From contig JBBRRY010000016.1 of NCBI GenBank assembly GCA_038245905.1, positions 4,955-68,954 on the forward strand: 64,000 bases of DNA. Direction: 5' to 3'. Made by a program: the position numbers and the translations under genes. This document shows positions 1-64,000 of this stretch, one piece after another. Below the pieces are notes generated by a model. That model was not told the DNA's origin, searched no databases, and saw only the letters and a list, made by a program, of their open reading frames with translations. This DNA is from Thermoanaerobaculia bacterium (GTDB lineage: Bacteria > Acidobacteriota > Thermoanaerobaculia > UBA5066). How positions within the stretch are numbered: position 1 is the first letter of the stretch; each line of letters starts with the position of its first letter.

Positions 1-1451
1 TAGAACCGGTAGAAGAGGCTCGCCGCGAGCTGCCGGGACGCGCGGCCCACGTCGAATCCGAAGTCGATCGAAAGCGACCGCGCGACCGTGACGCCGAGGC
101 CACCCGTGAATCGGTCGTCCGCGCGCCCGCCGTCGAAGATGGAGGCGACAGCCGCGGAGTACGGCGGATCGGTGATCGGGAAAGGCGTCCCCGAGGCGTC
201 GCGCGCCGCGAGGCTTGCCGTGGCGCCGTGTGCGGGCTCGCGGTGGTAGCCCACGCGGAATGCGAGGCGCGCGCCCTTCGCGCTCGCGACATACTCGAAT
301 CCGACGCGCGGAATGAAGACGTCCCGCGCGGGAGAGACATCCGCGAGGATGGGTTTGTCCAACGGGAATCCGGACGGACCGACGAGTCCCAAATACGACT
401 CTACCGGCAGCGGACGGTCGAAGATGTCGCCGTACGCGACCCATTGCACCTCGGCGGCGATCGTGAGGCCCGGCATCGGATGGGCGGCGAGTCCCGCGGC
501 CGCGTCGCGCGGGACGCGGAACGAGAACGGCCGCAACGTCTGCCCGGCGAGCGCGGTCGGCACGTCGCCGCCGATCACGAGCGTCCCGTCGTTGCGCGGC
601 GACGACCGGTAGGCGGCACCGAACGTGAGCGCCCCGTCGGCGAGGAGGTCGGCGTGGATCCCGACGAGGTAGCCGACCTTCGTGCCGGAGACGCCGTCGA
701 CGCGCATCGTGACCGTGCGGATGTCCTCCGCGGTCGGCGAGGAGAACGTGCGGCTCGTGATGCGGTGCGGCCCCGCCATGTCGCCGTCGAGGTCGAAGGA
801 CGCGCGGTTCAGCGTGACGCCGCCGCCCACGCGCACCCGCTCGGAGACGCGGTACGCGAGCGACAGGCCGACGAGCCTGTTGCGGAGGCTCACGGACCCG
901 AACTCGCGGTACTGGAAGAGAAAGTCCCGTCGGGCCACGTCGCCCGTACGGTTGTCCCGAAACTCGAAATACTGATATCCGGCATCCCCGGCGTCTCCCT
1001 CAAAACGAAGGTTCTCGGCGTACGTCAGCGCGGCAACGAGGCGGCGCGAGATCGGAACGACGACGCCCGCGAAGTCGACCGAGGCGGCCCGTGCGTCGCG
1101 GTCCACGTTTGTCGTTTCGATCGCCGGATACGGCGCCGTGAGGCTGCCCGTCGACGTCGAACGCGCCGTGACGAGCCCGAGCGTCGAGTCCGCCCGCTTC
1201 CCGGAGACCGCAAACTCGATCGAGGAAATGAGCCCGAGCCCGGCGGGGTTGACGAGCGCCGCGGTCGCGTCGTCCGCGATCGCCGTGAACGCGCCCCCCA
1301 TGGCGATCGACTTCCCGCCCGGGTTCGTCAGGTTGAAGCTCACCTTCGCGAGCAGCGCCGAATCGGTCTGCGCGAACGCGGAAGAAGGCGCGAGTGCCGC
1401 GAGGACCCCGAAAAGTGCGCACCCCGCGGCGTGCCCTGGGGTTCGAATCAT
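1..1451 (-). CDS. FadL/OmpP1-family outer-membrane transporter for long-chain fatty acids or hydrophobic compounds; the 3' end and stop codon run off the window start
   Basis: Minus-strand translation from ATG (cat at 1449-1451) gives MIRTPGHAAGCALFGVLAALAPSSAFAQTDS (signal peptide), then NPGGKSIAMGGAFTAIADDATAALVNPAGL, which is the FadL hallmark (GGAFxAxADDA...NPAGL). The last residues at the window edge are ...SLFYRF, and a C-terminal Phe is typical of outer-membrane beta-barrels. The gene is absent from the ORF track because its stop lies outside the window. Confidence 0.75.
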   Translation of the reverse strand, partial: MIRTPGHAAGCALFGVLAALAPSSAFAQTDSALLAKVSFNLTNPGGKSIAMGGAFTAIADDATAALVNPAGLGLISSIEFAVSGKRADSTLGLVTARSTSTGSLTAPYPAIETTNVDRDARAASVDFAGVVVPISRRLVAALTYAENLRFEGDAGDAGYQYFEFRDNRTGDVARRDFLFQYREFGSVSLRNRLVGLSLAYRVSERVRVGGGVTLNRASFDLDGDMAGPHRITSRTFSSPTAEDIRTVTMRVDGVSGTKVGYLVGIHADLLADGALTFGAAYRSSPRNDGTLVIGGDVPTALAGQTLRPFSFRVPRDAAAGLAAHPMPGLTIAAEVQWVAYGDIFDRPLPVESYLGLVGPSGFPLDKPILADVSPARDVFIPRVGFEYVASAKGARLAFRVGYHREPAHGATASLAARDASGTPFPITDPPYSAAVASIFDGGRADDRFTGGLGVTVARSLSIDFGFDVGRASRQLAASLFYRF

Positions 1452-1476
1452 CGTCGTGAGTCTCCCATTTCCGGCG

Positions 1477-2934
1477 TCAGCGAGTCAGCGCGTCGGCGAG
1501 CGCACCGGGCGTCGCAAAAGGCTCTGAGAGCAGGACCGTGGCTCCGCTCGTCACCGAGACGGCTCGTTCTACCGTGCGCCCCCCCGGGCCGGGGCCCGCG
1601 AGGACGACGCGATAACTGCCGGGAGCGAGGTCCGAGACGAGTAGAGGGGTCGTCGCGTTCGCCGGGAGCGGTACCGAATTCCCGGAGCCGGCTTCCACGA
1701 GCGAGACGACGCGCGCGAAAGGCAGGCCGAGGATCTGCAGACGCCCCGCCAGGAGCACTGCCGGCGAGGGAGTGAGGGACGGGGCCGCGGCCGCTGTGGC
1801 CACGGGGCTCCGGTCCGGTTTCGCGGCCCGGCGCTCGACCGGACTGGCCGACGGTCTCACGCGGGCCGCCCACCACGACACCGAAACGACGAGGAGGATG
1901 CCGGCCGCCGCGAGCCATGCGAGAAGGCGTGTCTCGTGGAGCGGACGCGAGGTCTCGGTGCCCCGCTTCGCGCCTTCGCCCGGCGAGACGCCCACAAGCT
2001 CGGTTCCGCTCGTCGCCTCGCTCGTGCCTCCGCCGGGCGGCATTCGCTCGATCCCGGGGGGGAGGCGCGTCGCGCCCGCGTCACGGAGCACGGCCACGAG
2101 GCGGTCCACGATCTCGCGCCAGCTCGCCGGCCGGTCCTCCCGCCGCTTCTCGAGCATCTGTCCGACGAGGCGCACGAGGGGTACCGGCAGCGACGGCGCG
2201 TCCGACGGCGCCGCCACCGGCGGCGCGACGGCGTTGAGGTGGGCGGCGATGTACTCGACGGGAGCCTTGCCCTCGAATGGGCGCTGGCCCGCGAGCACCT
2301 GGTAGAAGATCACGCCCAGGCTGTATACGTCACTCCGCCAGTCGAGCGCCGCGCCGTGCCCGAGCGAGCCGAGCTGCTCTGGCGATCCGTAGGCGACCTT
2401 GCCGAGGAAGAACCCTGTCGCGGTCAGGGACTCCAGGCCCGTCGACTTCTCGAAAAGCTTCGCGACGCCGAAATCGAGGAGCTTGACGAGCCGGTCGCCG
2501 CCGCGCTCGATGACGAGGATGTTGTCGGGCGACAGGTCGCGGTGCACGATTCCGCGTGACGCGAGGTATGCGAGCCCGTGAGCCGCCTGCACGAGGAGCG
2601 GAACCGTCTCCGTCCACGGCCGGCCCGCGAAGGAGGTCAGAGGCACGCCGTCGAGGTACTCCATCGCGAGCCAGGGCGTCCCGTCCTCCTCGCCGATCTC
2701 GAAGAACGAGACGACGTTCACGTGCAGGAGGCTCTTGAGGATCGCCGCCTCGCGATCGAAGCGCACGCGCGCCTCCTTGAGGTGCGCCGACGATTCGTCT
2801 CCCGGCGCCTCCGCCTCGCGAATGACCTTCAGGGCGACAGTGCGGCCGTCCCGCTCGTCCACGGCCTGGTAGACGATTCCCATGCCACCGCGGCCGATCC
2901 GCTTCAGGATGCGGAAATGGGCGATGCGCTCGAC
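1477..2934 (-). CDS. Hanks-type Ser/Thr protein kinase with a single TM helix and an extracellular PEGA-like domain
   Basis: GRGGMGIVYQA (G-loop), ALKVI (catalytic Lys), HRDLSPDNILV (catalytic loop), DFGVAK (DFG) and GSPEQ (APE-like) motifs are present. A TM segment LLAWLAAAGILLVVSVSWWAA is followed by a beta-rich extracellular tail. The start is probably GTG near 2934 or ATG at 2883, 17 nt after the stop of the upstream gene. Confidence 0.85.
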   Translation of the reverse strand, partial: VERIAHFRILKRIGRGGMGIVYQAVDERDGRTVALKVIREAEAPGDESSAHLKEARVRFDREAAILKSLLHVNVVSFFEIGEEDGTPWLAMEYLDGVPLTSFAGRPWTETVPLLVQAAHGLAYLASRGIVHRDLSPDNILVIERGGDRLVKLLDFGVAKLFEKSTGLESLTATGFFLGKVAYGSPEQLGSLGHGAALDWRSDVYSLGVIFYQVLAGQRPFEGKAPVEYIAAHLNAVAPPVAAPSDAPSLPVPLVRLVGQMLEKRREDRPASWREIVDRLVAVLRDAGATRLPPGIERMPPGGGTSEATSGTELVGVSPGEGAKRGTETSRPLHETRLLAWLAAAGILLVVSVSWWAARVRPSASPVERRAAKPDRSPVATAAAAPSLTPSPAVLLAGRLQILGLPFARVVSLVEAGSGNSVPLPANATTPLLVSDLAPGSYRVVLAGPGPGGRTVERAVSVTSGATVLLSEPFATPGALADALTR

Positions 2935-2953
2935 GGCGCCGGCTGCCAACCCG

Positions 2954-5900
2954 TCACCGTCCCGTGCCGGCCGACGCCGGACGCAGGAAGATGTTGGCCG
3001 GGTCGCCCGACACGACGTCGATCTTCGAGGCGAAGGCCAGGAATACGCCGTCGCCGCCCACCTGCCGCACGACGATGCGCACGTCGGTGAGCTCCGAGAG
3101 GTTGAGGCCGAGGATGCTGTGGAACAGCTCGTCCGAGACATAGCCGTTCGGCGGAATCCGCTTAGGGGCGGTGGCGATCGGCACGAACGACCCGGGCAGG
3201 TACGCCGCAATGACGACGTCGCAGTACGAGCCACCGACCTCGTTCAGGATGAGATTCGTGCGGTAGGCAGACGAGCTCTCGGCCCCGTCGAATTCCATCG
3301 TCCCGAGGTTCGACTGGAAGGAAGAGTATCCGTGTCGGTACGAGTAACCTTCCATGCCGGTCTTGAAATCCCCAATGCCGGTCGAAGGCGACACGGTGTA
3401 GGCCTCGGTCTGGACGTCCACGTCCGCCCAGCCCTGCTTGCAGCACGTGCCGTCGCTGTTCGCGACGTTCGCGATCTCGATGTGACCGTAAGTGCCTGAA
3501 AGCGGGGGAAGACCGAACAGATCTTCGAGAACGTCCTCATAAGAAAAGACCGTTCCTCGGCCCAGCGACTGCACACCAGACGTGACGTGGGGAGCGTTAG
3601 GATCGCTGTCGATGTAGGTCAGTGCCACGTTGTGCTGGGTCGTGCCGGTGTTCGTGAGGGTGATGCGCGTCCTCCAGAAGGGCCTGGATCCGTCCTCCAG
3701 AGGCGCGCCTCCCGCGTGGACCGCGGGAAACGAAAGCGGGGGCGGGAAGCCGCCCTGCGGCAGGCTCGCGAGCGCGGCTCGCGTCTGTGAGCCCGCCGTC
3801 ACTCCCACGGCCAGGCCCAAAAGGGGCTGGAGGCCGATCTTTGTGACGCCCACATGAAGCGAGGAATCCTGCGTGCGGTTGTCGATAACGGTGGCCATTC
3901 CGACGACGGAGCCTTTCGTTCCGCCCGCCGGGTCCGCCGCGCTGTTGTCCCTCCACGTGATTTGGGCGTACGCGTAGGACTTTGGGAGTGGCACGGCATC
4001 GAAGAGGTCCACGTCGTCGAAGAGCTGGACGGTCGAATTCGCGGGAATCGTCCGATCGAGGCTCACCGGGAGGCCGTTCTTCAGGATGCGATTGAAATCC
4101 CCGTCGAAGAGGTCGATGAGGACTCGAGTGTCGAACCCCGATGTCTCGAGGAGGAGCAGGTTCGACCGGCGGTTCGCGTCATGGGCGAGGCCCGACACCC
4201 AGTACAGCGGGTCGCTCTGTTTCACTCCTTCGCCCGGAACCGTCGGTCGCATTTCGAAGCCGTACTGTCCGGTTGCCGGCGTGGTTCCGGCCAGGGTTTG
4301 GCGTGAGGCGTTTCGCGCCGCCACCGTGGCCGGGAGCGGCCGGTTGTTGACGAGGGCGGTGGCCGTCAGCGTGGGCGCCGTCGAGCGCACTTCGACGGTG
4401 AACGCCCCTTCGGAGCCGAGGAGCGTCCCGACGACGTTGCGGTAGCGGCGGGTCTCGCCGGCCGCAAGCGTGAGGTCGTAGCGGCGGAGCGCCGAGCCGT
4501 CACCCGGCGCCCCCACCGGGTTGAAAAGTAACGAGACAGGAACCGGAGTCACGGCGTCGGAGTTCGTGAGCCACAGGTCCGCCGCGTAGCGACCGACGCT
4601 TCGCGCGTCGATCGCGTTCGGAAAGGCGGCATAGAGAAGCCTCGTGCGTGCGGCGGCCGCAGGCGTCGCGCCCGCTCCCGTCGCGGCAGGCGCGAGCGCG
4701 GGACCGTCGTCCGAAACGAGAATCGACTCCGGGTTGTCCGGAAAGCCGATCGTGGTGAGAGCGACGGCGCCCACTTCGGTTCCCGTGCCCGAGCGCCTCC
4801 TCGCACGATCCACGACAAGCTGGATCGTTCGCGTCTCGCGTGCGCCGAGCGGGCGATCCCACTGAAGTCCGTCGAGAGACACCAAGGACAGCCACGGGGC
4901 GCGCACGGTCGCGACAAAGGATACGGCGAAATCCGACGGATTCACGATCGCGCGGAGAACCGCACTTCCGTCCCGATCGATATCCGCCGCCGCGTCGCTC
5001 CAGACCACTCTCGCCTTCGAGGGTTCGGCCGTGAGCATGCAGTCGACGGGCACGGTCAACAGTACATTGCCCGCCGTGAGAGTAATCAAGGCGTGCACCG
5101 GACGCACGAGCGCCGTGACGTAGAGCGAGGTCACGCCGATCGACTGCGACGCGTTCGGAGCCAGCGAGAAGGAATCCGGGCTGACGACAAATCCGCTGTC
5201 GTCAGGTTTCGCGCGCACGAGGATCGGATCCGTGCCTCCATTGCGCACGGTGAACGAAGTCGTCGGGTGGGTGCCGGGGGCCGGCACGAGCGCCGCGATC
5301 GGCGCGGGCTCGGAGATGAGCTGGAGGGCGGGCGTCAGGACGTTTCCAACCGTCACGCGCAGGGCGGGGGACCACGGTCCGACGGACCCGCAGGTCGCCT
5401 CGGCGCGCACCTGATAGACGAAGTCGCCCGGAGGGCCTGTGAAGGACGACGCGCCGCCCTCGACCACCCATTCGCTCGCGTTGACCGAGGCGGCGGATGT
5501 CTCGCGGATGCGGAACTTCAGGCCCGTCAGTCCACCGCCCGGACCCGCGCCGATGCCGAGCGTGTTCCAGGTGACGACCCACGTGGAGAAAGCGGGAGGG
5601 TTCGCCGGGGCCGAGACGAGCTCCCCGACGGACGGAGGAACGTCGCATTCGGACTTCACCGCTATGGCGAGGACGTTCGAGACGATTGCGGCGACCGCCG
5701 GGGGCGAGCCGACGGGCGAACAGGATGACTTCACGACGATGCGGTGGTAGAGGACCTTCGCGCTCGCAGGTCCGGGCCCGAGCGTGATCGCCGAGCGCGT
5801 CGTGACGGACTGATCGAGGCCCGACGAGAAGGACGGCTCCGAGGAGCGCTCGACGACGTAGGTGTCGGCGTTCGCAGAGACGGGAGCCGAGGAAGCCGTG

Positions 5901-6079
5901 AAGACGTTCGTCCACGAGAGGGAATACGACTCCCCCGCCTGGACCCCGGCGGGTCCCGTCAGGACGGGAGCCGGGACCGGGCAGGGCGCCCCGGGAGCGC
6001 CCGGAGCCCACGCGGCCGCCAAGGCTCCGAGCAGAGCCGCTCCGAGGGCCGACCGCGAAAGCCGGGAATTCGAACTCAT
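2954..6079 (-). CDS. Large secreted protein (1041 aa) of unknown function, beta-rich with Ig/FN3-like repeats, lying directly upstream of the kinase
   Basis: Intact 1041-aa ORF whose N-terminus MSSNSRLSRSALGAALLGALAAAWAPGAPGAP is a signal peptide. Composition is Ser/Thr/Gly/Val-rich with repeated beta-strand-like segments, and I recognise no catalytic motif. It sits on the same strand 17 nt upstream of the Ser/Thr kinase. Confidence 0.6.
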   Translation of the reverse strand: MSSNSRLSRSALGAALLGALAAAWAPGAPGAPCPVPAPVLTGPAGVQAGESYSLSWTNVFTASSAPVSANADTYVVERSSEPSFSSGLDQSVTTRSAITLGPGPASAKVLYHRIVVKSSCSPVGSPPAVAAIVSNVLAIAVKSECDVPPSVGELVSAPANPPAFSTWVVTWNTLGIGAGPGGGLTGLKFRIRETSAASVNASEWVVEGGASSFTGPPGDFVYQVRAEATCGSVGPWSPALRVTVGNVLTPALQLISEPAPIAALVPAPGTHPTTSFTVRNGGTDPILVRAKPDDSGFVVSPDSFSLAPNASQSIGVTSLYVTALVRPVHALITLTAGNVLLTVPVDCMLTAEPSKARVVWSDAAADIDRDGSAVLRAIVNPSDFAVSFVATVRAPWLSLVSLDGLQWDRPLGARETRTIQLVVDRARRRSGTGTEVGAVALTTIGFPDNPESILVSDDGPALAPAATGAGATPAAAARTRLLYAAFPNAIDARSVGRYAADLWLTNSDAVTPVPVSLLFNPVGAPGDGSALRRYDLTLAAGETRRYRNVVGTLLGSEGAFTVEVRSTAPTLTATALVNNRPLPATVAARNASRQTLAGTTPATGQYGFEMRPTVPGEGVKQSDPLYWVSGLAHDANRRSNLLLLETSGFDTRVLIDLFDGDFNRILKNGLPVSLDRTIPANSTVQLFDDVDLFDAVPLPKSYAYAQITWRDNSAADPAGGTKGSVVGMATVIDNRTQDSSLHVGVTKIGLQPLLGLAVGVTAGSQTRAALASLPQGGFPPPLSFPAVHAGGAPLEDGSRPFWRTRITLTNTGTTQHNVALTYIDSDPNAPHVTSGVQSLGRGTVFSYEDVLEDLFGLPPLSGTYGHIEIANVANSDGTCCKQGWADVDVQTEAYTVSPSTGIGDFKTGMEGYSYRHGYSSFQSNLGTMEFDGAESSSAYRTNLILNEVGGSYCDVVIAAYLPGSFVPIATAPKRIPPNGYVSDELFHSILGLNLSELTDVRIVVRQVGGDGVFLAFASKIDVVSGDPANIFLRPASAGTGR

Positions 6080-6100
6080 CCTTCTCTAGAATCCCCCTCG

Positions 6101-6967
6101 ATGCGCACTTGGGAGTGTCTCGGCGTGGGCACCTTCCCACGCGGGATCGGGTCCGCGGGGGTGATCGCAGCCCTGCTGGTCGCCCTCGCGGCTCCGCTGT
6201 CCGCGCAGGCGATTCTACCCCCCGACGCGGCCGTCAAGGCCTATCAGGCGGGGCAGGCCGCCGCCCAGCGGAAGGACTGGCCGCTCGTGATCCAGAAGAT
6301 GAACGACGCGCTGGCCACCGGACACACGCACGCAAAGCAGCACTTCGGCGCGAGCCGCTACACGGTGGACCTCTACGACCCCTATTACTGGCTGGGCGTC
6401 GCGCACATGGAGCTCGGGGAGGTTCTCGAGGCGAAGCGCAACTTTCTCCTCTCCCGGAGCGAAGGGGTCATCGACGGATTCTCGGAATCCGCGGATCTTC
6501 TCGGCCGGCTTGGGACGCTCGAGCGCCGCGAGGCACGGGAGTCCGCCCTGCGGGAGTCGCCCACGCCCGCCCCACCGGAAGCGACACCCGCGGTGCCGGC
6601 GCCTGTCCCCATGCCGGCCGCGGCCCCGACCGCTGGCCTGACGGCCCCGGACGCCGGGGCTCCAGAGGCACCGGGTGCCGCGGGAGCCGGCGCCGAGCGC
6701 ATCCTGACGCTTTTTTCGGCCGGCGACTTCGCGGGGGCCGAAGCCGGGGTCGAGAGTTTACGGCGCACGCGCCCGGACGCCCGGGAAGCGGATCTCCTCG
6801 CGTCTCTCGTTCTCGGGACGCGCTACGTCCTCGAGGGAAGGTCCGATCCGATGCTCCTCGCTCGTGCGAAGAAGGCCCTCTCTGCGTGGCGCAAGAGGGG
6901 CGGCGGGCGCCGGACGGAGGAAGCGTTTCTTTCGCCGTCGCTCCTCGCAGCGTTGAACGGAACCTGA
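6101..6967 (+). CDS. Secreted TPR-like protein
   Basis: The ATG at 6101 gives MRTWECLGVGTFPRGIGSAGVIAALLVALAAPLSAQA (signal peptide), followed by helical repeats such as DPYYWLGVAHMELGEVLEAKRNF. The 5' part of the listed ORF 5744..6967 is an antisense extension. Confidence 0.55.
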   Translation: MRTWECLGVGTFPRGIGSAGVIAALLVALAAPLSAQAILPPDAAVKAYQAGQAAAQRKDWPLVIQKMNDALATGHTHAKQHFGASRYTVDLYDPYYWLGVAHMELGEVLEAKRNFLLSRSEGVIDGFSESADLLGRLGTLERREARESALRESPTPAPPEATPAVPAPVPMPAAAPTAGLTAPDAGAPEAPGAAGAGAERILTLFSAGDFAGAEAGVESLRRTRPDAREADLLASLVLGTRYVLEGRSDPMLLARAKKALSAWRKRGGGRRTEEAFLSPSLLAALNGT

Positions 6968-6971
6968 CGCG

Positions 6972-8202
6972 TCAGCGCGCGCGCACGACCCAGGTACCGG
7001 CCGCGAGGTCCTGAAAGGCTCTCTTGTCCTTCTCGAAGAAAGCCCACACCCACCCGAGGCCCAGCGGCAGGCCCGCGAGGACGAGGACGACGGCCCGGAT
7101 CGCGGCCGCCTTCCAGCCGATGCCCCGTCCCCCGATCTCGCCGCGCTTGACGACCGTGAGCCCGAGAAGAGACTTGCCCGGCGTTCGGCCGCGCCACGCC
7201 CAGCCTCCCACGACGTACAGGGCATTCGCGAGCGCGGCCAGAAGGAACGAGAGAACCGTGATGCCTCGAAAGGCCCAGTCCGGAGCCGCGTCGCGCGTCT
7301 GGAGCTCCGCCCGGAAGTAGTCGATGAGGAAGACGGGAGCGAACAGGAGGAGATTGATCGCCGTGAGGATGACGGCATCGACGAGAGCCGCGAGGAGGCG
7401 GGCGAACGGGTTCGCCGCGTTTCGTGGGCCTTCGTTGACCGCCGGGGCCCGCCGTTCGCGAAACGCCGCCGCGCGCTGGACCGTCGCCGGACGCGGGGGC
7501 GCCTGGGACGAGCTCATCTGGATCGAGATGTCAGACAGCTCGCGCGCGGCGAGCGCCGACGGGAAAGGCTCTGCAAGCGCCGGAACACCGTCGGATGGAA
7601 CCACGGTCGAGAGGTCGTCCCCGGGCCGGAGCGCCGCCGGGAAGGCCTCGCGGAAGCCGGAACCTGACAGAGCGGGAGCACCTTTCAGGTCGGCGTCGCG
7701 GAAGAGCTCGGAGGCCGAGATTCCGTCGGGCGGGACGGCTGCCGACGGGGACTGGACCCCCGGATGCGTGCCGTCCGGAGGGGGATCGTAGGTGATCCCC
7801 GAGGGCGGCCGCGGCGCGGACGCGGGCGAAGCAGCGGGCGGAGACGCGGGCTGCGGCGGCAGGTCGTCGGGCCCGAGAAGAGCCGTGCGTTCGGACGGCA
7901 CGTTCGGCGGCAGGATGCGGAGGTCGACCACGGCCGCGCCGATCTGGATGCGGTCGCCGGTCTGGAGCCGCGTCTCGCGCGAAATCCTCTTGCCGCCCAC
8001 GTACGTGCCGTTCGAGGAGTTCAGGTCCTTGACGATCGCCTCGCCATTGTTGAGCGTGAGGAGCGCGTGCGAGCGCGAAACGGACTCGTGCTCGAGTCGT
8101 ACGGTCGACGTCCGGCTGCGGCCGAGCGTGGCCTCGCCATCCGAGAGGTCGATCTCGCGGCCCTCCACCGAGAGCACGTAACGGAAGACATCAGTCGTCA
8201 CG
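6972..8202 (-). CDS. FHA-domain protein fused to a C-terminal RDD-family membrane domain
   Basis: FHA signature: VFRYVLSVEGREIDLSDGEATLGRSRTSTVRLEHESVSRSHALLTLNNGEAIVKDLNSSNGTYVGGKRI. RDD family signature: FARLLAALVDAVILTAINLLLF...WRGRTPGKSLLGLTVV. The probable GTG start at 8200-8202 abuts the uvrA stop, and the ORF-track N-terminus upstream of that is spurious overlap with uvrA. Confidence 0.75.
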
Positions 8203-11098
8203 GTGTCCGAAATTGTACCCGGCTCCGCAACGCTTCGGCGGTCGGCGTGTCGCCGCGGGCCGCGAGCGCGATCGGGGGCCCCGAAAACACGAGGCGCCCC
8301 CCTCCCGGGCCGCCGCCCGGACCGAGCTCGACGAGGAAGTCCGCGCGGGCGAGGAATCCGGTGCTGTGCTCGACCGCGAGGATCGAGTGGCCTGCCGCAA
8401 TGAGGCGCCGGAAGACCGCCAGGAGCACGTCCACGTCGGACGGCGCGAGCCCGGTCGTGGGCTCGTCGAAGATGAAGAGCACCGGCTCGTCCAGGCTGCC
8501 GCTCCGGAGGAAGGACGCGATCTTCAGCCGCTGCGCTTCGCCGCCCGAGAGCGTCCCGGTGGACTGGCCGAGTGTGAGATAGCCGAGCCCCGCTTCCGCG
8601 AGCGGTGCGAGCCGCTCGGCGATCGCGGGGGCGTCCGCAAAGAGTTCGCGGGCCTCGTCCACCGTTGTGGCGAGAAGCTCGTCCACGTTCCGTCCGCGCA
8701 GCCGGACTTCGAGCACCTCGGACTTGAACCGTCGCCCGTCGCATTCCTCGCACGCGACCGTCACGTCGGCGAGGAACTGCATGTCCACCGTGACGACGCC
8801 GGCGCCCGCGCAACGCTCGCAGCGGCCGCCTTTCGCGTTGAAGCTGAACGCGCCCCTCTCGAGGCGGCGGGCCTTCGCGGCAGGAGTGCGGGCAAGAAGC
8901 GTCCGGATTTCGTCCCATGCCTTCGTGTACGTGGCCGCGTTCGAGCGGGAGGAGCGCCCTAGCGGCGACTGGTCCACGAGAACCACGTCCGAGACCCTGT
9001 CGAGACCCTCGATCGCGTCGTGTGGGCCGACCTCGTCCACGCCCGGGAGCAGCCCCTTGCCCATCCGCTGCCGGGCGCCCGCGGCCAGGACGTCCACGAC
9101 GAGCGAGGATTTTCCGGAACCGGAAACTCCAGAAACCGCGACAAGGCAATGAAGAGGGAACGAGACCGAGAGATTCTGTAGATTATTTGCGCGCGCGCCC
9201 ACGATTCGGATCTCGTCACCGAAGGCGCGCGACGTCTCGGCCGCGAGGAGTTCGCTCGGAACGGTGTCCGCGTACGCAAGTCTTCTTTCCCTTTCCAAAG
9301 CAAATATTTCCTTTTCTTTCTTCAAACTTCTCCCCGTCGCCGTGTCCTGTTCCTCCAGCTCCGCCGGCGTGCCCTCGAAAACGAGCCGGCCGCCTCTCGC
9401 GCCCGCGCCCGGGCCGAGATCGATCACGTGGTCCGCGGCCCTGATGACGTCCGTGTCGTGCTCGACGGCGACGACCGCGTTGCCGCCCGCCGCAAGACGC
9501 CGGAGGACACCGAGCAGCCTGTGTGTGTCGCGCGGGTGAAGCCCGACGGTCGGCTCGTCGAGGACATAGAGCGTGCCGGTGAGCGCGTTGCCGATGGCCG
9601 AGCCGAGCTGGATGCGCTGGGCTTCGCCGCCCGAGAGCGTGCGCATCGTGCGCGCGAGCGTGACGTAGCCGAGCCCGATCTCGACGAGCGTGGAGACGCG
9701 GCGCCGGAGCTCGTCGACGAGTGACGCCCCCCGCTCGCGCTCCCTCGCGGCGGGGAGCGCCCCTTCGAGGAAGGCGAGCAGCTCTTCGAGCGTCAGGGCC
9801 ACGACGTCGGCAATCGTCTTTCCGGCCAGCGTGACCGCGAGCGCCTCCTGCTTCAGGCGCGCACCGGCGCAGGCCGGGCACGGCGTGTAGCCGCGATACC
9901 GGGAGAGCAGCACGCGGACGTGGACCTTGTAGCGCTTCTTCTCGAGGTATTTGAAGAGCCCCTCGACGCCGTACCACTCGCCCGAGCCCTTCCACACGAC
10001 GTCGCGCTCGCGTGGCGTCAGCTCGTTCCACGGCACGTTCCAGCGCAGCTTGCTTCCACGCGAGACCGCTTTCAGGTCGTCGTACGCGCTCTCGTAGGCG
10101 GGCGAATTGAAGGGCGCGATCGGCCGATCCGCCAGCGATTTTCGGGGATCGGGGACGACACGAGCCGGGTCGATGCCCGTCACGCGCCCGAATCCCTGGC
10201 AGGTCTCGCACGCGCCGCGCGGCGAATTGAAGGAAAAGAGGGCGGGCACGGGATCCGTGAAGCGCCGGCCGGAGATATCGCAGACGAGGCCGCGGAAGAA
10301 GCGCCGGGCTGAAGACAGAGCGTCGCCATTCTTCAGAACGAGGAGCTGTCCGTCACCGGCGTCGAATGCCATTGAAAGTGAAGAGAGGATTTCCGGATCA
10401 GAAACGGACAGAACATGGCGACCGACCAGGAGAGAAAAGAGAGAAGAAGAGATTTCTTTGAATGGAAGAGAGGGCAACCGCGACGCGGTCGAGTGCGAGC
10501 CGGCCTTAGCAGAAATTTCCAGTACTTCCCCCTCTGCGGAGACGTACCGGTAGAGCCCCAGTCTTCTCCATTCCGCGCTCTCCGCCTCGAACGACTGCAC
10601 GTGGCGAGGCGCGATCACGAGAAGGCGCGCGCCCTCGCCGAACGATTCGAGCAGCTGGTCCCTCACCGTCTCGGGCGTGTGCCGAGTGACGAGCGACCCG
10701 TCGTCGGGGCACCGCAGCGTTCCCGCCGAGGCAAACAGGAGGCGCAGCACATCGTGGATCTCGGTCGCGGTCCCGACGGTGGAGCGGGCAGAGCGTCCCG
10801 GTGACTTCTGCTCGATCGCGAGCGCGGGCAGGACGTGCTCGATGAGGTCCACGTCCGGGCGCTCGAGACGTTCGAGGTATTGGCGCGCGTACGTCGACAT
10901 GGATTCGACGAACCGGCGCTGGCCCTCCGCGTAGAGCGTGTCGAAGGCGAGCGAGGATTTCCCGGAGCCGGAAGGGCCCGTGACGACGGTGAGCGCGCCG
11001 ACGGGAAATGAGCACGTCACGTTCTTCAGGTTGTGCGTGCGCGCGCGCACGACCGTGATCGCGCGCGCGCCCCTCGGGCGCCCGGTCTGCCGCGTCAC
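8198..11098 (-). CDS. uvrA: Excinuclease ABC subunit A (UvrA)
   Basis: ARTHNLKNV...[38 protein letters not shown], a second Walker [12 protein letters not shown], two LSGGE signatures and a K/E-rich inter-domain linker. The probable GTG start at 11096-11098 overlaps the TGA of the upstream methyltransferase (GTGA). The ORF-track N-terminal 118 aa are an in-frame read-through. Confidence 0.9.
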
Positions 11099-11682
11099 CG
11101 CGAGAAAACCGCGAGCTGGTTCATGCCGAAAAGGAACCGACGGTAGAGGACGAGGGCGATGCCCGCGCCTCGGCCCGCGTCCGCGAGCGCCTCGCGCCCG
11201 AGCAGCGCCTCGTGCTCGTCGTGCGCGTGGGCCGAGAGAAGCCCCAGCGCCGCGCCGGCCTCGAGCGGCCAGCGTCCCGACGGATGCGGCGTCGTCACGA
11301 TCAGACGTCCCCCCGGAGACAGGAGAGGCGCCACACAGGCGAGGACACGAGGCGGGTCCGCGACGTGCTCGAGGACCGCGAGGAAAAGAATTCCTTCGAA
11401 GGGCGCCTTCGCCGAGAGCGCGGCCGGAGCCGCGCCGAGGGCGATGTCCCACTCGTGGAAATCCCCGTCCGGAAAACGCTCCCGCTGGAGCCTCAGAACC
11501 TCCGGATCCCGGTCACAGCCGGTGTAAGAAGGGAGACGCCCCGGAAGATCCGTCAGGCCGCAACCGATGTCGAGGACCCGTGCACCGACCGGGACGTGCG
11601 GCAGCGCCGCGGCGAGGCGGGCCGCCCCGACGCGCTTCGTGAGCCGGCCATAGAAGGGTGAGGAGGCGGAAGGAGGGCGCAC
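11095..11682 (-). CDS. Class I SAM-dependent methyltransferase
   Basis: VLDIGCGLTDLPGRLP (motif I, GxGxG-like), ILFLAVLEHVADP and PGGRLIV are present. It is translationally coupled to uvrA. Confidence 0.7.
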   Translation of the reverse strand: MRPPSASSPFYGRLTKRVGAARLAAALPHVPVGARVLDIGCGLTDLPGRLPSYTGCDRDPEVLRLQRERFPDGDFHEWDIALGAAPAALSAKAPFEGILFLAVLEHVADPPRVLACVAPLLSPGGRLIVTTPHPSGRWPLEAGAALGLLSAHAHDEHEALLGREALADAGRGAGIALVLYRRFLFGMNQLAVFSR

Positions 11683-11720
11683 GCGGGAGTTTTACACCCT
11701 CCACCGTAAGATCGTCCCTC

Positions 11721-12206
11721 ATGAGCGAACCGGCGTTCACCCTCCGCGACGCACAGCCGGCCGACGTTCCCGCGATCGTCTCCCTGATCCGCGATCTCGC
11801 GGAGTACGAAAAGCAGCCCGAGGACTGCCATGCCGACCCTCGCCTCCTCGAAGAGCATCTCTTCGGCGCGACGCGCTTTGCCGAAGTCGTCCTGGCCGAG
11901 CGGGCCGGCGAGACCGTGGGGTTCGCGCTTTTCTTCCACAACTACTCGACCTGGCTCACCCGGCCGGGCCTGTACCTTGAAGACCTTTTCGTCAAGCCCG
12001 CCTTCCGGGGGCTCGGAATCGGCGAGGCTCTTCTCACCCATCTTGCCCGGCTTGCGGTCGGCCGCGGCTGCGGACGCCTGGAGTGGAGCGTCCTCACCTG
12101 GAACGAAGCCGCAATCAGTTTCTACAGGCGGCTCGGAGCCGTTCCAATGGACGGGTGGCAGGTCTACCGTCTCGCCGGAGACGCCCTGAACCGTCTCGGG
12201 CGATAA
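11721..12206 (+). CDS. GNAT-family N-acetyltransferase
   Basis: The ATG at 11721 gives MSEPAFTLRDAQPADVPAI... The acetyl-CoA-binding motif RGLGIGEALL (R/Q-x-x-G-x-G/A) is present, and the length is about 160 aa. Confidence 0.75.
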   Translation: MSEPAFTLRDAQPADVPAIVSLIRDLAEYEKQPEDCHADPRLLEEHLFGATRFAEVVLAERAGETVGFALFFHNYSTWLTRPGLYLEDLFVKPAFRGLGIGEALLTHLARLAVGRGCGRLEWSVLTWNEAAISFYRRLGAVPMDGWQVYRLAGDALNRLGR

Positions 12207-12233
12207 TCGACCATATTCCGGGGGCAGCAAGAC

Positions 12234-14003
12234 GTGCAAAAGAGCCGATCGCAGACAGACACACAGCCGATTCGCGTCCGCGAGGGGCGGAAGGGTTCCG
12301 GCGTCATGCGGCGCCCTGTGTCGCTGCTCGTGGATTCGCCGGACCCCACGGCACTCTTCGACCGAGCGGGCCGGATTCTCCTTGCGAACGAAGCCGCCCT
12401 CGCGGAAGGCACGCCCGGACCGGGGGCATTCGACGGCGCGCCCGAGAGTGCGCCGCCTTTCTGGCTTTCGCCCGCCGGGCGCGACAGCCTGATCGAGGCG
12501 ACCGCCGTGCCGGGAGGCGCGCGGAACTTCGAGGTGCGCATTCCGGCCGGACCCGAAACGACCGAGCGCATTTTCTGGATCACGACACGCATCGCCGCCG
12601 AATCCGCGTCCGGGGGATTTCTCGCGGCGGCCCGCGAGGTGACCGGGGCAATCGGCGACCTGTCGCGCGCCGGACCCGGCGAGACCGTGGCCGAGGCCGC
12701 CGACGCCCTCACCAGGTTCGCGAACCGCGAGCAGTTCCACTTCGAGCTCGAGCGCGAAATCGCGCGCGCCGACCTCTTCGGGCGGCCTCTCTCGCTCCTC
12801 ATCATCGGGCTCGACAATTTCAAGACCCTGAACGACACACACGGGCTCCTCGCGGGCGACGCATACCTCCGTTCGATGGCCGAGACCCTTCGAGGCACGC
12901 TGATGGCCGGAGAGACCGCGGGACGCGTGGGCGGCGACGAGATCGCGATCCTCCTTCCCGGCGCCTCTGCGGCGGAAGCCGCTCCGCGCGCCGAGATGGT
13001 GATCGGGCTCATTCGCCGCCTCGCGCCCATCTGGGACAGCAATCCGCTCACGCTGACCGCGAGCGCGGGCGTCGCGGTCTTCCCCGAGCATGCGGGCGGC
13101 GCCGCGGACCTCTTCCTAGCCGCCGATCTCGCGATGCACGGGGCCAAGCGTCGCGGCGGGAGCCGCGTGCGCCTCCACGACCCGTCCGATCGCGAGCGCG
13201 ACCGCACGGGCCGGCTGCGCGAGCAGTCGAACCGCATCCGCGCCGCCCTCGCCGAGTCCCGATTCGTGCCCTATTTCCAGCCGGTGGCGGAAGTCGGCAC
13301 GGGCCGCACGGTGGCCGTCGAGACGCTCGCCCGGATGCGTGAGCCCGATGGGCGCATTGCCCTCCCCGCCGAATTCCTCGGCGCCGCCGAGCGATTCGGC
13401 ATCGTGACGGCGATCGATCGCGCCATCATCGCGGCGGCCTTCGACGCTCTCGCGGCGGCCCGGAAGCGGATCAGCCCCGAGCTCGAGATGGGCATCAATC
13501 TGTCGGGCCTCGACTTCGACGACGACACGCTCGTCGCAGACATCTCGCGGATGGCTCGCGCCAAGGGCATACGCCCCGAACGCGTCACCTTCGAGATCAC
13601 GGAAACCGCCGCGCTCCGGGACTTCGACCGCGTGCGCGATTTCACGCACGCGCTCACCAGCGAAGGCTTCCATTTCGCTCTCGACGACTTCGGCATGGGC
13701 TTCTCGTCGTTCCGCTACCTCCGGGAGCTGCCCGTGTCGTCGCTGAAGCTCGACATCAGTTACGTCCGGGACCTCCCGAAGGAGAAGGCGAATCGCGTCT
13801 TCGTGCGGGGAATGGCGGGCATCTGCCGCGGACTCGGCGTCAAGACGGTGGCCGAGGGCGTCGAGACCGAGGAGGTCATGGAGATCCTTCCGGAACTTGG
13901 CGTCGACCGCGCACAGGGCTGGCACGTGGGCTATCCCTCCCCCGACCTCCCGGTCGTCGAAGCGGGCGCCAGCCTCATCCTCCCGCGGAGACCGCGGCCC
14001 TGA
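12234..14003 (+). CDS. GGDEF-EAL dual-domain c-di-GMP turnover protein with an N-terminal sensory region
   Basis: GGDEF-domain block: LSLLIIGLDNFKTLNDTHGLLAGDAYLRSM...RVGGDEIAILL, where the signature reads GGDEI. EAL-domain blocks: YFQPVAEVGTGRTVAVETLARMRE (EAL replaced by ETL), DDFGMGFSSFRYLRELPVSSLKLDISYV and QGWHVGYP. Confidence 0.85.
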   Translation: MQKSRSQTDTQPIRVREGRKGSGVMRRPVSLLVDSPDPTALFDRAGRILLANEAALAEGTPGPGAFDGAPESAPPFWLSPAGRDSLIEATAVPGGARNFEVRIPAGPETTERIFWITTRIAAESASGGFLAAAREVTGAIGDLSRAGPGETVAEAADALTRFANREQFHFELEREIARADLFGRPLSLLIIGLDNFKTLNDTHGLLAGDAYLRSMAETLRGTLMAGETAGRVGGDEIAILLPGASAAEAAPRAEMVIGLIRRLAPIWDSNPLTLTASAGVAVFPEHAGGAADLFLAADLAMHGAKRRGGSRVRLHDPSDRERDRTGRLREQSNRIRAALAESRFVPYFQPVAEVGTGRTVAVETLARMREPDGRIALPAEFLGAAERFGIVTAIDRAIIAAAFDALAAARKRISPELEMGINLSGLDFDDDTLVADISRMARAKGIRPERVTFEITETAALRDFDRVRDFTHALTSEGFHFALDDFGMGFSSFRYLRELPVSSLKLDISYVRDLPKEKANRVFVRGMAGICRGLGVKTVAEGVETEEVMEILPELGVDRAQGWHVGYPSPDLPVVEAGASLILPRRPRP

Positions 14004-14008
14004 TTCAA

Positions 14009-15724
14009 TTGTCCCGTAGCGGGAAGGGCCGTGTATCGGGGCTCGCCGTCGACGTCGCGCTCTTCGTCGTGCTCGGTGCACTCGTGGCCAGCGTCGTCGG
14101 GCTCGCCCAACGCTGGGAAGCGCCGATTCGCCAGGCCGTGGAGATCGACCTTTCGCCCTCGGCCCTGCCTCTGTACACCCTTCTGTCGCTGTCGCGCGGT
14201 TTCGCGGCGTACCTTCTGTCCCTCGCCTTCACGCTCGTCTACGGGACGATCGCGGCGCACGGCAAGCGCGCCGAGAAGGTCATGCTTCCGCTTCTCGACA
14301 TCGGACAGGGGATTCCCGTGCTCGGCTTCCTCCCGGGGCTCGTCCTCGGGATGGTCGCGCTCTTCCCGCGCACGAACGTCGGCCTCGAGCTCGCCTGCAT
14401 CATCATGATCTTCACCGGGCAGGTCTGGAACATGACGTTCTCCTACATCGGTTCCCTGCGTTCGATACCCGAGGAGCTCCATGAAGTCGCCCGCATCCAT
14501 CGCTTCTCGTTCTGGAAGCGCTTTCGGATCGTGGAGGTGTCCTCCTCGGTGATCGGGCTCGTCTGGAACTCGATGATGTCGATGGCCGGTGGCTGGTTCT
14601 TCCTGACCGTCAACGAGGCCTTCACGCTCGGCGACCGGGACTTCCGGCTGCCCGGCATCGGCTCGTACATGGCGGTCGCCATCGAAAAGGGCGACTCCAG
14701 GGCCATGGCGTGGGCCATCTTCGCGATGATCGTCATGATCGTGGCATGCGACCAGCTTCTCTGGCGCCCCCTCGTCGCCTGGTCGCAGCGCTTCCGGAAC
14801 GCGGACGTCGAGGGCGAGGCGGCCCCGGAATCGTGGGTCCTGAATCTCGTACGCCGCTCGGCGTTCCTCCGGAGGCTTCGTCTTCGCAGACGGCGCCGCC
14901 ACGGCGCCGCGGCCCCGTCCCCGGTCTCGCCACCGGCCCTCGCCGAGACCGGCGCCGACACGCGGAGCGCGCGCGTCCGGACCGGCATCCTCGTCGCGTT
15001 CGGCCTTGCGGCGCTCGCCGGCGCGCTCCTCGGAGCGTGGAAGCTCGTCGGCCTTCTCGCGCGGGTCCCCTCCGGCGAATGGGTGGTCCTTGTCTCGGCC
15101 CTCGGTGCGACGTTCCTCCGGACCCTCGCGGCTCTCGCGCTCGCGACGGCCTGGACGCTCCCGATCGGGATCCTCGTGGGCCGCTCCGCCGTCTGGTCGC
15201 GGCGCCTCCAACCCGTCGTCCAGATCGTGGCCTCGTTCCCGGCTCCCATGCTCTTTCCCATCGTGACCGGCGTTCTTCTCGCTCTCCGCGTGCCGTTCGG
15301 CGCCATTGCCGCGGTCCTCATGTTCCTGGGCGCGCAGTGGTACGTGCTCTTCAACGTCCTCGCGGGCGCGAGCGCCATTCCGCACGATCTCGACGAGGCC
15401 GCCGACGTCTACGCGATGAAGGGCACCGCGCGCTGGCGCAAGCTCTTCGTGCCGGCGGTGTTCCCCTTCCTCGTGACGGGCCTCGTGACGGCCGCAGGAG
15501 GAGCGTGGAACGCGTCGATCGTGGCCGAGACGCTGACATGGCGCGGAAGAACGCTGGAGACGTTCGGCCTCGGCTCGCTCATCACGAAGGCGACGCGCGA
15601 CGCCAACTTCCCTCTTCTGACTGCCGGCGTGCTGACGATGTCCCTCGCTCTCGTGCTCCTGAACCGCCTCGTCTGGCGCCGCCTCTACCGTCTCGCCGAG
15701 ACGAAGTACAGTCTCAACCGATGA
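14009..15724 (+). CDS. ABC transporter permease, duplicated (two fused TauC/SsuC-type permease domains; NitT/TauT family)
   Basis: The 571-aa protein has two homologous halves, each with the EAA-loop-like region of binding-protein-dependent permeases (AFTLGDRDFRLPGIGSYMAVAIE... and EAADVYAMKGTARWRKLFVPAVFPFLVTGLVTAAGGAWNASIVAE). The apparent start is TTG at 14009. No substrate-binding protein gene is adjacent. Confidence 0.8.
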   Translation: MSRSGKGRVSGLAVDVALFVVLGALVASVVGLAQRWEAPIRQAVEIDLSPSALPLYTLLSLSRGFAAYLLSLAFTLVYGTIAAHGKRAEKVMLPLLDIGQGIPVLGFLPGLVLGMVALFPRTNVGLELACIIMIFTGQVWNMTFSYIGSLRSIPEELHEVARIHRFSFWKRFRIVEVSSSVIGLVWNSMMSMAGGWFFLTVNEAFTLGDRDFRLPGIGSYMAVAIEKGDSRAMAWAIFAMIVMIVACDQLLWRPLVAWSQRFRNADVEGEAAPESWVLNLVRRSAFLRRLRLRRRRRHGAAAPSPVSPPALAETGADTRSARVRTGILVAFGLAALAGALLGAWKLVGLLARVPSGEWVVLVSALGATFLRTLAALALATAWTLPIGILVGRSAVWSRRLQPVVQIVASFPAPMLFPIVTGVLLALRVPFGAIAAVLMFLGAQWYVLFNVLAGASAIPHDLDEAADVYAMKGTARWRKLFVPAVFPFLVTGLVTAAGGAWNASIVAETLTWRGRTLETFGLGSLITKATRDANFPLLTAGVLTMSLALVLLNRLVWRRLYRLAETKYSLNR

Positions 15725-17064
15725 GCGCCCGCGAGAGCCCCGCCCTCGTCTCCCCGATCGCCGCCGCCCGGGGCGTCGACAAGGTCTACGCCGACGAGGC
15801 AGGACGAAATCGCGTCATCCTCAAACACGTCGATTTCGAGGTGAGGGAGAACGAAGTCGTGGCCGTCCTCGGGCCGTCGGGCTGCGGGAAATCCACGCTG
15901 CTCCGCATCCTCATCGGCCTGATCCCGCCGAGCGCGGGAACCGTCGAGCAGCACGGCAAGCCGCTCGAGGGCATCCACCCCGGCGCCGCGGTCGTGTTCC
16001 AGAATTTCGCCCTCTTTCCGTGGCTCTCCGTCTCGGACAACGTGCGTGTGGGTCTGAACGACCGCCCGCTGCCCGCGGGAGACGCGGAGGCGCGCGTGAA
16101 GGCAGTGCTCGCTGCCGTCGGCCTCTCGGGACACGAGCGCGACTATCCCAAGGAGCTGTCCGGCGGCATGAAGCAGCGCGTCGGGATCGCGCGGGCGCTC
16201 GTGGGGCGGCCCGAGCTCCTCTGCATGGACGAGCCGTTCTCGGCCCTCGACGTGCTGACGGCGGAACTGCTCCGCACCGAGGTGTACCGCCTCTTCACGG
16301 AACGGACGAGCGGGCTCTCTTCGGTTCTCCTCATCACGCATCTCATCGAGGAAGCCGTCTTTCTCGGGGACCGCATCGTCGTCCTCGGCGCGAACCCCGG
16401 CACGGTGCGCCGGGAGATCGTGAACACGGTTCCGCATCCACGCGAGTACCGCAGTCCCGCCTTCCTTCAGATGGTTGAGCTGATTCACGACGTCGTCACC
16501 GGAGTTCATCTCCCCGACTCTCCTTCCGCCCCGGCGGCCACGGTCCCGGGGCGCCGCCTCGCGGGACCGGTCTCCCCGCTCCCGGCCGTGCGCATCGGCG
16601 AGATCCTCGGCCTCCTCGAGATCCTTGCAGATCAAGGGGGCACGATGAATCTCTTCGACATCGACGCGCTGACGGACTACGACTTCGGCCGCACGATCGC
16701 CGTCGCGAAAGCGGCCGAGATGCTCGACTTCGTGGACACGCCGAAGAACGACGTCGTGCTGACGGAATCCGGCCGCCGGATGGTGAAAGCCTCGACCGCC
16801 GAGCGGCCCGCCCTCCTGCGCACCGAAGTACTCAAGCTCGGTGTCTTCTGCCTCGTCATCCGCGAGCTCGCGAAGGATCCCGACGTGCCGCTCGCGGGAG
16901 ATGCCGTGCGCGACCTGCTCGCCGAGCACCTGCCGACGGTGGACGCGTCGGAGCTGTTCGGGACCCTGATCAACTGGGGCCGAGCCGGGCAGCTCTTCGA
17001 CTTCGAATCGGCGTCCGACGCACTCGCGCTCTATTCGGGCCGCGAGGAAGAGGCCGGGGGCTGA
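15721..17064 (+). CDS. ABC transporter ATP-binding protein with a C-terminal accessory domain of about 190 aa (AAA_assoc_C-like)
   Basis: Walker A GPSGCGKST, signature LSGGMKQRVGIARAL, Walker B LLCMDEPFSALD and H-loop ITH. Its ATG at 15721 overlaps the permease stop (ATGA). The extra C-terminal domain (NLFDIDALTDYDFGRTIAVAKAAEMLDFVD...) looks to me like the AAA-associated C-terminal domain found in this transporter subfamily. Confidence 0.85.
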   Translation: MSARESPALVSPIAAARGVDKVYADEAGRNRVILKHVDFEVRENEVVAVLGPSGCGKSTLLRILIGLIPPSAGTVEQHGKPLEGIHPGAAVVFQNFALFPWLSVSDNVRVGLNDRPLPAGDAEARVKAVLAAVGLSGHERDYPKELSGGMKQRVGIARALVGRPELLCMDEPFSALDVLTAELLRTEVYRLFTERTSGLSSVLLITHLIEEAVFLGDRIVVLGANPGTVRREIVNTVPHPREYRSPAFLQMVELIHDVVTGVHLPDSPSAPAATVPGRRLAGPVSPLPAVRIGEILGLLEILADQGGTMNLFDIDALTDYDFGRTIAVAKAAEMLDFVDTPKNDVVLTESGRRMVKASTAERPALLRTEVLKLGVFCLVIRELAKDPDVPLAGDAVRDLLAEHLPTVDASELFGTLINWGRAGQLFDFESASDALALYSGREEEAGG

Positions 17065-17065
17065 A

Positions 17066-17941
17066 GTGGCTCTGCCGCTGCGCCTCGTGTCCCGGACCGC
17101 CGCGGCGCTCTCGGAGAGGCGCGCGCGCCTCGACGCCCTCCTCGCGCGCATCTCGGGTCCGCCGTCGGGCGAGACGCTTCACGATCTTCGCGTCGCGCTT
17201 CGACGAATCGCTGCCCTCGCGCGCTTGACCGGCGACGCGCCCCGGAAGGGCTCGGGCCGCGCGCTCCGGATCGCGGCGCGGGACCTTCGACGCGCCCTTT
17301 CGACGCGCCGGACGGAGGACGTCGCGCGCACTTTGCTCGTCGGCCGTTTCCGGAGGGATCCGCTACGGCGGCCGGTCGCCACGCGCCTCGTCGCGCGGCT
17401 CGCGAGAGAGGGCGATCCCGGACCCTCTCCCGCACACACACGCGCCCTTCTCTCCCGGCTGCGCCGCGCCCTTACGCGTCGAGAGACCTCTCTCGCGCAT
17501 CTCCACGACCCACTCACCGGGACCGCCGACCCCGGCTCCGAGAAATGCCTTGCGAAGGCCGTTCGGCGCCGCCTGCGCAGGGCCGCGAAACACCTTCAAG
17601 CCGTCGGAGCGCCCGGCCCCGCAAACCTCCACCCGGCGCGGATCCTCGCCCGGGACCTCCGCTACGGCCTCGAATTCACGGGCGCCGCGATGCCGGCCCC
17701 CACCGCCCTCGTTCCCCTTCTCATGGACTTTCAGGACACCGCCGGCGCCGCGCACGACCTCTCCGAGCTCATCGCCCTGGTCCGGCGCCTCGCGGGACGC
17801 TCGCGGACCGTGGACCGGCGTGCCGCCTTGCGCCTGCTGCCGCCGATTCTCGCCGCCGAGGAGCGCGCGCTCGCGCGCGCCCAGGCGTCCTCGAAGCGGC
17901 TTCTCGCGAGCCTGAAGAACGTGGACTTCGAATGGCCTTGA
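17066..17941 (+). CDS. CHAD-domain protein
   Basis: LHDLRVALRRIAALARL, ARILARDLRYGLEF and AHDLSELIALVRRLAGR are helical repeats with conserved His/Arg, typical of a CHAD domain. The GTG start at 17066 is 2 nt after the ATPase stop. Confidence 0.65.
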   Translation: MALPLRLVSRTAAALSERRARLDALLARISGPPSGETLHDLRVALRRIAALARLTGDAPRKGSGRALRIAARDLRRALSTRRTEDVARTLLVGRFRRDPLRRPVATRLVARLAREGDPGPSPAHTRALLSRLRRALTRRETSLAHLHDPLTGTADPGSEKCLAKAVRRRLRRAAKHLQAVGAPGPANLHPARILARDLRYGLEFTGAAMPAPTALVPLLMDFQDTAGAAHDLSELIALVRRLAGRSRTVDRRAALRLLPPILAAEERALARAQASSKRLLASLKNVDFEWP

Positions 17942-19761
17942 AGCGAGCCCTCTCTCGCCTCCTCGCCGTTTCGGCTTTCGCGTCCGTATGGCCGGCCTCG
18001 GGCGTCGATTCCGCGGACCTTCGGGCCGGTCGGCGCGTCGTCGTCGTCTCATTCGACGGCGCGAGCGGCCTCGAATTCGGACGGCGACTCACGGCCGGCT
18101 TCTTTTCTCCGAACGGCTTTGCGCGCGCGGCGAAAGAAGGCGAGGCCGCCTCGCGACTGGCCGTGGTCACCCCGTCCCTCACGTCGGTCTCGCACGTCGC
18201 GCTCGCGACCGGCGCGCCGCCCGGCAGGACCGGAATCGTCGGAAACACTTTTCATCCCGCGGGAGCCGCCCTCCTCGAGCGGCGCAGGGGCTTCGACGTC
18301 GATCCCGAGGTCGAAACACTTTGGGAGGCGGCCGCCCGACAGGGCAAGCGCGTGGCATCTCTCAGCTTCCCGGGCGCCTCTCAACGGACGGCTCGCACGC
18401 GCACGGCTCTGGCCCTGAACTACAACGAGGCGTTCCCGAAGGGCATCTTCTGGAAGGGGCCTCTCGCCTCGACTCCTTTCGCCGCCGTCTCGAAGCTGCC
18501 GGCGGGAGTCGCCTCGTTCTCGCCAGCAAAGTCGTTCGACCTCGACGGGCTTCCCTTTCTCATCCTCGACTCCACGGACGACGGCGTAACGAACTACGAC
18601 ACGCTCGCCGTCCTCTCGGCGGACGGAACCGCGCGCGCAGAGGCCCGTGTGGGCGGCTGGTTTCCCATCTCCGAGCGCCGGGACGACGGAGTCGATACGG
18701 GGGTCCTCTTCGGCCGCTGGTCGAAGCTCCTCGCGCTTGCCCCGGATGTGTCCACGGTCTCGCTCTATCTCGGCGATCGCTATCGCACGGTGGCGAACCC
18801 CCCGGAGTTCCGGCGCGCGATCGAGGAGAGGGCCGGCTTCTGGCCGGGCCTGCCCGACATGGCCTTCCTCCGGCGGACCGATCCCGACATTCCGAGCTTT
18901 CTCGAGCAGGCGCGACGTCTCACGCGCTTCTTCGTGGACGCATTCGACGTGGCCGACCGCCGGAGCGACTGGGACCTCCTGCTCGCCTACATCCCGATCC
19001 TCGACGAATGCGAGCACGACCTGCTCGTGACCGACCCCGCGCAGCCCTTCTATACGAAGGCGCTCGCGGCAAAGACGGCCGCCGCCCTCGACGAGGCCTG
19101 GCACGCGGCAGACGAGGCCGCGGCGCGCTACCTGAAGTTTCGGGAGAAGGGAGACGTCTTCTTCGTGTCCGACCATGGCATGCGCGCCATGACACGGTCG
19201 ATCTACCCTGCCGCGATCCTCGCGCGCGCGGGCCTCCTCAAGCTCGCGCCCGGACCCCACGGCCGTCTCGAAACGGCGCCGGACTCGCCGCTCGACTTCA
19301 TCGCCGCGAGCGGAGGCACGGGCTTCGTGGTCGTGAACCGCGCGGGCCTGCCCGGAGGCGTCGTGCCGGAGGGCGAAGCCGAAGCCATCGTCTCGAACGC
19401 CGCCGCGGTTCTCCGCGCCACGAAGGATGAAAAGGGAGCATCCGTCTTCGCCTTCGTGGCCGCGAGGATGGAGGCAGCGGCGCTCGGCCTCGGTCACCCG
19501 AACGCGGGCGACCTCGTGCTCATCGCGGCGGGCCCGCGTTATCTGCGCGGCGACCTTCCGGCGGGCGGAGACCTGGCGGCTCTCGGCCCGCCCGAGGTCC
19601 CCGGCCAGCACGGATTCGATGCCGATCCGGCTCTCGACGGCCTGTACCTTCACGTGGGGGACGGCGTCGGATCCCGGCGCCTCGGTGTCGTGCGCGAGCT
19701 GGACGTGGCAGGCCTCGTCGCCGCCCGCCTCGGCATCGCGCCGCCGGGACAGCTGCCGTGA
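17932..19761 (+). CDS. Alkaline-phosphatase-superfamily type I phosphodiesterase / nucleotide pyrophosphatase (NPP)-like secreted protein
   Basis: MALKRALSRLLAVSAFASVWPASG (signal peptide), VVVVSFDG, PSLTSVSHVALATGAPPGRTGIVGNTF (metal-ligand/nucleophile region of NPP/AlkP enzymes) and FVSDHGM are present. The ATG at 17932 overlaps the CHAD stop. Confidence 0.75.
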   Translation: MALKRALSRLLAVSAFASVWPASGVDSADLRAGRRVVVVSFDGASGLEFGRRLTAGFFSPNGFARAAKEGEAASRLAVVTPSLTSVSHVALATGAPPGRTGIVGNTFHPAGAALLERRRGFDVDPEVETLWEAAARQGKRVASLSFPGASQRTARTRTALALNYNEAFPKGIFWKGPLASTPFAAVSKLPAGVASFSPAKSFDLDGLPFLILDSTDDGVTNYDTLAVLSADGTARAEARVGGWFPISERRDDGVDTGVLFGRWSKLLALAPDVSTVSLYLGDRYRTVANPPEFRRAIEERAGFWPGLPDMAFLRRTDPDIPSFLEQARRLTRFFVDAFDVADRRSDWDLLLAYIPILDECEHDLLVTDPAQPFYTKALAAKTAAALDEAWHAADEAAARYLKFREKGDVFFVSDHGMRAMTRSIYPAAILARAGLLKLAPGPHGRLETAPDSPLDFIAASGGTGFVVVNRAGLPGGVVPEGEAEAIVSNAAAVLRATKDEKGASVFAFVAARMEAAALGLGHPNAGDLVLIAAGPRYLRGDLPAGGDLAALGPPEVPGQHGFDADPALDGLYLHVGDGVGSRRLGVVRELDVAGLVAARLGIAPPGQLP

Positions 19762-20411
19762 TCGCGCCCGCCGTACCTGTCATCCCCGTCGCGTGGGTTG
19801 CATCGTCCGCAGACGTTGCGATTCAACCTCCGTGGACGCTCTCCGGACTGGACGGCGCGCCCGCAAGGTTCGTCGAGACCCGTGTGCGCTTAGCCGCCAC
19901 GGCGGAGCAGTTCGTCGTCCTCTTCGAGTCCACAGCCGAACCGCCGCTTACCGTCGAGCGCCGGCGCGGCGAGGACGTCTTCGATGACGAATGCGTCGAG
20001 CTCTTCCTTTGCCCGCCCGAGGAGCCATACCAGTACCAGGAAGTCGTCGTCAATCCGGCCGGCGCCGTCTACGCGGCACGCGTCGTGAACCCGCACGACA
20101 GCCGCCGAACGTGGAACGTCGTCAGGGGAGAGCCCCCGGCCGGAGTCTTCATCGACGCGCAGGGAGATCCGGCGGCGGGTCCGGCGACGGCGTGGATGCG
20201 ATGGAGCTGTCGTCTCGCCATTCCGTGGTCGTCCCTTCCTCCCGGTCTCCCGCCGGCGCCCGGCGAAGAGAGGCGTGGAAACGTCACACGGATCGCGCGC
20301 GGGCGTTCGACGGAATTCCTCGTGCTCTCGCCGACGTTTCGCGCGAATCCGCCGGACTTTCACGTGCCGAGCCGTTTCGCGCGGTTCGTCTTCGGCACGC
20401 GACCGGCCTGA
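19758..20411 (+). CDS. CBM9-like (carbohydrate-binding family 9 / DOMON-like) domain protein
   Basis: VFDDECVELFLCP and the surrounding beta-strand pattern resemble CBM9-like domains. The GTG start overlaps the phosphodiesterase stop (GTGA). Confidence 0.5.
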   Translation: MIAPAVPVIPVAWVASSADVAIQPPWTLSGLDGAPARFVETRVRLAATAEQFVVLFESTAEPPLTVERRRGEDVFDDECVELFLCPPEEPYQYQEVVVNPAGAVYAARVVNPHDSRRTWNVVRGEPPAGVFIDAQGDPAAGPATAWMRWSCRLAIPWSSLPPGLPPAPGEERRGNVTRIARGRSTEFLVLSPTFRANPPDFHVPSRFARFVFGTRPA

Positions 20412-20416
20412 TCGCT

Positions 20417-20839
20417 TCAGGCGTCAGTTGCGGGCGTTTCGTCCAGGGAAATCCCCTGCGCGGTGAGCCAGACGCGAAGCTCCTCCCGAACCCGCCGGGC
20501 CCGGAACACGAACCAGGCCTCTTCGTCGTTCGGGAACGCGAGGAGCACGTCGCGGAAGGCCCCCGGGCCACCGGACTCGAGGGCGAGGAGCGCCTTCTCA
20601 CGCGCGGCCGCGCTCTCCATCTTCGGCGCGAAGGCGCGGCAGCGCGTCGTGTCGACCTCCGCGGTGGACTTCGGGATCCTGAGAAATCGACCCGAGCGCT
20701 CGTGAAGAAGCGCTTCGCGCAGCTCCGGCGAGCCATTCAGGTGCGCGTGCACCTCGCCCGATGCGCGATCGAGGAAGTGATTCATGAGCATCGAACGCGC
20801 CGCGAACGCGACGGTGAGCCCTTCCCAGTCGAGTTCCAT
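20417..20839 (-). CDS. UPF0158-family protein
   Basis: The internal ATG at 20837-20839 gives MELDWEGLTVAFAARSMLMNHFLDRASGEVHA... of about 140 aa, a pattern I recognise as UPF0158. The longer ORF-track N-terminus is unlikely to be real. Confidence 0.55.
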   Translation of the reverse strand: MELDWEGLTVAFAARSMLMNHFLDRASGEVHAHLNGSPELREALLHERSGRFLRIPKSTAEVDTTRCRAFAPKMESAAAREKALLALESGGPGAFRDVLLAFPNDEEAWFVFRARRVREELRVWLTAQGISLDETPATDA

Positions 20840-21989
20840 GAGACAAGTATGGTATCCCCGCCGTGTGCAGACCGCGCCCCGAAGCGACGTGACGCGCCGC
20901 CTCGCGCGCTGGTATCGCGCACACAAGCGCGATCTACCATGGCGCCGGACGCGTGACCCGTACGCGATCTGGCTCTCTGAAGTGATGGCGCAGCAGACGA
21001 CTCTCGAGGTCGTGGTGCCGCGCTGGAAACGCTTTCGCCGCCGCTTCCCGAAAGTCGACGCCCTCGCGCGGGCTCCTGAGCGGGCGGTGCTCGCCGAGTG
21101 GAGCGGCCTCGGGTATTACGAGCGCGCCCGAAACCTCCAGCGCGCGGCAAAGGCCGTCGTGGAGGCAGGATCCTTTCCGCGCACGCTCGAGGGCTGGCGC
21201 GCACTGCCGGGCGTCGGCGCTTACACGGCGGCCGCGCTCTCGTCGATCTGCTTCGGCGTCCCCGAGCCGGTCGTGGACGGCAACGTCGTGCGCGTCCTCT
21301 GCCGCCTCCACGGCCTCCGGCTCGACCCGAAGGCGCCCGCGACGCTCGCGAAGGTGCGGTCGCTCGCGCGGCCGCTCGTACCCGCGCGGAATCCAGGCGC
21401 CCACAACCAGGCCCTCATGGAGCTAGGCGCACTCGTGTGCACTCCACGGACCCCACTCTGCGGCGAGTGCCCGCTTCGCCCGCTCTGCCGAGCCGCGGCG
21501 CTCGGGACGCCGGAGGCGTTCCCGCGCGCCGGGAAGCGTCCACCCAAGAAGGCGATCCATCTCGCCGCGGGCCTCGTCCGTAGAGACGGGAGATTTCTTC
21601 TCGTTGAAGACCGGGAGATGGTCGACGGCCAGCTCGTGCCCCCGATGTTTCCGGTTCGCGCTGGGAAACCGTCTGCGAATTCTCTTAGAAGGGGGTGGAA
21701 GCGGCTCACGGGTCGCGAGCCTGGCGCGCTCGAGACCGTGGCGACGATTCGCCATTCGGTGCTCGAAAGGCGCTATCTCGTTTCCCTCTTCACCTTCAAA
21801 GAAAATCCCACGTCGCCTTCGCGCTGCCTGCCACTCGACGCAGGTCGATTCCGTCTCTTCTCTCCGAGCCAGATCTCCCGCCACGCCCACGGCGGCCTCC
21901 TGCTCAAGGTGCTCGCGGCGTGGCGGGAGCACCGTGCCAGGGTCAGACGGGGGCCGGACCGGGGCCCTCCCGGGGCACGCAGACACTGA
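20838..21989 (+). CDS. mutY: A/G-specific adenine DNA glycosylase (MutY)
   Basis: WYRAHKRDLPWRRTRDPYAIWLSEVMAQQT, GLGYYERARNL, LPGVGAYTAAA (HhH-GPD) and the 4Fe-4S cluster loop CTPRTPLCGECPLRPLC are present, followed by a NUDIX-like C-terminal domain. The start is ATG 20838 or GTG 20865/20892. Confidence 0.9.
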   Translation: MRQVWYPRRVQTAPRSDVTRRLARWYRAHKRDLPWRRTRDPYAIWLSEVMAQQTTLEVVVPRWKRFRRRFPKVDALARAPERAVLAEWSGLGYYERARNLQRAAKAVVEAGSFPRTLEGWRALPGVGAYTAAALSSICFGVPEPVVDGNVVRVLCRLHGLRLDPKAPATLAKVRSLARPLVPARNPGAHNQALMELGALVCTPRTPLCGECPLRPLCRAAALGTPEAFPRAGKRPPKKAIHLAAGLVRRDGRFLLVEDREMVDGQLVPPMFPVRAGKPSANSLRRGWKRLTGREPGALETVATIRHSVLERRYLVSLFTFKENPTSPSRCLPLDAGRFRLFSPSQISRHAHGGLLLKVLAAWREHRARVRRGPDRGPPGARRH

Positions 21990-22596
21990 TCCGCCACGGG
22001 TCGCCACGCCCGATCTCGATACCGCACTTCTCGTCGTACGCATGGGAGAGGCGACGGCGGAGGGCTCGATGGCGCGAGGGCTTCCATAGAGAGAACACGA
22101 AGACGCCGTGCCGGGAAAGTAGGGGCGCAAAGCGGCGGAGCGTCACGAGCGGGTTGTCGAGGTAATAGAGGACCTCGCTGAAGACCGCCGCATCGACAGA
22201 TCCGGGCAACAAGAAGGAAGGCGGCCCCGCTTCCACGTCGAGGGCGTGGAATGACTCCCCCGGCGCGCAGTCCTCGCCGGCGCGCCGGATCGCCTCGTTG
22301 GAAATGTCGAGCCCCAAGTAGCCACCTCTCGCGTCGCCCCGCGTCTGGCAGGCGAGCGCGCCATGGCCGCATCCGACATCCAGCACGAATGGCCGCACCG
22401 GGGCGAATTGGAAAACAAGCGATGCGATCCAGGCGTGGCGCTCGGTCTCGGCGACGAGTCCGTCCCATACTCCCGCGCGGTACTGTAGATCCCACGTCGC
22501 CGCAGGCCTCGGCTTGCCGCGGCCCAGCAAGCGCCGCCGGAGGGACCGACGGAGCGACGCCAGCCCCAAGGTCGGGAGGCTGAAACCCACTTTCAC
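21943..22596 (-). CDS. Class I SAM-dependent methyltransferase
   Basis: VLDVGCGHGALA (motif I) and GLDISNEAIRRA (motif II) are present. The probable GTG start is near 22596, and the ORF-track N-terminal extension is unlikely. Confidence 0.7.
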   Translation of the reverse strand: MKVGFSLPTLGLASLRRSLRRRLLGRGKPRPAATWDLQYRAGVWDGLVAETERHAWIASLVFQFAPVRPFVLDVGCGHGALACQTRGDARGGYLGLDISNEAIRRAGEDCAPGESFHALDVEAGPPSFLLPGSVDAAVFSEVLYYLDNPLVTLRRFAPLLSRHGVFVFSLWKPSRHRALRRRLSHAYDEKCGIEIGRGDPWRISVCVPREGPGPAPV

Positions 22597-22654
22597 AAGA
22601 GCCGCATCAGCATATCGCGTGTCGAGGGGAGCTCTTTCGCTATCCTGAGCGCCG

Positions 22655-24481
22655 ATGGCGCGCCCGGTTCCGATGAGCCCCGAGACGCTGGCGCCGGGCG
22701 ACGGCGACGGTGGCCGCCTCGTTCCAGCCGGCATCGTCCTCGCGCTCGCCCTCCCGTTCGTCGTCTTCTCGCCGGCCTCCAGCGACGCGCTTCGCGAGTC
22801 GAAGATCCTCGTTCAGGCCCTCGGCGCGTCGCTCGCCCTCCTCGGCCTCGCACGCGCCACGCGCCTTCCCGCGCCCGGCCGTGGCCTGGCCGCTCGCGTC
22901 GTCCTCTTCGGCCTGGGCGCGACTCTCACTCTCGCGCTTCTGTCGGCCATCGCGAACGCAAACGTGGTGGATCCGCTCACGGCAGCCGCCGTACTCTCTC
23001 CGCTCGCGCTCCTCTTCCTCGGAGCGTCGGCGGCCGGGGCCGAGGTCGCGCCTGCCGCCCTCACGACGCTGATGACGGCCGGAGCGATGACGGGCGCGCT
23101 CGCCGCCCTTCAGCGGTGGGCGGGACTCTTCCGGATGCCGCTCGACGTTCCCGAGCCCCGATTCCTGGCGGCGGGCCTGATCGGAAACGCCGGGGATGTC
23201 GGAATGGCGCTCGTCTTGCCCGCTCTCCTTCTCTTTGCGTCGGGCGCGACGTCCGGGACGACCCGAACCCGGGCTCTCTCCGTTCTCGGCCTCCTCTTCG
23301 CCCTTCTCGGTCTCCTCGCGACCGAGGCCGTCGGGCCGACTCTCGTCTTCGGCGCAGGCGCCATTTTCTATGTCGTGCTCGACTTTCCGAGGCGACGATT
23401 CGCGCTCCTCGTGCTCCTGGCGGCGGCATTGCTCGCGGGGGCGACCGGCGCCGGACGGCGCGCCCTCGTGAAGCTCAAGCAACTGCGCACCGGTGAAGTC
23501 GCCACGGCGACCACCCAGCGCGACATCGGCCTCTTCGCGGCCCTGGAGATGGTTCGCGCGCAACCGATTCTCGGCGCGGGACCGGGGGCGTTCTCGAACC
23601 GCTTCGTGCCCGCGCGCCTCGCAGCCGAGGAGCGGACCGGCCGGCGTCTCGTGCATCGGAGCGGCTCGGCTCACTTCGACAATGCCCACAGCGAGCCCGT
23701 CACATTCGCCGCCGAAGTTGGCGTGCCCGCCGCATGTGCGGCGTGCGTGGCTGTTCTTGCGCTCTTTTCGGGTCTCTTCTCCCGCCGGGAGGAAGCACCG
23801 GCCTCTTATCCTCCGGCAGACGCGCTTCTCGCGTCGCTTCTCGGCGTCGCGTTCCTCGCCCTCGGCGACTTTCCGTTGCGGATCGCGGTTGCCTCCGGGC
23901 CCGCCGCGTTCCTGGCGGGTCTCGCGTTTCGGCGCATCGCTTCCGGACGGGAAGCGCCTTCCAACCGCTTGACTCGCTCAGTTGTTGGGGCATGGGCGCT
24001 GCTTCTCGTCGCCCTCGCGGGCGTGCGTTCATTCACCACCTTCGAGCAGGCCGCGGGCGAGAGCTTCCTCCGCAACGCTGCCTCGGCGCCCGAGGAGGCC
24101 GGGCCGGAACGCGCCGAGCTCCTCTCCGCAGCCGACTCGCGGCTGGGGCTCGTCGTGGCGCTTCGTCCCCGGGCCGCGACGGCCCTCCTCGCGTCGGGCT
24201 CGGTGCAGTCTCTCAAGGGCGAGCGCGAACGGGCCTACGCCCTCTATGCGCGATCCGCGGGTCTCGAGGAACGTGCCGAGGGCGACCTCAATCTCGGCAG
24301 GGCGGCCGCGGCTCTCGGGCGTCTGGAAGAAGCGCGGACCCTCTTTGCACGAACGGTGTGGATCCAGCCCCGGCTCCTCGATGCGCTACCGCCTGAAGAG
24401 CGGGAACGCGCCGCCGCCGCCGTCAAGAAGGCCGAGGAAGGTCTGGGGCACGGGGGAAAGATCCCTCCTCTGCCGCGATGA
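22655..24481 (+). CDS. O-antigen ligase (Wzy_C/WaaL)-like polytopic membrane protein with a C-terminal TPR region
   Basis: It has ten or more TM segments. The conserved loop RSGSAHFDNAHSEPVTFAAEVGVPA matches the O-antigen ligase H-x...H-N motif. The C-terminal 150 aa are helical TPR-like (ALYARSAGLEERAEGDLNLGRAAAALGRLEEARTLF). Confidence 0.7.
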   Translation: MARPVPMSPETLAPGDGDGGRLVPAGIVLALALPFVVFSPASSDALRESKILVQALGASLALLGLARATRLPAPGRGLAARVVLFGLGATLTLALLSAIANANVVDPLTAAAVLSPLALLFLGASAAGAEVAPAALTTLMTAGAMTGALAALQRWAGLFRMPLDVPEPRFLAAGLIGNAGDVGMALVLPALLLFASGATSGTTRTRALSVLGLLFALLGLLATEAVGPTLVFGAGAIFYVVLDFPRRRFALLVLLAAALLAGATGAGRRALVKLKQLRTGEVATATTQRDIGLFAALEMVRAQPILGAGPGAFSNRFVPARLAAEERTGRRLVHRSGSAHFDNAHSEPVTFAAEVGVPAACAACVAVLALFSGLFSRREEAPASYPPADALLASLLGVAFLALGDFPLRIAVASGPAAFLAGLAFRRIASGREAPSNRLTRSVVGAWALLLVALAGVRSFTTFEQAAGESFLRNAASAPEEAGPERAELLSAADSRLGLVVALRPRAATALLASGSVQSLKGERERAYALYARSAGLEERAEGDLNLGRAAAALGRLEEARTLFARTVWIQPRLLDALPPEERERAAAAVKKAEEGLGHGGKIPPLPR

Positions 24482-24507
24482 GCGAGCCTCGAGACCCGGT
24501 CGAATCT

Positions 24508-24897
24508 CTATTCCGTCGTCTTGCCGTCGAAGTGCTCGTTGTCCGCTTCCGCGTCCTTGCGGGTGTGGTGGACGACGCCGTCTCGATGGTTCGGCGGCGC
24601 ATAGAGCGTATAGAGCTTCAATGGGACATTGCCGGTGTTGACGATGTTGTGATTGCTTCCCGCCGGCACAAGCACCGAAAACCCCGCGCTGATCGGGGTA
24701 TGAACCCCATCGAGAACCGCCTCACCCGTTCCCTCCTCCACGCGAAAGAACTGGTCGAGCTTGTGGACTTCCATCCCGATCTCTTCCTTGGACTTCAGAG
24801 CCATGATGACGAGCTGGCAGCTCTTCGCCGTGTAAAGCACCCGGCGAAACTCCTCATTCTTGACGGCGATGCTCTCGATGTTCTGGACGAAGCCTTT
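24508..24897 (-). CDS. Cupin-domain protein
   Basis: The ATG at 24895-24897 gives MKGFVQNIESIAVKNEEFRRVLYTA... with a cupin beta-barrel pattern (GMEVHKLDQFFRVEEGTGEAVLDG...VLVPAGSNHNIVNTG). Confidence 0.7.
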   Translation of the reverse strand, partial: KGFVQNIESIAVKNEEFRRVLYTAKSCQLVIMALKSKEEIGMEVHKLDQFFRVEEGTGEAVLDGVHTPISAGFSVLVPAGSNHNIVNTGNVPLKLYTLYAPPNHRDGVVHHTRKDAEADNEHFDGKTTE

Positions 24898-25322
24898 CAT
24901 GACGAAAACTCCCTCGTTCGATGATGGCCCTCTAGCTGATCGTGGACGTCGAACGTAGAGATCGGGATGTACGCAAATCCAGAGACCCGACGGTGATCGT
25001 TCTCGTCTGCACATGCGAGGGACGAAGTCTCGGCGCGACGTAATACGCCCGTCCCTTCCTGAAGCATGACCTTGGAGGGCCGAAAGACGTAATGCTGGAC
25101 GAGGGCCACTCCGCCTACGCCGAGCGACAGGAGGAGGGCTAATCCGACGGCGCCCAGCAGCAGCAGCCGCACGAACCCTGCGAGAGAAAGAGTAAGAAGT
25201 TCCTCCTCCAGCTCCGGCCGCCCGAGGGCAGGCTGCGTGGACCCGGGGGATGGCAGGCTCCACGCACTTGCGGCTGGAAGGGGACCGCCGCAATGCCGGC
25301 CCAGATCGTGAAAGGGGCTCAT
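24897..25322 (-). CDS. Possible small membrane protein (hypothetical)
   Basis: The ORF contains a convincing TM helix LLTLSLAGFVRLLLLGAVGLALLLSLGVGGVALV immediately upstream of the cupin gene. The start is uncertain and no motif was recognised. Confidence 0.3.
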   Translation of the reverse strand: MSPFHDLGRHCGGPLPAASAWSLPSPGSTQPALGRPELEEELLTLSLAGFVRLLLLGAVGLALLLSLGVGGVALVQHYVFRPSKVMLQEGTGVLRRAETSSLACADENDHRRVSGFAYIPISTFDVHDQLEGHHRTREFSS

Positions 25323-25443
25323 GGGATCTCCCGCGCGCTCACTCCATCAAACGTTCTCGCCATGACGGGGTCAGCGCAAGAGTCGGGCCACGATTCCGGA
25401 TGGCACGTGTCGTGCTCCCCAGCACCATGGAAAGGGGACATCC

Positions 25444-25524
25444 ATGGAAACCATCCTGATCATCCTCGTCGTGGTTCTTCTGCTCGGAGGCGGCGGCTTC
25501 TACTGGCGCGGCAGACGAGGGTAG
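25444..25524 (+). CDS. Unannotated micro-ORF encoding a 26-aa single-TM peptide, METILIILVVVLLLGGGGFYWRGRRG
   Basis: The ATG at 25444 is preceded by aaagggga about 7 nt upstream. It has a hydrophobic helix plus a GGGG-F-Y-W-RGRR tail, and the overall architecture resembles the N-terminal half of lmo0937-family peptides. It is too short for the ORF track. Confidence 0.4.
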   Translation: METILIILVVVLLLGGGGFYWRGRRG

Positions 25525-25582
25525 CCGCGTGCAAGGCGGACGGACAAGTGCCGCCCGCCTTTCGCAGGCACGCTTTGCAGGA

Positions 25583-25615
25583 GAAGAAGGGGCGCCTTAC
25601 AGCCGCCCCTTCTTC
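25583..25615. terminator. Perfect 12-bp GC-rich hairpin (gaagaaggggcg - 9-nt loop - cgccccttcttc)
   Basis: Read directly from the sequence, about 60 nt downstream of the 26-aa micro-ORF stop. There is no U-tract, which is common in high-GC genomes. Confidence 0.45.
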
Positions 25616-25889
25616 CCCCCGTCGAACGACCGGCGCGGACTCGCCGATGTCGGCCTGGGCTCTCTTCACCTACGCCGCGCGGCGCTCTGTTGCGAGGAAC
25701 GTTGCGTTCCCCTTGCAAAAACGCATCCGGGCATAGGGCCGTCCGAAAGAAGGAGGTCTCCGTGACGAGAGCCTCCAATCTGGAAAGGCCGTCTCACGTT
25801 CGGGCTCGTGGGAATTCCTGTTGAGCTCGTTTCGGCGGTGAACGCGAAGGATCGCGGCAGGAGCCCGGAGAGGCTCTGCTCGCTAATCA

Positions 25890-25925
25890 AGATTACAACC
25901 TGCAGCTGGACGAGATTACAACCTG
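25890..25925 (+). promoter_or_regulatory. Two copies of the 13-nt direct repeat agattacaacctg with a centre-to-centre spacing of 23 nt, in the most AT-rich stretch of the window, about 20 nt upstream of a strong RBS
   Basis: Repeats at 25890-25902 and 25913-25925 are followed by gaaggaaggag and the ATG at 25945. Local GC is far below the window average. Confidence 0.4.
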
Positions 25926-25944
25926 TAGAAGGAAGGAGATTCAA

Positions 25945-26067
25945 ATGGATGGTGCCGGCCGCGGATGCCTTGCTTCACTGATCTCGTGGAAGCTCGGCGG
26001 AGGGTTGATCTCGACGATCGTCATCTTCGTCATCGCGTATGCGCTGTTGGGGCACGTGCACTGTTGA
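25945..26067 (+). CDS. Unannotated micro-ORF encoding a 40-aa small membrane protein, MDGAGRGCLASLISWKLGGGLISTIVIFVIAYALLGHVHC
   Basis: A strong Shine-Dalgarno sequence (ggaaggag) lies 7 nt upstream of the ATG, and the peptide has one clear TM helix. It sits directly downstream of the direct-repeat element. Confidence 0.45.
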   Translation: MDGAGRGCLASLISWKLGGGLISTIVIFVIAYALLGHVHC

Positions 26068-26191
26068 GGCCCTCTCTAAACGTCGGCTCTCGACGCTGGT
26101 GCCCTGGCGACGAGCCAACTATGAGGTCCTGATCGGAGGCCCGATTCAGAGCATGGCACACGCGTTGCGATGGCTGGCTCGGGAGGCAGTT

Positions 26192-26527
26192 ATGGAAAGT
26201 GTTCTCAACCCCTCGGCTCAGGATGCAGTACGGAGGGTCGCTAATGATGCGCGAAAAATCGGCACCGAGTTCAAGAGCGATTTCGATCGCGCCGTCGGCA
26301 AGAGTAAGGACTCCGTTGCGGGTCTCGGTGAAAGTCTGCGCGGCGCGGCGGAAGCCGTGGCGGCGTCCGGACGCGAACTCGGCGAGGAGTACCTGAAACG
26401 TGGCCAGAGGCAGGTCTCGCGAACTTCGGAGCGCGTATCCGCATATGCCGACGACAACACCGCCGCGGTGACGATTGGCGCTTTCGGCGCCGGCCTCCTC
26501 GTCGGATATCTCGTAAGCCGTCGTTAG
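26192..26527 (+). CDS. ElaB/YqjD/DUF883-family membrane-anchored stress protein (paralog 1)
   Basis: The ATG at 26192 has gggagg 6 nt upstream. The C-terminus ERVSAYADDNTAAVTIGAFGAGLLVGYLVSRR is the family's YxDDNxxxxIxxAxGxGxLxGxL tail anchor. Confidence 0.75.
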   Translation: MESVLNPSAQDAVRRVANDARKIGTEFKSDFDRAVGKSKDSVAGLGESLRGAAEAVAASGRELGEEYLKRGQRQVSRTSERVSAYADDNTAAVTIGAFGAGLLVGYLVSRR

Positions 26528-26545
26528 ACCAGGAAGGAGTCACAA

Positions 26546-27043
26546 ATGAAAACAACAGTAGACGAAACTGAGCCAATCGTAGAAAAACATGCGAACCGGG
26601 ATCCCATCACCGGCCAGCCAGGGTCCCATCCTGTAGGCACGGGCATCGGTTCAGCAAGCGCGGCGGCTGCCGGAGCCGCCGTTGGCGCAGCGGTCGGCGG
26701 ACCGGTCGGCGCCGTCGTCGGCGCCGTCGCCGGAGCGGTTGCTGGCGGCGCGGCCGGCCACGCCGCGGGAGAGAAGCTGGATCCGACGGTCGAGACCGCA
26801 TATTGGCGGAAGAACTACGGGACGCGTCCCTATTACCGGGAAGACCGCAAGTTCGAGGACCTCGAACCGGCTTATCGATATGGATGGGAGCAGGCGAGCT
26901 CCGCACAGGCCGGAAAGCGTTTCGACGACGTCGAGCGCGAGCTCGAGCGTACGTGGCCGATTGCTCGCGGAAGAAGCACCGCCGAGTGGAGAGACGTCCG
27001 TGACGCCACGCGCGACTCCTGGATTCGGGTGCGCGGAAGCTGA
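26546..27043 (+). CDS. Glycine-zipper stress-associated protein
   Basis: RBS aggaagga is present. The sequence has a Gly/Ala zipper GAAVGAAVGGPVGAVVGAVAGAVAGGAAG followed by an aromatic-rich C-terminus (AYWRKNY...PYY...YRYGW). No named family was confidently assigned. Confidence 0.6.
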   Translation: MKTTVDETEPIVEKHANRDPITGQPGSHPVGTGIGSASAAAAGAAVGAAVGGPVGAVVGAVAGAVAGGAAGHAAGEKLDPTVETAYWRKNYGTRPYYREDRKFEDLEPAYRYGWEQASSAQAGKRFDDVERELERTWPIARGRSTAEWRDVRDATRDSWIRVRGS

Positions 27044-27053
27044 ATGATCGTGA

Positions 27054-27077
27054 GAAGGGGGCCGCCCGGCCCCCTTC
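27054..27077. terminator. GC hairpin (gaagggggccg / cggcccccttc) between convergent genes, followed by gttctcc
   Basis: Read directly from the sequence, 10 nt after the TGA at 27041-27043. Confidence 0.5.
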
Positions 27078-27161
27078 GTTCTCCTGACCGGCAGACGTCG
27101 CGAACGACGGCACATCTCACCGTCGCCCGCCCGTACCCCGGTGACCGATGGAGGCGACGCC

Positions 27162-27593
27162 TCATCCGCCGAGCTTCCGTGCCGAACGGCGGCCGGCTTC
27201 CTCGATCGAATGGGACTTCGTCAGGGATTCTTCCTTTCGGGTCAGGTCCGAAAGCTGCCTGTAATGCTTATGGAGGAGTTCGAGCTCGGCTTCCGTCAAC
27301 CCTTCGGCGTCGATGAGCCTGTTGCTCGCCCCCTCGAGCGCCGCCACGAGCTCGTTGAGCTTGAGGTGCAGGGCGAGTGAATCCTTGTTCTGGCTCCGCT
27401 GAATGAGGAAAACCATGAGGAACGTGACAATCGTCGTCCCGGTGTTGATGACGAGCTGCCATGTGTCCGAGAAGCGGAAGATCGGGCCCAGGGCCGCCCA
27501 GACCACGATCACGAGGGCGGCGATCGCGAACGCCGGGGAGGATCCCGCCGCGGCGGTCGCGTGCCGCGAGACCCTCTCGAGGACGTTTGGAAC
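27162..27593 (-). CDS. Low-affinity iron permease-family (PF04120-like) membrane protein
   Basis: AFAIAALVIVVWAALGPIFRFSDTWQLVINTGTTIVTFLMVFLIQRSQNKDSLALHLKLNELVAALEG matches the conserved FSDTWQLVINTxTTIxTFLMVFLIQ core of this family. The start is a non-ATG codon near 27584-27608, and the ORF-track N-terminus overlaps the upstream gene. Confidence 0.7.
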   Translation of the reverse strand, partial: VPNVLERVSRHATAAAGSSPAFAIAALVIVVWAALGPIFRFSDTWQLVINTGTTIVTFLMVFLIQRSQNKDSLALHLKLNELVAALEGASNRLIDAEGLTEAELELLHKHYRQLSDLTRKEESLTKSHSIEEAGRRSARKLGG

Positions 27594-27631
27594 CCGGCGC
27601 GCGTCGAGAGTCTTCTGGCCTTTGCGTGCGC

Positions 27632-29353
27632 TCAATTGCGGCCTTTCGTTTCCTGTCGCGTCGGGTCCGTCGTATTCTTCATGGAGATCCCCTTTCTCTC
27701 TGCTTCGCGGAAAGGGGGCGGCGGCTTTCCCTTCGTCTTCTTTCCGCCGAGCTCGCGATCGAAGCCGGGCAGGATCGAACGGAAGAAGGCGTTCTCGACT
27801 AGCTTCAGCGCGATCTGCCATCCGCTCGTGCGGGGACCGTCGATGCGGCCGGAGACGTTCGCGACCGTCGCCACCTCTTTCCGCTCGTGGTTCTTGAGGA
27901 GTCCCGCGACGCCGCCAACGAGCATCTCGTAGGCCTGGCGGAACAACGTCTTGTCCCGGTCCTGCCGCCGGTCATAGACCTTCATTCCCTTGAACAGCGG
28001 CTTGACGTAGCCCTCGAGATTGCCGTCCCGGGCTTTCAGCTCGGTATAGAACGAGAACTCTCCCGCGACAACGTCGAACTTACCGTACGCCCGGAGGAGA
28101 TCGTTCATGCGCGTCATGTCCGTGGCCTCGATCCGGAGATTCAGGTCGAAGTCGGGGCTGGCAGCACCCTCCCGAAACGAGCCGGTGAGCCGGGTGTCTC
28201 CGCTTCCGAGAAACCGCCCGCGCAGGTCGAAATGGGCCCTCGTTCCGGAGGCGTGATTTCCGAGGTCCGAGATCGAGCCGTCGAGCTTGGAAAGGTAGGC
28301 GCGATACGCCGGATCCTTCGTGCGATTCACGAATCCGATCTCGCTCCCCGCGATCACCGCCTTGTCGAGCACGAGCGTCCATTCCGGATTCGACGGAGGC
28401 CGCTTCTTCCCCTTCGCGACCGCCTTAGCGCTCGGGCGCTCGGACGGCGCAACCGGTTCCGCGGAAGCCTTCTTCGCCAGGACATAGTCCAGTCTGACGC
28501 CCGAGAGCGTGAGCGCCGAGAGCCGTGCGTTGCGCACGGACGGGGACGTTTCCATCTCGCCGCCGGCGGCGAGAACCCCGCCCTTGAGGACGAACGCCGT
28601 GTGCGTGAGGACGGGAAGGGAGAGCGCGTCGAGAGGAACCGCGTCGAGGCGGAAGAGGGCGTGAAAGCCGGGGTACGGCTCGGCCAGAAAGTCGGCGTGC
28701 CCGTCGAGAACGCCGCGGCCCGATCCGAAGAGCGTCGCCTCGGCGTGGATGGGCGACGGATAGACCTGGGGCTTCGACTGGACGTTTCGGATGTCGCTCG
28801 CGTGAATCCGGAGCGCGGTCATGCGGATGGGGTGCGCCGGGTCCGCATCGACGTAGGTGATCGTCCCGTCCTCGACGCGAAAGACATCGATCTTGAGCGG
28901 CGTGACCTCCTGCAAGGCCTCCTGCCAGCCACGCTCGTTCACGGGTACGCCGTCCTTCACCTCCTGCCGCAGCTGCACGAGGTTGACGTCGACCCGAGGC
29001 CGCTCCAGGAGGACGTCACCGACGAGATGGCCCGAGAACAGGGCGCGCCAATGAACACTCGTCATCAGGCGGTCGACGAGAAGCACCGGGGGCTCCGGGT
29101 GAGCCTTCTGCCTTACGACGAGCCCCTCGAGGGTCATCGAAAGGGAGAAGAGCCGGAAATGCAGCTTCGGCAAGCGCACCTCGTATCCCTCCAGCCTCTC
29201 GTTCATGCGGCGCTCGATACTGCGCCGCAAGGGCTCGTCGACGAAAAAGGACGCGACGACGATCAGCAAAGTCAGGGCAAGCCAGATCCCGGAGACCCAC
29301 GTCGCGAGGACGGCGGCGCGCCTTTTCTTCGAGCCCGTCACGCCTGGCGTCAA
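27632..29353 (-). CDS. DUF748/AsmA-like membrane-anchored protein
   Basis: An N-terminal TM anchor (AAVLATWVSGIWLALTLLIVVASFF) is followed by a long beta-rich periplasmic domain, a pattern I recognise as DUF748/AsmA-like. It overlaps the downstream AI-2E fragment by 4 nt. Confidence 0.55.
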   Translation of the reverse strand: MTPGVTGSKKRRAAVLATWVSGIWLALTLLIVVASFFVDEPLRRSIERRMNERLEGYEVRLPKLHFRLFSLSMTLEGLVVRQKAHPEPPVLLVDRLMTSVHWRALFSGHLVGDVLLERPRVDVNLVQLRQEVKDGVPVNERGWQEALQEVTPLKIDVFRVEDGTITYVDADPAHPIRMTALRIHASDIRNVQSKPQVYPSPIHAEATLFGSGRGVLDGHADFLAEPYPGFHALFRLDAVPLDALSLPVLTHTAFVLKGGVLAAGGEMETSPSVRNARLSALTLSGVRLDYVLAKKASAEPVAPSERPSAKAVAKGKKRPPSNPEWTLVLDKAVIAGSEIGFVNRTKDPAYRAYLSKLDGSISDLGNHASGTRAHFDLRGRFLGSGDTRLTGSFREGAASPDFDLNLRIEATDMTRMNDLLRAYGKFDVVAGEFSFYTELKARDGNLEGYVKPLFKGMKVYDRRQDRDKTLFRQAYEMLVGGVAGLLKNHERKEVATVANVSGRIDGPRTSGWQIALKLVENAFFRSILPGFDRELGGKKTKGKPPPPFREAERKGISMKNTTDPTRQETKGRN

Positions 29354-29787
29354 GCCGCTGCCGCGGGCTTCTCGCCCTTCATGACGGCGTCGACAGCCGC
29401 CTCCTGCCCTTCCGCGTTCTCGCTCGTCGCGGCCCTAAGGGACGCGTGGTCCTCGACGGCATCGGGATGGAGGTAGTCGTCGAGCCAGTGCTTCTCGACG
29501 ACGGGATACGCCGCGACGAGAGGCAGGGCGAGGATCGCCCCGACGACGCCGTCCAGCATGCCTCCCACCACGATCGCGAGGAGGACCGTGAGCGTGGAAA
29601 TGCGGAGGCGGTTTCCGTAGAGCTTGGGCGTCAAAAGATACGCCTCGAAGAGGTGATAGACGAGGTAGAGGCCCAAAACGATCAGCGCTGTGGACGAGCT
29701 GACCGTGAGCAAGACCAGCGCCGCCGCCGCCATGGCGATGAAGATGCCGGCGACGGGCACGGCGTCGCAGACCCCCGCGACGCTCAA
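29350..29787 (-). pseudogene. C-terminal fragment (about 145 aa) of an AI-2E-family (PerM/YdiK-like) transporter; the N-terminal two-thirds are missing
   Basis: ALIVLGLYLVYHLFEAYLLTPKLYGNRLRISTLTVLLAIVVGGMLDGVVGAILALPLVAAY matches the last three TM helices of AI-2E transporters (the ...QQLEGNxLxPKxxGxxxxLHP... block). Full-length members are about 340 aa, and the bacterioferritin-like gene abuts the 5' side with only a 1-nt gap (29788). Confidence 0.55.
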
Positions 29788-29788
29788 A

Positions 29789-30391
29789 TCAGGCCTTCTT
29801 CTCTCCGTTGAGCGACTTCAGCAGATCCGACATGTCGTCGGCGTGCTCTTCTTCTTCGCCCAGGATCCACTCGAAAAGCCGGCGCGTCGTGGAGTCGTCC
29901 TTGCCCACGTAGTCGATCATTTCCTTGTACGACTCGATCGCGATCCGCTCGGCCACGAGATCCTCGCGGATCATGTCAACGAGCGTCTCTCCCTCTTGAT
30001 ATTCCGTGTGACTCTTCGAGAGGAGCCCGGCCGGATTGAGGTCGGGCTCGCCCCCGAGCTGCCGGATCCGCTCGCAGATGCGGTCCGCGTGGACCTGCTC
30101 CTCGTTCGCGTGCTCGAGGAACTCCTGCTTGACGGGCTCGGCGTGAATGCCCTCCGCCATGAAGTAATGCCGCTTGTACCGAAGGACGCACACGATTTCG
30201 GTCGCGAGGGCGACGTTGAGCAGGCGCGTCACCTTCTGGGCGTCGGCGCGATAGCTCGGCGTGACGGCCCCTTCCTCGATCTCCTTGCGCGCGCGCTTGC
30301 GCAGCTCCTTGACGTCGCTCAGGAAGGGATGACGAGACGACGCATCTTTCTTTTTCCCTGAACCGCCAGCATGAGTCTTCATCGCGCTCAC
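29789..30391 (-). CDS. Bacterioferritin-like (ferritin-like di-iron) protein with an N-terminal extension of about 45 aa
   Basis: LNVALATEIVCVLRYKRHYFMAEGIHAEPVKQEFLEHANEEQVHADRICERI aligns with Bfr helices A-B, and ...EDLVAERIAIESYKEMIDYV...EWILGEEEEHADDM with helices C-D. The Glu/His di-iron ligand positions are conserved. The haem-ligand Met position appears to be Gln. Confidence 0.75.
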   Translation of the reverse strand: MSAMKTHAGGSGKKKDASSRHPFLSDVKELRKRARKEIEEGAVTPSYRADAQKVTRLLNVALATEIVCVLRYKRHYFMAEGIHAEPVKQEFLEHANEEQVHADRICERIRQLGGEPDLNPAGLLSKSHTEYQEGETLVDMIREDLVAERIAIESYKEMIDYVGKDDSTTRRLFEWILGEEEEHADDMSDLLKSLNGEKKA

Positions 30392-30702
30392 GATTCCCGC
30401 GTCACGAGGTGTCCTACGAGAAGCCCGACCCCGAAAGCGGCTATGGCTACGAGAGCGGTGTTGTCGTCCGCGTATGTCGTGACGCGCTCAGCGGCCTTTC
30501 CGGCCTTCTTGCGCGCGGACTCCACGTAGTCGCGGGCGCGATCGGCGACACCCTGTGCGTCGACTCCGAGTCCCTCGGCCGCCTCTTTGCCGCGCGAGAC
30601 GACGTCGTCGAAATTCTTTTTCACTTCGCTCCCGAGCTTCTGGGCTTCGCGAGCGGTCTTCCTTGCCTGTTCCTCGACGGCGGGGCTGTACATGTTTTCC
30701 AT
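30388..30702 (-). CDS. ElaB/YqjD/DUF883-family membrane-anchored stress protein (paralog 2)
   Basis: The C-terminus ERVTTYADDNTALVAIAAFGVGLLVGHLVTRES has the same tail-anchor motif as the 26192 paralog. Confidence 0.75.
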   Translation of the reverse strand: MENMYSPAVEEQARKTAREAQKLGSEVKKNFDDVVSRGKEAAEGLGVDAQGVADRARDYVESARKKAGKAAERVTTYADDNTALVAIAAFGVGLLVGHLVTRES

Positions 30703-30757
30703 TTCCGGGCCTCCGGTTCCTTGACGTGCAACGCACGTGCCAAAAGAGTCACCTCAA

Positions 30758-32254
30758 TCACCTCGTCGGATCCGGCTCCCCGACGTCGCGAGGCTGATCC
30801 GTCCTCAGCCCTCCGGGACGGCCCTCCTTCTCGAACCAGGCCATGGCCCCGAGGATGTGGAACGCGGCCCCGCTCGACCCGAGGCCGACCCCGACGGACA
30901 GGCGGCCCTTCCGGATCAGAAGCGCCCCCCAAGTGCGTCGACGCGTTTCGCGGTAGTCACCTTCGAGGAGAAACGTGCCCGCCTCCAGGCTCGCCTTCGA
31001 GATCGTCAGGCGGCCCGGGGTGCGCACGACGTGGCCCTCCGCTCCGAAGTCGCGCAGGTCGAGGAACCCAGCCAGCCATTTCGGCGGGCCCGTCGGAAGG
31101 AAAGCCACGAGTGGACGGCCATCCCGGAGGCGAGCGGCGACTCGCGCGTCCAGTGCACCGTCGGCGAGCCTGAGACGCGCTTCCGGAGTCGTGAACGTTC
31201 CCTCCCAGGCCTCTCCCGCCGCGCCATCCAGCGAAAGATGCGAAAGCGCGAGGCTTGTCCCGCCGAGTGCGACCGTTCCTGCGTGGAAGTCGATCGGCCG
31301 CGCCCTCAGAGCAGCGCGCGCGGAGCCGCGGAAGACCCGCTTCCCGGCCTTCACGAGGAGCCCCCGCGCGTCGGCGTCGACACGCGCGCCCCCGCGCCCG
31401 CCGTCAAGCACGACGCCGATCCTCACGGACCCGATCCCGCCTGCGACCCGGGCTCCGTCGCCGTCGGAGGAAAGGAAGTCGAGGCCCTGGAGAGTGCCGT
31501 GAAGGTCGGTCATCCCGGACATGATCTTCCACACCTCGTTGCCGGGATAATCCTGCGTCTCGAAACGCGGCAGCGCGGCGCGGATGGCGCCCAGGGTTCC
31601 GCGAGAGACCTCGCCTTCACCGAATTGGAGGGTCCCGCCGGTGACCGAGAGCTCGGCAGGAAAGACCTCGGCATGGCGGCCCGGGAGTAGATCGAGCCCT
31701 CCTCCGAGGCGCGCCGCTCCTGTCCAATGCCAGGAGTCGATCCAGATCTCCCTGACAAGGCGCACGTCGAGCTCGTCCATCACGATCCGCCATGGGTTTC
31801 CCGCGACCGCGGGCGCCGGCGGATCGCGAAGCGGCGGATCGGCGAACCCCACGATGGCGGGATAGCGCGCGAGCCGGGCGGGCGTCGCCTCGAGACGCTC
31901 GAGTCGCTCGCGGAGCCGGAACGAGAGGACCCCCGCGCGCACCGAACTCGCCCGGAAACGGCGCCTCAAGAGATCAGAGAGGCACACGCGAACCGTCACG
32001 CCTTCGAGCCGGGCCTCCCACTCGATGTTCGAATCCCGGCTTCGAAGGAGAAGCATGTCGAATCGGAGGCTCCCGGGCAGGAGCGATCGCGCGCCGGTGT
32101 ATGTGACGAAGAGCGCCTCCGGGTCCGAGTTGATCTGCCCGGAAAGCCAGTCCGACCGCAGCGCGAGATTGGTCGCTCCGACGACGAGAACAAGGCACAC
32201 GCAAGCGGCCACGGCGAGCCCAAGCACGACCTGTCGCGGGCCCGGGCGCGTCAT
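30758..32254 (-). CDS. Membrane-anchored hypothetical protein (498 aa), first gene of the minus-strand stress operon
   Basis: An N-terminal TM segment (VVLGLAVAACVCLVLVVGA) is followed by a long soluble domain with no recognised motif. Confidence 0.5.
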   Translation of the reverse strand: MTRPGPRQVVLGLAVAACVCLVLVVGATNLALRSDWLSGQINSDPEALFVTYTGARSLLPGSLRFDMLLLRSRDSNIEWEARLEGVTVRVCLSDLLRRRFRASSVRAGVLSFRLRERLERLEATPARLARYPAIVGFADPPLRDPPAPAVAGNPWRIVMDELDVRLVREIWIDSWHWTGAARLGGGLDLLPGRHAEVFPAELSVTGGTLQFGEGEVSRGTLGAIRAALPRFETQDYPGNEVWKIMSGMTDLHGTLQGLDFLSSDGDGARVAGGIGSVRIGVVLDGGRGGARVDADARGLLVKAGKRVFRGSARAALRARPIDFHAGTVALGGTSLALSHLSLDGAAGEAWEGTFTTPEARLRLADGALDARVAARLRDGRPLVAFLPTGPPKWLAGFLDLRDFGAEGHVVRTPGRLTISKASLEAGTFLLEGDYRETRRRTWGALLIRKGRLSVGVGLGSSGAAFHILGAMAWFEKEGRPGGLRTDQPRDVGEPDPTR

Positions 32255-32306
32255 TGGCGCCGCCGAACCTCAGCGTACGGGGTTGACGGTGAGAGTCCTT
32301 GCCACG

Positions 32307-32924
32307 TCACGCGTGAATGGTCGCCGGGACCGGGGTTGCGGCCATCTCGAAACGGCGAGCCGCGACTTCCCAGTCCGATGCGGCGAGGAACGCGTCGATA
32401 TACTCTCCGCGCTTCGTGCCGTAGTCGGCCATGTAGGCGTGCTCGAAGGCGTCCATCAGGAGAAGCACCGGACATCCCGCGAGGTGGCCACGATCGTGTT
32501 CGTCGACCCAGACGTTGAAGAGGCGGCTGGCTTCCACGTCCCAGACGAGCGCGGCCCAACCGATCCCCCGCAGGCTTCCAGTCGCCCGGAACTCCTTCTC
32601 CCAGGCCTCGTGCGAACCGAAGTCCCGCGCCACCTGCGCCCCGAGACCGGTAGTCTTTTCCAGATTCGCCCTTTTCTTTGTCAGATTTCCAAAGTAGACC
32701 TCGTGAAGGCGCATGCCATTCCATTCCCAGCCGAAGCGGCGCTTGAGCTCGGACCAGGCCGGTGTGGGCGGCTTCACGGGGGACGCGGCCCCCAGCTCGT
32801 CATGGAGAGCGTTCGCGTTCTTGACGTAGCCGCCATAGAGCTCGAAATGCTGCTTCAGGAGCGAATCACTGAAGCCGGGAGTCCCGAGCAGCCGGGTGAA
32901 GTCCTTTGCCGAGTAGAGAGCCAT
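32307..32924 (-). CDS. Divergent Fe/Mn superoxide dismutase-family protein
   Basis: SodA/B-like blocks are present: GIGWAALVWD (WGSGWAWL region) and LLLMDAFEHAYMADYG (DVWEHAYYL region, metal ligands D and H present). The N-terminal HHxKHH metal-ligand block is replaced by QHFELYGGY. The start is ATG at 32922-32924. Confidence 0.65.
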   Translation of the reverse strand: MALYSAKDFTRLLGTPGFSDSLLKQHFELYGGYVKNANALHDELGAASPVKPPTPAWSELKRRFGWEWNGMRLHEVYFGNLTKKRANLEKTTGLGAQVARDFGSHEAWEKEFRATGSLRGIGWAALVWDVEASRLFNVWVDEHDRGHLAGCPVLLLMDAFEHAYMADYGTKRGEYIDAFLAASDWEVAARRFEMAATPVPATIHA

Positions 32925-33023
32925 CGTCGTCCTCCTGAGGGCTGCACAGCATGAAATGGGCCAGTGCACGCGTCCTGGCGGTTGCGGCATGGCTGTTGCT
33001 CAAGGCTGGCCAGGAGGAAGATC

Positions 33024-33173
33024 ATGCTTTGGACCATCTTCGTGATCCTGCTCGTACTCTGGCTTCTTGGAATGGTGACGTCCTACACGATGGGAGGGTT
33101 CATTCACGTCCTCCTCGTGATCGCGATCGTCGTCGTCCTCATCCAGGTCATTTCGGGCCGCAGAGTCGTGTGA
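33024..33173 (+). CDS. lmo0937-family small membrane protein (49 aa)
   Basis: The ATG at 33024 has aggagg 7 nt upstream. MLWTIFVILLVLWLLGMVTSYTMGGFIHVLLVIAIVVVLIQVISGRRVV follows the family pattern. Confidence 0.7.
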   Translation: MLWTIFVILLVLWLLGMVTSYTMGGFIHVLLVIAIVVVLIQVISGRRVV

Positions 33174-33181
33174 TCGGACGG

Positions 33182-33270
33182 ACGAAGGGACACCTCCGGC
33201 CGCCCCGCAGGACGGCACGGGGTGTCCCTTCGTCCATCAGCCGGCCGCGCCCTCTCGGCCGCGCGGCCGG
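33182..33270. terminator. Two consecutive hairpins between convergent genes: acgaagggacacc...ggtgtcccttcgt (13-bp stem) and ccggccgcgc...gcgcggccgg (10-bp stem)
   Basis: Read directly from the sequence. Probable bidirectional terminators for the lmo0937-like and lipoprotein genes. Confidence 0.45.
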
Positions 33271-33294
33271 CTCTGCCCCCTCGTGGAGCGGTTC

Positions 33295-33750
33295 TCAGCC
33301 TTCGTTCTTGACCGTCACGCGGCGGGCCTTGTCGTCGCCCGTCTGCTCGGTGAGGCGCACGCGAGACCCGACGGCGACAGTCGCGTCGATCGCGACGACC
33401 GTGTCTTTCGCGTCGAGGGCGACCATGTGCGTCTTCTTTTCCGCGGTCATGACCTCGATCTTCTTGCCGGGCTCGTAGAGCGTGACGGTGCCCACGAACG
33501 TTTCGACCTTGCCCGTGACGGTGCCGGCACCGGTGTCGGTCTTCGTCTCCGACTTCGCCTCGAGCGTATTGCCGGCCTGCTTCGACTCCGTGGTCGTCTT
33601 CACTTCGCCCTGTGCGGTCTGCGTCGTCGATTCGGTCTTGCGTTCGACCGTGCCCGGCTCCGTCTTCGAGCACGCGAAGGCCGAGGCCAGAAACGCCCCG
33701 GCCAGGGCACTCACGAGAAAAGAATACCTGCGATTTTGCATGATGTTCAT
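33295..33750 (-). CDS. Small secreted lipoprotein, Thr/Lys/Glu-rich
   Basis: The ATG at 33748-33750 gives MNIMQNRRYSFLVSALAGAFLASAFAC, a signal peptide with a lipobox (AFAC). The longer ORF-track version upstream is an artefact. Confidence 0.6.
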   Translation of the reverse strand: MNIMQNRRYSFLVSALAGAFLASAFACSKTEPGTVERKTESTTQTAQGEVKTTTESKQAGNTLEAKSETKTDTGAGTVTGKVETFVGTVTLYEPGKKIEVMTAEKKTHMVALDAKDTVVAIDATVAVGSRVRLTEQTGDDKARRVTVKNEG

Positions 33751-33802
33751 GCCTCCCCCCGGACAGGAGCAGGGGCCGTGCCAGCAACTCTTTCGGGCGG
33801 CT

Positions 33803-34801
33803 TCAGGCGGCCACGGGCGCGTTCGCGGCGGTCGGTCTCTGCCCACGCTCGGTGCGGATCGTCCGGCTGAAGAGAGAGAGCCGGCGGTCGAAGATGAACT
33901 GCAGGACGAGGCGCGTCCACGAACGGTGGAAGTGCAAGGCTTCGTAGACCTCCGGGACCGACCGGCGAACCGCCGGAAGCCTGTTCCACGGCACGGACGG
34001 AAAATCATGGTGCTCGTTGTGATAGCCCACGTTGAGCGCCGGGACGTTGAGCGGCCCGTAGTAGCTCGTGGTTTCCTGTCCGTCGAAAACGAGGAAGTGC
34101 TCCTGAATCCAGCGCGCCCCGAGAGGGTGGAGGCCCACCGAAAAAAAGAACGAAACCGCGAGATAAAGGAGCGCCTTGGGCCCCAGAACCGCCCAGACGG
34201 CGACGTCGTACGCGAGCTGCACTCCAATGTTCACGAACACCCACGGGGAGAAAAGCGAAATCTCGCGGAGGCGCGGAGGCCGCGTGACCTGAAAAATCGG
34301 GAAGAACAGGAGCCACAGAGCCTTGCGAATGGCCGAGTGGCCGACGAGACGCGCCTCCCACCGGCTCGGAATGTCGGCATCCAGCTCGTAAACGCCCTGA
34401 TAGGCGTGGTGCTTCAGGTGGTACGTCTGGAAGGAGATCGCGCTCGGCAGGACGTGCGGAAGGTTGGCGGCGATCGCGGCGATTTTGTTCCAGCTCGCTC
34501 TTCGGAACAAGAGGTTGTGGGCGCACTCGTGGATGAGGACCCAAAGGGCGTGATCCAGAAACGCTCCGATCGCGAAGGCCGCGGCGAGGCCGGCCCAGAA
34601 CGGAGCACGCCCGAGGGCGGCGGCAAGCGCGGTCTGCGCCAGGACGATTCCGATCACGAGGAGGACGCTCCATGGGTTTCGGCCCGCGAGCCCGCGAATC
34701 TCCGCGTGGTTTCTGAGGATCTCTCTCGCGCGGAGCGCGTGCGGCTCACGCTGGTCGGAGAAGAGAAAGTCCTCGGGACTCGTATTCAGGGTGCTTTTCA
34801 C
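33803..34801 (-). CDS. Sphingolipid delta4-desaturase (DES1 / dihydroceramide desaturase)-like fatty acid desaturase
   Basis: Three His boxes are present: HECAHN, HLKHH and HNEHH. The N-terminal Lipid_DES-like segment FSDQREPHALRAREILRNHAEIRGLAGRNPWSVLLV resembles the eukaryotic DES1 N-terminus (...TDEPHxxRRKEILxKYPEIKxL...). The probable GTG start at 34799-34801 gives about 332 aa. Confidence 0.75.
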   Translation of the reverse strand: MKSTLNTSPEDFLFSDQREPHALRAREILRNHAEIRGLAGRNPWSVLLVIGIVLAQTALAAALGRAPFWAGLAAAFAIGAFLDHALWVLIHECAHNLLFRRASWNKIAAIAANLPHVLPSAISFQTYHLKHHAYQGVYELDADIPSRWEARLVGHSAIRKALWLLFFPIFQVTRPPRLREISLFSPWVFVNIGVQLAYDVAVWAVLGPKALLYLAVSFFFSVGLHPLGARWIQEHFLVFDGQETTSYYGPLNVPALNVGYHNEHHDFPSVPWNRLPAVRRSVPEVYEALHFHRSWTRLVLQFIFDRRLSLFSRTIRTERGQRPTAANAPVAA

Positions 34802-34889
34802 CAGAATCTCCCCACCAGTATCCACGATCCTCCCGCTGATTGAAAACGATTTCCGAGTCCCGAGTGCCGCGGGCTCGGGAACAGCTCCG

Positions 34890-36209
34890 TCAGGTGCCAC
34901 TTCCCTTCAGGACCGTGACGACCGTCCGAAGTAGGATGAAAACGTCCAGGAGCGGCGTCCAATGGAAGAGGTAGCCAAGGTCGTAGCGGAGTTTGACGTC
35001 CGGCTTCGTCGCATAGAGCCCCATCACCTGTGCGAGACCCGTCAGACCCGGCTTGAGGACGTGCCGGAGACGGTAGGCGGGGATCTCCTTCTCGTAGAGC
35101 GCGACGAACTCGGGCCGCTCGGGCCGCGGTCCGATGAGGCTCATCGACCCACCGAGGACGTGGAGAAGCTGCGGCAGCTCGTCGAGCCGCGTCCTCCTGA
35201 GGAGGGCTCCGGCCGGCGTCACGCGCTCGTCGTCCCGGCCCGAGAGTGTGGGACCCGTTTCGGCCTCGGCGTCGGCCCGCATCGTGCGGACCTTCCACAG
35301 CAGAAACTCCCGCCCCCACCGGCCGACCCTGCGCTGGCGGATCCACGGCGCTCCCGGGCTACCGAGCGCGACGGCAAGCGTCACCAGGACGAGAATCGGG
35401 GCAGCGGCGAAGAGCAGAGCCGACCCGAAAACGATGTCGAGAGCGCGTCTCCATGCGAAGGCGAAGAAGCTCGCACCCTGCGTCGCCACGGGCGTGAGGG
35501 GCAGGTCAGCAAGGCTCTTCGTCACCGCCCGCGAGGACACGATGTCCGCGAGACCGGGAAGCACCCAGAGGTCAAAGTCGTTTTCGAGGCTGCGCTCGAG
35601 AAGGGCCACGAGCTTCGGCCGGTCTTCCGGCCGCTCGGACGCAAAGATGACATCTCGCGCACCTTTCAGCTCCTCCAGCGATACATCCTCGCTCCAGCCC
35701 GCGAGCATGTGCCCGGTGATTTGCCCCGCCCTCAAGGCGTCGGCCGCGCGACGCGCGTCGAGGCCCGAGCCGAGCACCAGAACAGCGCGCGTGCCGATCG
35801 GCGCGAGGACGTCGGCCAACGACCGCCAACGCCCAAGCGCGAAGGACAGGAGCGGCACCCAGACGAGGAGCACCGTGCGCGGCACTGCCTGGCCCGCAAA
35901 AAAGTACGCGGCGACAATCAGGCCGCCCGCGACGAGCGCCGACACGAGGAGGCCGCCCCGTTCTCTCACCGATGCGAACGGCTCGTCGTAGGTACCTGCC
36001 AGCCACAGCGCGGCCAGCGTCGCAAAAGCCACGAGGGCGAGCCACGGAATCTCGAGCGAGAGGTTAGAAGCCGGCAGCCTTCCGACCGTGCCCGGCAGCG
36101 CAAGGAGCCGGCGCGCGGTGACGACGAGAGCGAAAAGGCCGGAGGCCACACAGGCGTCGCCCACCGCGAGGAGAAGGCCGCGGCCTTTCCGCCGGCCCCG
36201 CGGCCTCAC
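34890..36209 (-). CDS. Polyprenyl-phosphate sugar transferase (WbaP/EpsB-type initiating glycosylphosphotransferase)
   Basis: N-terminal TM helices are followed by the C-terminal bacterial sugar transferase domain, with RRALDIVFGSALLFAAAPILVLVTLAV, LLWKVRTM, DELPQLLHVLGGSMSLIGPRPE and the C-terminal FILLRTV. Confidence 0.85.
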   Translation of the reverse strand: MRPRGRRKGRGLLLAVGDACVASGLFALVVTARRLLALPGTVGRLPASNLSLEIPWLALVAFATLAALWLAGTYDEPFASVRERGGLLVSALVAGGLIVAAYFFAGQAVPRTVLLVWVPLLSFALGRWRSLADVLAPIGTRAVLVLGSGLDARRAADALRAGQITGHMLAGWSEDVSLEELKGARDVIFASERPEDRPKLVALLERSLENDFDLWVLPGLADIVSSRAVTKSLADLPLTPVATQGASFFAFAWRRALDIVFGSALLFAAAPILVLVTLAVALGSPGAPWIRQRRVGRWGREFLLWKVRTMRADAEAETGPTLSGRDDERVTPAGALLRRTRLDELPQLLHVLGGSMSLIGPRPERPEFVALYEKEIPAYRLRHVLKPGLTGLAQVMGLYATKPDVKLRYDLGYLFHWTPLLDVFILLRTVVTVLKGSGT

Positions 36210-37357
36210 GGACTCCCCCGCGCCGCCCGGTATGCCGCGACGAAGCCGGCGACGGAAGCCCGGCGATCCGCATGCGCCTCGACGAACGCGCGGCCCGCCG
36301 CACCGTCCCGTGCCGCCCGCTCGGGGTCGCCAAGATAGTCCGCGATCGCGCGGGCGAACTCTTCGTCCGTGTCCGCCGTCGCGGCGGGTGGAAGAACGCC
36401 GGACGACGCGGCGCGCAGGACGGCACCGGGCGACGCCACGACGGCCGCGCCCGCCTCGAAGGCCTCGAAGAGCTTGTTGGGTGTGCCCGTCCCGAGGTCC
36501 ACGGGCGCCACGACGACGCGTGCCGTCCGGAGGAAGGCGGCCATATCCGGTACGGGACTCACGACCTCGACGCCGCCCTGTCCCCCCGCCTCACGGATCT
36601 CGCGAGGAGCGTCGGCCCCGCCGAGGAGGAGACGGGCGTCCGGCACCGCGCGCTTCACGCGCGGCCAGATGTCCTCGAGAAGTCGTCGCGCGGCCAAGCG
36701 ATTCGGACGGTACATGAGACGCCCGGTGAAGGCCACGACGGGCCCGCGCCGGGACGGGCCGGCCGGAAGCAGTACGACGCCGTTCGCCACCGCCCGGGTC
36801 CCGGGCGGGAGCCGCGCGGCGTCGGCCGGCGTCGTCCCGAGAAGGACGGCCGCGCCCCGGGCCGCGCGCTCCTCGGCGCGCACGAGGCGCGGCGCGTCGA
36901 GGGCCCAGTAGGCACGTCGCCAAAGCGCGGGATCGTGCCGGGCCGCCTGTCGCGCGGCCGCAGCAAGCGCGTCCACAAAGTCGACGACGAGCGGCGCGTC
37001 CGGCAGCGCTCCCGAGACGTGCGCAAGGAGGCGCGGAAGAAGCAGCGCGACCACGAGGTCGGCGCCTCCCGCCTCTTTCAGCGCTGAGCGGAAATCTCCC
37101 GCGAAGAGCGCCGACTGGAGAGGGTCTCCGGAGAGAAGCGCCCGCACCATGACGAGCGGGACGCGCGCGGGAGAGAGAGCAACCGGCACGACGCGCGCGG
37201 CGAGCGGCACGTCCGGTTTCTCCCGCGGCCCGGCACCTCCGACGATCGTCGTCTCGAACCCGGCTTCGTTGAGCGCCTGGAGGTGGATCTCCGCCCTGAG
37301 CCGATCGCCCGTGAAGCCGGTCCCGGGCAGGCGGGGAACGAGCAGGATCGCTTTCAT
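36206..37357 (-). CDS. Glycosyltransferase family 1 (GT-B)
   Basis: The ATG at 37355-37357 gives MKAILLVPRLPGTG. The C-terminal GT1 motif GTPNKLFEAFEAGAAVVAS is present. It overlaps the upstream GT2 stop (ATGA) and the downstream start by 4 nt. Confidence 0.8.
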   Translation of the reverse strand: MKAILLVPRLPGTGFTGDRLRAEIHLQALNEAGFETTIVGGAGPREKPDVPLAARVVPVALSPARVPLVMVRALLSGDPLQSALFAGDFRSALKEAGGADLVVALLLPRLLAHVSGALPDAPLVVDFVDALAAAARQAARHDPALWRRAYWALDAPRLVRAEERAARGAAVLLGTTPADAARLPPGTRAVANGVVLLPAGPSRRGPVVAFTGRLMYRPNRLAARRLLEDIWPRVKRAVPDARLLLGGADAPREIREAGGQGGVEVVSPVPDMAAFLRTARVVVAPVDLGTGTPNKLFEAFEAGAAVVASPGAVLRAASSGVLPPAATADTDEEFARAIADYLGDPERAARDGAAGRAFVEAHADRRASVAGFVAAYRAARGSP

Positions 37358-38613
37358 GCAGGAGGGCGCGCCCGGTGCCAGCGGGAAGGCGCGAGCAGCG
37401 CGCGAGCGGCGGCGCGTGTCCACATCGAAAAAGACGCCGCGAAATCGGCGAAAGCCACGGGAGGAACTTCCGGTGGATAGCCGAGGCGCCGCCGGAGCGC
37501 GGCGATCGAAAGCCACTCGAGGACGAGGGCGAGTTTTGCTTCGAGTGAAAGAAGGATAAGGAAGGCCAGAAGTGCAACGGGCCGTCCATTCAAAGACAAA
37601 ACCAGCATGAGCACATCCGAGGCGCCCGCAAGAATCGCGAGGGTTCCGAGCAAAAGGACCCTCGGACGAAGCCAGAGATCGGCCGCCAGAACGAACGCGC
37701 CCTTCGGGCTCTTCGCCGCGATCCGGAGGAGATCGCCGAGGCCCGTGAAAAGGAGCTTCATGTGCCCACCCAGCCATCGCGCGCGCGAGCCCGACATCGC
37801 GCGCGAGCCCGGGACTGGTTCGTCGAACGCGACGGGCGCCGCGAGAGCGCGGACGCGCACTCCCGACGCCAGGAGCCGGAGGGTCGCTTCGGAGTCCTCG
37901 ACGGTCGTCGCGGTAGCCACGGCCGGCCCGGCGTGAAACGCCCGCGGCGAGAAACCCATGGCCTTACCGCGCAGCCGGACGGGCAGGCCTTCGGCATCCC
38001 GCGCAAGGTCGTCCTCCAGGGCCTGGGCGAGAGAGAGCGCCTCGACGCGCGGCGCGCCCGAGGCGGGGACTCCCGCGGGCCGGACCGGAAGCTGGAACGC
38101 CTCTGTCCCGACGGGCACGGCGAGATCGCGGAAAAATCGTTCCGGCAGCCTCATGTCGGCGTCGAACACAAGGATGAAGTCGTAGGCATCCAGCCGGTCG
38201 CCCATGCTCGCGGCGAGAAACGCAAGCGCATGTCCTTTCGCAGGACCGGGAAGATTCTTCGAAAGGTAAGAGATTCCGTCGCGCGCAAGACGGGCCTGCG
38301 CCTCGGGGTCCGGACCGTCCAGGAGGACCAGAATGTCGACGGCAAAGGAGCTTGCGCTCGCCTCTGCGCCGCCCGCGATCTTCACCTTCGAAGAAATCTC
38401 TTTCTCCGACTCTCTCGTCACGTCCGCGGCGATGTCGCCGACGCGCGCGCCCTCGGCGCGAGCCGGCACGAGCACGAGCAGGCGTGCCGGACGCATGCCC
38501 CGCTCCGGCGCGCCGCGCCCTCGCACGAGGCGCCGCAGCCTCAGGGCCGCGTCGAGCGCGGGCAGCGCTGCCGCGAGGGCCAGCAGGCCGCAGAGGACCG
38601 TCGCCTTATCCAC
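37354..38613 (-). CDS. Membrane glycosyltransferase family 2 (synthase-like, with a C-terminal TM bundle)
   Basis: An N-terminal TM segment, the DxD motif in FILVFDADMRLPERF, and a C-terminal polytopic region (AFVLAADLWLRPRVLLLGTLAILAGASDVLMLVLSL...) are present. Confidence 0.75.
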   Translation of the reverse strand: MDKATVLCGLLALAAALPALDAALRLRRLVRGRGAPERGMRPARLLVLVPARAEGARVGDIAADVTRESEKEISSKVKIAGGAEASASSFAVDILVLLDGPDPEAQARLARDGISYLSKNLPGPAKGHALAFLAASMGDRLDAYDFILVFDADMRLPERFFRDLAVPVGTEAFQLPVRPAGVPASGAPRVEALSLAQALEDDLARDAEGLPVRLRGKAMGFSPRAFHAGPAVATATTVEDSEATLRLLASGVRVRALAAPVAFDEPVPGSRAMSGSRARWLGGHMKLLFTGLGDLLRIAAKSPKGAFVLAADLWLRPRVLLLGTLAILAGASDVLMLVLSLNGRPVALLAFLILLSLEAKLALVLEWLSIAALRRRLGYPPEVPPVAFADFAASFSMWTRAAARALLAPSRWHRARPPA

Positions 38614-38638
38614 GCGGCCTGCATCGTAGCGCCGAACG

Positions 38639-40954
38639 TCAGCGGGTCGTGCGCGACTGTGCGTCCACCACGCCGAATGCGGCCATGTTCACGATGTCGA
38701 CCACCTCGACTCCGCGCTGGAGGACATGAACGGGCTTGCCCATTCCCATGAGGATCGGCCCGATCGCATCCGCCTTGGCGAGACGCCACACGAGCTTGTA
38801 GGCGGCGTTCGCGCTCTGGAGCTCCGGAAAGACGAGGACGTTCGCCGGGCCCGTGAGGCCCGCCCACGGGTACTCCTCCTTCAGGAACTCGGGAAGAACC
38901 GCCGTATCGGCCTGCATCTCGCCGTCACATTCGAGCGCCGGCCGGCGCTTCTTCACGATTTTCACGGCCTCCCGGACTTTGTCCGTCGAAGGGTGCTTCG
39001 TCGAGCCGAAGTTCGAGAACGAGATCATCGCGACGCGCGGCTGGACACCGAAGAGCTTCGCCGTGTCGGCCGACAAAAGCGCGATCTCCGCCAGATCCTC
39101 CGCGCTGGGCTCGATGTTGACTGTCGTGTCGGCGAAGAAGAACGTCCGGTCCTGCAGGATCAGGACGTAGAGGCCCGAAACCTTCTTGACGCCGTCCTTG
39201 ACGCCGATCGTCTGGAGGGCCGGCTTGATCGTCTCCGGGTAATAGGTCGTGAGGCCGGAGAGCGAGACGTCCGCGTCGCCCTGGTCGACCATCATGCCGG
39301 CGAAGTAGTTCCGGATTCGCATGTAGGTCTGGGCGTCCTCGAGGGTGACGCCGTGGCGCTTCCTCTTCTCGACGAAGGCCTTCGCGTACTTCTGGAAGTT
39401 CGGGTGCGTTTCCGGGTCGATCACCTCGATCGGCGCCTTGACATCGAGCGCCTTCAGGGCCGCCTCGGCCTTCCTCCCGCGCGAGAGGAGGATCGGGATC
39501 GCGATCTTCTCCTCGGCGAGGATCTTGGCGGCGCGTTGGACCTTCGGGTGATCCCCTTCGGCGAGGACGACGCGCTTGGGGTCGCTTTTCGCCTTGCCGT
39601 GGATGACCTGCATGAAGGACCGCGAACGTGACAGCATGCCCTCGAGCCTCTGGCGGTAGGCGTCCATGTCCTTGATGGGCCGCTTGGCCACTCCCGTCGC
39701 CGCGGCCGCCTCGGCTACCGCCGGTGCGACGTGCAAGAGCACGCGCCAGTCGAAAGGCTTCGGAATCAGGTACTCGCGTCCGAACTTGAAGCCGTCGACG
39801 CCATAGGCGCGGGCTACGGAATCGGGCACGTCCTCCTTGGCGAGATTCGCGAGCGCCTTCGACGCGGCGAGCTTCATCGCCTCGTTGATCTGCGTCGCGC
39901 GGCAATCGAGTGCGCCGCGGAAGATGAACGGGAAGCCCAGCACGTTGTTGACCTGATTGGGGTAGTCGGACCGGCCCGTCGCCATGATGACGTCGGGACG
40001 CGCGGCCTTCGCCTCCTCCGGGCTGATCTCCGGCACCGGGTTCGCCATGGCGAAGATGATCGGGTCCTTCGCCATCTTCTTGATCATCTCTCCGTTGATG
40101 AGCTTCGCTGCCGAGACGCCGATGAAAGCGTCTGCGCCCTCGAGCGCCTCGGCAACCGTGCGCTTTTTCGTGTCGCGCGCGAAGCGCTCCTTGTATTGAT
40201 TCATGTTCTCGGTCCGGCCCTTCCAGATCACGCCGGTCCGGTCGACCATGAGGATATTCTCGAGCTTCACGCCATACGTGATGTAAAGGTTCGCGCACGC
40301 GTTCGCGGCGGCGCCCGCGCCGGCGAAGACGACTTTCACGTCTTCGATCTTCTTCTTCGCGATCTCGAGGGCGTTCAGGAACGCCGCGGCCGAAATGATC
40401 GCGGTCCCGTGCTGGTCGTCGTGAAAGACCGGGATGCCCATGCGCTTCTTGAGCTGCCCCTCGATGTAGAAGCACTCGGGCGCCTTGATGTCCTCGAGAT
40501 TGATGCCTCCGAACGTGGGCTCGAGGCGTGCGACGCACTCGATGAACTTGTCGGGGTCCTTCTCGTCCACTTCGATGTCGAACACGTCGACGTCGGCGAA
40601 CCTCTTGAACAGCACGCCCTTCCCTTCCATGACGGGCTTGCCGGCGAGAGGACCGATGTCTCCGAGACCGAGCACGGCCGTGCCGTTGGAGATGACGGCG
40701 ACGAGATTTCCCTTGCCCGTGTACTCGTAGGCAAGGTCGGGGTCCCGCGCGATTTCGAGGCACGGCTCGGCGACGCCGGGCGTGTATGCGAGGGAGAGGT
40801 CGCGGGCGGTGGCGCAAGGCTTGGAAGGAATGACCTCCAGCTTTCCCTTGCGGCCGGTGGAGTGATAGTCGAGGGCGTCCTGCTTGGAAAGGCTCACGCG
40901 TGTTCCTTTCGTCGATCCGCCGACGATTCTAGAACTCTCCTTCCGGGCCCGCAT
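38639..40954 (-). CDS. maeB: NADP-dependent malic enzyme (malic enzyme plus phosphotransacetylase-like domain, MaeB type)
   Basis: [42 protein letters not shown] and [15 protein letters not shown] (NAD(P)-binding) are followed by a C-terminal PTA-like domain of about 330 aa. Total length is 771 aa. Confidence 0.9.
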
Positions 40955-40966
40955 GATGCGGACGCA

Positions 40967-41797
40967 CTAAGTCCGGCGAAAACGGTCGACGAGGGCCGGA
41001 AGAACGATCCTCAGCCGGAAATCGGGGAAGGCCTGCGTCAAGGCAGAATAAACCTCGTCCTCACCCGCGGATTTCGACGCTTCCGCGACGATTTCCTGCG
41101 CCCGGTGGAAGTAGCGAAGCTGGTCCTCCACGGAATCGCAGCCTCCCGCGAGGCCGTGGCCCGGGACGAGCGTCGTGAACGGGATTCCGCGGAGCCCCTC
41201 GAGCGCCGAACGCCACCCGGCGACGTTCGCGTCCTCGAAATTCGGGTGATAGCCCGTCGAGACGAGGTCTCCCGACACGAGAACAGAGAGGGCCGGGACA
41301 TAAATGCAAAGGTCGCCGGGCGTGTGGGCGTGGCCGGGGTGAAAGACGTCGAACCTGAGTCCGCCGGCCTCGAACGCGAAGCGGTCCGTCACGAGGCGCG
41401 TCGGGGCGTATGGCACGGCGCCCTCGAAGAGCGCCGCCAGCGCGGGGTCCCGTCGCCGCTCGTCGATGAGGCCCGCATGCTCGAGCGCCATGCGCCGGCC
41501 TGCGGTCTCGTGAGCGATCACCTCTGCACCGTGCGCCGCGAACCACGAGGCTCCGAGGGCGTGATCCGTGTGGTGGTGAGTGAGGATGACGTGCGTGACG
41601 GGAGCGTTCGAGCGATCCGCGATCCGCGCCCCGAGGTCCGCCGCCTGGCGTGGCGCGATGAATGGGTCCACGACGACGACGGCGCCCTTTCCGAAAAAGA
41701 CGGTCGCGTTGGAGCCGTAGCTGTCCGCCAGCGTCTCGCCGCCGAGCGTGAAGACGGAAACCTGCGCGGACAGCCGGGTCTCAGCGAGAGGGCCCAC
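40967..41797 (-). CDS. MBL-fold metallo-hydrolase
   Basis: VILTHHHTDHALG (HxHxDH motif), FHPGHAHTPGD and PGHG are present. Confidence 0.8.
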   Translation of the reverse strand: MGPLAETRLSAQVSVFTLGGETLADSYGSNATVFFGKGAVVVVDPFIAPRQAADLGARIADRSNAPVTHVILTHHHTDHALGASWFAAHGAEVIAHETAGRRMALEHAGLIDERRRDPALAALFEGAVPYAPTRLVTDRFAFEAGGLRFDVFHPGHAHTPGDLCIYVPALSVLVSGDLVSTGYHPNFEDANVAGWRSALEGLRGIPFTTLVPGHGLAGGCDSVEDQLRYFHRAQEIVAEASKSAGEDEVYSALTQAFPDFRLRIVLPALVDRFRRT

Positions 41798-41882
41798 GCT
41801 GCGATCCTAAAGCGAAACGGGGCGCGCCCGCCTCCCGAAGGAGACTGGCGCGCCCCGGAAATGGCGCGGAGAAAAGTCGGGC

Positions 41883-42680
41883 TCAGGCGGCCCGAACGAA
41901 GAGGATCTTCACCGCCGCGGCAGCGAGAGCGAGGCCGAGCGCGATCAGCGCCCACGTCGACAGTGCCGGGACTGGACTCGAGCCGAGCGGGCTGGGGGCC
42001 GCGAGGTAGGCAATGAGGTTGTTCGAGAACGCCTGCGAAGCCGCGTCGGCACTCGGATCCAGGAAGTTCACGTCGAAGACGAGAATCAAGGCACCCGCGG
42101 CCGCGCCGGAGAGCGTCCCGGGAGACCACACGAGCGACGCTCCGAAGTTCGAGCCGTCCTTCGTCACGTACGCGCCGGTCCCTGTCGTCGGGGAGGCGGC
42201 GGCGGCGAGGAACGTGACGGTCGCGACCGCATTCGGGCCCGTGAAGGGGGATTGAACGGTCTGCGCCTGGCTCACCGGGTTCACTGCCGTGATCGCACCG
42301 CCGCCGGCCGTCGAGACGAGGCTGATGATCGAGTTGTTGCGGGTCGGGAAACCGGTGTTTTCGCCCATCACGAAGAGCGACCCGCCGCCGGCCATGAACG
42401 TGACGTAGGCCGAGATGTCGCTCCCGGTGAGCGGCGTCGTGTTGTTGAACCGGATGTCCCAGATCTGCTTGTACGTCGCGAGGCTGCCCCCGGGAACACC
42501 CACGCTCGGGGTCACGGTATACGTGGCCGCGGCGAGCTTACCCGTCAGGTTCCCGAGAACGTTGGCCTCGAGGCCGGCCGTGCCGTCGTGAACGATCAGC
42601 GCGTTGGCGGCCAGGCCGACACCTGGCGCAGAGAGAAGGAGGGCGACCAACGCCCGGGTGAGCATGGACCGTATACTCAT
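41883..42680 (-). CDS. Secreted protein with a C-terminal IPTL-CTERM-like sorting tail
   Basis: The N-terminal signal peptide is MLTRALVALLLSAPGVGLAA. The C-terminus SPVPALSTWALIALGLALAAAAVKILFVRAA has a P-x-L-S-x-W motif plus a TM helix and a short basic tail, as in IPTL-CTERM (exosortase-family) sorting signals. Confidence 0.6.
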   Translation of the reverse strand: MSIRSMLTRALVALLLSAPGVGLAANALIVHDGTAGLEANVLGNLTGKLAAATYTVTPSVGVPGGSLATYKQIWDIRFNNTTPLTGSDISAYVTFMAGGGSLFVMGENTGFPTRNNSIISLVSTAGGGAITAVNPVSQAQTVQSPFTGPNAVATVTFLAAAASPTTGTGAYVTKDGSNFGASLVWSPGTLSGAAAGALILVFDVNFLDPSADAASQAFSNNLIAYLAAPSPLGSSPVPALSTWALIALGLALAAAAVKILFVRAA

Positions 42681-42747
42681 CTTGGTTCCTTTCGGTCTCC
42701 CCGTCCGGAGAGCCCGTCGAGCGGATTCAGAAATTTCGAGAATCCTA

Positions 42748-44530
42748 TCACGCTGGAAGGAGCGTTTTCGCTCCTGCCGCGAGCGAACTTTTCACGATTT
42801 CGACGACCCGGTCCGGGGCGATTTCGGTCGCCTTCCGTTCGCGGCGCGTCGAAACCTCGACGACGCCCTTCGCGAGGCCCTTGCCGCCCACGACGACCCT
42901 GAGCGGGAAGCCGATGAGGTCGATGTCCTTGAACTTCACGCCGGGACGCTCGTCCCGGTCGTCATAGAAGACGTCGACGCCCGCGGCCTTGAGCCCCTCG
43001 TAGAGCTTGTCCGCCGCCTCGAGAACGTGCGCGTCACGCTGCAGCACGGCGACGACGCACGCGAAGGGCGCGAGCGGCACCGGCCAGACGATTCCGACGT
43101 CGTCGTGGTTCTGCTCGATGGCGGCCGCCACCGTGCGGCCGAGGCCGAGCCCGTAGCAGCCCATCGCGAGCGGCACCATCTTCTGACTCTGGTCGGCAAC
43201 CTCGCACTTCATGGACTGGGAATACTTCGTCCCGAGCTTGAAGATGTGCCCGACCTCGATGCCTCGCTTGATGTGGAGCGTGCCGGCGCCGGAAGGCGAA
43301 GGATCTCCTTCGCGGGCGGTCGCGATTTCGACGACGCCTTTGAAGGTGGGCAGCGACATCACGTCGCGCTTGATGGAGACCTGGGCGTGATGGGTTCCAT
43401 CCTGGTTGGCTCCGCACCAGATATTCCGCCCGTTCTCCAGCGATCGGTCGACGAAGAGAAGAATGGGATTTTCTTTGAAGGGAAGAAGATCGAGCGGTCC
43501 GACGAATCCGGGCACCGTCCCTGATACCTTTCTAAGAATCTCCTCCGAAGTCAGCTTGACGTGAACCGCACCGAGCGCCTTGGGGAGCTTGACCTCGTTG
43601 ATCTCGAGATCGCCACGGATCAGGACCGCGGCGAGTCTGGTGTTGCCGTCCGCTCCCACAGCCTCATAGATCATCGTCTTGACGATGCGCGAGGAAGTCG
43701 TCCCGAGGTGCTTCGCCTGGTCCACGCACGTCGTCAGGCCCGGCGTCGGTGCACTGGCCTTCTGGAGCGTTCTGTCCTCCTCCCCCGCCCAAGGCTCGGG
43801 AAGGGGGGCCGTCGTCGCCTTCTCCACGTTCGCGCCATAGTCGCCCGCGTCGGAGAAGACGAGCGCGTCCTCTCCGGTCTCCGCCACGACCATGAACTCC
43901 TGCGACGCGGACCCGCCGATCGCGCCCGAGTCGGCGTCGACGAGCGCGTACTCCAGGTTACAGCGCTCGAAGATACGCCGGTACGCCGCGTCCATCTTCT
44001 TGTAGTGAAGGTCCAGTCCCTTCTGGTCGACGTCGAACGAGTACGCGTCCTTCATGAGGAATTCGCGGCCGCGCAGGAGGCCGAAGCGGGGGCGGATCTC
44101 GTCGCGGAACTTCGTCCGGATCTGGTAGAGGTTGAACGGCAGCTGCCGCCACGACGTGACCGAGCGCCGCACCATGTCGGTGACGGCTTCCTCGGCGGTC
44201 GGGGCGAGCGCGAACTCGCTCCCCTTGCGGTCCTCGAGATGGAAGAGGATGCCATCGGCGACGTATCGGTCCCAGCGGCCCGACTCGACCCACAGCTCTT
44301 TCGGCTGAAGGATGGGGAGGTCGACTTCCATCGCGCCCGTCGCGTCCATCTCCTCACGCACGATCTCGATCATCTTCCGGAGCGAGCGGAAGCCGAACGG
44401 CGTGAACGAATAAATGCCCGCGGCGAGCTTCTGGATCATCCCCGCCCGGTAGAGAAGCTGATGCGAGACGACCTCGGCGTCGCCGGGCACCTCGCGGAGG
44501 GTCACGAGAAACGACTGAGACCAGCGCATT
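42748..44530 (-). CDS. proS: Proline--tRNA ligase (bacterial type with INS editing domain)
   Basis: The ATG at 44528-44530 gives MRWSQSFLVTLREVPGDAEVVSHQLLYRAGMIQKLAAGIYSFTPFGFR... A class II motif 2/3 region and a C-terminal anticodon-binding domain are present. Length is 594 aa. Confidence 0.9.
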
Positions 44531-44602
44531 GAGCCGGCGAGGATAACAGGGGGGCCTTCAGGCAACTCCGGATTCGATCCCTGCCGGCACCTCCCGGGTG
44601 GA

Positions 44603-45367
44603 CTACTTTTCTCCGCTCACGCACAGGCACGAGGACGCGACCTCGACGTCGGCCCGTGCCCAGGCCTTCCGGAAACGCGCGTTGGCGGTGCCCGCCTCCT
44701 TCGTCCTTCCCTGCGCGCGAAGCGCGCGCGCGAGTCCCTGCAGGGACCATCCGTTCTCCGGGTAGCGGACGAGATCCGCGCGGTACACCGCCTCCGCCTG
44801 CTTCGGCTCTTTCGCCGCGAGGAGGACGGCGCCGAGCGCGTGGCGAGAGGGCACCGTCATGTCCGGCGGCTCGTCGTACTTGAGCGCGTCCTCACGCGTC
44901 ACGGCCTCCCGCAGCCTTGAAATCGCCGTCTCCAGGTCTCCCTTTTGATACGCGATCTCGCCATCGAGGTAGGGCGCGCAGACGCCGAGCACGTCCGCGG
45001 CGGCGTTCGTGCCAAACAGGAAGTCCTTCGGAACCCTGATCTGCCCGAGGGCCGCGAAAGCGACTCCGCGGAGAAACAGGCGATACGCCCGCGAGACGGG
45101 GAGGTACTTCGGGGGCTCCGGCCATGGCAAGACCGGGATCGCGGCGCACCGCTTCACGAAATGCCTTCTCGGCTTCCTCGTGGTTGAACGCGAAGGACCA
45201 GATCAGGCCCTGATCGAACGCCTGCTGCGCCTCGGGACTCTTCGTCGAGACCGCGCGATGGTGAACCCCGAGATCGAAGGGCTTCCAGGGGCCGGCCTCG
45301 GGATCGACTGCAGAGAGAGGCCGCGAAAGGAGGGCAAGGCCGAGGATGAGCATGGTCGAGCGACGCA
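44603..45367 (-). pseudogene. Secreted TPR-like protein gene apparently interrupted by a +1 frameshift near 45125-45160
   Basis: One frame (45367 down to about 45130) encodes the signal peptide MRRSTMLILGLALLSRPLSA and a structured N-domain ...QGLIWSFAFNHEEAEKAFREAVRRDPGLAMA, then decays into Arg/Pro-rich nonsense. A second frame (from about 45157 down to 44603) continues with well-formed TPR-like sequence, ...PWPEPPKYLPVSRAYRLFLRGVAFAALGQ...GWSLQGLARALRAQGRTKEA. The two frames overlap with no gap. Confidence 0.45.
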
Positions 45368-45415
45368 TGGAAACCTCCATTTCGGGGAACCGAAAAATAA
45401 TAGACTGCCGGGGCG

Positions 45416-46738
45416 ATGGACGTGGCCCCTTTTTTCCAGTCGGCCGAAAAGAGCGATGCGGGTCTTTCGGCGCTCGCCCGCGGTGTCGTCGGCTCGGAGA
45501 TTCTCCGTATCGCCGGCGAGATCCGCGCGATGCAGGCAAAAGGCCGGCCCGTGTGCAACCTGACGATCGGCGATTTCGATCCGAAGCACTTCCCGATTCC
45601 GCAGCGTCTCCTCGACGGCACACGCGCGGCTCTCGAGACCGGGCAGACGAATTACCCGCCGGCGGAGGGCATCCTGCCGCTTCGTGAAGCCGTCGTGCGC
45701 TTGTACGAGCGGGATCTCGGACTGACGTATCCCGTCGACTCCGTCGTCATCGCGGCCGGAGCCCGTCCGCTTCTCTACGGAGCGTACCGGACGCTCGTGG
45801 ATCCAGGCGACACGACGATTTATCCCGTCCCGACCTGGAACAACAACCACTATGCCTATCTGTCGGGCGCGCACGGGATCGCCGTGCCCGTGACGAAAGA
45901 ATCGAACTTTTTCCCGACGCCTGACCAGCTGCATCCCCACCTCTCCTCGGCGCGGCTCCTCATCCTCAACTCGCCGCTCAACCCAACCGGTACCGTCATC
46001 TCCCGAAGCGCCCTCACCGCGATCACGGAAATGGTCGTGGAGGAGAACCGGCGGCGCGAGAAGGTGGGCGGCAAGCCGCTCTACTTTGTATACGACCAGG
46101 TCTACTGGACTCTCACGTTCGGCGGGGCCGAGCACCACACGCCTGTCGAGGTCGTGAGGGAGAGCGCCCCGTACGTGATCTTTCTCGACGCGATCTCGAA
46201 GGCTTTTTGCGCGACCGGGATGCGCGTCGGCTGGGGTGTCATGCCACCCGCCATTCGCAAGCGCATGTCCGACATCCTCGGGCACATCGGCGCCTGGGCG
46301 CCGAAGGCGGAGCAGGTGGGTGTCGCGGCCCTCCTCGACGACCCTGAGGCTGTCGGCGCGCATCGCGAGTCCGTGCGTCGGAAGCTCGCCGAGCGGCTCG
46401 AGGCCCTCTACGCCGGCGTCATGGCGATGAAGAAGGACGGCTTTCCGGTCGACGCGATCGAGCCGCAGGGGGCTATTTACCTCTCGGCGCGGTTCGACCT
46501 CTTCGGACGGACCGTGAAGGGCGCCCTCGTTCGGACGAACGAGGACGTCCGGCGCCTTCTCCTCGAGGAGGCGGGGCTAGGCGTCGTGCCTTTCGGGGCC
46601 TTCGGCTTCGCGGGCGACACCGGCTGGTTCCGCCTGTCGGTGGGCGCGGTTTCGATGGGCGACATCGCCAATGTCTTTCCGCGGCTGCGGGCCCTTCTCG
46701 CTCAGGCTCCGGCGGTCCGGGCGTCCGCCGTGCGCTGA
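45416..46738 (+). CDS. PLP-dependent aminotransferase class I/II (aspartate/aromatic aminotransferase-like)
   Basis: The fold-type I pattern is present, with the PLP-lysine motif SKAFCATGMRVGW and NYPPAEG. Length is 440 aa. Confidence 0.8.
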   Translation: MDVAPFFQSAEKSDAGLSALARGVVGSEILRIAGEIRAMQAKGRPVCNLTIGDFDPKHFPIPQRLLDGTRAALETGQTNYPPAEGILPLREAVVRLYERDLGLTYPVDSVVIAAGARPLLYGAYRTLVDPGDTTIYPVPTWNNNHYAYLSGAHGIAVPVTKESNFFPTPDQLHPHLSSARLLILNSPLNPTGTVISRSALTAITEMVVEENRRREKVGGKPLYFVYDQVYWTLTFGGAEHHTPVEVVRESAPYVIFLDAISKAFCATGMRVGWGVMPPAIRKRMSDILGHIGAWAPKAEQVGVAALLDDPEAVGAHRESVRRKLAERLEALYAGVMAMKKDGFPVDAIEPQGAIYLSARFDLFGRTVKGALVRTNEDVRRLLLEEAGLGVVPFGAFGFAGDTGWFRLSVGAVSMGDIANVFPRLRALLAQAPAVRASAVR

Positions 46739-46761
46739 CTGGCGGCGCTACACTCCCTTCT

Positions 46762-47433
46762 GTGAAGCAGGACAAGAGGTCGGAGAAGAGCCGGACGGCG
46801 ATTCTCGAAGCGTCGCTTGAGCTGTTCTCGAGCCAGGGCTATCGCGGCACGAGCATCCGCGAGATCGCAGAAGCGGCCGGCGTCTCGACGGGAAACGTCT
46901 ACCACCATTTCCCCGACAAGGAGACGATCTTCCAGACCGTCCTCGGCCAGTACTGGAAGGCGATCCAGAGCCCGGATCTCCCCTTCAACAAGGCGCTCGC
47001 CTCGGGCACGTTTCCCGACAACCTCGAAGAGCTCGCCGCCGCTGCGCGCGAGAGCGTGAGGCTCTGGCGGCGCCACATCGCCCTCATCTACGTCGACGTC
47101 GTCGAACTCTCCGGCAACCACATCCGGAACTTCTACTCGGAGATGGCCTCGCGCTTCGAGAAGTTCATCGTGACGCACGGCGATGTGGTCTCGGGCGAGA
47201 TCCGCCCCGGTGTCCCGGTCACGACCGCGGTCATCCTCGCGAGCCGCGTCTTCCTTCAGTACTACGCGGTCGAGATCCTTTTCGGCGTCCCGGAGCAGTT
47301 CGGCAAGAACAGCGACGTCGTCGTGGGCGAGATCGCGGAGATCCTCCGGTACGGGATGCTGAAGGAGCACGGACTCGCGGCGGCGGCAGCGACGCTGCCG
47401 TCGCTCGCCAGGGCCCGGCGCCAGGCCTCTTAG
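46762..47433 (+). CDS. TetR/AcrR-family transcriptional regulator
   Basis: The N-terminal HTH RTAILEASLELFSSQGYRGTSIREIAEAAGVSTGNVYHHFPDKETIF is present. It converges on the end of the lipid operon, with the stops overlapping by 4 nt. Confidence 0.85.
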   Translation: MKQDKRSEKSRTAILEASLELFSSQGYRGTSIREIAEAAGVSTGNVYHHFPDKETIFQTVLGQYWKAIQSPDLPFNKALASGTFPDNLEELAAAARESVRLWRRHIALIYVDVVELSGNHIRNFYSEMASRFEKFIVTHGDVVSGEIRPGVPVTTAVILASRVFLQYYAVEILFGVPEQFGKNSDVVVGEIAEILRYGMLKEHGLAAAAATLPSLARARRQAS

Positions 47434-48299
47434 GCTCCCCGCTCGCCGCCCAGGAAGCGCCTCAGCAGCGGCCAGTAGACCTCGGGCTTCTCGAGGTAGA
47501 CGACGTGGCCTGCGCCCGCGATCTCCTCGTATCGAGCGTGCGGGATCACGGACAGGATCTTCCGCTGCTGCGCCGGTGGAATCGTGCGGTCCTCGGCGCC
47601 TGCGAGAACGAGGACGGGGCACGGGATCGCGGCGAAGCTTGCCGCCTTCTCCTCGAGCGCCGCGAAGAACGGGTCCTGCGCCTCCGTGAGACGCACGAGC
47701 GCTTCGATGCGGCCGACGTAACGGTCGTGGAAGCCCTTGCGCATCGTTTCGAGCTTCTCGCCCACGCGCGCGACGAACTCCTCGCCGAAGATCTTCTCGT
47801 AGAGGTACCGCGTGTAGAGGTCGAAGAGCGGCTGGCCGCCCGCGTAGAAGCGCAGCGAGAGGTCCTGGTACATCGAGAAGAGCGTCTCTTTCGTCAGGAG
47901 GATTCCCGAGAGCGCCAGCGTGCGGACGCGCGCCGGGTGGCGCCGGGCGAACTCGGCCGCGACGAACCCTCCATACGAGACGCCGACCGCGTGCACGTTC
48001 GCGATCCCGGCCGCATCGAGGATCCCAGCAAGCGCGTCGCCGAAGACGGAGATCGGAGCGTCCGGCAGCGCCGCGTCGTCCGAAGCGCCCTGTCCCAGGT
48101 AGTCGTATAGGAGGACGTCGTGGTCCCCCGTCAGCTCGGGGAGAAACGAGATCCAGCTCTTCGTGGACATCGCGAGGCCGTTGAAGAGACAGACGGTCTC
48201 CCGCGCCCCCGTGCCCCAAAGCTCCCAGTAGTAGCCATGGCCCGCGTGGACCAGCCAGCCCTCCCGGAGCGGCGCAGAGGCGGGCGGGGTTGCGTTCAT
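47430..48299 (-). CDS. Alpha/beta-hydrolase fold protein (1)
   Basis: The nucleophile elbow HAVGVSYGGFVA (GxSxG), HG-like LFNGLAMS and C-terminal AGHVVYLEKPE (catalytic His region) are present. The ATG at 48297-48299 overlaps the next gene (ATGA). Confidence 0.8.
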   Translation of the reverse strand: MNATPPASAPLREGWLVHAGHGYYWELWGTGARETVCLFNGLAMSTKSWISFLPELTGDHDVLLYDYLGQGASDDAALPDAPISVFGDALAGILDAAGIANVHAVGVSYGGFVAAEFARRHPARVRTLALSGILLTKETLFSMYQDLSLRFYAGGQPLFDLYTRYLYEKIFGEEFVARVGEKLETMRKGFHDRYVGRIEALVRLTEAQDPFFAALEEKAASFAAIPCPVLVLAGAEDRTIPPAQQRKILSVIPHARYEEIAGAGHVVYLEKPEVYWPLLRRFLGGERGA

Positions 48300-49099
48300 G
48301 CGGCCCCCGCGGCGCGGCGCACGCGCTCGAGGAAGCGCTCGGCGAGGAGGACGAACTCGTCTTCCCTCTCGACGATCAGCGCGTGACCCGCGCCCTGCAC
48401 GACGACGAGACTCGCGCCGGGAATCGCGACCGCGACGGCCTCGGTCCGCTCGAGAGGCATTGCGGCGTCCCGGCCCGCGGCGACGACGAGAACCGGGCAG
48501 GCGATCTTCGGGAGAACGGGCCTGAGGTCGACCTTCGTGAGCGCCCCAAGGAGGCCCTCGAGGCCCGTAAACCAGGCCTCCGGCAGGAGACCAACCTGGG
48601 CACGCCGGGCCGCGATCTCCTCGGCGTGCGCGGTCTGCCACTCGGGTGTGTAGGCGAGATGCACGATCGCGTCGTAAACGGCCGTTCGGTCGCCGCCCTT
48701 CGAGACGGCGCGGACGGCGTGTGCGAGCCGCATGCCAGCCTCGCCGAGCCCCTCGTGCGCCACGTCCGTGACGGTCACCGCGAGAACGGACCCGACGAGC
48801 TCCGGATGGCGTGCCGCGAGGAGGAGTCCGACGTAGGCGCCGTAAGACGCCGCGACAACGTCGACTCGCGCTTCTCCCAGCGAGTCGAGGAGAGCCGCGA
48901 CGTCGTCCGCGTGCTCTTCCATGGAGGCGCGCGGCGGCCCCGGCGAGAGAAGCTGGCCTCTGAAGTCGCAGCGGATGACGTGGTGCCGCGCCGCGAGACG
49001 CCGCGCGACCGGCTCCCACGCGGAGAGCGACATCATCCCGCCGTTGAGGAGTAACAGCGGCGGACCCTCGCCGTCGACGCGGTGGGTCAGCATGCTCAT
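48296..49099 (-). CDS. Alpha/beta-hydrolase fold protein (2)
   Basis: LLLNGGMMS, VVAASYGAYVG (AxSxG elbow) and GAGHALIVE are present. The start and the upstream stop form a TGATG junction. Confidence 0.8.
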   Translation of the reverse strand: MSMLTHRVDGEGPPLLLLNGGMMSLSAWEPVARRLAARHHVIRCDFRGQLLSPGPPRASMEEHADDVAALLDSLGEARVDVVAASYGAYVGLLLAARHPELVGSVLAVTVTDVAHEGLGEAGMRLAHAVRAVSKGGDRTAVYDAIVHLAYTPEWQTAHAEEIAARRAQVGLLPEAWFTGLEGLLGALTKVDLRPVLPKIACPVLVVAAGRDAAMPLERTEAVAVAIPGASLVVVQGAGHALIVEREDEFVLLAERFLERVRRAAGAA

Positions 49100-50676
49100 C
49101 AGGAAGAAGAAGATTTCTTTGAAAGGTAAAGAGAGCGGAGGTCGCCCTTCACCACTTTGCCGTATGCGGTGCGCGGCAGGGCGTCGACGAAGAGGAATTC
49201 GCGCGGAACCTTATACTTCGCGAGGCGCCGCTCGACGAACGCCGCCAGTTCGGCCTTCTCTTCCTCTTCCCCTCTTACCTTCAAAGAAATCTTCTCTTCT
49301 CTTGCTCTCTCTCTTCGAACGACGAACGCCACCCCGACCTCGCCCCACTTCGCGTCCGGGACGCCGACGACCGCGACGTCCTTCACGCCCGGGTGCTGGA
49401 AGAGCACGCCTTCGATCTCTGCCGGATACACGTTGACACCGCCCGAGATGAGCATGTCTTTCTTGCGGCCGGCGATCGTGAAGAAGCCGTCGGCGTCCTT
49501 CTTCGCGAGATCGCCCGTGTGGAACCAGCCGTCCTCGTCGAGCGCGGCGGCCGTCGCGTCGGCGTTGCGGTAGTAGCCCGCACAGACGTGCGGCCCGCGC
49601 AGCAGCAGCTCGCCGATTTCGCCCACCGGCACCTCGCCTCCGTCCTCGCCGACGAGGCGCGCCCGGGTGAACATCATCGGTCGCCCGATCGATCCGGCCT
49701 TCCGGACGGAGTCCTCGAGGCTCATCGCGAAGCAGTTCACGCCGACCTCCGTGAGGCCGTAGCCCTGCTTGAAGTTCGCGCCGCGTTTGTGCCACGTCTC
49801 GATGATGTCCAGGGGAAGCGGCGCGCCCCCGCTGACGAAGTAGCGGACGCTCGAGAAATCCGCGGACGAGAACGCCGGGTGCTCCTGCAGCATCCGAAAG
49901 ATCGTCGGGACGCCGAGGACGACCGTACAGCGCTCTCTTGCGATCGCGGCGAAGATCTCCTCAGGGTCGAACCCGGCGAAGAGGACGATCGTCCCGCCCA
50001 CCGCGAGGATCGGCGTGAGGAACGCCCCGAGGCCGCCGGCGTGGTAGAGCGGCGTATAGATGGGCGACACGTCGTCCTCGCGCAGCTGCCACGAGACGAC
50101 CGTGTTCACCGCGTTCCACGCGACCATCCGGTGCGGCACCATCACACCCTTCGGCTTGCCCGTGGTGCCGGAGGTGTAGAGGAGGCAGTAGAGATCCTCC
50201 GGATCGGGAGAAGAGAAGATTTCCTTGAAGGTGGTGCGAGCGGCCGGCGCGCCCCCGGGCACCGCACGATGCGGCGCCAGAGCGTCGAGAGGCACGGCCC
50301 TCACCCCTGGACACCTTCTAAGAAGATCTTCAACGGTCTCGTCGAACGTCGCCCCGAAAATCAGCGCCCGCGGCTCGGCGTCCGAAACCACACTCTCCAG
50401 CTCCCCCGCCGTCTGCCGCGTGTTGAGCGGGACAAAAACGACACCGCTCTTGCCGCAAGCAAAGAAGACGTCCAGGAACTCGACGCAGTTGCCCGCGAGG
50501 AGAGCCAGGCGGTCGCCCTTCTTGAGGCCGAGGCCTTCCGTGAGGGTACGCGCGGCCGCCTGCGCCCGGGCGTCCAGCTCGGCGTACGTGAACCTGCGCC
50601 CGGTCGAGATTTCGACGAGTGCTGTCTTCTCCGGCGAGAGCCGCGCGCGCTCGCCGAGTATGTCGCCCCTGATCAT
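49099..50676 (-). CDS. AMP-dependent synthetase/ligase (acyl-CoA synthetase family, OleC/FadD-like)
   Basis: The AMP-binding motif LLYTSGTTGKPKGV, YGLTE, the GEIGELLLRGPHVCAGYY region and a C-terminal lysine-containing tail are present. The ATG at 50674-50676 overlaps the upstream hydrolase stop (ATGA). Confidence 0.85.
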   Translation of the reverse strand: MIRGDILGERARLSPEKTALVEISTGRRFTYAELDARAQAAARTLTEGLGLKKGDRLALLAGNCVEFLDVFFACGKSGVVFVPLNTRQTAGELESVVSDAEPRALIFGATFDETVEDLLRRCPGVRAVPLDALAPHRAVPGGAPAARTTFKEIFSSPDPEDLYCLLYTSGTTGKPKGVMVPHRMVAWNAVNTVVSWQLREDDVSPIYTPLYHAGGLGAFLTPILAVGGTIVLFAGFDPEEIFAAIARERCTVVLGVPTIFRMLQEHPAFSSADFSSVRYFVSGGAPLPLDIIETWHKRGANFKQGYGLTEVGVNCFAMSLEDSVRKAGSIGRPMMFTRARLVGEDGGEVPVGEIGELLLRGPHVCAGYYRNADATAAALDEDGWFHTGDLAKKDADGFFTIAGRKKDMLISGGVNVYPAEIEGVLFQHPGVKDVAVVGVPDAKWGEVGVAFVVRRERAREEKISLKVRGEEEEKAELAAFVERRLAKYKVPREFLFVDALPRTAYGKVVKGDLRSLYLSKKSSSS

Positions 50677-51641
50677 GGCCGGATGACCGCCGCAGGGGCC
50701 GGCGCGACAACCGGCGGCGACGAAACCGTCGGAGCCGGAAGTGGGTCGACAAGGACCTTCATGAGCGCCTCGGCGAAGCGGTCGGCGCACTCGACCTGCG
50801 GGGCATGGCCGCAGCGCTCGATCGTCGTGAGCCGTGCAGCGGGAAGTTGCGCGGCGAGGCGGCGGGCGTAGTCGACGGAAACCATTCTGTCCGACGCACC
50901 CCAGAGGAGATCCGCGGGAACGTCGAAGCCGCCGAGCTTTCCGTCAAGGAGGTAGGCGATCAGGTTCTTCGGCTCCACCGCGAGACGGGCGATCGGACCA
51001 GTCGCCGCGACACGGATGATGTCGTCGACGACGAAGTCGGGGATCATCGGGGCCGACGGATCGCGCAGCGCGGCAAGCGTCCGGTCCGCCTCGGCGCGCG
51101 TCTTCGGCTGGAGCGTGAGGTCAGGCCGGTCGCCGAGGAGCGGGCCGCCGTTCACGAGGACGAGGTGCTGGACCCTCTCGGGATGCTCCTTCGCCCACAC
51201 CGTCGCGACCCACGCGCCGAGCGAGTTTCCGACGAGCGTGACCTTGCCCTGCGGGAGCTCCTTCATGGCGCCGTCGAAGCCCGCGAGGAGCGTCGCGAAC
51301 GGAATCGGTCCGGCGGCCGGCGCGCTGTCTCCGTGCCCCGCGAGGTCCGGGATGACGACGAGGAAGCTTTTCGCGACTCGCGGCGCGACTTTCGCCCAGC
51401 CGCCGGCCTGGTCGCCGGCACCATGGACGAGGACCACGGGCGCGCCGCGGCCTCCGGAGAACACGCGCTGCGGCCCCACGGCCGATGTCTGAAAATGCTT
51501 CTCGAAGCCGGAAAAGGAGAGCCGGCGGCGGCCGAGCCACGCGAGCGTGGCGAGGGGCCTCTTCCAGAAGATCGCCCCCGCCGCCACTCCGAGAAGGAGG
51601 AGAGCGGCGGCGAGGACGAGGACGATCTTCACCGGGCGCCG
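50673..51641 (-). CDS. Alpha/beta-hydrolase fold protein (3) with an N-terminal TM/signal segment
   Basis: VVLVHGAGD, LVGNSLGAWVA (GxSxG) and ERCGHAPQVE (His) are present. The N-terminal hydrophobic segment is KIVLVLAAALLLLGVAAGAIFW. Confidence 0.75.
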   Translation of the reverse strand, partial: RRPVKIVLVLAAALLLLGVAAGAIFWKRPLATLAWLGRRRLSFSGFEKHFQTSAVGPQRVFSGGRGAPVVLVHGAGDQAGGWAKVAPRVAKSFLVVIPDLAGHGDSAPAAGPIPFATLLAGFDGAMKELPQGKVTLVGNSLGAWVATVWAKEHPERVQHLVLVNGGPLLGDRPDLTLQPKTRAEADRTLAALRDPSAPMIPDFVVDDIIRVAATGPIARLAVEPKNLIAYLLDGKLGGFDVPADLLWGASDRMVSVDYARRLAAQLPAARLTTIERCGHAPQVECADRFAEALMKVLVDPLPAPTVSSPPVVAPAPAAVIRP

Positions 51642-51657
51642 CACGGTGCCCCGGAGC

Positions 51658-52653
51658 CTAGACCATCCGGAAGGCGGCGCCCGCCATGTTGTAGCCGACG
51701 CCGGACGCCACGAAGACGACGAGGTCACCGGTCTTGATCTTGCCGAGGGCGCGAGCGTCGTCGAGCGCCATTGCGACGCTCGCCGAGCCGGTATAGCCCC
51801 ATTTCTCCATGACCATGTGGGTCTTTTCCATGGGAAGCCCGAGGTCCTGCATGACGAGCTCGATCGTCGGCTTGCGCACCTGCGTCAGGAGGAGCATGTC
51901 GATGTCGGAGACCGCGAAGCCCCCGTCGGCCGCCATCTGCCGCACGAGCTTCGGCCATCCTTCGTTGTTGAGCTCGGGCGGATAGCGTTCGATCATCTTC
52001 ACGGTCGTGCGGCCGGCCTTGAAGGACTCGTCGGTCACCGGCTCGGCCGTTCCGCCCGAGTGGATCGCCCAGTGCCCGTAATAGGACCCGTCCGCGCGGA
52101 AGCCCGAGGCGACGAAGCCGGGCTTCTCCGACGGCTCGAGCACCGCGGCGCCTGCGCCGTCCCCGAAGAAGAAGATCATCGGGTCGTTCGGGTCCGTGAG
52201 CTTGTGCATCATGTAGGCGCCGACCGCGACGACCGTCTTGAGGGACTTGTTCGTCGCGATGAGGCCTGCGGCCGTCGCAAGGCACGTCGGGAAGGACGCG
52301 CACGCGCAGCCGATGTCGAACGTCCCGGCGTTCTTCGCGCCGAGCTTGTGCTGGACGACGACGGACGTCGCAGGGGTCACGAAGTCCGGCGAGTCCGTGC
52401 CGAGGAGGATGAGGTCCACGTCCTCCGGCTTCTTCCCGGCAGCGTCGAGAGCCTTCCGCGCCGCGCGGACAGCGAGGTCCGACGTCGCCCAGTCGGGCGG
52501 CGCGTACCAGCGGGTCCTGATCCCGCTGCCCGCCTCCATCTTGTCGACGAACTCGGGAGCGGTCGCCTTGAAGCGCTCGCGGAGCGCGTCGTTCGACACC
52601 TCGATCTCCGGCACGTACGAGCCGGTGGAGACGATCCGGGCCGAGCGGCTCAT
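51658..52653 (-). CDS. 3-oxoacyl-ACP synthase III (FabH/KAS III)-like condensing enzyme (thiolase fold; OleA/DarB-like candidates)
   Basis: IVSTGSYVPE, DLILLGTDSPDFVTPA and the nucleophile region TFDIGCACASFPTCLATAAG are present, with a C-terminal GDLVVFVASGVGYNMAGAAFRM. Length is 331 aa. By eye I could not place the canonical His/Asn of FabH with confidence. Confidence 0.75.
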   Translation of the reverse strand: MSRSARIVSTGSYVPEIEVSNDALRERFKATAPEFVDKMEAGSGIRTRWYAPPDWATSDLAVRAARKALDAAGKKPEDVDLILLGTDSPDFVTPATSVVVQHKLGAKNAGTFDIGCACASFPTCLATAAGLIATNKSLKTVVAVGAYMMHKLTDPNDPMIFFFGDGAGAAVLEPSEKPGFVASGFRADGSYYGHWAIHSGGTAEPVTDESFKAGRTTVKMIERYPPELNNEGWPKLVRQMAADGGFAVSDIDMLLLTQVRKPTIELVMQDLGLPMEKTHMVMEKWGYTGSASVAMALDDARALGKIKTGDLVVFVASGVGYNMAGAAFRMV

Positions 52654-53414
52654 GTCCCGAGCACCAGCCCGCCGTCGACCGAGAGCGTTGCCCCGTGGAC
52701 GAACGAGGCCGCGTCGGAAGCGAGCCAGAAATACGCCTCGGCGATGTCCTCGGGCTTCCCCATCCGCCCGACGGGCGTCTTCGCGACCATCCCCGCGATC
52801 ACCTTCTCGGGTATCGCCTTGATGATCTCCGTCGCGACGAAGCCCGGCGCGACCGCGTTGACGCGGATGCCGAACTTCCCGAGCTCACGGGCCCACGTCT
52901 GGGTGAACGAGATGACGCCGGCTTTCGTGGCCGCGTAGTTCGTCTGGCCGAAGTTGCCATAGAGACCGACGACGGAGGACGCGTTCAGGACGACGCCGCT
53001 CCCCTGCTTGATCATCTGCGGGGCGGCGGCTCGCGTGCAGTTGAAGACGCCCCTGAGGTTGACGGCGATCACCTTGTCGAAGTCGGCGTCCGGCATCGTC
53101 GAGACGACGGCACCGTCCTTCCACTTGACGAGCTGGGAGTCGCGGACGATCCCGGCGTTGTTGACGAGAACGTCGACGCGGCCGAAGCGGGCGACGACCT
53201 CTTGGACGGCCTTCTCCACCGCCGCGGAGTCCGTGACGTCCACCTTTCGTCCCTCGGCGTCGAGCGCGCCCGCCGCCTTGAGCTCCGGGGCGAGCGCGGC
53301 GGCTCCCGCCTCGTCCACGTCCCAGGCGGACACGGTGCAGCCGCCCCGAGCGAAGCGAAGGGCCGTGGCGCGGCCGATGCCGGCCGCACCTCCCGTCACG
53401 ATGGCGACGCGCAT
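52650..53414 (-). CDS. Short-chain dehydrogenase/reductase (FabG-like 3-oxoacyl reductase)
   Basis: TGGAAGIGRA (TGxxxGIG), NNAG and YAATKAG (YxxxK) are present. Length is 254 aa. It overlaps the KAS III-like start (ATGA). Confidence 0.85.
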   Translation of the reverse strand: MRVAIVTGGAAGIGRATALRFARGGCTVSAWDVDEAGAAALAPELKAAGALDAEGRKVDVTDSAAVEKAVQEVVARFGRVDVLVNNAGIVRDSQLVKWKDGAVVSTMPDADFDKVIAVNLRGVFNCTRAAAPQMIKQGSGVVLNASSVVGLYGNFGQTNYAATKAGVISFTQTWARELGKFGIRVNAVAPGFVATEIIKAIPEKVIAGMVAKTPVGRMGKPEDIAEAYFWLASDAASFVHGATLSVDGGLVLGT

Positions 53415-53416
53415 CG

Positions 53417-56203
53417 TCAGAACGTGACCTTGACGCCCATCTGGAATTCGCGCGACGGGAGCGTCGCCGAGTAGTTGCCGTAGTTCGAGTTCGCCTTGTA
53501 CAGGGCCGCCGGGTTCGCGATCGTCGGGCCCGCGGTGAACTCGGCGTTGTCGATCGACGTGACGTCGTAGTTGACCGTGTTGAAGAGGTTGAACGCCTCG
53601 GCGAGGATCTCGAACCCGAAGCCCGAGAAGTTGAACGCCTTCGAGACGCGGAGGTTCAAGCTGCTGTAGCGGGGGCCGTCCTGGCCGAAGCGATCGACGC
53701 CGTCGAGACGGTCGCCCGTCTTGCCGTCACCGTTGTAGTCGTAGCCGCGGCGCTGGGTCCAGGGTTGTCCGCTGCCGTACTCGAAGACGGGCGCGACCGA
53801 GATCTGCCACGGGAGCCGGGCGACGCCCGAGACGACGATCCGCATGCGCTCAGTCGAGCGGGCGCGGCCGTATTCGGCGTCCATGTTCGCCGGGTCGCTC
53901 GGATAGCCCGTCGGGAACTCGGGGCTGAAGTCGTCGTTGATGTTGTGCTTGCTCGCGAACGTCACGGAAGCGGAGACGACATGTCCGCCCCGGATGTTGC
54001 CGTTCAGCGCGAAGACGACCGCCTTGTACTCCGAGCGGCCGTCGTTCGTGTACTCGTTGACCTGGTCGTACGCCGTGATCGGACGCGTATGCGTGGCGTT
54101 GCCGCTCCAGTTCACGTCGCGGATCGCGATCTCATTGCGCCCCTTCATGTAGACGCCCTCGACGTCGAGAAACAGTCCCGTCGACCCGAGCTTCGAGGTG
54201 AGGCCGAGTGTCGCCTGGGTGGACTGCGGGGCCTTGAGCTCCGGCGCGAGGAGTCCGATCGCGGGCTTGGACCTGATCCCGGTGTTTTGCGGGTTGTTCG
54301 GATCGAGCGTAAATTGCGGGAAACCGAGGAGTGCTCCGTTCGCGTTCGTGTACGTGATGCGGCCCGTGATGCCGTTCTGCTGGAGCTCCGAGAAGAGCGG
54401 CACCATCAGATAGCGGCCCGTGAAAAGACCGACGCCGCCGCGCGCGACAAACGCGCCCTTACCGTTGATGTCGTATGAGAAGCCAAGGCGTGGCTGGATG
54501 TTCGTCGAGTCGACCTTGCGGCCGTCGATCCCGAGAACCGGCTGCTTGAAGTCGGGGTCGTTGCCGTTCGTGTCGAGGTCGTACCGGACGCCGAGGCTGA
54601 TCGAGAGGTTGGTGATGGGGCGCCAGTCGTCCTGGACGAAGGCCCCGATCCGGTTCGTGTTCGCCGTCACGTCCGCCGAGCCGACGCCGTAGAGGTAGGC
54701 GTAGAGGAAAGCCTTCGTGTCCGTGAGGTAGTAGAAAAGCCCGGGCGAATACACGTCGATCACCGAACGGTCCACGACGCGCTGGAAGGCCGCGCCGATC
54801 TTGACGTCGTGCGTGCCCGCCTTTCCGCCGAAGTGGAGGTTCAGCGTGTCGCGAAGCTCCCACTGATTCCCATCGCCGAGGAGGTCGCCGTAGAGGCTCC
54901 CTCCCGTCTGAAGCGTGGTCCCGCCCGTGTACCACTCGGTGGGCGCCGTCGAGTTCGGCGGCTCGTCGTACTTGCGCTTTCCATACTGCGCACGGAGCTC
55001 GTTGACCGTGTTCGAGCCGAAAACCGCCGTGTCCCCGACCGTGACGTTCAGGTTGTCGCGATTGAGCTCCTGGCCGTTCGTGACGTCCGCGACGCCGCCG
55101 ACCCGGAAGTTGTTCTCACGGTAGCGGTCGTACTCGACCTTCGCCGTGAGCTGATTCGACTCCGTGAAGGACTGGTCGAGTCCGCCGTAAACGAGCGTCT
55201 GATGGAACGGGTGCTTGACGTCCGCCGCGAGCGGCTTGAAGGCGCCCTGCGGCCGGAAGAGGATTGGAGTCGTGGAGTTGATCTGCTCGAAGGACGCGAA
55301 GAAGTGCGTCCTGTCCTTGACGATCGGGCCGCCCACGGTGAAGCCAAACTGGTCGCGCTCGTAGCTGATGGTCGTGTCCTGCTCGAGAGCGCCCTTGGCG
55401 CGCAGCGCATCGCCGCGGTAGAAGCCGAAGAGCGAGCCCGCAAACGTGTTCGTGCCGGACTTCGTCAGGATCGAAAGCGCGCCGCCCGACGAGCCGCCGA
55501 TTTCGGCGTCGAAGCGGTTGTTGATGACGCGGAACTCCGAGATCGCGTCCTGCGAGAACTTCGTCTTCGCGAGGCCAAGCGCCGGGTCCGTGAAGTCGAC
55601 ACCGTCCACGAGAATCGTCGACTGGCTCGCGTTCCCGCCGCCCCCGATTACCGGACCGCCCGAGACGAACCGGAAGGCGCCGCGCTCGCGCTCGACGCCG
55701 GGCGCTACGAATGCGAGCCTCTGGAAGTCGCGGTCCGGCGTGGGGAGGTCCTGGATCTGCTGCGGCGTGATGTTCGTCGAGGAATCTGTCTTGTAGACGT
55801 CCACGAGCGGGGCCGACGCGACAACGCTGATGCTCTCGCTCCGCTTGCCCTGAAGCGTCGCATTCACGCGCGCGCTCTGACCGACGAGGAGGACGACGCC
55901 CTTCTGCTCGACGGTCTCGAAGCCCTGGAGCTTCACCGAAACGTCGTACGTGCCGGGCGGAAGCGCCGCAAACGATGCGAGGCCTCCCGCGCCGGTGACT
56001 CCCGTGCGGGAGAAGCCCGTCGACGGGCGCTTCAAGTCGACGGTCACGCCGGGAAGCGGCCCGCCGTTCCCGTCCAGGGCCACGACGTCGAGCGACGCCG
56101 TCGCCGTCTGTGCGACGGCAGGGAGCGACGCGAGCGTTAGAACCATTACGGCGGCGAGCGCGAGCCACCCGTGCGCCATCGCGAACCTCATGCGATTCAC
56201 CAT
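53417..56203 (-). CDS. TonB-dependent receptor-like outer-membrane protein with an N-terminal carboxypeptidase-regulatory-like (CarbopepD) domain
   Basis: The ATG at 56201-56203 gives MVNRMRFAMAHGWLALAAVMVLTLASLPAVAQ (signal peptide). VTVDLKRPSTGFSRTGVTGAGGLASFAALPPGTYDVSVKLQGFE is a CarbopepD_reg-like fold. A plug and a long beta-barrel follow, ending ...QMGVKVTF with a C-terminal Phe. Length is 928 aa. No obvious TonB-box was recognised by eye. Confidence 0.75.
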   Translation of the reverse strand: MVNRMRFAMAHGWLALAAVMVLTLASLPAVAQTATASLDVVALDGNGGPLPGVTVDLKRPSTGFSRTGVTGAGGLASFAALPPGTYDVSVKLQGFETVEQKGVVLLVGQSARVNATLQGKRSESISVVASAPLVDVYKTDSSTNITPQQIQDLPTPDRDFQRLAFVAPGVERERGAFRFVSGGPVIGGGGNASQSTILVDGVDFTDPALGLAKTKFSQDAISEFRVINNRFDAEIGGSSGGALSILTKSGTNTFAGSLFGFYRGDALRAKGALEQDTTISYERDQFGFTVGGPIVKDRTHFFASFEQINSTTPILFRPQGAFKPLAADVKHPFHQTLVYGGLDQSFTESNQLTAKVEYDRYRENNFRVGGVADVTNGQELNRDNLNVTVGDTAVFGSNTVNELRAQYGKRKYDEPPNSTAPTEWYTGGTTLQTGGSLYGDLLGDGNQWELRDTLNLHFGGKAGTHDVKIGAAFQRVVDRSVIDVYSPGLFYYLTDTKAFLYAYLYGVGSADVTANTNRIGAFVQDDWRPITNLSISLGVRYDLDTNGNDPDFKQPVLGIDGRKVDSTNIQPRLGFSYDINGKGAFVARGGVGLFTGRYLMVPLFSELQQNGITGRITYTNANGALLGFPQFTLDPNNPQNTGIRSKPAIGLLAPELKAPQSTQATLGLTSKLGSTGLFLDVEGVYMKGRNEIAIRDVNWSGNATHTRPITAYDQVNEYTNDGRSEYKAVVFALNGNIRGGHVVSASVTFASKHNINDDFSPEFPTGYPSDPANMDAEYGRARSTERMRIVVSGVARLPWQISVAPVFEYGSGQPWTQRRGYDYNGDGKTGDRLDGVDRFGQDGPRYSSLNLRVSKAFNFSGFGFEILAEAFNLFNTVNYDVTSIDNAEFTAGPTIANPAALYKANSNYGNYSATLPSREFQMGVKVTF

Positions 56204-56337
56204 CTCATCCTCCTGATGCCGCGCGGGCGGCCAAATCCCGAACACTCGGTATGTTTTGACGATACGAGCGAAGAAAGCGGGCTGTCAAGCCGAAACTACC
56301 CGGTCGCCTCCGAATGACAGCCCTCAGGGGAAGGCCT

Positions 56338-58200
56338 CTAGCGGCGCTCCCGGGCCCGCAACCGTCCCCGGTTTGCCAGCTTCTCGGTGAGCTGCAGGTT
56401 CCGCCGGATCTGCTCGAGCATCTTGGCCTCGAGGCCGCGACCCGCCGACACGCGCGTGTCACGCCTTTTGGCGCGGCCGAAGGCCTGGCGCGCGGCGCGC
56501 GCGTCCCCCAGCGCGAGGTACGCGAGGCCGAGGTGCGTGAGTCCCGTGGGCGTCTCGCCCAGGTCCGTGGCGCGGCGCAGGCACTCGACCGCACGATCGT
56601 ATTCGCGGCGCTTGTAGTGGACCCAACCCTTGGCGGCGAGAGGAAACTGGCGCATCTCCTTCGGCGAGAGCTTGAGCGAGAGATCGGCGAGCTCGAGGGC
56701 CGCGTCGAGGTCCTCCCCCATCTCCGCGAGAGTCGACGCCCTCTGAAAATAGGCGATCGAGCGCGCGTAGTTGGACTTCACGACGCCGAGCATCTCCTCG
56801 GCGACGCGGCTGCCTTCGCGAAATTTCCCCTCTGCCTTCAGGGCCTCGAGGAGCGTCGTGTACGCCGCCGCCGCGACCATCTCGCCCGGCGCGCGGGAGA
56901 GGACCCGGCGTGTCGTGGCGACCGCTTCCGACGTCCGGCCGACGGCCGAGCACAGGAGCGCGTACGCGATGAGAAGCGTCGGGTTCTCCGGGTCGAGCTT
57001 CAGCGCGCGCCGATACAGCGCCATCGCCTTCTGCGGATCGCGCGGCGCGGCCGTCTCCGCTTTCCGCGCGAGCACGGCCGCCTCGCCGACGACCTTCGGG
57101 AGCGCACGCGCGCCCGAGGGCGCGAGCAGCTTCGACGCCTCCTGGTATTCGATACGGTTGGGGTTCAGCTCGAGCGCCGCCTGGAACCGCTCGGCCGCCT
57201 TCTGCGTCCATCCGCGGTCGAGATAGCAGATGCCGAGCTGATAGAGGGCGTCCTCGTCGTCGGGATCGAGGCGCGCGGCCTTTTGAAAAGCCTCCGTGGC
57301 TTCCGTGAGGCGGCCGCGCTCGTACGCGATCGTGCCGAGGAGCGAGTACGCCTGCGCGTTCTCGTCGATCGCGACGGCCTTCTTGAGGAACGTCTCCGCC
57401 CTGGCGAGCTGCCCCTTGAGCGCAAAGAGCGCGCCGAGCGTGAAATAGGGCAGAAACGCGTCCGGCTTGACCGCGACCGCTTCCTTGAGAACCTCGAGCG
57501 CGTGGTCGGTGCGGCCGGCTTCGTTCTCGAGGACACCCGTGTACACGAGCGCGTCGAAGTGCTTCGGCTCCTTCGCGAGAACCGCCCGCAGCATCGAGGC
57601 GGCGCGATCCGTCTCGCCCTCGTTGAAATACGTCTCGCCGAGGAAGAACGCGAGATCGGCGTTCCCCCTGTCGAGCCGGTAGGCCTCCTCGAGCACCTTG
57701 ACCGCCTTGTCCGGGTCGAGCGCGTAGAACGCGAACTCCGCATCGGAGAGGAGTCCCTTGAAGCGCTCCCGCCGCTCTCCCGAAAAGCCGCCGAGCATCC
57801 TCTCCTTGCGCTCGAGGAAACGTTCGCGCTTCTCCATCGCGGTCATGTGATGGTCGACGCGCGTCTCCCAGAGGTCGAGCAGCTCTTCCTCGACGAGAAG
57901 CCCCTTTCGCTCGAGCAGGTCCTTGAGGGCAAGCAGCCCCGTCTGGGCGACGAAGCCGTTCTTCTCCTGCCGATTCAGGGCTTCGAGCAGCATCTTGAGG
58001 GTCTCGGCGCTTCGCTTGACGATCTCCTCGAGGACGCTGACGCGCTCGAGAAGGTGCTCGTCCATCGAGACGCCCTCTTCCTGCTGCGTGCCCTCTTCGT
58101 ACGCTTCAGAGGCTCCCGAGACGACGAGAAGCTTGCTCTGGCACTTGATGCAGTATTCACGCTCGAGCTCGTTCGAGGCCCCGCAGACCTGGCAGATCAC
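56338..58200 (-). CDS. Zinc-ribbon plus TPR-repeat protein
   Basis: The N-terminus [21 protein letters not shown] is a CxxC...CxxC zinc ribbon. At least 10 TPR-like repeats follow (for example [29 protein letters not shown]). Confidence 0.75.
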
Positions 58201-59081
58201 GAGAGCCTCTCGCCTCCCGGGCCGTCATAGCGGTAGAAACCGCGCCCCGTCTTCCGGCCGTGCCAGCCCGCGTCGACCATCTGAACGAGGAGGGGGCAGG
58301 GGCGGTACTTGTCGTCACCGAGGCCCCCGTGAAGGACCCGCAGGATCGCGAGGCACGTGTCGAGGCCGATGAAGTCGGCGAGCGTCAGCGGTCCCATCGG
58401 ATGGTTCATGCCGAGCTTCATGATCCCGTCCACAGCGTCCGGCGTCGCGACGCCCTCGTGGACCGCGAAGAACGCCTCGTTCAGCATCGGGAGGAGGATC
58501 CGGTTCGAGATGAAGCCGGGGAAGTCGCGGCACGTGAGAGCGGTCTTTCCCATCTCGCGGGCGAGAGCGAGGATGGTGTCCGTCGTCTCGTCCGACGTCG
58601 CGATGCCGCGAATCACCTCGACGAGCGCCATGACGGGCACGGGGTTCATGAAGTGCATCCCGATGAAACGGTCGGGTCTCTTCGTGCCCGCCGCGAGCCG
58701 CGTGATCGAAATCGACGACGTATTCGTGGCGAGAATCGTCGCGGGCGGGACGAGCGCGTCGAGACGCGCGAACAGGTCCTTCTTGACGGCTTCATTCTCG
58801 AGGATGGCCTCGACGACGAGGCCGGCGTCGGCCAGCCGTCCGAGATCGGCCGTCGCGGTGACGCGCGCGAGCGCCGCGTCGCGATCGTCAGGACCGACCT
58901 TGCCTTTCTCGACCTGACGCGCAAGGTTCTTCTCGATCGTCTTCAGGCCCTTTCCCGCGAGGTCGGGGGTCACGTCGACGAGCACGACTCTCTTCCCGGC
59001 GAGCGCCGCGACGTGCGCGATGCCCGCTCCCATCTGTCCGGCGCCCACGACGCCAATCGTTGCCGGTGTCATCGAGTCCAC
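58197..59081 (-). CDS. 3-hydroxyacyl-CoA (3-hydroxybutyryl-CoA) dehydrogenase
   Basis: The Rossmann motif [14 protein letters not shown] and the FHB-dehydrogenase blocks [15 protein letters not shown] and HPMGPL are present. It overlaps the TPR gene stop (ATGA). Confidence 0.85.
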
Positions 59082-59123
59082 TTCTCCTTCGCGTGCGACG
59101 CGCGGCCGCTCGGCCCGAGCCTA

Positions 59124-60056
59124 TCAGGAGGCGGCGAGCACGAGGCGCGGCTCGCGAGAGACAGCGGCGTCGAGCGCCACTCCGATCCCGGCGAGAGACG
59201 AGAGTCCCCAGAGGAGCGGGCCGAGGACCGGAAGGAGAGACAGCAGCCCGAGGAGAAGAACGCCGGCCGCGAGCGCCGTCGGATCGCCGAACAGGAGGCT
59301 TCCGCGCGGAGCGCCCCTCGTGATCCGCCGCCCGAGCGCGACGAAAACGACCGTGAGGCCGAAGATCTTGGCGGCCACGAGCGCTGCGAGAAGAATGGCG
59401 CCCACGGCGAGCGCGGGCCGGGCCGGGAGGATGGACAGCGCGAAGGCCACGGAAAAGAACGCGGTCAGGATCGCGGTCGCGCCGAGCGCAGCCAGGAACG
59501 CGAGGCGGCTCGGAACATCGTCCGCGGCCCGGAGGAGCCGGCGGGGCGCGAGAAAGAGGAGACCGAAGGAGACCACGAGCCAGGCGAAGAGGAGGAAGAG
59601 CCTAAGCGAAAGGACCAGAGTCGAGGACTTGCCACGTGTCAGCGGCGAGGTTTCGAGCTCAGACAGGACCGCCGCCTCGAGCGCCGAGATCGTGCGGACA
59701 CGTCCGCGCACCTGCGGGTGGCCGTCGGAATTTTCTTCGAAGGTGAGGGAACCGCCAACCGCCAGCACGTCCCCGTCGATGACGGCGCCACGGAGGATCG
59801 TCGCGTCCGCGCCAAGGAGAACGAGATCGCGGCGAATGCGGCCCGACACAGTCGCGTGGGCTGCTCCGACGAGAACCGCGCTCCCTCCCAATTCTCCTTC
59901 CAAGAAAATCCTCTTCCCGAGAACCACGAGATCCCCGGAACGGGTCGTTCCCTTCGGAATGAGAATGGAGGCCTCTTCCGCGCGCGCAGATTGGGCGACC
60001 ATCAGAAGCAGAATGAATATCGCCCGATTACCCCGCGTGCGAATCCAGCGGTTCAT
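59124..60056 (-). CDS. Bactofilin-like (polymer-forming, beta-helical) domain fused to a C-terminal polytopic membrane region
   Basis: The signal/TM segment MNRWIRTRGNRAIFILLLMVAQSARA is followed by the repetitive beta-helix pattern GDLVVLGKRIFLEGELGGSAVLVGAAHATVSGRIRRDLVLLGADATILRGAVIDGDVLAVGGSL, and then 4-5 TM helices. Confidence 0.55.
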   Translation of the reverse strand: MNRWIRTRGNRAIFILLLMVAQSARAEEASILIPKGTTRSGDLVVLGKRIFLEGELGGSAVLVGAAHATVSGRIRRDLVLLGADATILRGAVIDGDVLAVGGSLTFEENSDGHPQVRGRVRTISALEAAVLSELETSPLTRGKSSTLVLSLRLFLLFAWLVVSFGLLFLAPRRLLRAADDVPSRLAFLAALGATAILTAFFSVAFALSILPARPALAVGAILLAALVAAKIFGLTVVFVALGRRITRGAPRGSLLFGDPTALAAGVLLLGLLSLLPVLGPLLWGLSSLAGIGVALDAAVSREPRLVLAAS

Positions 60057-60069
60057 CGGGGAGCCCGCG

Positions 60070-60606
60070 TCAGCCGCGGGGCGTGCCCGCGACGGCGCGC
60101 GCGAGACGCGACGGACGCCGGGACAGCCGCCGTGCCAGGATGGCAAACGTGGCGCCCGAGGCGAGAAGGGCGCCCGCAAGAGCCGCGCGGGCGCCCGGCG
60201 TGCCGGACAGCACTGCCCCGAGGGCGTCGGCGAGGGTGGGGATCGCAGCGAGCAGCGCAGGCAGCCCGGCCGTCGTGCCAGCCGCCATGACCCGCGCCCA
60301 CATCTCGAGAGCCGTCTGGGGTCCGAGCGACCAGAGAGGGGCGAGAAAGACGACCAAGCTGGCCGTCAGGAGTCCTCCGGCCGCCAGCGCAGGCGCCCTC
60401 CAGGCTCGAGCGCGACGGACCTCCCAGGGGGCAAAGGGGCGATGGGCCATTACCCGGGCGGTCAAGTCGGCCTCCCAGCCAGGTGCAGGAGAAGCCATAA
60501 CACATTCATCCAGAATGGTTTCCAGGCGACGATCCAGCTCCAGCTCCTCCATCGAAGTCGGATTAACGTCCGGGACGTCAGGGACGTGGGTGGCGCTATC
60601 GTTCAT
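60070..60606 (-). CDS. Putative anti-sigma factor (single-pass membrane protein)
   Basis: It sits immediately downstream of the ECF sigma gene (10-nt gap). It has a cytoplasmic helical N-domain MNDSATHVPDVPDVNPTSMEELELDRRLETILDEC, one TM helix (ALAAGGLLTASLVVFLAPLW) and a periplasmic tail. The call rests on position and topology only. Confidence 0.5.
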   Translation of the reverse strand: MNDSATHVPDVPDVNPTSMEELELDRRLETILDECVMASPAPGWEADLTARVMAHRPFAPWEVRRARAWRAPALAAGGLLTASLVVFLAPLWSLGPQTALEMWARVMAAGTTAGLPALLAAIPTLADALGAVLSGTPGARAALAGALLASGATFAILARRLSRRPSRLARAVAGTPRG

Positions 60607-60616
60607 CCTGACCCCT

Positions 60617-61207
60617 CTATACGATGTCTCTGGGCAAAAGATCTCGTAGTGCCTGCCGCGCCCGGAACAGCTTGTTCTTGACGGTACCGAGGGGCATCCC
60701 CTTGAGTTCCGCGATTTCCTCATAGGGCATCTCGCCGTAGTGGCGGAGACTGATGAGCTCGCGGTAATCGTCGGGAAGCCGGTCGATCGCCTCTGCGAGT
60801 GCCGTGCGAAGGCGTTGGCGCGTCAGCTCTTCGTGGGGGTTCGCGCGGGTTTCGGGAGGATCCACCGAACGCGCTTCTCCATCCTCGCCGGGCGGCCGCT
60901 CGAGCGGCAGTGTGCGCACGCGCCGCCGCCTCAGATGGTCGATCGCGGCGTTTCCGGCGATTCGAAAGAGCCAGGTCGAAAACTTGTAGTGCGGGTCGTA
61001 CGAGTCAAGGGCGCAATACACTTTAATAAAGACTTCCTGGGTGACGTCACGGGCATCTTCGACGTCGTACGTATACCTCTCCACATAGCGCGAGAGGCGC
61101 GTCCGGTAGCGGTCCACGAGGACGGCGAATGCGTCCGTGTCATGCGTCAACGCGAGCCGGACGAGCTCTGCGTCGTCGCGTTCTTGCGCGGATTTCACAG
61201 GCGGCAT
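60617..61207 (-). CDS. ECF (sigma-70 family, group 4) RNA polymerase sigma factor
   Basis: Region 2 (DARDVTQEVFIKVYCALDSYDPHYKFSTWLFRIAGNAAIDHLRRRR) and the region 4 HTH (LPDDYRELISLRHYGEMPYEEIAELKGMPLGTVKNKLFRARQALR) are present. Confidence 0.9.
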   Translation of the reverse strand: MPPVKSAQERDDAELVRLALTHDTDAFAVLVDRYRTRLSRYVERYTYDVEDARDVTQEVFIKVYCALDSYDPHYKFSTWLFRIAGNAAIDHLRRRRVRTLPLERPPGEDGEARSVDPPETRANPHEELTRQRLRTALAEAIDRLPDDYRELISLRHYGEMPYEEIAELKGMPLGTVKNKLFRARQALRDLLPRDIV

Positions 61208-61247
61208 CGTGCCACAGGGCGCCTCTTTCCTCGCGGGAGGAGACGCT

Positions 61248-63857
61248 TCAGCGCGTGATCCTGCGACGCACCGACGAGAGTCCGGATCGAACGGCGGATC
61301 CCGCCTCCCCGTCGGGCGACGCCAGAATTGCGACGGCGTGGTCCTCGTCCGCGTTCAGGAGGAGCCTCAGGATCGACCCGCCCGTGACCCCCGGAACGTC
61401 GATCACGCGGACGACCGCCTCGAGGTCGCGGAACTCCGGCGCGAGATCGGCGAGCACGCTCGGCGATTCGCGGAGAAACGACTCGCGGAAGCGGATCTCC
61501 GGGTCGTCCGGGAAGAGAGGAAGGTAGCGAATCGACGCCTCCACGAGGTCCTGGAAGAAATGCGTCCCGAAGGAGAGGTCGGGGACGTACCCCCCCTGCC
61601 GGCGCGCGACCTCGATGAGAGCCGCGGCGTTGTTGATGTCGGAATACGTGACGGGGACTCCGAGCTTCAGGTCGCCGCGGCTTCCCCACCGGCCCGGACC
61701 CATGAGGACGAACCGGCGCTTCGGGAGCACCTTGTTCATGCGCCCCACGGCCTGGCCCACGCGCCGGAGCGAGGCTGCATCGGGCAGAGCCGCGTATCCC
61801 TCCGGGTCGACGTAGACAACGTACGTCAGATCGGGCACGCGGCCGTTCGAGACGAACCGCTTCGCCTCGAAAATCACGCGTTCGCCCGAGAGGTCCGACG
61901 GGATCGGGGCGGCCGCCGACTCCTCGGCGAAGCTCTGCGGCCGGCACTGGAGAAGGTAGAGGTCCCTGCCGTCCGAAGCGAACTCGATGTCGACCGGGCC
62001 GTGCGTCTTCTCGCGCAGAACCCGGAGGAGCGCGCGCACCCGAGAGAGGAAGGACGTGGATTCGAAGAGCGGCTCGAACGTCGCGACGAACTTCCCCTTC
62101 TTCGAGGTCCAGTCCAGGAGGTACGGCCGGTGGACGCCGCTCTCGTCGGCGACCGACAAAACCTGCTCGATGCCCGGAATCTCCGCGCCGCACTCCTCGA
62201 GGAGGAGGTCGAGCTCGACCGTTCCGAACGATCCGGACTCCATGTCGATGACGTCGACCTTCCGGGGCGCGTAGCGCACGACGTCTGCGGGCGTCACGTT
62301 CACGCGGAGGCCCGGCTGCCCCGGCGCCACGAGGATCGGATAGTCGTCCGAGAGGCGGTCCACGGCTCGCGTCCCGAGGCCCGGCACGAGGCGCACGAGC
62401 CCGTCCTCCCGTGCGATCCGCGCGGACCAGCGGAACTCGTTGTTCGAGAACGCGACGCCCGCGAACGTGGGGAGGAAGTACTTCCCGACGCGGTTCCCGA
62501 CGACCTCCTGCAGGAGGATGCCCATCTCCTCGTGAACGTCGAGAAGACCGCGCTCGGCGCGGTACTCGAGAGGGTCCGGGCCGAACACGGAGGCGTAGAC
62601 CTCGGCGATCGCGTCCAGGAGGGCCGCGAGGCGGTCGGCCTTCGGACCCTGGTTCGCGAGGAAGAGACTCTTGTACTTGCCCGAGAACGACGCCCCGACG
62701 CGGTCCTCGAGGAGGCTCGAGCTACGCACGATGAGCGGCCGGTCGCCGAAGTCGTCGAGCGCGAGCGAGAGGCCCTTGACGATCTCGGGCGAGAAGTGGG
62801 AGTTCTTGAAGACCTGGATCACGTGCGGGTACTCGCGCCGCACCTGGTCGATCTCGAGGTACTTGCGGTCGTAGAGGTCCTCGAGCTGGTTGAACTCGAT
62901 GAAGTCGAGGATCCCGTCCGATGTGAGGTGCCACGTCTTCGGGATCTTCACGTCGCCGAGCGCGTCCGCGAATTCCGCCGACTTCTTCACGATCTGGGAC
63001 GCGAGGAGGAGGCCGGAGGCCTTTCCACCGAGTCGGCCGTAGCTCTTCGGGGGCGAGATCACGCGGCGCACGAGGTCGAAGAAATCGGCCGTGTCGATGA
63101 AGTCCTTCGCGACGTCCACGAACCCGAGGTCGTCCGTCAGGAAGCGGCGCGCGAGCGAGACGCGCAGCTCGACCTGGACCGTGCGCGAGAGCTTTCGGTC
63201 GTCGAGGTGCGAGTCGTGAAACCGGGCGAGCGCCTGGGCGAGCTCGGCGGTGGACGTGCCCGGATTCTCGGCGGCGCGCAGGAGGAAGTCGGCCTTGTCG
63301 TCGCGGATCCATTTCTGAATGCACGAGCGGATCTCGGCCGACGTGAGATGACACGAGGCGAGGCGGAACGCCTCGTCCGCGACGCCGAGCAGCGACTCGG
63401 CGATGCGGCGCGGCGCGGGCCGGTTCTCGTCCGACTCGAGCGGCTCGCGCCCGCCCGCGAAGTGCGGGAGGAGGTTCTGCGCGGCCGCGACGCCGTTCCA
63501 GCAGAGGTAGTTGATCATCCGCCGCGAGATCCTCACGAGGGAGCGGGGGTCCGTCTGGCGGAGGAAGTCGACGATGATCCGCCACTCGCCGGCCGGCTCG
63601 TTCGCCCGCGCGGCTTCCGGGCGGCCTTGGAGGGCGTCGAGGAGCCGGCGCTCGAGGAGGAGCTGCCCCAGCCGCTCTGCGACGGTGTCGAGGAGTTTGC
63701 GCTCCTCCTTGAGGAACGGACCTTCGTCGGCCTCCGGGCGCTCGTCGCGGTAGAAGACCTCGAGCCAGCCTGAGGACTCTCCCTGCACGCGAATCTCCGC
63801 GCTCTGGCGCCACGGCGTCACGTCGGCGCCGGCCGGCCCGTACGCCGTGCCGTCCAC
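61248..63857 (-). CDS. PPDK_N (PEP synthase / pyruvate phosphate dikinase N-terminal ATP-grasp) domain protein with an N-terminal extension of about 280 aa
   Basis: GGKASGLLLASQIV...LIVRSSSLLEDRVGASFSGKYKSLF...ILLQEVVGNRVGKYFLPTFAGVAFSNN...LVPGLGTRAVD are the hallmark blocks of the PPDK_N nucleotide-binding domain. No swivel phospho-His (PEP-utilisers) domain was seen. The (+) ORF 61137..63773 is its antisense shadow. Confidence 0.7.
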   Translation of the reverse strand: MDGTAYGPAGADVTPWRQSAEIRVQGESSGWLEVFYRDERPEADEGPFLKEERKLLDTVAERLGQLLLERRLLDALQGRPEAARANEPAGEWRIIVDFLRQTDPRSLVRISRRMINYLCWNGVAAAQNLLPHFAGGREPLESDENRPAPRRIAESLLGVADEAFRLASCHLTSAEIRSCIQKWIRDDKADFLLRAAENPGTSTAELAQALARFHDSHLDDRKLSRTVQVELRVSLARRFLTDDLGFVDVAKDFIDTADFFDLVRRVISPPKSYGRLGGKASGLLLASQIVKKSAEFADALGDVKIPKTWHLTSDGILDFIEFNQLEDLYDRKYLEIDQVRREYPHVIQVFKNSHFSPEIVKGLSLALDDFGDRPLIVRSSSLLEDRVGASFSGKYKSLFLANQGPKADRLAALLDAIAEVYASVFGPDPLEYRAERGLLDVHEEMGILLQEVVGNRVGKYFLPTFAGVAFSNNEFRWSARIAREDGLVRLVPGLGTRAVDRLSDDYPILVAPGQPGLRVNVTPADVVRYAPRKVDVIDMESGSFGTVELDLLLEECGAEIPGIEQVLSVADESGVHRPYLLDWTSKKGKFVATFEPLFESTSFLSRVRALLRVLREKTHGPVDIEFASDGRDLYLLQCRPQSFAEESAAAPIPSDLSGERVIFEAKRFVSNGRVPDLTYVVYVDPEGYAALPDAASLRRVGQAVGRMNKVLPKRRFVLMGPGRWGSRGDLKLGVPVTYSDINNAAALIEVARRQGGYVPDLSFGTHFFQDLVEASIRYLPLFPDDPEIRFRESFLRESPSVLADLAPEFRDLEAVVRVIDVPGVTGGSILRLLLNADEDHAVAILASPDGEAGSAVRSGLSSVRRRITR

Positions 63858-64000
63858 GAGGACGCGCGCGAAGCACGTCTCGGGAAACTGCCACCCGGCG
63901 GGGAGGATCTGGACGACGCGCCGGAAGATCTCGTCCAGCGAGGACTGCAGCGACTTGCAGGCCTCGTTGACACGGTAGATCGTGCTGAGCTCCTTGGCCC

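Follow-up and report, generated by a model that had tools for sequence, protein, structure and literature searches.

A clade-specific patchwork of gene modules in Thermoanaerobaculia that includes a widespread orphan ABC pair with Mg2+-linked homologues

The window analysed here, a stretch of 64,000 nt from a Thermoanaerobaculia genome (Acidobacteriota), carries six plus-strand open reading frames between positions 12234 and 20411, all of them confirmed, separated by gaps or overlaps of 1–10 nt. A preliminary description of this DNA had recognised the tight packing, which holds at every junction, and had taken a GGDEF-EAL gene to be the first of the set. That place belongs to another gene, since a GNAT acetyltransferase (11723..12206, + strand; Pfam Acetyltransf_1, 1.2e-20) precedes it on the same strand and ends 27 nt upstream, giving a string of seven co-directional genes of which the GNAT is the probable first. 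Its frame is open from 11658 and the likely start is ATG 11723 (161 aa); in L001 and L083–L089 an orthologue of the same length immediately precedes GGDEF-EAL, and every one of the nine related loci with the cluster keeps the gene. A convergent UPF0158-like gene (20417..20926, − strand), whose position is also conserved in the relatives, marks the downstream end. A scan of the string detected no promoter-like site, the frequency of terminator-like sites in it did not exceed that of shuffled sequence, and the seven genes are probably co-transcribed.

All six domain assignments made in the preliminary description were upheld by Pfam profile searches. The GGDEF-EAL protein (12234..14003, + strand; GTG start, 589 aa, predicted to be cytoplasmic) matched GGDEF (2.4e-32) and EAL (1.3e-62) and does have the variant signatures GGDEI and ETL. 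The RxxD I-site is absent and the orthologues carry GGDEI, GGDEV or GGDEF, one of them (in L089) with a weak PAS_4 match; the EAL catalytic motifs (ETLxR, NLS, EITE, DDFG, KLD, EGVE and QG) are all intact. The GNAT and the sensor-GGDEF-EAL would form a first module (A), the latter being a putative enzyme of c-di-GMP turnover whose EAL domain looks fully competent.

After a gap of 5 nt, if translation starts at TTG 14009, comes a fused, duplicated type I ABC permease (14009..15724, + strand). Its two BPD_transp_1 stretches (7.4e-31) bear out the description of a single duplicated chain; the length of 571 aa given for it holds from the TTG, a start that is uncertain, as orthologues have been called at 546–573 aa with resulting gaps of −4 to 80 nt. 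The permease gene shares an ATGA overlap with that of the ATPase (15721..17064, + strand), in which ABC_tran (5.4e-33) is followed by the extra C-terminal domain seen earlier, now assigned to AAA_assoc_C (PF09821; 3.1e-19, residues 314–428). In the structure model this tail is built of two tandem winged-helix-like units; it is acidic (pI 4.5), and a variant ATPase on an Escherichia albertii plasmid is missing it altogether. As the preliminary description had stated, no substrate-binding protein gene is found nearby, neither among the flanking genes nor among the 20 other large window ORFs scanned, and the window ORFs scanned included no mgtC, corA, mgtE, ppk, ppx or pst.

A 1-nt gap separates the ATPase gene from that of a CHAD-domain protein (17066..17941, + strand; 291 aa, no signal peptide; Pfam CHAD, 8e-18) with a pI of 11.9. 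CHAD domains bind polyphosphate (PMC6537752), so the association invoked earlier is supported. The granule proteins of this family (PDB 6qv7, 3e0s; PMC6537752) are likewise very basic and match the window protein weakly in sequence (1e-6); unlike them, it has no CYTH/TTM, PPK or PPX partner, its companions being a CBM9-like protein and, in some loci, an NPP. The NPP/alkaline-phosphatase-superfamily phosphodiesterase (17932..19761, + strand; 609 aa; Pfam Phosphodiest, 2.6e-25) overlaps the CHAD gene by 10 nt and is variably present in the clade. Its metal and nucleophile residues are intact (D42, T84, D358, H362, D414, H415 and H560, invariant in four orthologues), and its N-terminus is a conserved signal-peptide-like segment. 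The nucleophile Thr and six metal ligands of the Xanthomonas axonopodis NPP (PDB 2gsn) are conserved in it, but it is ~220 aa longer and the sequence match is weak (E 3e-3). A GTGA overlap leads to the last gene, for a CBM9/DOMON-like beta-sandwich protein of 217 aa (19758..20411, + strand), which belongs to a clade-restricted subfamily. Its CBM9_2 match is marginal (1.6e-5; 25.2 bits, cut-off 25) and is rescued by the similarity of its structure model (pLDDT 91) to T. maritima CBM9 (TM 0.63) and to a PF16011 CBM9_2 protein of the same fold (PDB 4jpq; TM 0.74), to which it is 18% identical. No signal peptide was found in it or in any of 35 orthologues, and therefore the NPP and the CBM9-like protein are probably located in different compartments, contrary to the idea that both act in capture outside the cell.

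Outside the clade we compared 98 loci that carry the permease and ATPase (80 from GTDB and 18 plasmid-borne, from more than 10 phyla). There the two genes form a self-contained pair; they adjoin or overlap in about 75 of the 80 GTDB loci, in either order, and most of these pairs stand alone. A CHAD, NPP, CBM9-like or binding-protein gene adjoined the pair in none of the 98, and 60 same-strand neighbour ORFs contained no CHAD, Phosphodiest, CBM9_2, GGDEF, EAL or SBP family. By these sequence comparisons the pair is a widespread, uncharacterised orphan family without a binding protein. As an oddity it is not new, since an analysis of 2012 had presented this architecture and flagged it as a "possible novel ABC system" (PMC3688454). 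That 'Nrt/Ssu/Tau-like' orphan of Candidatus Liberibacter asiaticus (CLIBASIA_02420/02415; COG4986 permease and PF09821 ATPase), matched by architecture and Pfam/COG family rather than by protein alignment, comes closest: it too is a two-gene unit without a binding protein, with two tandem TMDs in one polypeptide and an NBD that ends in a PF09821 winged-helix-type domain, whereas the window pair is embedded between GGDEF-EAL and CHAD genes. The L. crescens homologue was essential in Tn5 mutagenesis, and the Las gene was up 7-fold in planta (PMC4837290). The closest solved structures (PDB 8wm7, 9u9z; NBD E 1e-47, TMD E 2e-12) are those of the cyanobacterial nitrate and bicarbonate importers NrtBCD and CmpBCD, of the same NitT/TauT superfamily, the permease match to CmpB and NrtB being restricted to the C-terminal half. 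These importers need a binding protein (NrtA, CmpA), use a single TMD as a homodimer and have an SBP-like regulatory domain, in contrast to the fused duplicate and tandem winged-helix tail of the window pair.

The genetic context of the homologues points to cations, and not to phosphate or anion genes. M-boxes directly precede mgtC-permease-ATPase in Tsukamurella (108 bits), the permease at a distance of ~400 nt in L059, a Centralia MAG (123 bits), and a COG4986 transporter in Bifidobacterium breve (PMC5746004); on the Escherichia albertii plasmid, a Salmonella-type mgtC_leader RNA (65.7 bits) precedes the duplicated permease. MgtC adjoins the pair in Cupriavidus and Aureimonas. Other neighbours are Nramp (Thermus, Mycolicibacterium and L003), VIT (two Burkholderiaceae), OprB porins (five loci), kdpABC (at least eight loci) and FetAB. 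The Mg2+ link comes from ~10 of roughly 100 contexts, which counts against it. Since the genes that follow M-boxes "almost always" encode Mg2+ transporters (PMC4072509), Mg2+-sensing RNAs, mgtC and other cation transporters beside the homologues suggest that the pair moves a cation, most likely Mg2+, a logic of discovery that was also used for NrmT (PMC4072509). The pair shares Mg2+-sensing leaders and mgtC adjacency with the M-box transporters (MgtE, CorA, MgtA/B, NrmT) and the mgtCBR operon, but its fold is unrelated to theirs, its Mg2+ transport is putative, and the window copy has no such leader, neither an M-box nor any other Rfam element being present in the window.

Gene-neighbourhood comparison, proposed in the preliminary description, confined the arrangement to one clade of Thermoanaerobaculia, within which it is modular. 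All six genes are present in L083 and L084; L085, L086, L001, L087 and L088 lack the NPP and keep the rest, transporter included; L089 lacks the ABC pair and has GNAT, GGDEF-EAL, CHAD, NPP and CBM9-like genes, with only an 81-nt gap in the place of the pair. Identities in the same loci are 73–93% for the GGDEF-EAL and ABC genes and 52–79% for CHAD and CBM9-like, with 72–75% for the NPP where present, gradients that are consistent with vertical descent. The six genes are therefore a lineage-specific patchwork of separable modules and not one dedicated system.

The preliminary description had proposed such a system, one of a composition for which, as it said, no characterised counterpart is known: the NPP and CBM9-like protein would bind a phosphoester or nucleotide-sugar outside the cell and hydrolyse it, the transporter would import the product, CHAD would provide the polyphosphate link and GGDEF-EAL the regulation. 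Tight junctions, a secreted NPP with an intact active site, polyphosphate binding by CHAD and an NBD nearest to anion importers would suit it, but we consider it very improbable, given that losses of the NPP and of the pair are independent, that the pair lives without these partners in all the other loci, that a binding protein and an export signal on the CBM9-like protein are missing, and that homologues are under Mg2+-sensing and not Pho-type control. The independent losses of module B and the NPP argue against tight functional coupling between the modules in general. All nine related loci share the gene order of the whole block from UvrA through MutY to Wzy_C. The string may therefore have been conserved by inertia and not by selection, and the genes may be mere neighbours, compacted into one transcription unit of a syntenic housekeeping region without a shared function. 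Their differing evolutionary rates, the variable presence of module B and the NPP, and the mostly stand-alone pairs elsewhere fit this reading, which we nevertheless find somewhat unlikely: start/stop overlaps from the ATPase through CHAD and, where present, the NPP to the CBM9-like gene are maintained in seven ABC-carrying relatives even as CBM9-like identity falls to ~52%, L089 has closed up around its missing pair, and no terminator-like signal above chance interrupts the string.

The pair might also be no importer at all, acting instead as an exporter or as a mechanotransducing or regulatory ABC machine with a tail for binding to DNA or to a partner protein, its Mg2+-regulator links then reflecting a membrane or stress response. 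The winged-helix model of the tail and the missing binding protein agree with a non-import role, as do the exporters VIT and FetAB among the neighbours, the doubt expressed in 2012 that the system is a transporter (PMC3688454), and the finding that MgtC is itself a regulator, not a transporter (PMC12810186). We think this unlikely, because BPD_transp_1 permeases are known from no other systems than importers, an acidic tail is ill suited to binding DNA, the E. albertii variant dispenses with the tail, and M-box-controlled genes almost always encode Mg2+ importers (PMC4072509).

The reading we prefer, at about even confidence, is a clade-specific string of three modules in which cells would express a transporter for a cation (probably Mg2+) alongside a c-di-GMP enzyme and a module for polyphosphate and phosphate. 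The lack of Rfam elements in the window, the absence of mgtC, corA, mgtE, ppk, ppx and pst from the window ORFs scanned and the anions (nitrate, bicarbonate) carried by the closest solved relatives count against it; moreover, no BPD_transp_1 importer is known to dispense with a binding protein or to transport metal cations. Module B, the two-gene ABC unit of fused double permease and tailed ATPase, would move a cation at the expense of ATP, most likely importing Mg2+, with the cytoplasmic tail as a putative feedback-type regulatory domain. Module C, comprising the basic CHAD protein, the cytoplasmic CBM9/DOMON-like protein and, in some lineages, the secreted NPP, would be an accessory set for polyphosphate and phosphate, with CHAD binding the polymer. 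Joint expression of the modules may be explained by the storage of polyphosphate as a Mg/K salt and by the link between Mg2+ and phosphate homeostasis. Cells of this clade would then co-express functions for supplying cations, handling polyphosphate and scavenging phosphate, along with a c-di-GMP switch. The operon as such is modestly interesting, and the value of the analysis lies in the lead towards Mg2+ for the transporter family.

Six plus-strand open reading frames occupy 12234–20411 exactly as the preliminary description had them, both in the ORF calls and on reading the sequence (the G+C content of the window is about 68–70%). They encode a GGDEF-EAL protein (12234–14003), a permease (14009–15724), an ATPase (15721–17064), a CHAD protein (17066–17941), an NPP-type phosphodiesterase (17932–19761) and a CBM9-like protein (19758–20411). 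The domains assigned to all six were borne out by Pfam (GGDEF and EAL; twice BPD_transp_1; ABC_tran and AAA_assoc_C; CHAD; Phosphodiest; and CBM9_2, the last barely at threshold), and no named equivalog was obtained from NCBIfam for any of them. Read from the sequence, the junctions consist of a TGA followed after a 5-nt gap by TTG at 14009 (GGDEF-EAL to permease), a 4-nt overlap in ATGA at 15721–15724 (permease to ATPase), a 1-nt gap in TGA-A-GTG at 17062–17068 (ATPase to CHAD), a 10-nt overlap between the ATG at 17932 and the TGA at 17939–17941 (CHAD to NPP) and a 4-nt overlap in GTGA at 19758–19761 (NPP to CBM9-like).

Upstream lie UvrA and methyltransferase genes on the minus strand and then, on the plus strand, a GNAT gene (11723–12206) whose end is 27 nt 5′ of the GGDEF-EAL gene. 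Downstream, a convergent UPF0158 gene is followed by genes of MutY-like, methyltransferase and Wzy_C type. Neither these flanks nor 20 further large ORFs of the window yielded pst, pho, ppk or ppx genes or a transporter for Mg2+. Because terminator-like sites in the string region occur at chance level and a sigma-70 promoter scan, uninformative for this phylum, returned zero sigma-70-like sites, the string (11723–20411) is compatible with a single transcript starting at GNAT, and we infer that it is co-transcribed. For Acidobacteriota there is no established Pho-box consensus. The coding region of the divergent methyltransferase ORF ends at 11682. In the adjoining stretch (11683–11725), which includes the probable GNAT start, ATG 11723, a TAAGAT hexamer ends 8 nt before the ATG and a ribosome binding site has no room, which suggests that the GNAT transcript is leaderless.

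Elsewhere in the window, four large ORFs with coding-type GC3 had no Pfam match, at 2954–6085 (minus strand; E≤0.01) and at 30758–32269, 41883–42791 and 59124–60365 (all minus strand; E≤1e-5); the largest, of 1,043 aa, adjoins a Ser/Thr kinase and an FHA-RDD protein. At 34890–38613 (minus strand), high G+C and a strong AT skew at 36–38 kb coincide with long minus-strand ORFs that, from their translations, look like exopolysaccharide genes (sugar transferase, glycosyltransferases).

Close homologues of the permease (70–98% identity) all came from Thermoanaerobaculia or Acidobacteriota MAGs, and nine related contexts (L001, L002 and L083–L089) were read. All six genes, with MarC and GNAT before them, recur in L083 and L084 (permease identity 92% and 86%). 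GNAT, GGDEF-EAL, permease, ATPase, CHAD and CBM9-like genes without NPP are present in L085 (84%), L001 (80%), L086 (79%), L088 (78%, residues 149–570 only) and L087 (74%). The most divergent locus, L089 (CBM9-like identity 51%), has GNAT, PAS-GGDEF-EAL, CHAD, NPP and CBM9-like genes without the ABC pair, and L002 (71%) has the ABC pair alone, flanked by a kdpD-like (kdpD-N/Usp) gene and kdpCBAF. Flanks of the type UvrA … MutY … Wzy_C are common to all the cluster-bearing loci. Since the genes of L089 show a uniform 41–62% identity to those of the window, with NPP at 46%, the simplest reading is that NPP belonged to the CHAD/CBM9-like module from early on and has since disappeared from several lineages; the ABC pair was inserted or deleted independently. 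Conservation of the gene neighbourhood, which had been proposed as a check, gave a divided answer across the nine loci: the six-gene composition is real, but it is limited to one clade and modular, and the order of the genes is a variant peculiar to that clade, in which nothing seen points to an integrated system. In L088 (5080–6796) the permease is called at 381 aa with a stray 64-aa ORF in the gap, and the gene appears disrupted; in L084 (15735–16352) the CBM9-like gene is called at just 139 aa. Both anomalies may be decay or assembly errors.

The permease is one chain with two BPD_transp_1 stretches in Pfam, and it aligned over its full length to 19 homologues at 29–62% identity. Its partner ATPase ends in an AAA_assoc_C domain (PF09821; 3.1e-19, 70 bits versus a cut-off of 27.6), an acidic tail (pI 4.5) modelled as two tandem winged-helix-like units (pLDDT 92), for which a fold search gave generic winged-helix proteins only (best PDB match E 8e-3). 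A homologue search with the tail by itself returned 30 matches, mostly fragments, and was uninformative on stand-alone PF09821 proteins. Fused permease, PF09821 ATPase and adjacent genes without a binding-protein gene are the three marks of the COG4986-type 'Nrt/Ssu/Tau-like' orphan family, and the window pair has all of them. The absence of a binding protein nearby, already remarked from the sequence, held in the scanned ORFs of the window and in 60 neighbouring ORFs of homologues. NrtABCD, CmpABCD, SsuABC and TauABC each have a cognate periplasmic substrate-binding protein, whereas none was found among the scanned ORFs of the window or at 98 homologous loci, and scores fell below the canonical NitT/TauT equivalog cut-offs (ntrB 63 versus 209 bits, SsuC 26 versus 347, taurine ATPase 190 versus 357). 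The closest solved relatives are the cyanobacterial nitrate and bicarbonate systems, which the nucleotide-binding domain matches and the permease matches only via its second half. The transporter is a member of a known, uncharacterised family, and all six proteins are from known families.

This family is very large: at least 7,966 close matches were obtained, and at E≤1e-30 its members fall into 855 clusters at 50% identity. Out of 599 loci from a profile scan of GTDB species genomes we retained 80, and these span more than ten phyla (Acidobacteriota, Bacteroidota, Verrucomicrobiota, Planctomycetota, Myxococcota, Gemmatimonadota, Bdellovibrionota, Thermotogota, Chloroflexota, Dormibacterota, Chlamydiota and others). 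The tailed ATPase adjoins the permease in about 75 of the 80, in either order and mostly with a spacing of −4 to +30 nt; CHAD, NPP or CBM9-like genes were beside the pair in none. Sixty same-strand adjacent ORFs likewise held no CHAD, Phosphodiest, CBM9_2, GGDEF, EAL or binding-protein families, and the only families repeated among them were OlsB/OlsA-type acyltransferases (three) and OprB porins (two). Recurrent clustered flanking neighbours (SurA-like PPIase, MalQ, 3-hydroxyacyl-CoA dehydrogenase) were rejected as partners, being mostly lineage synteny. At a locus in a Cryosericum MAG (L007, 13083–15152), an H+-translocating pyrophosphatase gene lies 48 nt 3′ of the pair on the same strand; it was the single H_PPase match among the 60 adjacent ORFs and was assigned to this ORF by length. 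On the 30.5-kb mobilizable plasmid pCENA543e of Nostoc sp. CENA543, from a saline-alkaline lake, the pair is situated between relaxase and transposase genes and looks like the main cargo. The family is also retained in reduced genomes (Liberibacter, a Rhabdochlamydiaceae MAG). A 2012 description of the same architecture in Ca. Liberibacter asiaticus called it a "possible novel ABC system", without binding protein and with a winged-helix tail (PMC3688454), and the L. crescens homologue belongs to the essential gene set, the Las gene being induced 7-fold in planta (PMC4837290).

Features that divulge a possible substrate come from regulation and from neighbouring genes. In B. breve, transcriptomics assigned to a COG4986 transporter a 5′ UTR that contains an M-box Mg2+ riboswitch (PMC5746004); M-boxes are "almost always" 5′ of Mg2+ transporters, the logic that also gave NrmT (PMC4072509), and the Mg2+ transporter classes currently listed include no ABC type (PMC12810186). 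Eighteen annotated contexts on plasmids or chromids were inspected and searched against Rfam. In Tsukamurella tyrosinosolvens (NZ_LR134465.1, 3655–7930), an M-box (RF00380, 108 bits) lies directly 5′ of an operon of mgtC, permease and PF09821 ATPase, with MgtC and AAA_assoc_C confirmed by Pfam; here mgtC is paired with an orphan ABC transporter, not with a P-type ATPase. In Mycolicibacterium both an M-box and an Nramp-type gene are no further than 3.5 kb from the pair. An Escherichia albertii plasmid (NZ_CP030786.2, 3112–6359) carries a Salmonella-type mgtC leader (RF02887, 65.7 bits, threshold 48), behind which come an ORF of 72 aa, a duplicated permease and an ABC ATPase of 260 aa without the PF09821 tail; a search of 5,426 complete E. 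coli genomes did not find this element. A covariance model made from the two actinobacterial plasmid M-boxes and run on the unbiased GTDB set detected a third M-box, found only in this way and scored at 123 bits by Rfam, about 400 nt 5′ of the permease in a Centralia MAG (JAJPKG010000340.1, 4476–6857), with a 67-aa ORF alone between the two; the contig ends before the ATPase gene. Rfam did not bear out a weak match of the model at another locus, L021 (E 0.054), which was rejected, and an Rfam scan of ten diverse GTDB loci gave no riboswitch. The window has no Rfam match of any kind, so neither an M-box nor an mgtC leader, and none to our own M-box model.

Genes for cation handling recur around the pair. 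An MgtC gene is 3′ of it in Cupriavidus taiwanensis and in Aureimonas, the latter locus also having a kinase/regulator pair and a divergent PiT gene; an Nramp gene is 5′ of it in Thermus, a VIT gene 3′ of it, within 4–19 nt, in two Burkholderiaceae, and FetAB near it in Pantoea. At least eight loci from Acidobacteriota or Verrucomicrobiota (L002, L013, L027, L028, L036, L038, L043 and L078) have kdpA/B/C genes no more than 10 kb from the pair, and three of them (L013, L027 and L038) have the order kdpABC, ATPase, permease on one strand; a P-type ATPase in L007, 31% identical to KdpB, was excluded from this count. An OprB-family porin gene is immediately beside the pair in five loci of three lineages (L004, L010, L012, L096 and L098; Acidobacteriota and Proteobacteria), and this porin could be its outer-membrane partner. 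Given that M-boxes almost always precede Mg2+ transporters, that no ABC type is listed among these and that our literature searches brought up no functional work on the pair, we infer from regulation and neighbourhood in about 10 of about 100 contexts that the role of the family lies in cation homeostasis and is most probably the acquisition of Mg2+.

The other proteins of the string have recognizable active sites or folds. All catalytic motifs of the EAL domain are present (ETLxR, NLS, EITE, DDFGxGxS, KLD, EGVE, QG), and in the GGDEF domain DxFKxxND and RxGGDE are intact, the final motif residue being I here and V or F in orthologues; the RxxD inhibitory I-site is absent from this domain. The CHAD match in Pfam (8e-18) covers 223 of 228 profile positions, with a weak sequence match to solved CHAD domains (PDB 6qv7, 1e-6) and a pI of 11.9. 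This basicity and the match to solved domains fit the ability of CHAD domains, as reported, to bind polyphosphate (PMC6537752); by analogy, the protein may bind polyphosphate and localise to granules. In NPP a basic-hydrophobic, signal-peptide-typical N-terminus is common to four orthologues, in which SFDG, PSLT, LDxxxH, SDHG and QHG are invariant, as are D42, T84, D358/H362, D414/H415 and H560, corresponding to the nucleophile and metal ligands of Xanthomonas NPP. The protein aligns to PDB 2gsn over the nucleophile region, and its nucleophile Thr and two-metal ligand set (D, T, D/H, D/H, H) place it in the NPP/alkaline-phosphatase superfamily. For the CBM9-like protein only the fold search was informative, a PDB sequence search being insignificant (0.15): its model (pLDDT 91) matched the PF16011 structure 4jpq (E 4.7e-12, TM 0.74) and the true CBM9 modules 1i82 and 7nwo (TM 0.63–0.64), with haem-binding DOMON-like subunits lower in the ranking. 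None of 35 orthologues has a signal peptide, and the motifs DECVELF, RRGNxxRIARG and PPDFHVPSRFA are strongly conserved. The subfamily has about 154 detectable members, every one of the same type.

The preliminary description had joined the six genes into one system for the capture, hydrolysis and import of a phosphoester or nucleotide sugar. Composition and domains are as that proposal had them, but NPP and transporter were lost independently of each other, NPP and the CBM9-like protein are predicted in different compartments, and CHAD, NPP and CBM9-like partners are absent from 98 other ABC-pair loci; the proposal is unsupported, and we consider it highly improbable. The genes could also be mere neighbours in a syntenic block, a reading to be set beside both the shared flanks of the clade and the short or overlapping junctions of the string, and one that we find rather unlikely. 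It is improbable, too, that the pair is a non-importing or regulatory ABC machine; a winged-helix tail and a missing binding protein may be set on one side of this, M-box control on the other.

We see about as much for as against a string that is a mosaic of three co-expressed modules: GNAT and GGDEF-EAL; the cation ABC pair; and CHAD, the CBM9-like protein and, in some lineages, a secreted NPP. Polyphosphate is a Mg/K salt, and the Mg2+ and phosphate economies are linked, for which reason the modules would be co-expressed. More tentatively, the pair may be a hitherto unrecognised, binding-protein-independent uptake system for Mg2+ (or divalent cations), which would add a class to CorA, CorB/C, MgtE, MgtA/B and NrmT and would supply, where MgtA/B are absent, the transport partner that MgtC lacks; in this clade it would have been recruited beside the CHAD/NPP/CBM9-like polyphosphate module, co-expressing Mg2+ supply and polyphosphate or phosphate handling under a c-di-GMP enzyme.

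As first described, the operon would have been a new phosphoester-uptake system, for which the evidence is unsupportive. The trio of CHAD, CBM9-like and NPP proteins offers a small, clade-specific handle on the polyphosphate biology of Acidobacteriota. The transporter family has been without an assigned function since it was flagged in 2012, and three independent M-boxes, together with an mgtC leader and with mgtC genes next to the pair, now give a concrete hypothesis, that of an ABC-type Mg2+ or cation system. These links bear on what MgtC works with in bacteria without MgtA/B, and the Mg2+ hypothesis, coherent and testable, concerns an orphan ABC family that is very large and possibly linked to MgtC.

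Follow-up and report, generated by a model that had tools for sequence, protein, structure and literature searches.

A DES1/DEGS-family membrane desaturase gene at the tail of a glycan gene cluster in a Thermoanaerobaculia bacterium

What does a membrane desaturase of the DES1/DEGS family do in a bacterium, and does its position beside three glycan-assembly genes reveal anything about the lipid on which it acts? The question arises from a 64-kb stretch of DNA (64,000 nucleotides, hereafter the window) with a G+C content of about 67%, whose host is a soil acidobacterium. A sequence-only reading had described a eukaryote-type sphingolipid desaturase at the head of an exopolysaccharide-type cluster, and had proposed from this arrangement a glycosylated (sphingo)lipid or a desaturated lipid carrier. 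The reading favored here, at a probability of roughly 0.6, is that the gene (DES) encodes a stand-alone DES1-type desaturase/hydroxylase of a sphingoid-type lipid, that the pathway supplying this lipid would be encoded elsewhere in the genome, and that the gene would be expressed mainly from a promoter of its own.

The desaturase and the breadth of its family

The gene and the parts of its product, all on the minus strand, are as follows.

33803..34801, minus strand: DES1/DEGS-family membrane desaturase gene, 332 aa, GTG start at 34801, TGA stop at 33805-33803
34670..34777, minus strand: Lipid_DES N-terminal domain, residues 9-44 (PF08557, 37.9 bits against a cut-off of 23)
33929..34600, minus strand: FA_desaturase catalytic domain, residues 68-291 (PF00487, 89.1 bits against a cut-off of 29.7, E 5e-25)
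34514..34531, minus strand: His box 1, HECAHN, residues 91-96 (H91, H95 and N96 invariant in 18 homologs)
34406..34420, minus strand: His box 2, HLKHH, residues 128-132 (H128, K130, H131 and H132 invariant in 18 homologs)
34007..34021, minus strand: His box 3, HNEHH, residues 261-265 (H261 to H265 invariant in 18 homologs)

Read from the sequence and its translation, the open reading frame is intact, and a protein search returned a 95% identical homolog of the same length. The three His boxes stand in DES1 order, as had been claimed from the sequence alone, and match the pattern HX4H, HX2HH, HX2HH; the alignment with 18 homologs has 114 invariant columns, all of the His residues included. Both Pfam profiles score above their thresholds, and PF08557 aligns from position 2 to the last of its 37 positions, far better than chance would allow. 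The eukaryotic comparisons point the same way: over residues 10-316 DES shares 36% identity (E 1.5e-59) with a protein of the nematode Gnathostoma whose name, 'sphingolipid 4-desaturase', is a UniRef label, and it matches human DEGS1 at 37% identity across 317 aa, with 4 gaps, the latter being a secondary check. Membership in the DES1/DEGS family, full-length and colinear with animal DES1, is secure.

Structural comparison adds little. A sequence search of the PDB with DES gave no match, so that there is no solved DES1 structure, and an AlphaFold model built from 18 sequences reached moderate confidence (pLDDT 68, pTM 0.74). Foldseek matched this model in the PDB to chains of the Ycf2/Orf2971-FtsHi complex (E 3e-4) and to AlkB (E 0.3), which are only distant membrane di-iron relatives and uninformative as to the substrate of DES.

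The rarity implied by the term 'eukaryote-type' proved misleading. At least 576 species-level bacterial genomes (one genome per species) in seven or more phyla carry a relative of DES, among them Thermoanaerobaculia and other Acidobacteriota, Gemmatimonadota, Ignavibacteria, Planctomycetaceae, Turneriella and Dadabacteria, and many of the carriers are Bacteroidota (Chitinophagaceae, including Chitinophaga; Cytophagales; Mucilaginibacter), a phylum that includes producers of sphingolipids and sulfonolipids. Of 8000 candidates that the protein search scored, it reported 5530 clusters (90% identity) as matches, with both Pfam domains present in almost all of the top 120, and an exhaustive search of 50%-identity representatives gave 420 clusters at E<=1e-30. 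Given this spread over many bacterial phyla, DES is not a rare eukaryote-like acquisition; it belongs, as an ordinary member, to a known family that automatic annotation already labels. Many homologs bear the JGI label "sphingolipid delta-4 desaturase" and some 'sphingolipid 4-desaturase/C4-monooxygenase', while NCBI calls them only 'fatty acid desaturase'. Carriers in culture include Chitinophaga japonensis DSM 13484, Mucilaginibacter hurinus, Chryseosolibacter histidini and a strain of Gemmatimonas. The literature searched contained no experimental work on a bacterial DES1 homolog.

Sphingoid-lipid genes and the probable substrate

Every open reading frame of the window and of 88 DES loci was scanned with E. 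coli Kbl, to seed the search for alpha-oxoamine synthases, and with YghO, the fatty acyl-AMP ligase, the epimerase, the ACP and Spt of E. coli O111, genes homologous to those that Caulobacter needs for dihydroceramide; YghO is the homolog of CC_1154, a gene needed for dihydroceramide to form (PMC9386255). The 64-kb window holds no Spt, bCerS/YghO or CerR-type gene, which bears out the earlier remark that neither spt nor a ceramide synthase gene is visible in it. A 440-aa aminotransferase encoded at 45416-46738 was considered as a hidden Spt and rejected, being of the aspartate-aminotransferase type and not an alpha-oxoamine synthase. Among the 88 loci only one, from a Gemmatimonas MAG (L047), has sphingoid-type genes near DES (10 kb), and no Acidobacteriota locus scanned has sphingoid-base genes near DES.

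It is in Gemmatimonas that the family meets a ceramide-type pathway. In four Gemmatimonas-type contigs (L047, L090, L091 and L124) a DES 58-61% identical to that of the window adjoins, in convergent orientation, a ceramide-type module made up of a CerR-like SDR, an Spt-like FAAL-ACP-AOS fusion and a YghO/bCerS homolog. On L090 the DES gene and the operon converge 2 bp apart. The operon carries genes for two Glyco_transf_21 (GT21) proteins (the ceramide glucosyltransferase family), a Wzi-like protein, an epimerase/3-beta-HSD-type SDR and a FAAL-ACP-aminotransferase fusion of 1118 aa. It closes with a gene whose 377-aa product aligns along its full length with E. coli YghO at 35% identity (E 1e-67). 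The best solved relative of the AOS domain of the fusion is the Sphingobacterium serine palmitoyltransferase (208.7 bits), with BioF and Kbl at about 190. The full Spt/CerR/bCerS/GT21 set stands beside DES in L090 and L091, is partly present in L047 and L124, and is absent in the window.

Linkage of DES to such modules is occasional. A metagenome scan with the fusion gave 80 loci, 47 with the SDR alongside and 39 with a YghO-like gene, and DES occurs in two (L091 and L124) of the 26 Spt-fusion loci whose sequence continues past the YghO-like gene for 2 kb or more, a frequency consistent with an accessory tailoring enzyme. The best 120 matches of two protein searches with the fusion came from Gemmatimonadota, or from Planctomycetota, Lentisphaerae and Deferrisomatales, and none was labeled Acidobacteriota. 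Since Spt-like proteins have been found in 38 bacterial phyla (Black Sea study), an unlinked sphingoid pathway in the organism of the window is plausible, and a passage of PMC11334938 that quotes Stankeviciute 2022 describes sphingolipid genes as unclustered in several producers. The best available support for a family that acts on ceramide-type lipids, the window member probably included, comes from the 58-61% identical enzymes beside ceramide modules.

On the favored reading, DES would be a stand-alone member of the DES1/DEGS family, a di-iron membrane enzyme that uses O2 to add, beside the C3-OH of an N-acylated sphingoid-type base, either a 4,5 double bond or a hydroxyl at C4. Its substrate would be dihydroceramide or a close analog, made by genes elsewhere in the genome, and the 88-bp gap upstream would hold the promoter from which the gene is mainly transcribed. 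What the enzyme acts on, where its transcription starts and that the source genome encodes a sphingoid-base pathway at all are inferences, whereas its family, the gene order, the unconserved link to the glycan genes and the ceramide-type modules beside close homologs in Gemmatimonadota are shown.

The main rival, rather unlikely in our estimate and still to be taken seriously, is that in Acidobacteriota the enzyme acts on something other than a sphingolipid, such as another amide-linked hydroxy lipid or an acyl or alkyl chain; a role in membrane fluidity or stress adaptation, like that of regulated acyl-lipid desaturases, would share this standing. The missing sphingoid-base genes at the Acidobacteriota loci speak for it, as does the company that DES keeps. 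When all open reading frames of the 88 loci were clustered, no universal neighbor family emerged; the neighbors vary with lineage (an AraC regulator, a DEAD-box helicase, an acyl-CoA ligase, BCKDH E1, ABC efflux), and in the close clade they are a response regulator, a CHASE3 histidine kinase and the stress genes SOD and ferritin. Further, no report of sphingolipids in Acidobacteriota or in Gemmatimonas was found in the literature searched. Against this, the identity to the module-linked enzymes, together with the conserved Lipid_DES N-domain, suggests the same substrate class, and the unclustered producers noted above weaken the argument from missing neighbors.

Gene order and the glycan genes

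The neighborhood of DES consists of the following features.

40954-38639, minus strand: malic enzyme gene, upstream of GT2
37354..38613, minus strand: divergent GT2 glycosyltransferase, 419 aa (Glyco_trans_2_3, 27.2 bits, a weak match at threshold)
36206..37357, minus strand: GT1/GT4-type glycosyltransferase (GT1), 383 aa (Glyco_trans_1_4, 66.3 bits)
34890..36209, minus strand: polyprenyl glycosylphosphotransferase (PGT), WbaP/WcaJ-like (Bac_transf, 180.8 bits; TIGR03025, 300.5 against 295.55)
34817..34845, minus strand: promoter-like element TTTCAA-17 nt-GATACT in the 88-bp gap before DES; conserved, with a presumed promoter function
33768..33783, minus strand: sigma54-type promoter motif TGGCACGGCCCCTGCT from a regex scan, just past the DES stop codon and ahead of the lipoprotein gene
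33295..33750, minus strand: small lipoprotein gene, 151 aa, downstream of DES (signal peptide ending ...SAFAC)

Transcription runs from the malic enzyme gene through GT2, GT1, PGT and DES to the lipoprotein gene, with SOD and ferritin genes farther downstream. The sequence-only reading was right about the types of the three glycan genes and about their common orientation with DES, and wrong in placing DES upstream of them: because all of these genes lie on the minus strand, DES forms the 3' tail of the series and not its head. GT2 overlaps GT1 by 4 bp (ATGA) and GT1 overlaps PGT likewise (GTGA), while PGT and DES are separated by 88 bp; the GT1 ortholog in L006 also has 383 aa.

That 88-bp gap probably holds a separate promoter. 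The TTTCAA-17 nt-GATACT element, followed on its 3' side by a purine-rich stretch and then by the DES start codon, can be aligned clearly in the window and in seven of the nine relatives compared (in L009 it is degenerate, in L013 unaligned), and it is kept even where a regulator gene rather than PGT precedes DES. A scan with the sigma70 consensus called no promoter above threshold, this element included, yet its conservation under differing upstream genes argues for a DES promoter at this site. A reading of the upstream motif as a sigma54 promoter was considered and rejected: its spacing is variable and it lacks the GC at -12. Between PGT and DES the scan predicts no terminator, the terminator-like matches being at chance level and inside genes, and read-through from the glycosyltransferase operon into DES is therefore possible. 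Past the DES stop codon the TGGCACGGCCCCTGCT motif recurs at the equivalent site in L003/L004, L006, L001/L012, L008 and L010, and homologs of the lipoprotein lie directly 3' of DES in L001-L006 and L012; the stretch 33104-33787, scanned in a frame other than that of the lipoprotein, gave no Pfam or NCBIfam match.

Could DES nevertheless work with PGT, GT1 and GT2, either in making a glycosylated sphingolipid or by desaturating a glycan lipid carrier? Beyond the common strand, the close spacing and the lack of a predicted terminator, this proposal can call on the direct adjacency of PGT and DES in two further contigs (L009 and L013) and on the ceramide-glucosyltransferase-family genes beside DES in Gemmatimonas L090. 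The comparison with relatives speaks against it. The closest species-level genome among the matches listed, from an uncultured Thermoanaerobaculia bacterium (Acidobacteriota) whose DES protein is 93% identical, is colinear with the window at 86-90% DNA identity. Of the related contigs, only L009 and L013 share with the window the direct adjacency of PGT and DES. Elsewhere (L003, L006, L008, L010 and L014) an interval of 1.5-2.9 kb separates them and carries a gene for an NtrC-type (sigma54-activator) response regulator, so that a regulator gene, absent from the window, intervenes in five of the eight other clade contigs that carry the glycosyltransferase genes; in L011 and L012 no such cluster adjoins DES. 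Homologs of PGT, GT1 and GT2 lie near DES in only 10 sequences, all from a single clade; at the 74 DES loci of other lineages there is none within 10 kb. Further, the synteny of the clade extends over ProRS, malic enzyme, SOD, ferritin and other unrelated genes, several of them housekeeping genes, and the adjacency of DES to the glycosyltransferase genes is thus part of the general gene order of close relatives.

There is, then, no tight or translational coupling of DES with the GT2-GT1-PGT operon, in which only the glycan genes are coupled to one another, and the adjacency is not conserved beyond close relatives. With DES last in the series and equipped with a conserved upstream motif, the functional link to glycan assembly drawn from the sequence alone is not supported, and we consider a joint role with PGT, GT1 and GT2 very improbable. 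PGTs of the Bac_transf family prime glycans on polyprenyl phosphate and not on ceramide, and the window GT2 shows no similarity at E<1e-4 to the GT21 proteins of L090; the glycosyltransferase genes of the window are of another type. A DES-type enzyme tied to a glycosylated sphingolipid fits a different lineage, that of the Gemmatimonas contig with its GT21 genes. A more specific scenario deserves equally little credence: that DES was joined to the PGT-GT1-GT2 operon when this Thermoanaerobaculia lineage lost the regulator gene, and that all four now contribute to a glycan-bearing 4-unsaturated sphingolipid-type envelope lipid. If true, the product of this fusion would be a new kind of glycolipid anchor in Acidobacteriota. 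The position of DES behind GT2, GT1 and PGT looks like an order inherited within one Thermoanaerobaculia clade and would not reflect a shared pathway, and the neighborhood of the window gene says little about its substrate.

The remaining reading, that DES is a generic fatty-acid desaturase or carotenoid ketolase mislabeled by motif resemblance, or a decaying gene, could draw on the bare NCBI label and on a short local CrtW match around the third His box, and is effectively refuted by NCBIfam scores far below their cut-offs (CrtW 31.2 against 350, DesB 13.6 against 500, DesA 11.7 against 500), by the Lipid_DES domain above threshold, which upholds the earlier assignment to the DES1 rather than the DesA/OLE1 type, and by the intact frame and invariant columns already described.

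Known systems and the wider question

With eukaryotic DES1/DEGS1 the window protein shares the PF08557 plus PF00487 architecture, the three His boxes in identical order and 36-37% identity, colinear over the full length; it differs in its bacterial host and in that no cytochrome b5 partner was identified for it. DES2/DEGS2, a bifunctional C4-hydroxylase/delta4-desaturase, belongs to the same family, which is reflected in the 'C4-monooxygenase' names given by JGI, and the sequence of DES fits desaturation and hydroxylation alike. The ceramide pathway of Caulobacter and E. coli comprises Spt, AcpR, AasR, Epi/CerR and, as bCerS, CC_1154/YghO; its fused version is the module adjoining DES in the Gemmatimonas-type contigs, whereas none of its genes is in the window, and a search of the Caulobacter and E. 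coli pathway papers for 'desaturase' found no mention of a DES-type gene.

Two further systems resemble the surroundings of DES more than the enzyme itself. The three genes upstream fit the type of EPS/O-antigen clusters primed by the WbaP/WcaJ family; we know of no need in such clusters for a DES1-type desaturase, and here the link to DES is unconserved. Bacillus Des, with DesK-DesR, is a membrane desaturase under two-component regulation, and the response regulator and CHASE3 histidine kinase that flank DES in close relatives recall this arrangement. Des belongs to a separate desaturase family, however, and in the window the regulator gene is absent and the sigma54-type promoter lies after DES, before the lipoprotein gene.

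The significance of these observations reaches beyond a single locus. DEGS1 has been counted among early eukaryotic inventions (2026 review, PMC12993136), and bacterial ceramide synthesis is described as convergent in published work; in the passages of PMC11087976 and PMC11334938 that cite Stankeviciute 2022, bacterial bCerS and CerR are given as not homologous to their eukaryotic counterparts. A full-length DES1 ortholog nevertheless occurs in hundreds of bacterial species and, in some Gemmatimonadota, beside a complete ceramide-type module. That the bacterial orthologs are genuine dihydroceramide desaturases, and that this step, unlike the convergent CerS and KDSR steps, is common to bacteria and eukaryotes by descent or transfer, is a proposition to which we would give odds somewhat short of even. 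Whether bacteria make sphingosine-type (4-unsaturated) or phyto-type ceramides through a DES1-type enzyme is now a directly testable question, and so is the origin of eukaryotic DES1. The interest of the window gene lies mainly in this wider question of the role that bacterial DES1 orthologs play.

Junction and flanks of the desaturase gene

The adjacency of the polyprenyl glycosylphosphotransferase gene (PGT) and the DES1/DEGS-family desaturase gene (DES) is explained by what is missing between them: at 34866-34879, about 2.2 kb of the sequence of the close relative L003 (90% DNA identity), holding a gene for a 237-aa protein and a sigma54-type response regulator gene, is absent, and the two genes thereby stand side by side. 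The same short form is found in two further relatives, L009 and L013. Downstream of DES lie the following features.

33768-33783 (-), canonical sigma54-type motif, TGGCAC-N5-CTGCT, between the DES stop codon and the small lipoprotein gene
33295-33750 (-), small lipoprotein gene, next to the motif
32964-33173 (+), small hydrophobic ORF

The motif is kept in seven relative sequences, most of which carry an NtrC-type activator gene directly upstream of DES that is absent from the window. The small hydrophobic ORF is the counterpart of the DUF5670 genes (49-50 aa) found at the equivalent position in L001, L006, and L008. In three other Acidobacteriota genomes, DES is followed directly by a convergent gene for an AMP-binding enzyme of acyl-CoA-ligase type (about 630 aa), weakly similar to the sphingolipid-specific AasR.

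L016:11664-13484
L017:11510-13402
L020:1789-3732

Other genes of the window

29350-29787 (-), AI-2E family transporter ORF, 145 aa
41883-42680 (-), gene for a 265-aa protein
48296-53414 (-), run of lipid-type genes

The Pfam profile of the AI-2E transporter is matched over its last third only, the L006 orthologue has 380 aa, and some 670 bp of L006 lack a counterpart in the window; the gene is probably truncated. At its C-terminus the 265-aa protein weakly matches the sorting signals IPTL-CTERM and "midcut-by-XrtH"; taken with partial matches of the nearby PGT and glycosyltransferase GT1 to PEP-CTERM/XrtA-system glycosyltransferase models, this hints at an exosortase-linked EPS system. The lipid-type run is made up of genes for an alpha/beta hydrolase, an AMP-dependent ligase, another alpha/beta hydrolase, a FabH-like KAS III enzyme, and an SDR resembling FabG; after these comes a gene for a TonB-type outer-membrane barrel. 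No alpha-oxoamine synthase (AOS) lies within the run.

The FAAL-ACP-AOS fusion and predicted ceramide clusters

The tri-domain fusion FAAL-ACP-AOS occurs very commonly, with 427 metagenome stretches confirmed and thousands of proteins at E<=1e-50 in a protein search (sampled as metagenome loci L091-L170 and proteins P0121-P0240 and P0391-P0510). Among its source labels are Gemmatimonadota, Phycisphaerae, Sedimentisphaerales, Lentisphaerae, and Deferrisomatales, its usual neighbours are an SDR and a YghO-like gene, and its JGI label is 8-amino-7-oxononanoate synthase only. A literature search found no paper on sphingolipids in the Gemmatimonas phylum. A compact gene cluster, predicted to make (glyco)ceramide, is present in four contigs of Gemmatimonas type.

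L090:10001-20936
L091:7760-16511
L047:5974-16423
L124:5089-15165

Each combines an Epi/CerR-like SDR, a YghO/bCerS homologue, and the fusion as a single 1100-aa protein uniting AasR, AcpR, and Spt, with the DES1 gene at the cluster end in convergent orientation. GT21 ceramide-glucosyltransferase-like genes are present in the L090 cluster, together with a Wzi-like gene, and one is present in L091.

Follow-up and report, generated by a model that had tools for sequence, protein, structure and literature searches.

Classically, enzymes of the KAS III and FabG families work in biosynthesis. OleB, the hydrolase of the Ole pathway, uses Asp as nucleophile, and OleBC fusions occur in actinobacteria. 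KAS III enzymes are stated to be marked by a Cys-His-Asn (C-H-N) triad, which the acyl-CoA shunt enzymes PA3286 and FabW also have (PMC4549310). OleA turns over p-nitrophenyl esters, i.e. oxygen esters can acylate the Cys of thiolase-superfamily enzymes (PMC7064751); studies that this paper cites document that its His285 and Glu117 are important. KAS III-like enzymes with altered triads include the acyltransferase ChlB3 (PMC9573744).

We analyzed a seven-gene minus-strand operon within a 64,000-nt stretch (the window) of a Thermoanaerobaculia acidobacterium contig (Table 1). With a probability of about 0.5, we read this block as a TetR-repressed module for the uptake and catabolism (or salvage) of an ester-linked organic acid, and not as a biosynthetic cluster. 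All seven open reading frames are present, in frame, and have one terminal stop each. Together with Pfam searches, this confirmed the original prediction as to genes, protein families, and operon layout, apart from minor coordinate corrections. Gaps of 3 and 16 nt had been assigned to the two boundaries of the KAS III-like (KAS) gene; the junctions lacking overlap are in fact those between the receptor and SDR genes (2 nt) and between the KAS and ABH1 genes (13 nt). ATGA overlaps connect SDR with KAS (which are thereby translationally coupled), ABH1 with the ligase, and ABH2 with ABH3, while ligase and ABH2 share a TGATG junction (1-nt overlap). For ABH1, a start at 51641 had been given, where the codon is CGG; the real start is GTG at 51644, and the resulting length (323 aa) agrees with that of the 322-aa orthologue in a related locus (L001). 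The stops of ABH3 and the convergent TetR gene overlap by 4 nt. No acyl carrier protein (ACP), malonyl transferase, dehydratase, or exporter was detected in the block.

Table 1. Features of the operon and its surroundings (positions refer to the window)
Feature	Coordinates	Strand	Properties
Sigma70-like promoter	56259..56288	-	TTGACA, 18-nt spacer, TATCGT; inside the 134-bp gap upstream of the receptor gene
Conserved element AAAACATACCGAGTGTTCGGGATTT	56233..56257	-	directly after the -10 box; small palindrome CCGA-GTGT-TCGG
TonB-dependent-receptor-like outer-membrane protein	53417..56203	-	928 aa; signal peptide, CarboxypepD_reg, divergent plug, beta-barrel
SDR, classical short-chain dehydrogenase	52650..53414	-	254 aa; adh_short; adh_short_C2 7e-65 (Pfam)
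KAS, FabH-fold protein	51658..52653	-	331 aa; ACP_syn_III + ACP_syn_III_C (Pfam); signature gene of the module
ABH1, alpha/beta-hydrolase	50673..51644	-	323 aa, GTG start; Abhydrolase_1 2e-26; GNSLG serine motif
AMP-forming acyl-CoA ligase	49099..50676	-	525 aa; AMP-binding 5e-94 + AMP-binding_C (Pfam)
ABH2, alpha/beta-hydrolase	48296..49099	-	267 aa; Abhydrolase_1 2e-22; AASYG serine motif; carboxylesterase-like, cytoplasmic
ABH3, alpha/beta-hydrolase	47430..48299	-	289 aa; Abhydrolase_1 2e-27; GVSYG serine motif; carboxylesterase-like, cytoplasmic
TetR-family regulator, convergent	46762..47433	+	223 aa; TetR_N 2e-18 (Pfam)

The KAS protein scored under every NCBIfam FabH cut-off. The top fold match of its AF2 model (pLDDT 93.7) was FabH 4DFE (TM 0.91, 31% identity). 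A residue-level alignment to FabH structures did not reveal the C-H-N triad; the nucleophilic Cys118 is kept, but His244 and Asn274 of FabH are replaced by Thr257 and Tyr287 (C-T-Y). Among 218 full-length homologues, 136 carry C-T-Y and 76 C-H-N, with a clean split per locus (C-T-Y in 31 of 31 clade loci checked, C-H-N in 55 of 55 ordinary fabH loci). Residues C118, T257, Q258, G286, Y287, and G289 are invariant in 20 clade members, whose identity goes as low as 31%. No solved structure from this clade was found, and the literature yielded no description of the clade or of the module, in line with the original prediction that the block fits no described system. Judged by their sequences, the C-T-Y proteins are a clean, uncharacterised clade of the FabH fold. 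As the His and Asn needed by KAS III for decarboxylative condensation are replaced, condensation activity has probably been lost. This loss is not certain, since, in principle, the thioester carbonyl might also be polarised by Thr and Tyr.

These findings bear on the interpretation that had been preferred for the operon, namely an OleABCD, beta-lactone, Pqs, or dialkylresorcinol system. An Ole-like head-to-head synthesis would have two acyl-CoAs condensed by the FabH-like enzyme and the resulting 3-oxo compound reduced by the SDR; the ligase would be the beta-lactone synthetase, and one of the hydrolases would catalyse decarboxylation or product release. The end product would be a lipid, beta-lactone, or hydrocarbon. 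This one operon does contain all four superfamilies of Ole enzymes, a fusion of ligase and ABH2 in L001 recalls the OleBC fusions, and malonyl decarboxylation is not formally required for non-decarboxylative Claisen chemistry. However, OleA retains the His and Asn that are Thr and Tyr in the C-T-Y enzyme, and OleA structures match only partially, at ~1e-16 compared with 6e-46 for FabH structures. Each of the three hydrolases carries Ser as nucleophile, in contrast to the Asp of OleB. The SDR is a short classical FabG type without a 3Beta_HSD match in Pfam, which agrees with the original prediction that it is not of OleD type. Also speaking against synthesis are the CoA-transferase found instead of the ligase in Anaerolineae and the association of the module with importers (SSF, ABC, and TonB-dependent), TetR, and extra thiolase/DUF35 genes. 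We therefore regard such a synthesis as improbable; olefins or beta-lactones are probably not produced. The dialkylresorcinol version did not hold either, as the DarB model gave 37 bits (cut-off 550). The comparative evidence is in agreement with the catabolic alternative that had also been offered, namely import of an ester by the receptor, its cleavage by esterases, and activation of the acid by the ligase.

The SDR (motifs TGGAAGIG and YAATK) scored 271 bits against the FabG model TIGR01830 (cut-off 297.75) and 231 bits against the acetoacetyl-CoA reductase model, but passed the cut-off of an NCBIfam FabG subfamily (NF009466, 228.5 bits vs 222). Its closest solved relative is 4NBW (2e-92); FabG/PhaB types and 2ET6, a (3R)-hydroxyacyl-CoA dehydrogenase, come next. 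It thus belongs to the group acting on 3-oxoacyl and (3R)-hydroxyacyl thioesters. In classical SDRs, an acidic residue after beta2 together with a Gly motif free of basic residues indicates NAD(H). Since Asp32 ends beta2 and the Gly motif lacks a basic residue, the enzyme is predicted to use NAD(H).

A ligase, a KAS III-like enzyme, and a FabG-like reductase form the trio that would be required for salvage into FAS II. Here, an imported acid would be converted to its CoA ester and prime the FabH-like enzyme with malonyl-ACP, and the SDR would reduce the product, much as PA3286 and FabW feed exogenous chains. The passed FabG subfamily cut-off fits this scheme, as does the presence of the module in Bdellovibrio, which is known to reuse prey lipids. 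Nevertheless, we find it hard to credit: the C-H-N triad kept in PA3286 and FabW never occurs in the C-T-Y clade, and Arg36, Arg151, and Arg249 of FabH are not conserved there. Neither acpP, fabD, nor other fab genes were found in the block, and the operon does not show an ordinary FabH/FadD pair in an acpP/fabD context; ordinary C-H-N fabH loci have a FabG homologue ~2 kb downstream, the usual fabH-fabD-fabG spacing. The NAD-type signature of the SDR also argues against salvage into FAS II, and the CoA-transferase, thiolase, and DUF35 partners suggest degradation.

The ligase has intact ANL core motifs (YTSGTTGKPKG, GYGLTE, TGDL, and the C-terminal GK). Its nearest NCBIfam models are the long-chain-fatty-acid-CoA ligase PRK06187 (450 bits, cut-off 476) and PRK06839, and its closest solved relatives are 8WEU/8WEV (fatty-acyl/feruloyl-CoA synthetase, 3e-111) and FadD13. 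In Anaerolineae, its place is taken by an acetyl-CoA hydrolase/transferase family enzyme, nearest to butyryl-CoA:acetate CoA-transferase. This replacement indicates that the ligase activates acids with CoA and does not serve as a beta-lactone synthetase. The Anaerolineae loci additionally carry a thiolase of SCP-x/PRK06064 type (451 bits, cut-off 420) as well as a DUF35 protein; this type of thiolase was also detected in the acidobacterial loci L003, L007, and L086.

Within 10 kb of the C-T-Y gene, homologues of the ligase were found at 19 loci, of the SDR at 17, and of ABH2-type hydrolases at 11. Carriers of the module comprise Acidobacteriota, Chloroflexota, Bdellovibrio bacteriovorus, Bacteroidota, and KSB1. 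Because the same set recurs beside KAS orthologues in many genomes, in shuffled order and with unrelated flanks, the grouping goes beyond chance. The most conserved gene of the module is that of the C-T-Y enzyme.

Import functions accompany the module in several lineages. The receptor matched OMP_b-brl_4 (1e-65), CarboxypepD_reg (1e-15), and TonB_dep_Rec_b-barrel (4e-10) in Pfam; its Plug match is below threshold (19.8 vs 23.9 bits) but covers positions 7-100 of the 107-position profile at the expected place. At least 12 acidobacterial loci have an orthologue within the block; independently, the Bacteroidota loci L025, where the Plug domain is clear, and L090 carry TonB-dependent receptors. 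In KSB1 and Chondrinema, a sodium:solute symporter (SSF) gene separates the KAS gene from the ligase gene, and a Chloroflexota plasmid carries a complete ABC importer with the module. MFS transporters were found in three acidobacterial loci; MFS proteins can also serve as exporters.

ABH1 starts with VRRPVKIVLVLAAALLLLGVAAGA, a hydrophobic signal or anchor segment. Such a segment is also present in its orthologues from five acidobacterial loci and in the equivalent Bdellovibrio hydrolase, and the KAS-adjacent hydrolase bears one in all diderm lineages examined. ABH1 is thus predicted to be extracytoplasmic or membrane-anchored. Among solved structures, 6I8W (3e-18, alignment starting at residue 12) is closest to it; this is PlaF, a membrane-bound phospholipase A1 of P. 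aeruginosa. The start of this alignment at the N-terminal membrane segment could point to Lands-cycle-like envelope remodelling. In such a cycle, endogenous phospholipids would be deacylated by ABH1, the fatty acid would be activated again by the ligase, and the FabH-like enzyme, with only its Cys left, would transfer the acyl group to a lysolipid or other acceptor; acyltransferases with altered triads such as ChlB3 provide a precedent. We consider this very improbable. The PlaF match is weak, and L004 has a Lipase_2 enzyme with signal peptide beside the KAS gene, with no ABH1 homologue detected. Moreover, remodelling leaves unexplained the TonB-dependent receptor, the SSF and ABC importers, the CoA-transferase, the thiolase/DUF35 pair, and the 3-oxoacyl-type SDR.

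No signal peptide is visible in the ABH2 sequence. Its closest solved relatives are the esterases Est1 (6EB3) and 8V16, PcaD (2XUA), and TtEst (4UHC); those of ABH3 are MGS-M2 (4Q3L) and Est1 (6EB3). Homologues of ABH3 with at least 50% identity lie inside the block in L001, L005, L007, and L010, whereas minimal blocks (e.g. L087 and L088) have only one hydrolase; ABH3 is accessory to the module. Against polyhydroxyalkanoate (PHA) depolymerase models, the hydrolases reached 50-105 bits (cut-off 300), a weak and generic similarity.

For the uptake-and-catabolism module, we infer the direction of flux and the individual enzyme roles as follows. The substrate would cross the outer membrane via the receptor, and ABH1 would cut its ester bond outside the cytoplasm. 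The freed acid would then enter the cell, for which relatives have SSF, MFS, or ABC importers; as the operon itself lacks an inner-membrane importer, entry may occur by diffusion or through an unlinked carrier. The ligase would form the CoA thioester, and the FabG/PhaB-like NAD-type SDR would interconvert (3R)-hydroxyacyl-CoA and 3-oxoacyl-CoA. The C-T-Y enzyme may work on thioesters via acyl-S-Cys118 without malonyl decarboxylation, either in retro-Claisen (thiolytic) cleavage of 3-oxoacyl-CoA or in CoA-dependent transfer of an O-esterified acyl group. ABH2 and ABH3 could act as accessory cytoplasmic esterases or thioesterases. The C-T-Y enzyme has no forced role in this scheme, since a plain 3-hydroxy-acid route needs only ligase, dehydrogenase, and thiolase; given a separate thiolase in ~6 loci, it may not itself be the thiolase. 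Also weighing against a catabolic role is the classical place of KAS III and FabG enzymes in biosynthesis.

As a guess, we favour (R)-3-hydroxy acid esters or oligomers as substrates, e.g. polyhydroxyalkanoate oligomers or 3-acyloxyacyl residues of bacterial lipids. The same catabolic architecture could instead serve an aromatic or other non-lipid acid ester, e.g. hydroxycinnamate esters whose side chains would be shortened by CoA-dependent beta-oxidation. Consistent with this are the feruloyl-CoA synthetase 8WEV among the closest solved relatives of the ligase (4.5e-111), the Peripla_BP_6-type ABC binding protein of the Chloroflexota loci, the similarity of ABH2 and ABH3 to short-chain carboxylesterases, and the thiolase/DUF35 pairs, whose usual substrates are bulky 3-oxoacyl-CoAs, e.g. 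benzoylsuccinyl-CoA (BbsB model match). Yet a hydratase occurs in one locus only (MaoC, L022), predatory Bdellovibrio conserves the module, the CoA-transferase is nearest to the butyryl-CoA:acetate type, and Lipase_2 takes the KAS-adjacent place in L004; an aromatic substrate thus appears unlikely.

Finally, the promoter in Table 1 is the sole sigma70-like match within 46500-56500 in a promoter scan. Its -35 and -10 boxes are conserved in L001 and L005, and an AGGAGG Shine-Dalgarno sequence precedes the receptor start ATG at 56203. The core of the adjoining element is identical in L001 and differs at a few positions in L005, while flanking intergenic DNA diverges. Among 90 loci fetched, the motif ACCGANTGTYCGG was found only at the corresponding promoter position in these two relatives. 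The element is a candidate TetR operator, and the TetR-family protein, as the predicted repressor of the operon, would be its partner. A TetR gene accompanies the block in many acidobacterial loci, at varying positions.

All protein families encoded in the operon are known, and receptor, esterase, and ligase genes under TetR control are an ordinary combination. Out of the ordinary is its KAS III-like protein (331 aa), which belongs to a large clade of FabH-fold proteins that crosses phylum borders, has a Cys-Thr-Tyr (C-T-Y) active site, and is encoded in a conserved module of five to seven genes. In residue-level alignments to FabH structures and in a MAFFT mapping, the E. coli triad positions C112, H244, and N274 corresponded to C118, T257, and Y287, i.e. 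the nucleophilic Cys was kept but the His and the Asn were replaced. Two database searches yielded 218 full-length homologues, 136 with C-T-Y and 76 with the ordinary Cys-His-Asn (C-H-N) triad. By genomic locus the split was clean (C-T-Y in 31 of 31 clade loci, C-H-N in 55 of 55 ordinary fabH loci): among the loci fetched around KAS homologues, C-T-(Q)-Y was found in L001-L029 and L057, and C-H-(Q)-N in L030-L084. A locus of Bdellovibrio bacteriovorus (L085; orthologue P0284 at 10001-11005), included for its relationship to the C-T-Y protein of locus L026, also fell into the C-T-Y group. Across 20 aligned C-T-Y proteins, down to 31% identity, C118, T257, Q258, G286, Y287, and G289 were invariant. 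An inactive scaffold is unlikely, since Cys118, Thr257, Tyr287, and several Gly-rich loops are preserved over this range.

The clade shares the motifs TDTPD, YPPxxNxxxWP, FTQVN/R, and GYTGSAC. The near-invariant Cys of GYTGSAC (residue 292) is Ser in the window, in the two closest relatives (L001 and L005), and in Bdellovibrio; it is kept in almost all remaining clade members. Two Caldiserica MAGs (L023 and L024) each carry two tandem C-T-Y-type paralogues (36% and 41-42% identical to that of the window), which might form a heterodimer like PqsB/PqsC. Four apparent KAS fusion proteins (P0123, P0126, P0131, and P0189) were discarded as by sequence they appear to be frameshift or assembly chimeras, and a further candidate (P0166) proved to be a C-H-N enzyme whose N-terminal extension is unrelated.

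The overall architecture is that of FabH. The AlphaFold model (pLDDT 93.7) superposed on FabH (4DFE) with a TM score of 0.91 at 31% identity, the Pfam domains are the same, the nucleophilic Cys occupies the corresponding loop, and both the DGAGA loop and the Gly-rich loops have been preserved. In contrast to FabH, His244 and Asn274 are Thr and Tyr clade-wide, Arg36, Arg151, and Arg249 are not retained, and the motif of the pantetheine tunnel has become YPPxxNxxxWP. The protein scored below every NCBIfam FabH cut-off (NF006829, 208.6 bits vs 249; TIGR00747 fabH, 181.4 vs 292.1) and, although of the KAS III/HMGS fold, is not an HMG-CoA synthase (67 bits vs a cut-off of 244). In a Foldseek search of the PDB, all matches were canonical FabH, BioZ, and PqsD structures, so that apparently no solved structure comes from the clade. 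Its partners are ligase, hydrolase, and importer genes; fabD, acpP, and fabF were not found in the block or its flanks (Pfam). The KAS gene of many C-H-N loci is followed, about 2 kb downstream, by a FabG homologue, in line with normal fabH-fabD-fabG spacing; this is not the case in C-T-Y loci. A housekeeping FabH/FadD identity was rejected in view of the triad, the curated cut-offs, and the gene context.

Malonyl decarboxylation by E. coli FabH requires the His and the Asn, which are not known to be needed for acylation of the Cys. Because both are replaced, the C-T-Y protein would form a Cys acyl-enzyme without carrying out decarboxylative condensation, although some condensation chemistry might still be possible with Thr and Tyr. 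Other FabH-fold proteins with non-canonical active sites, namely ChlB6, CerJ, DpsC, and PqsBC, use Cys or Ser for acyl transfer instead of decarboxylative condensation, and the same has been described for the KAS III-like ChlB3 (PMC9573744). All of these keep a His (Cys/Ser-His-Asp or Cys-His), however, where the C-T-Y clade has Thr and Tyr. They are also much further from the clade in sequence (PqsC, 1e-12) and belong to antibiotic or quinolone clusters with ACPs or PKS genes, whereas the context of the clade is catabolic-type. Priming of fatty acid synthesis from exogenous acids is a second function to consider: the KAS III homologues PA3286 and FabW act on CoA esters of exogenous or degraded fatty acids, and Cys-His-Asn is the stated hallmark of KAS III, including these acyl-CoA shunt enzymes (PMC4549310). 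Both keep this triad and condense with malonyl-ACP, whereas the clade is devoid of the His and Asn; ACP, malonyl-transferase, dehydratase, and exporter genes were not found in the block. We regard such priming as improbable.

The original prediction had favoured an OleABCD-like set leading to a beta-lactone or lipid-derived metabolite. Indeed, the same four superfamilies are encoded (thiolase-fold enzyme, SDR, ANL ligase, and alpha/beta-hydrolase), and a ligase-hydrolase fusion, as seen in one relative (L001), is a further likeness. OleB is a haloalkane-dehalogenase-like alpha/beta-hydrolase with an Asp nucleophile, and OleD is an extended 3beta-HSD-type SDR of about 330 aa. Here, the nucleophile elbows of the three hydrolases all carry Ser (GNSLG, AASYG, and GVSYG), the dehalogenase matches were partial (about 1e-9), and the SDR is a classical enzyme of 254 aa with no 3Beta_HSD match. 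An OleA-type Cys/His285/Asn315 triad, which in OleA is accompanied by Glu117, was not retained either, Thr and Tyr occupying the His and Asn positions; OleA needs His285 according to papers cited in PMC7064751. OleA chains (3ROW, 3S21, 4KU5, 5VXD, and 6B2S) gave partial matches of 1e-16 to 1e-14, vs 6e-46 for FabH. Unlike the self-contained biosynthetic OleABCD set, the module is tied to importers and a TetR regulator, and its ligase is exchangeable with a CoA-transferase. For three of the four Ole components (OleA, OleD, and OleB), the comparison thus did not support the Ole reading. The proposed resemblance to Pqs and dialkylresorcinol systems did not withstand profile and structure comparison (DarB, 37.1 bits vs 550; StlD/DarB family, 40.9 vs 450), and the matches to PqsD (9e-31) and PqsC were weaker than that to FabH. 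The active-site residues, the family scores, the type of SDR, and the nucleophile of the hydrolases led us to reject membership in OleABCD, beta-lactone, Pqs, or DarB systems, and Ole-like biosynthesis in a wider sense appears improbable.

The seven minus-strand open reading frames were all intact and carried the predicted domains (Pfam). Three details had to be corrected: the start of the first hydrolase (ABH1), placed at 51641, is a GTG at 51644; instead of gaps on both sides of the KAS gene there is an overlap between the SDR and KAS genes, the real gaps separating receptor from SDR and KAS from ABH1; and the stop codons of the last hydrolase gene (ABH3) and of the TetR gene overlap. From the receptor gene onward, the genes are joined by a gap of 2 nt, ATGA, a gap of 13 nt, ATGA, TGATG, and ATGA. 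The window has a G+C content of about 68%. Relatives of the KAS III-like protein with 86-94% identity were found in metagenomes and in Thermoanaerobaculia MAGs, the latter marking the host as an acidobacterium of this class.

Coordinates of the operon, its regulatory elements, and neighbouring or related features
Sequence	Position	Strand	Feature
Window	53417-56203	-	TonB-dependent receptor (TBDR)
Window	52650-53414	-	SDR
Window	51658-52653	-	KAS III-like C-T-Y protein
Window	50673-51644	-	Alpha/beta-hydrolase ABH1
Window	49099-50676	-	CoA ligase (LIG)
Window	48296-49099	-	Alpha/beta-hydrolase ABH2
Window	47430-48299	-	Alpha/beta-hydrolase ABH3
Window	46762-47433	+	TetR regulator
Window	56288-56259		Sigma70-like promoter match
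Window	56233-56257		25-nt conserved element, putative operator
Window	56279-56323		Inverted repeat, 22-nt arms, 73% complementary
Window	56338-59081	-	620-aa TPR protein gene overlapping a 3-hydroxyacyl-CoA dehydrogenase (3HCDH) gene
Window	59124-61207	-	Two ORFs with no Pfam matches, then an ECF sigma factor
Window	61248-63857		869-aa protein, sole Pfam match PPDK_N ATP-binding domain
Window	33803-38613		Fatty-acid desaturase, sugar transferase, and glycosyltransferase region
Window	24001-30000		Region of lower G+C
Window	27632-29434		DUF748 protein
L001	11982-14474		Fused ligase and second hydrolase, 830 aa
L023	9002-10978		Tandem C-T-Y-type KAS paralogues (Caldiserica MAG)
L024	1022-2998		Tandem C-T-Y-type KAS paralogues (Caldiserica MAG)
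L089 (CP069395.1)	9185-20879		Module on a 180-kb plasmid of strain ZRK35

The 134-bp gap that precedes the receptor gene contains the only sigma70-like promoter match within 10 kb. After this match comes a 25-nt element that was identical in L001 and altered at a few sites in L005, the remaining spacer being divergent. This element is a probable operator for the TetR protein (TetR_N domain, 66.3 bits vs a cut-off of 24, Pfam), which would bind there. No such motif was found beyond these two relatives, so that a family-wide operator could not be defined. Directly after the stop codon of the upstream TPR gene, an inverted repeat shares sequence with the -35 box of the promoter. This repeat has no conserved counterpart in L001 and could be the terminator hairpin of the upstream gene or a second regulatory site. 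An extension of the operon upstream into the TPR and 3HCDH genes was dismissed, as these adjoin the module only in L001 and L005, and homologues of the pair also occur together in a Pyrinomonadaceae MAG (L079) that has no module beside them.

The SDR belongs to the FabG/PhaB group (adh_short and adh_short_C2 at 1e-60 to 1e-65, vs only 25 bits for Epimerase), and its gene is translationally coupled to the C-T-Y gene. Its best solved relative was 4NBW (2e-92), and other FabG enzymes, acetoacetyl-CoA reductases, and a (3R)-hydroxyacyl-CoA dehydrogenase came next. This family membership indicates a 3-oxoacyl or (3R)-hydroxyacyl thioester as the probable intermediate. The classical SDR cofactor rule relates the Gly motif and the acidic residue after beta2 to NAD(H); by this rule, the TGGAAGIG motif and Asp32 suggest use of NAD(H), i.e. 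oxidation. The ligase has both domains of its family (AMP-binding, 315.7 bits; AMP-binding_C, 77.4 bits) and visible ANL core motifs, and its nearest models are acyl-CoA ligases. It fell just under the cut-off of the long-chain ligase subfamily (450 vs 476 bits), so that the score does not fix the substrate class. In L001, ligase and second hydrolase form one protein (AMP-binding, AMP-binding_C, and Abhydrolase_1; relative 81% identical), which suggests that they catalyse successive reactions.

The N-terminus of ABH1 is a hydrophobic segment of signal or anchor type, as in its orthologues from five acidobacterial loci, and the Bdellovibrio equivalent has a classical signal peptide. In another locus (L004), where no homologue of ABH1 was detected, a Lipase_2 enzyme with a signal peptide adjoins the KAS gene. 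Among solved structures, ABH1 came closest to PlaF, the membrane-anchored phospholipase A1 of P. aeruginosa, in which an alpha/beta-hydrolase domain likewise comes after an N-terminal membrane segment. Lands-cycle-like remodelling would be in keeping with this match, but the similarity is remote (3e-18) and the genomic context differs; we consider this function highly improbable. ABH2 and ABH3 are devoid of signal peptides and resemble the small carboxylesterases Est1, MGS-M2, TtEst, and PcaD. Similarity of the hydrolases to PHA depolymerases was real but far under threshold (50-105 bits vs a cut-off of 300), and we hypothesize that they may have such an identity. The receptor carries a signal peptide, a CarboxypepD_reg domain, and the domains of the 22-strand barrel, above their cut-offs (OMP_b-brl_4, 222.9 bits; TonB_dep_Rec_b-barrel, 40.7 bits). 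Its Plug match stayed below the cut-off (19.8 vs 23.9 bits) and lies in the expected place (residues ~140-236, profile positions 7-100 of 107); the module-linked receptor of Phaeodactylibacter has a clear Plug domain (47 bits).

For a comparative scan, one genome per species was taken and searched by tblastn with the window proteins. The C-T-Y gene co-travels with homologues of the SDR, the ligase, and the alpha/beta-hydrolases; neighbour clustering grouped KAS in 28 loci, ligase in 19, SDR in 17, ABH2-type hydrolases in 11, receptor in 10, and TetR in 7. Conservation of the gene set in relatives was thereby confirmed. Among Acidobacteriota (Thermoanaerobaculia, Vicinamibacterales, Holophagales, and unclassified MAGs), the block reads [TetR]-TBDR-SDR-KAS-ABH-LIG-[thiolase]-[ABH-ABH]-[TetR], with variable order and unrelated flanks, and is reduced to TBDR-SDR-KAS-ABH-LIG-TetR in two loci (L087 and L088). 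The core is retained outside this phylum, in the arrangements (i) ABH-ABH-SDR, then KAS-LIG in divergent transcription, in B. bacteriovorus; (ii) TBDR-KAS-LIG in Phaeodactylibacter luteus; (iii) SDR-KAS-sodium:solute symporter-LIG-ABH-hypothetical-TBDR in Chondrinema litorale; (iv) SDR-KAS-SSF-LIG in a KSB1 MAG; and (v) SDR-KAS-CoA-transferase-thiolase-DUF35-ABH with a full ABC importer in Anaerolineae and on the plasmid of the cultured deep-sea Chloroflexota strain ZRK35. In total, the clade spans at least six phyla, in a context of CoA-thioester, esterase, and importer genes.

The CoA-transferase of the Anaerolineae, nearest to butyryl-CoA:acetate CoA-transferase, stands in place of the ligase. 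The thiolase of the Anaerolineae and ZRK35 loci scored above the PRK06064 cut-off and resembles archaeal acetoacetyl-CoA thiolase. Together with the DUF35 and C-T-Y proteins, it makes up the same trio of folds as the archaeal thiolase/HMG-CoA synthase/DUF35 complex and PhlACB. The pair of SCP-x-type thiolase and DUF35 protein is confined to these loci, both being absent from the window and from most loci; a PRK06064-type thiolase without DUF35 occurs in three acidobacterial loci (L003, L007, and L086). MFS genes were found in three other acidobacterial loci, and a MaoC hydratase in one Chloroflexi locus. Two gammaproteobacterial C-T-Y genes, from Aquisalimonas lutea (L015) and an Ectothiorhodospiraceae MAG (L016), encode proteins of 55-59% identity and had no SDR or ligase homologue within 10 kb, showing that the enzyme can exist outside the module. 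L015 has just one weak ABH3-like match (25% identity), and genes for a pyruvate dehydrogenase E1 component and coproporphyrinogen oxidase lie in the vicinity.

We assign a probability of about 0.5 to the block being a module for uptake and CoA-dependent degradation (or salvage). This corresponds to the second reading of the original prediction, in which the receptor imports an ester, the esterases cleave it, and the ligase activates the acid. It is favoured because four importer classes occur, of which SSF and ABC transporters only import, because ABH1 is predicted to be an extracytoplasmic esterase, because a catabolic-type CoA-transferase can replace the ligase, and because thiolase, DUF35, and MaoC genes are added in some loci and a linked TetR gene and a single regulated promoter are present. 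Against it, the operon itself has no inner-membrane carrier, and the scheme forces no role upon its most conserved gene, that of the C-T-Y protein. Most plausibly, this enzyme either makes or breaks the bond beside the 3-oxo group handled by the SDR without decarboxylation (retro-Claisen) or shifts an O-esterified acyl group onto CoA through Cys118; a thiolase-fold Cys can take oxygen esters, as OleA turns over p-nitrophenyl esters (PMC7064751). A separate thiolase in about six loci suggests that the enzyme may have another task.

As to the substrate of such a degradative module, our guess is esters or oligomers of (R)-3-hydroxy acids, at about half the weight of the degradative reading itself. 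It draws on the SDR type, the butyryl-type CoA-transferase, the esterases, the weak PHA-depolymerase similarity, and the fact that the carriers live as scavengers or predators. Catabolism of an aromatic ester is a rival reading that we think unlikely. A broader proposal, speculative and rather doubtful at present, is that C-T-Y proteins constitute a new functional class performing CoA-dependent O-ester thiolysis or retro-Claisen cleavage without His/Asn or Cys/His machinery, which with the (3R)-dehydrogenase, CoA ligase or transferase, and secreted esterases would form an unrecognised pathway of (R)-3-hydroxyacyl ester recycling. If so, its substrates would be compounds such as PHA oligomers or the 3-acyloxyacyl lipids of bacteria that have died or fallen prey, and many scavenger and predator lineages (Acidobacteriota, Anaerolineae, Bdellovibrio, and Bacteroidota) would share it.

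No description of the clade or module was found in the full-text literature searched on non-canonical KAS III, Bdellovibrio, acidobacterial receptor/KAS/ligase operons, and PDB 8WEV, which is not proof of novelty. All automated annotations of C-T-Y proteins that we saw read ketoacyl-ACP synthase III or 3-oxoacyl-ACP synthase. Because two of the three activity-defining residues are missing, wrong names are probably attached to thousands of genes in predatory bacteria and in those of soil and sediment. The Cys-Thr-Tyr active site would extend the catalytic repertoire of the thiolase fold, and the clade would mark an undescribed carbon-turnover metabolism in Acidobacteriota, which are abundant and hard to culture. 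As the core module is present in B. bacteriovorus and in cultured Bacteroidota, its function is directly testable.

Elsewhere in the window, the desaturase has a sphingolipid delta4-desaturase N-terminal domain (Lipid_DES) and lies beside a bacterial sugar transferase and two glycosyltransferases, which hints at sphingolipid-like or glycolipid metabolism in the host acidobacterium. The region that includes the DUF748 protein has a G+C content of 0.64-0.65, vs 0.67-0.72 elsewhere.
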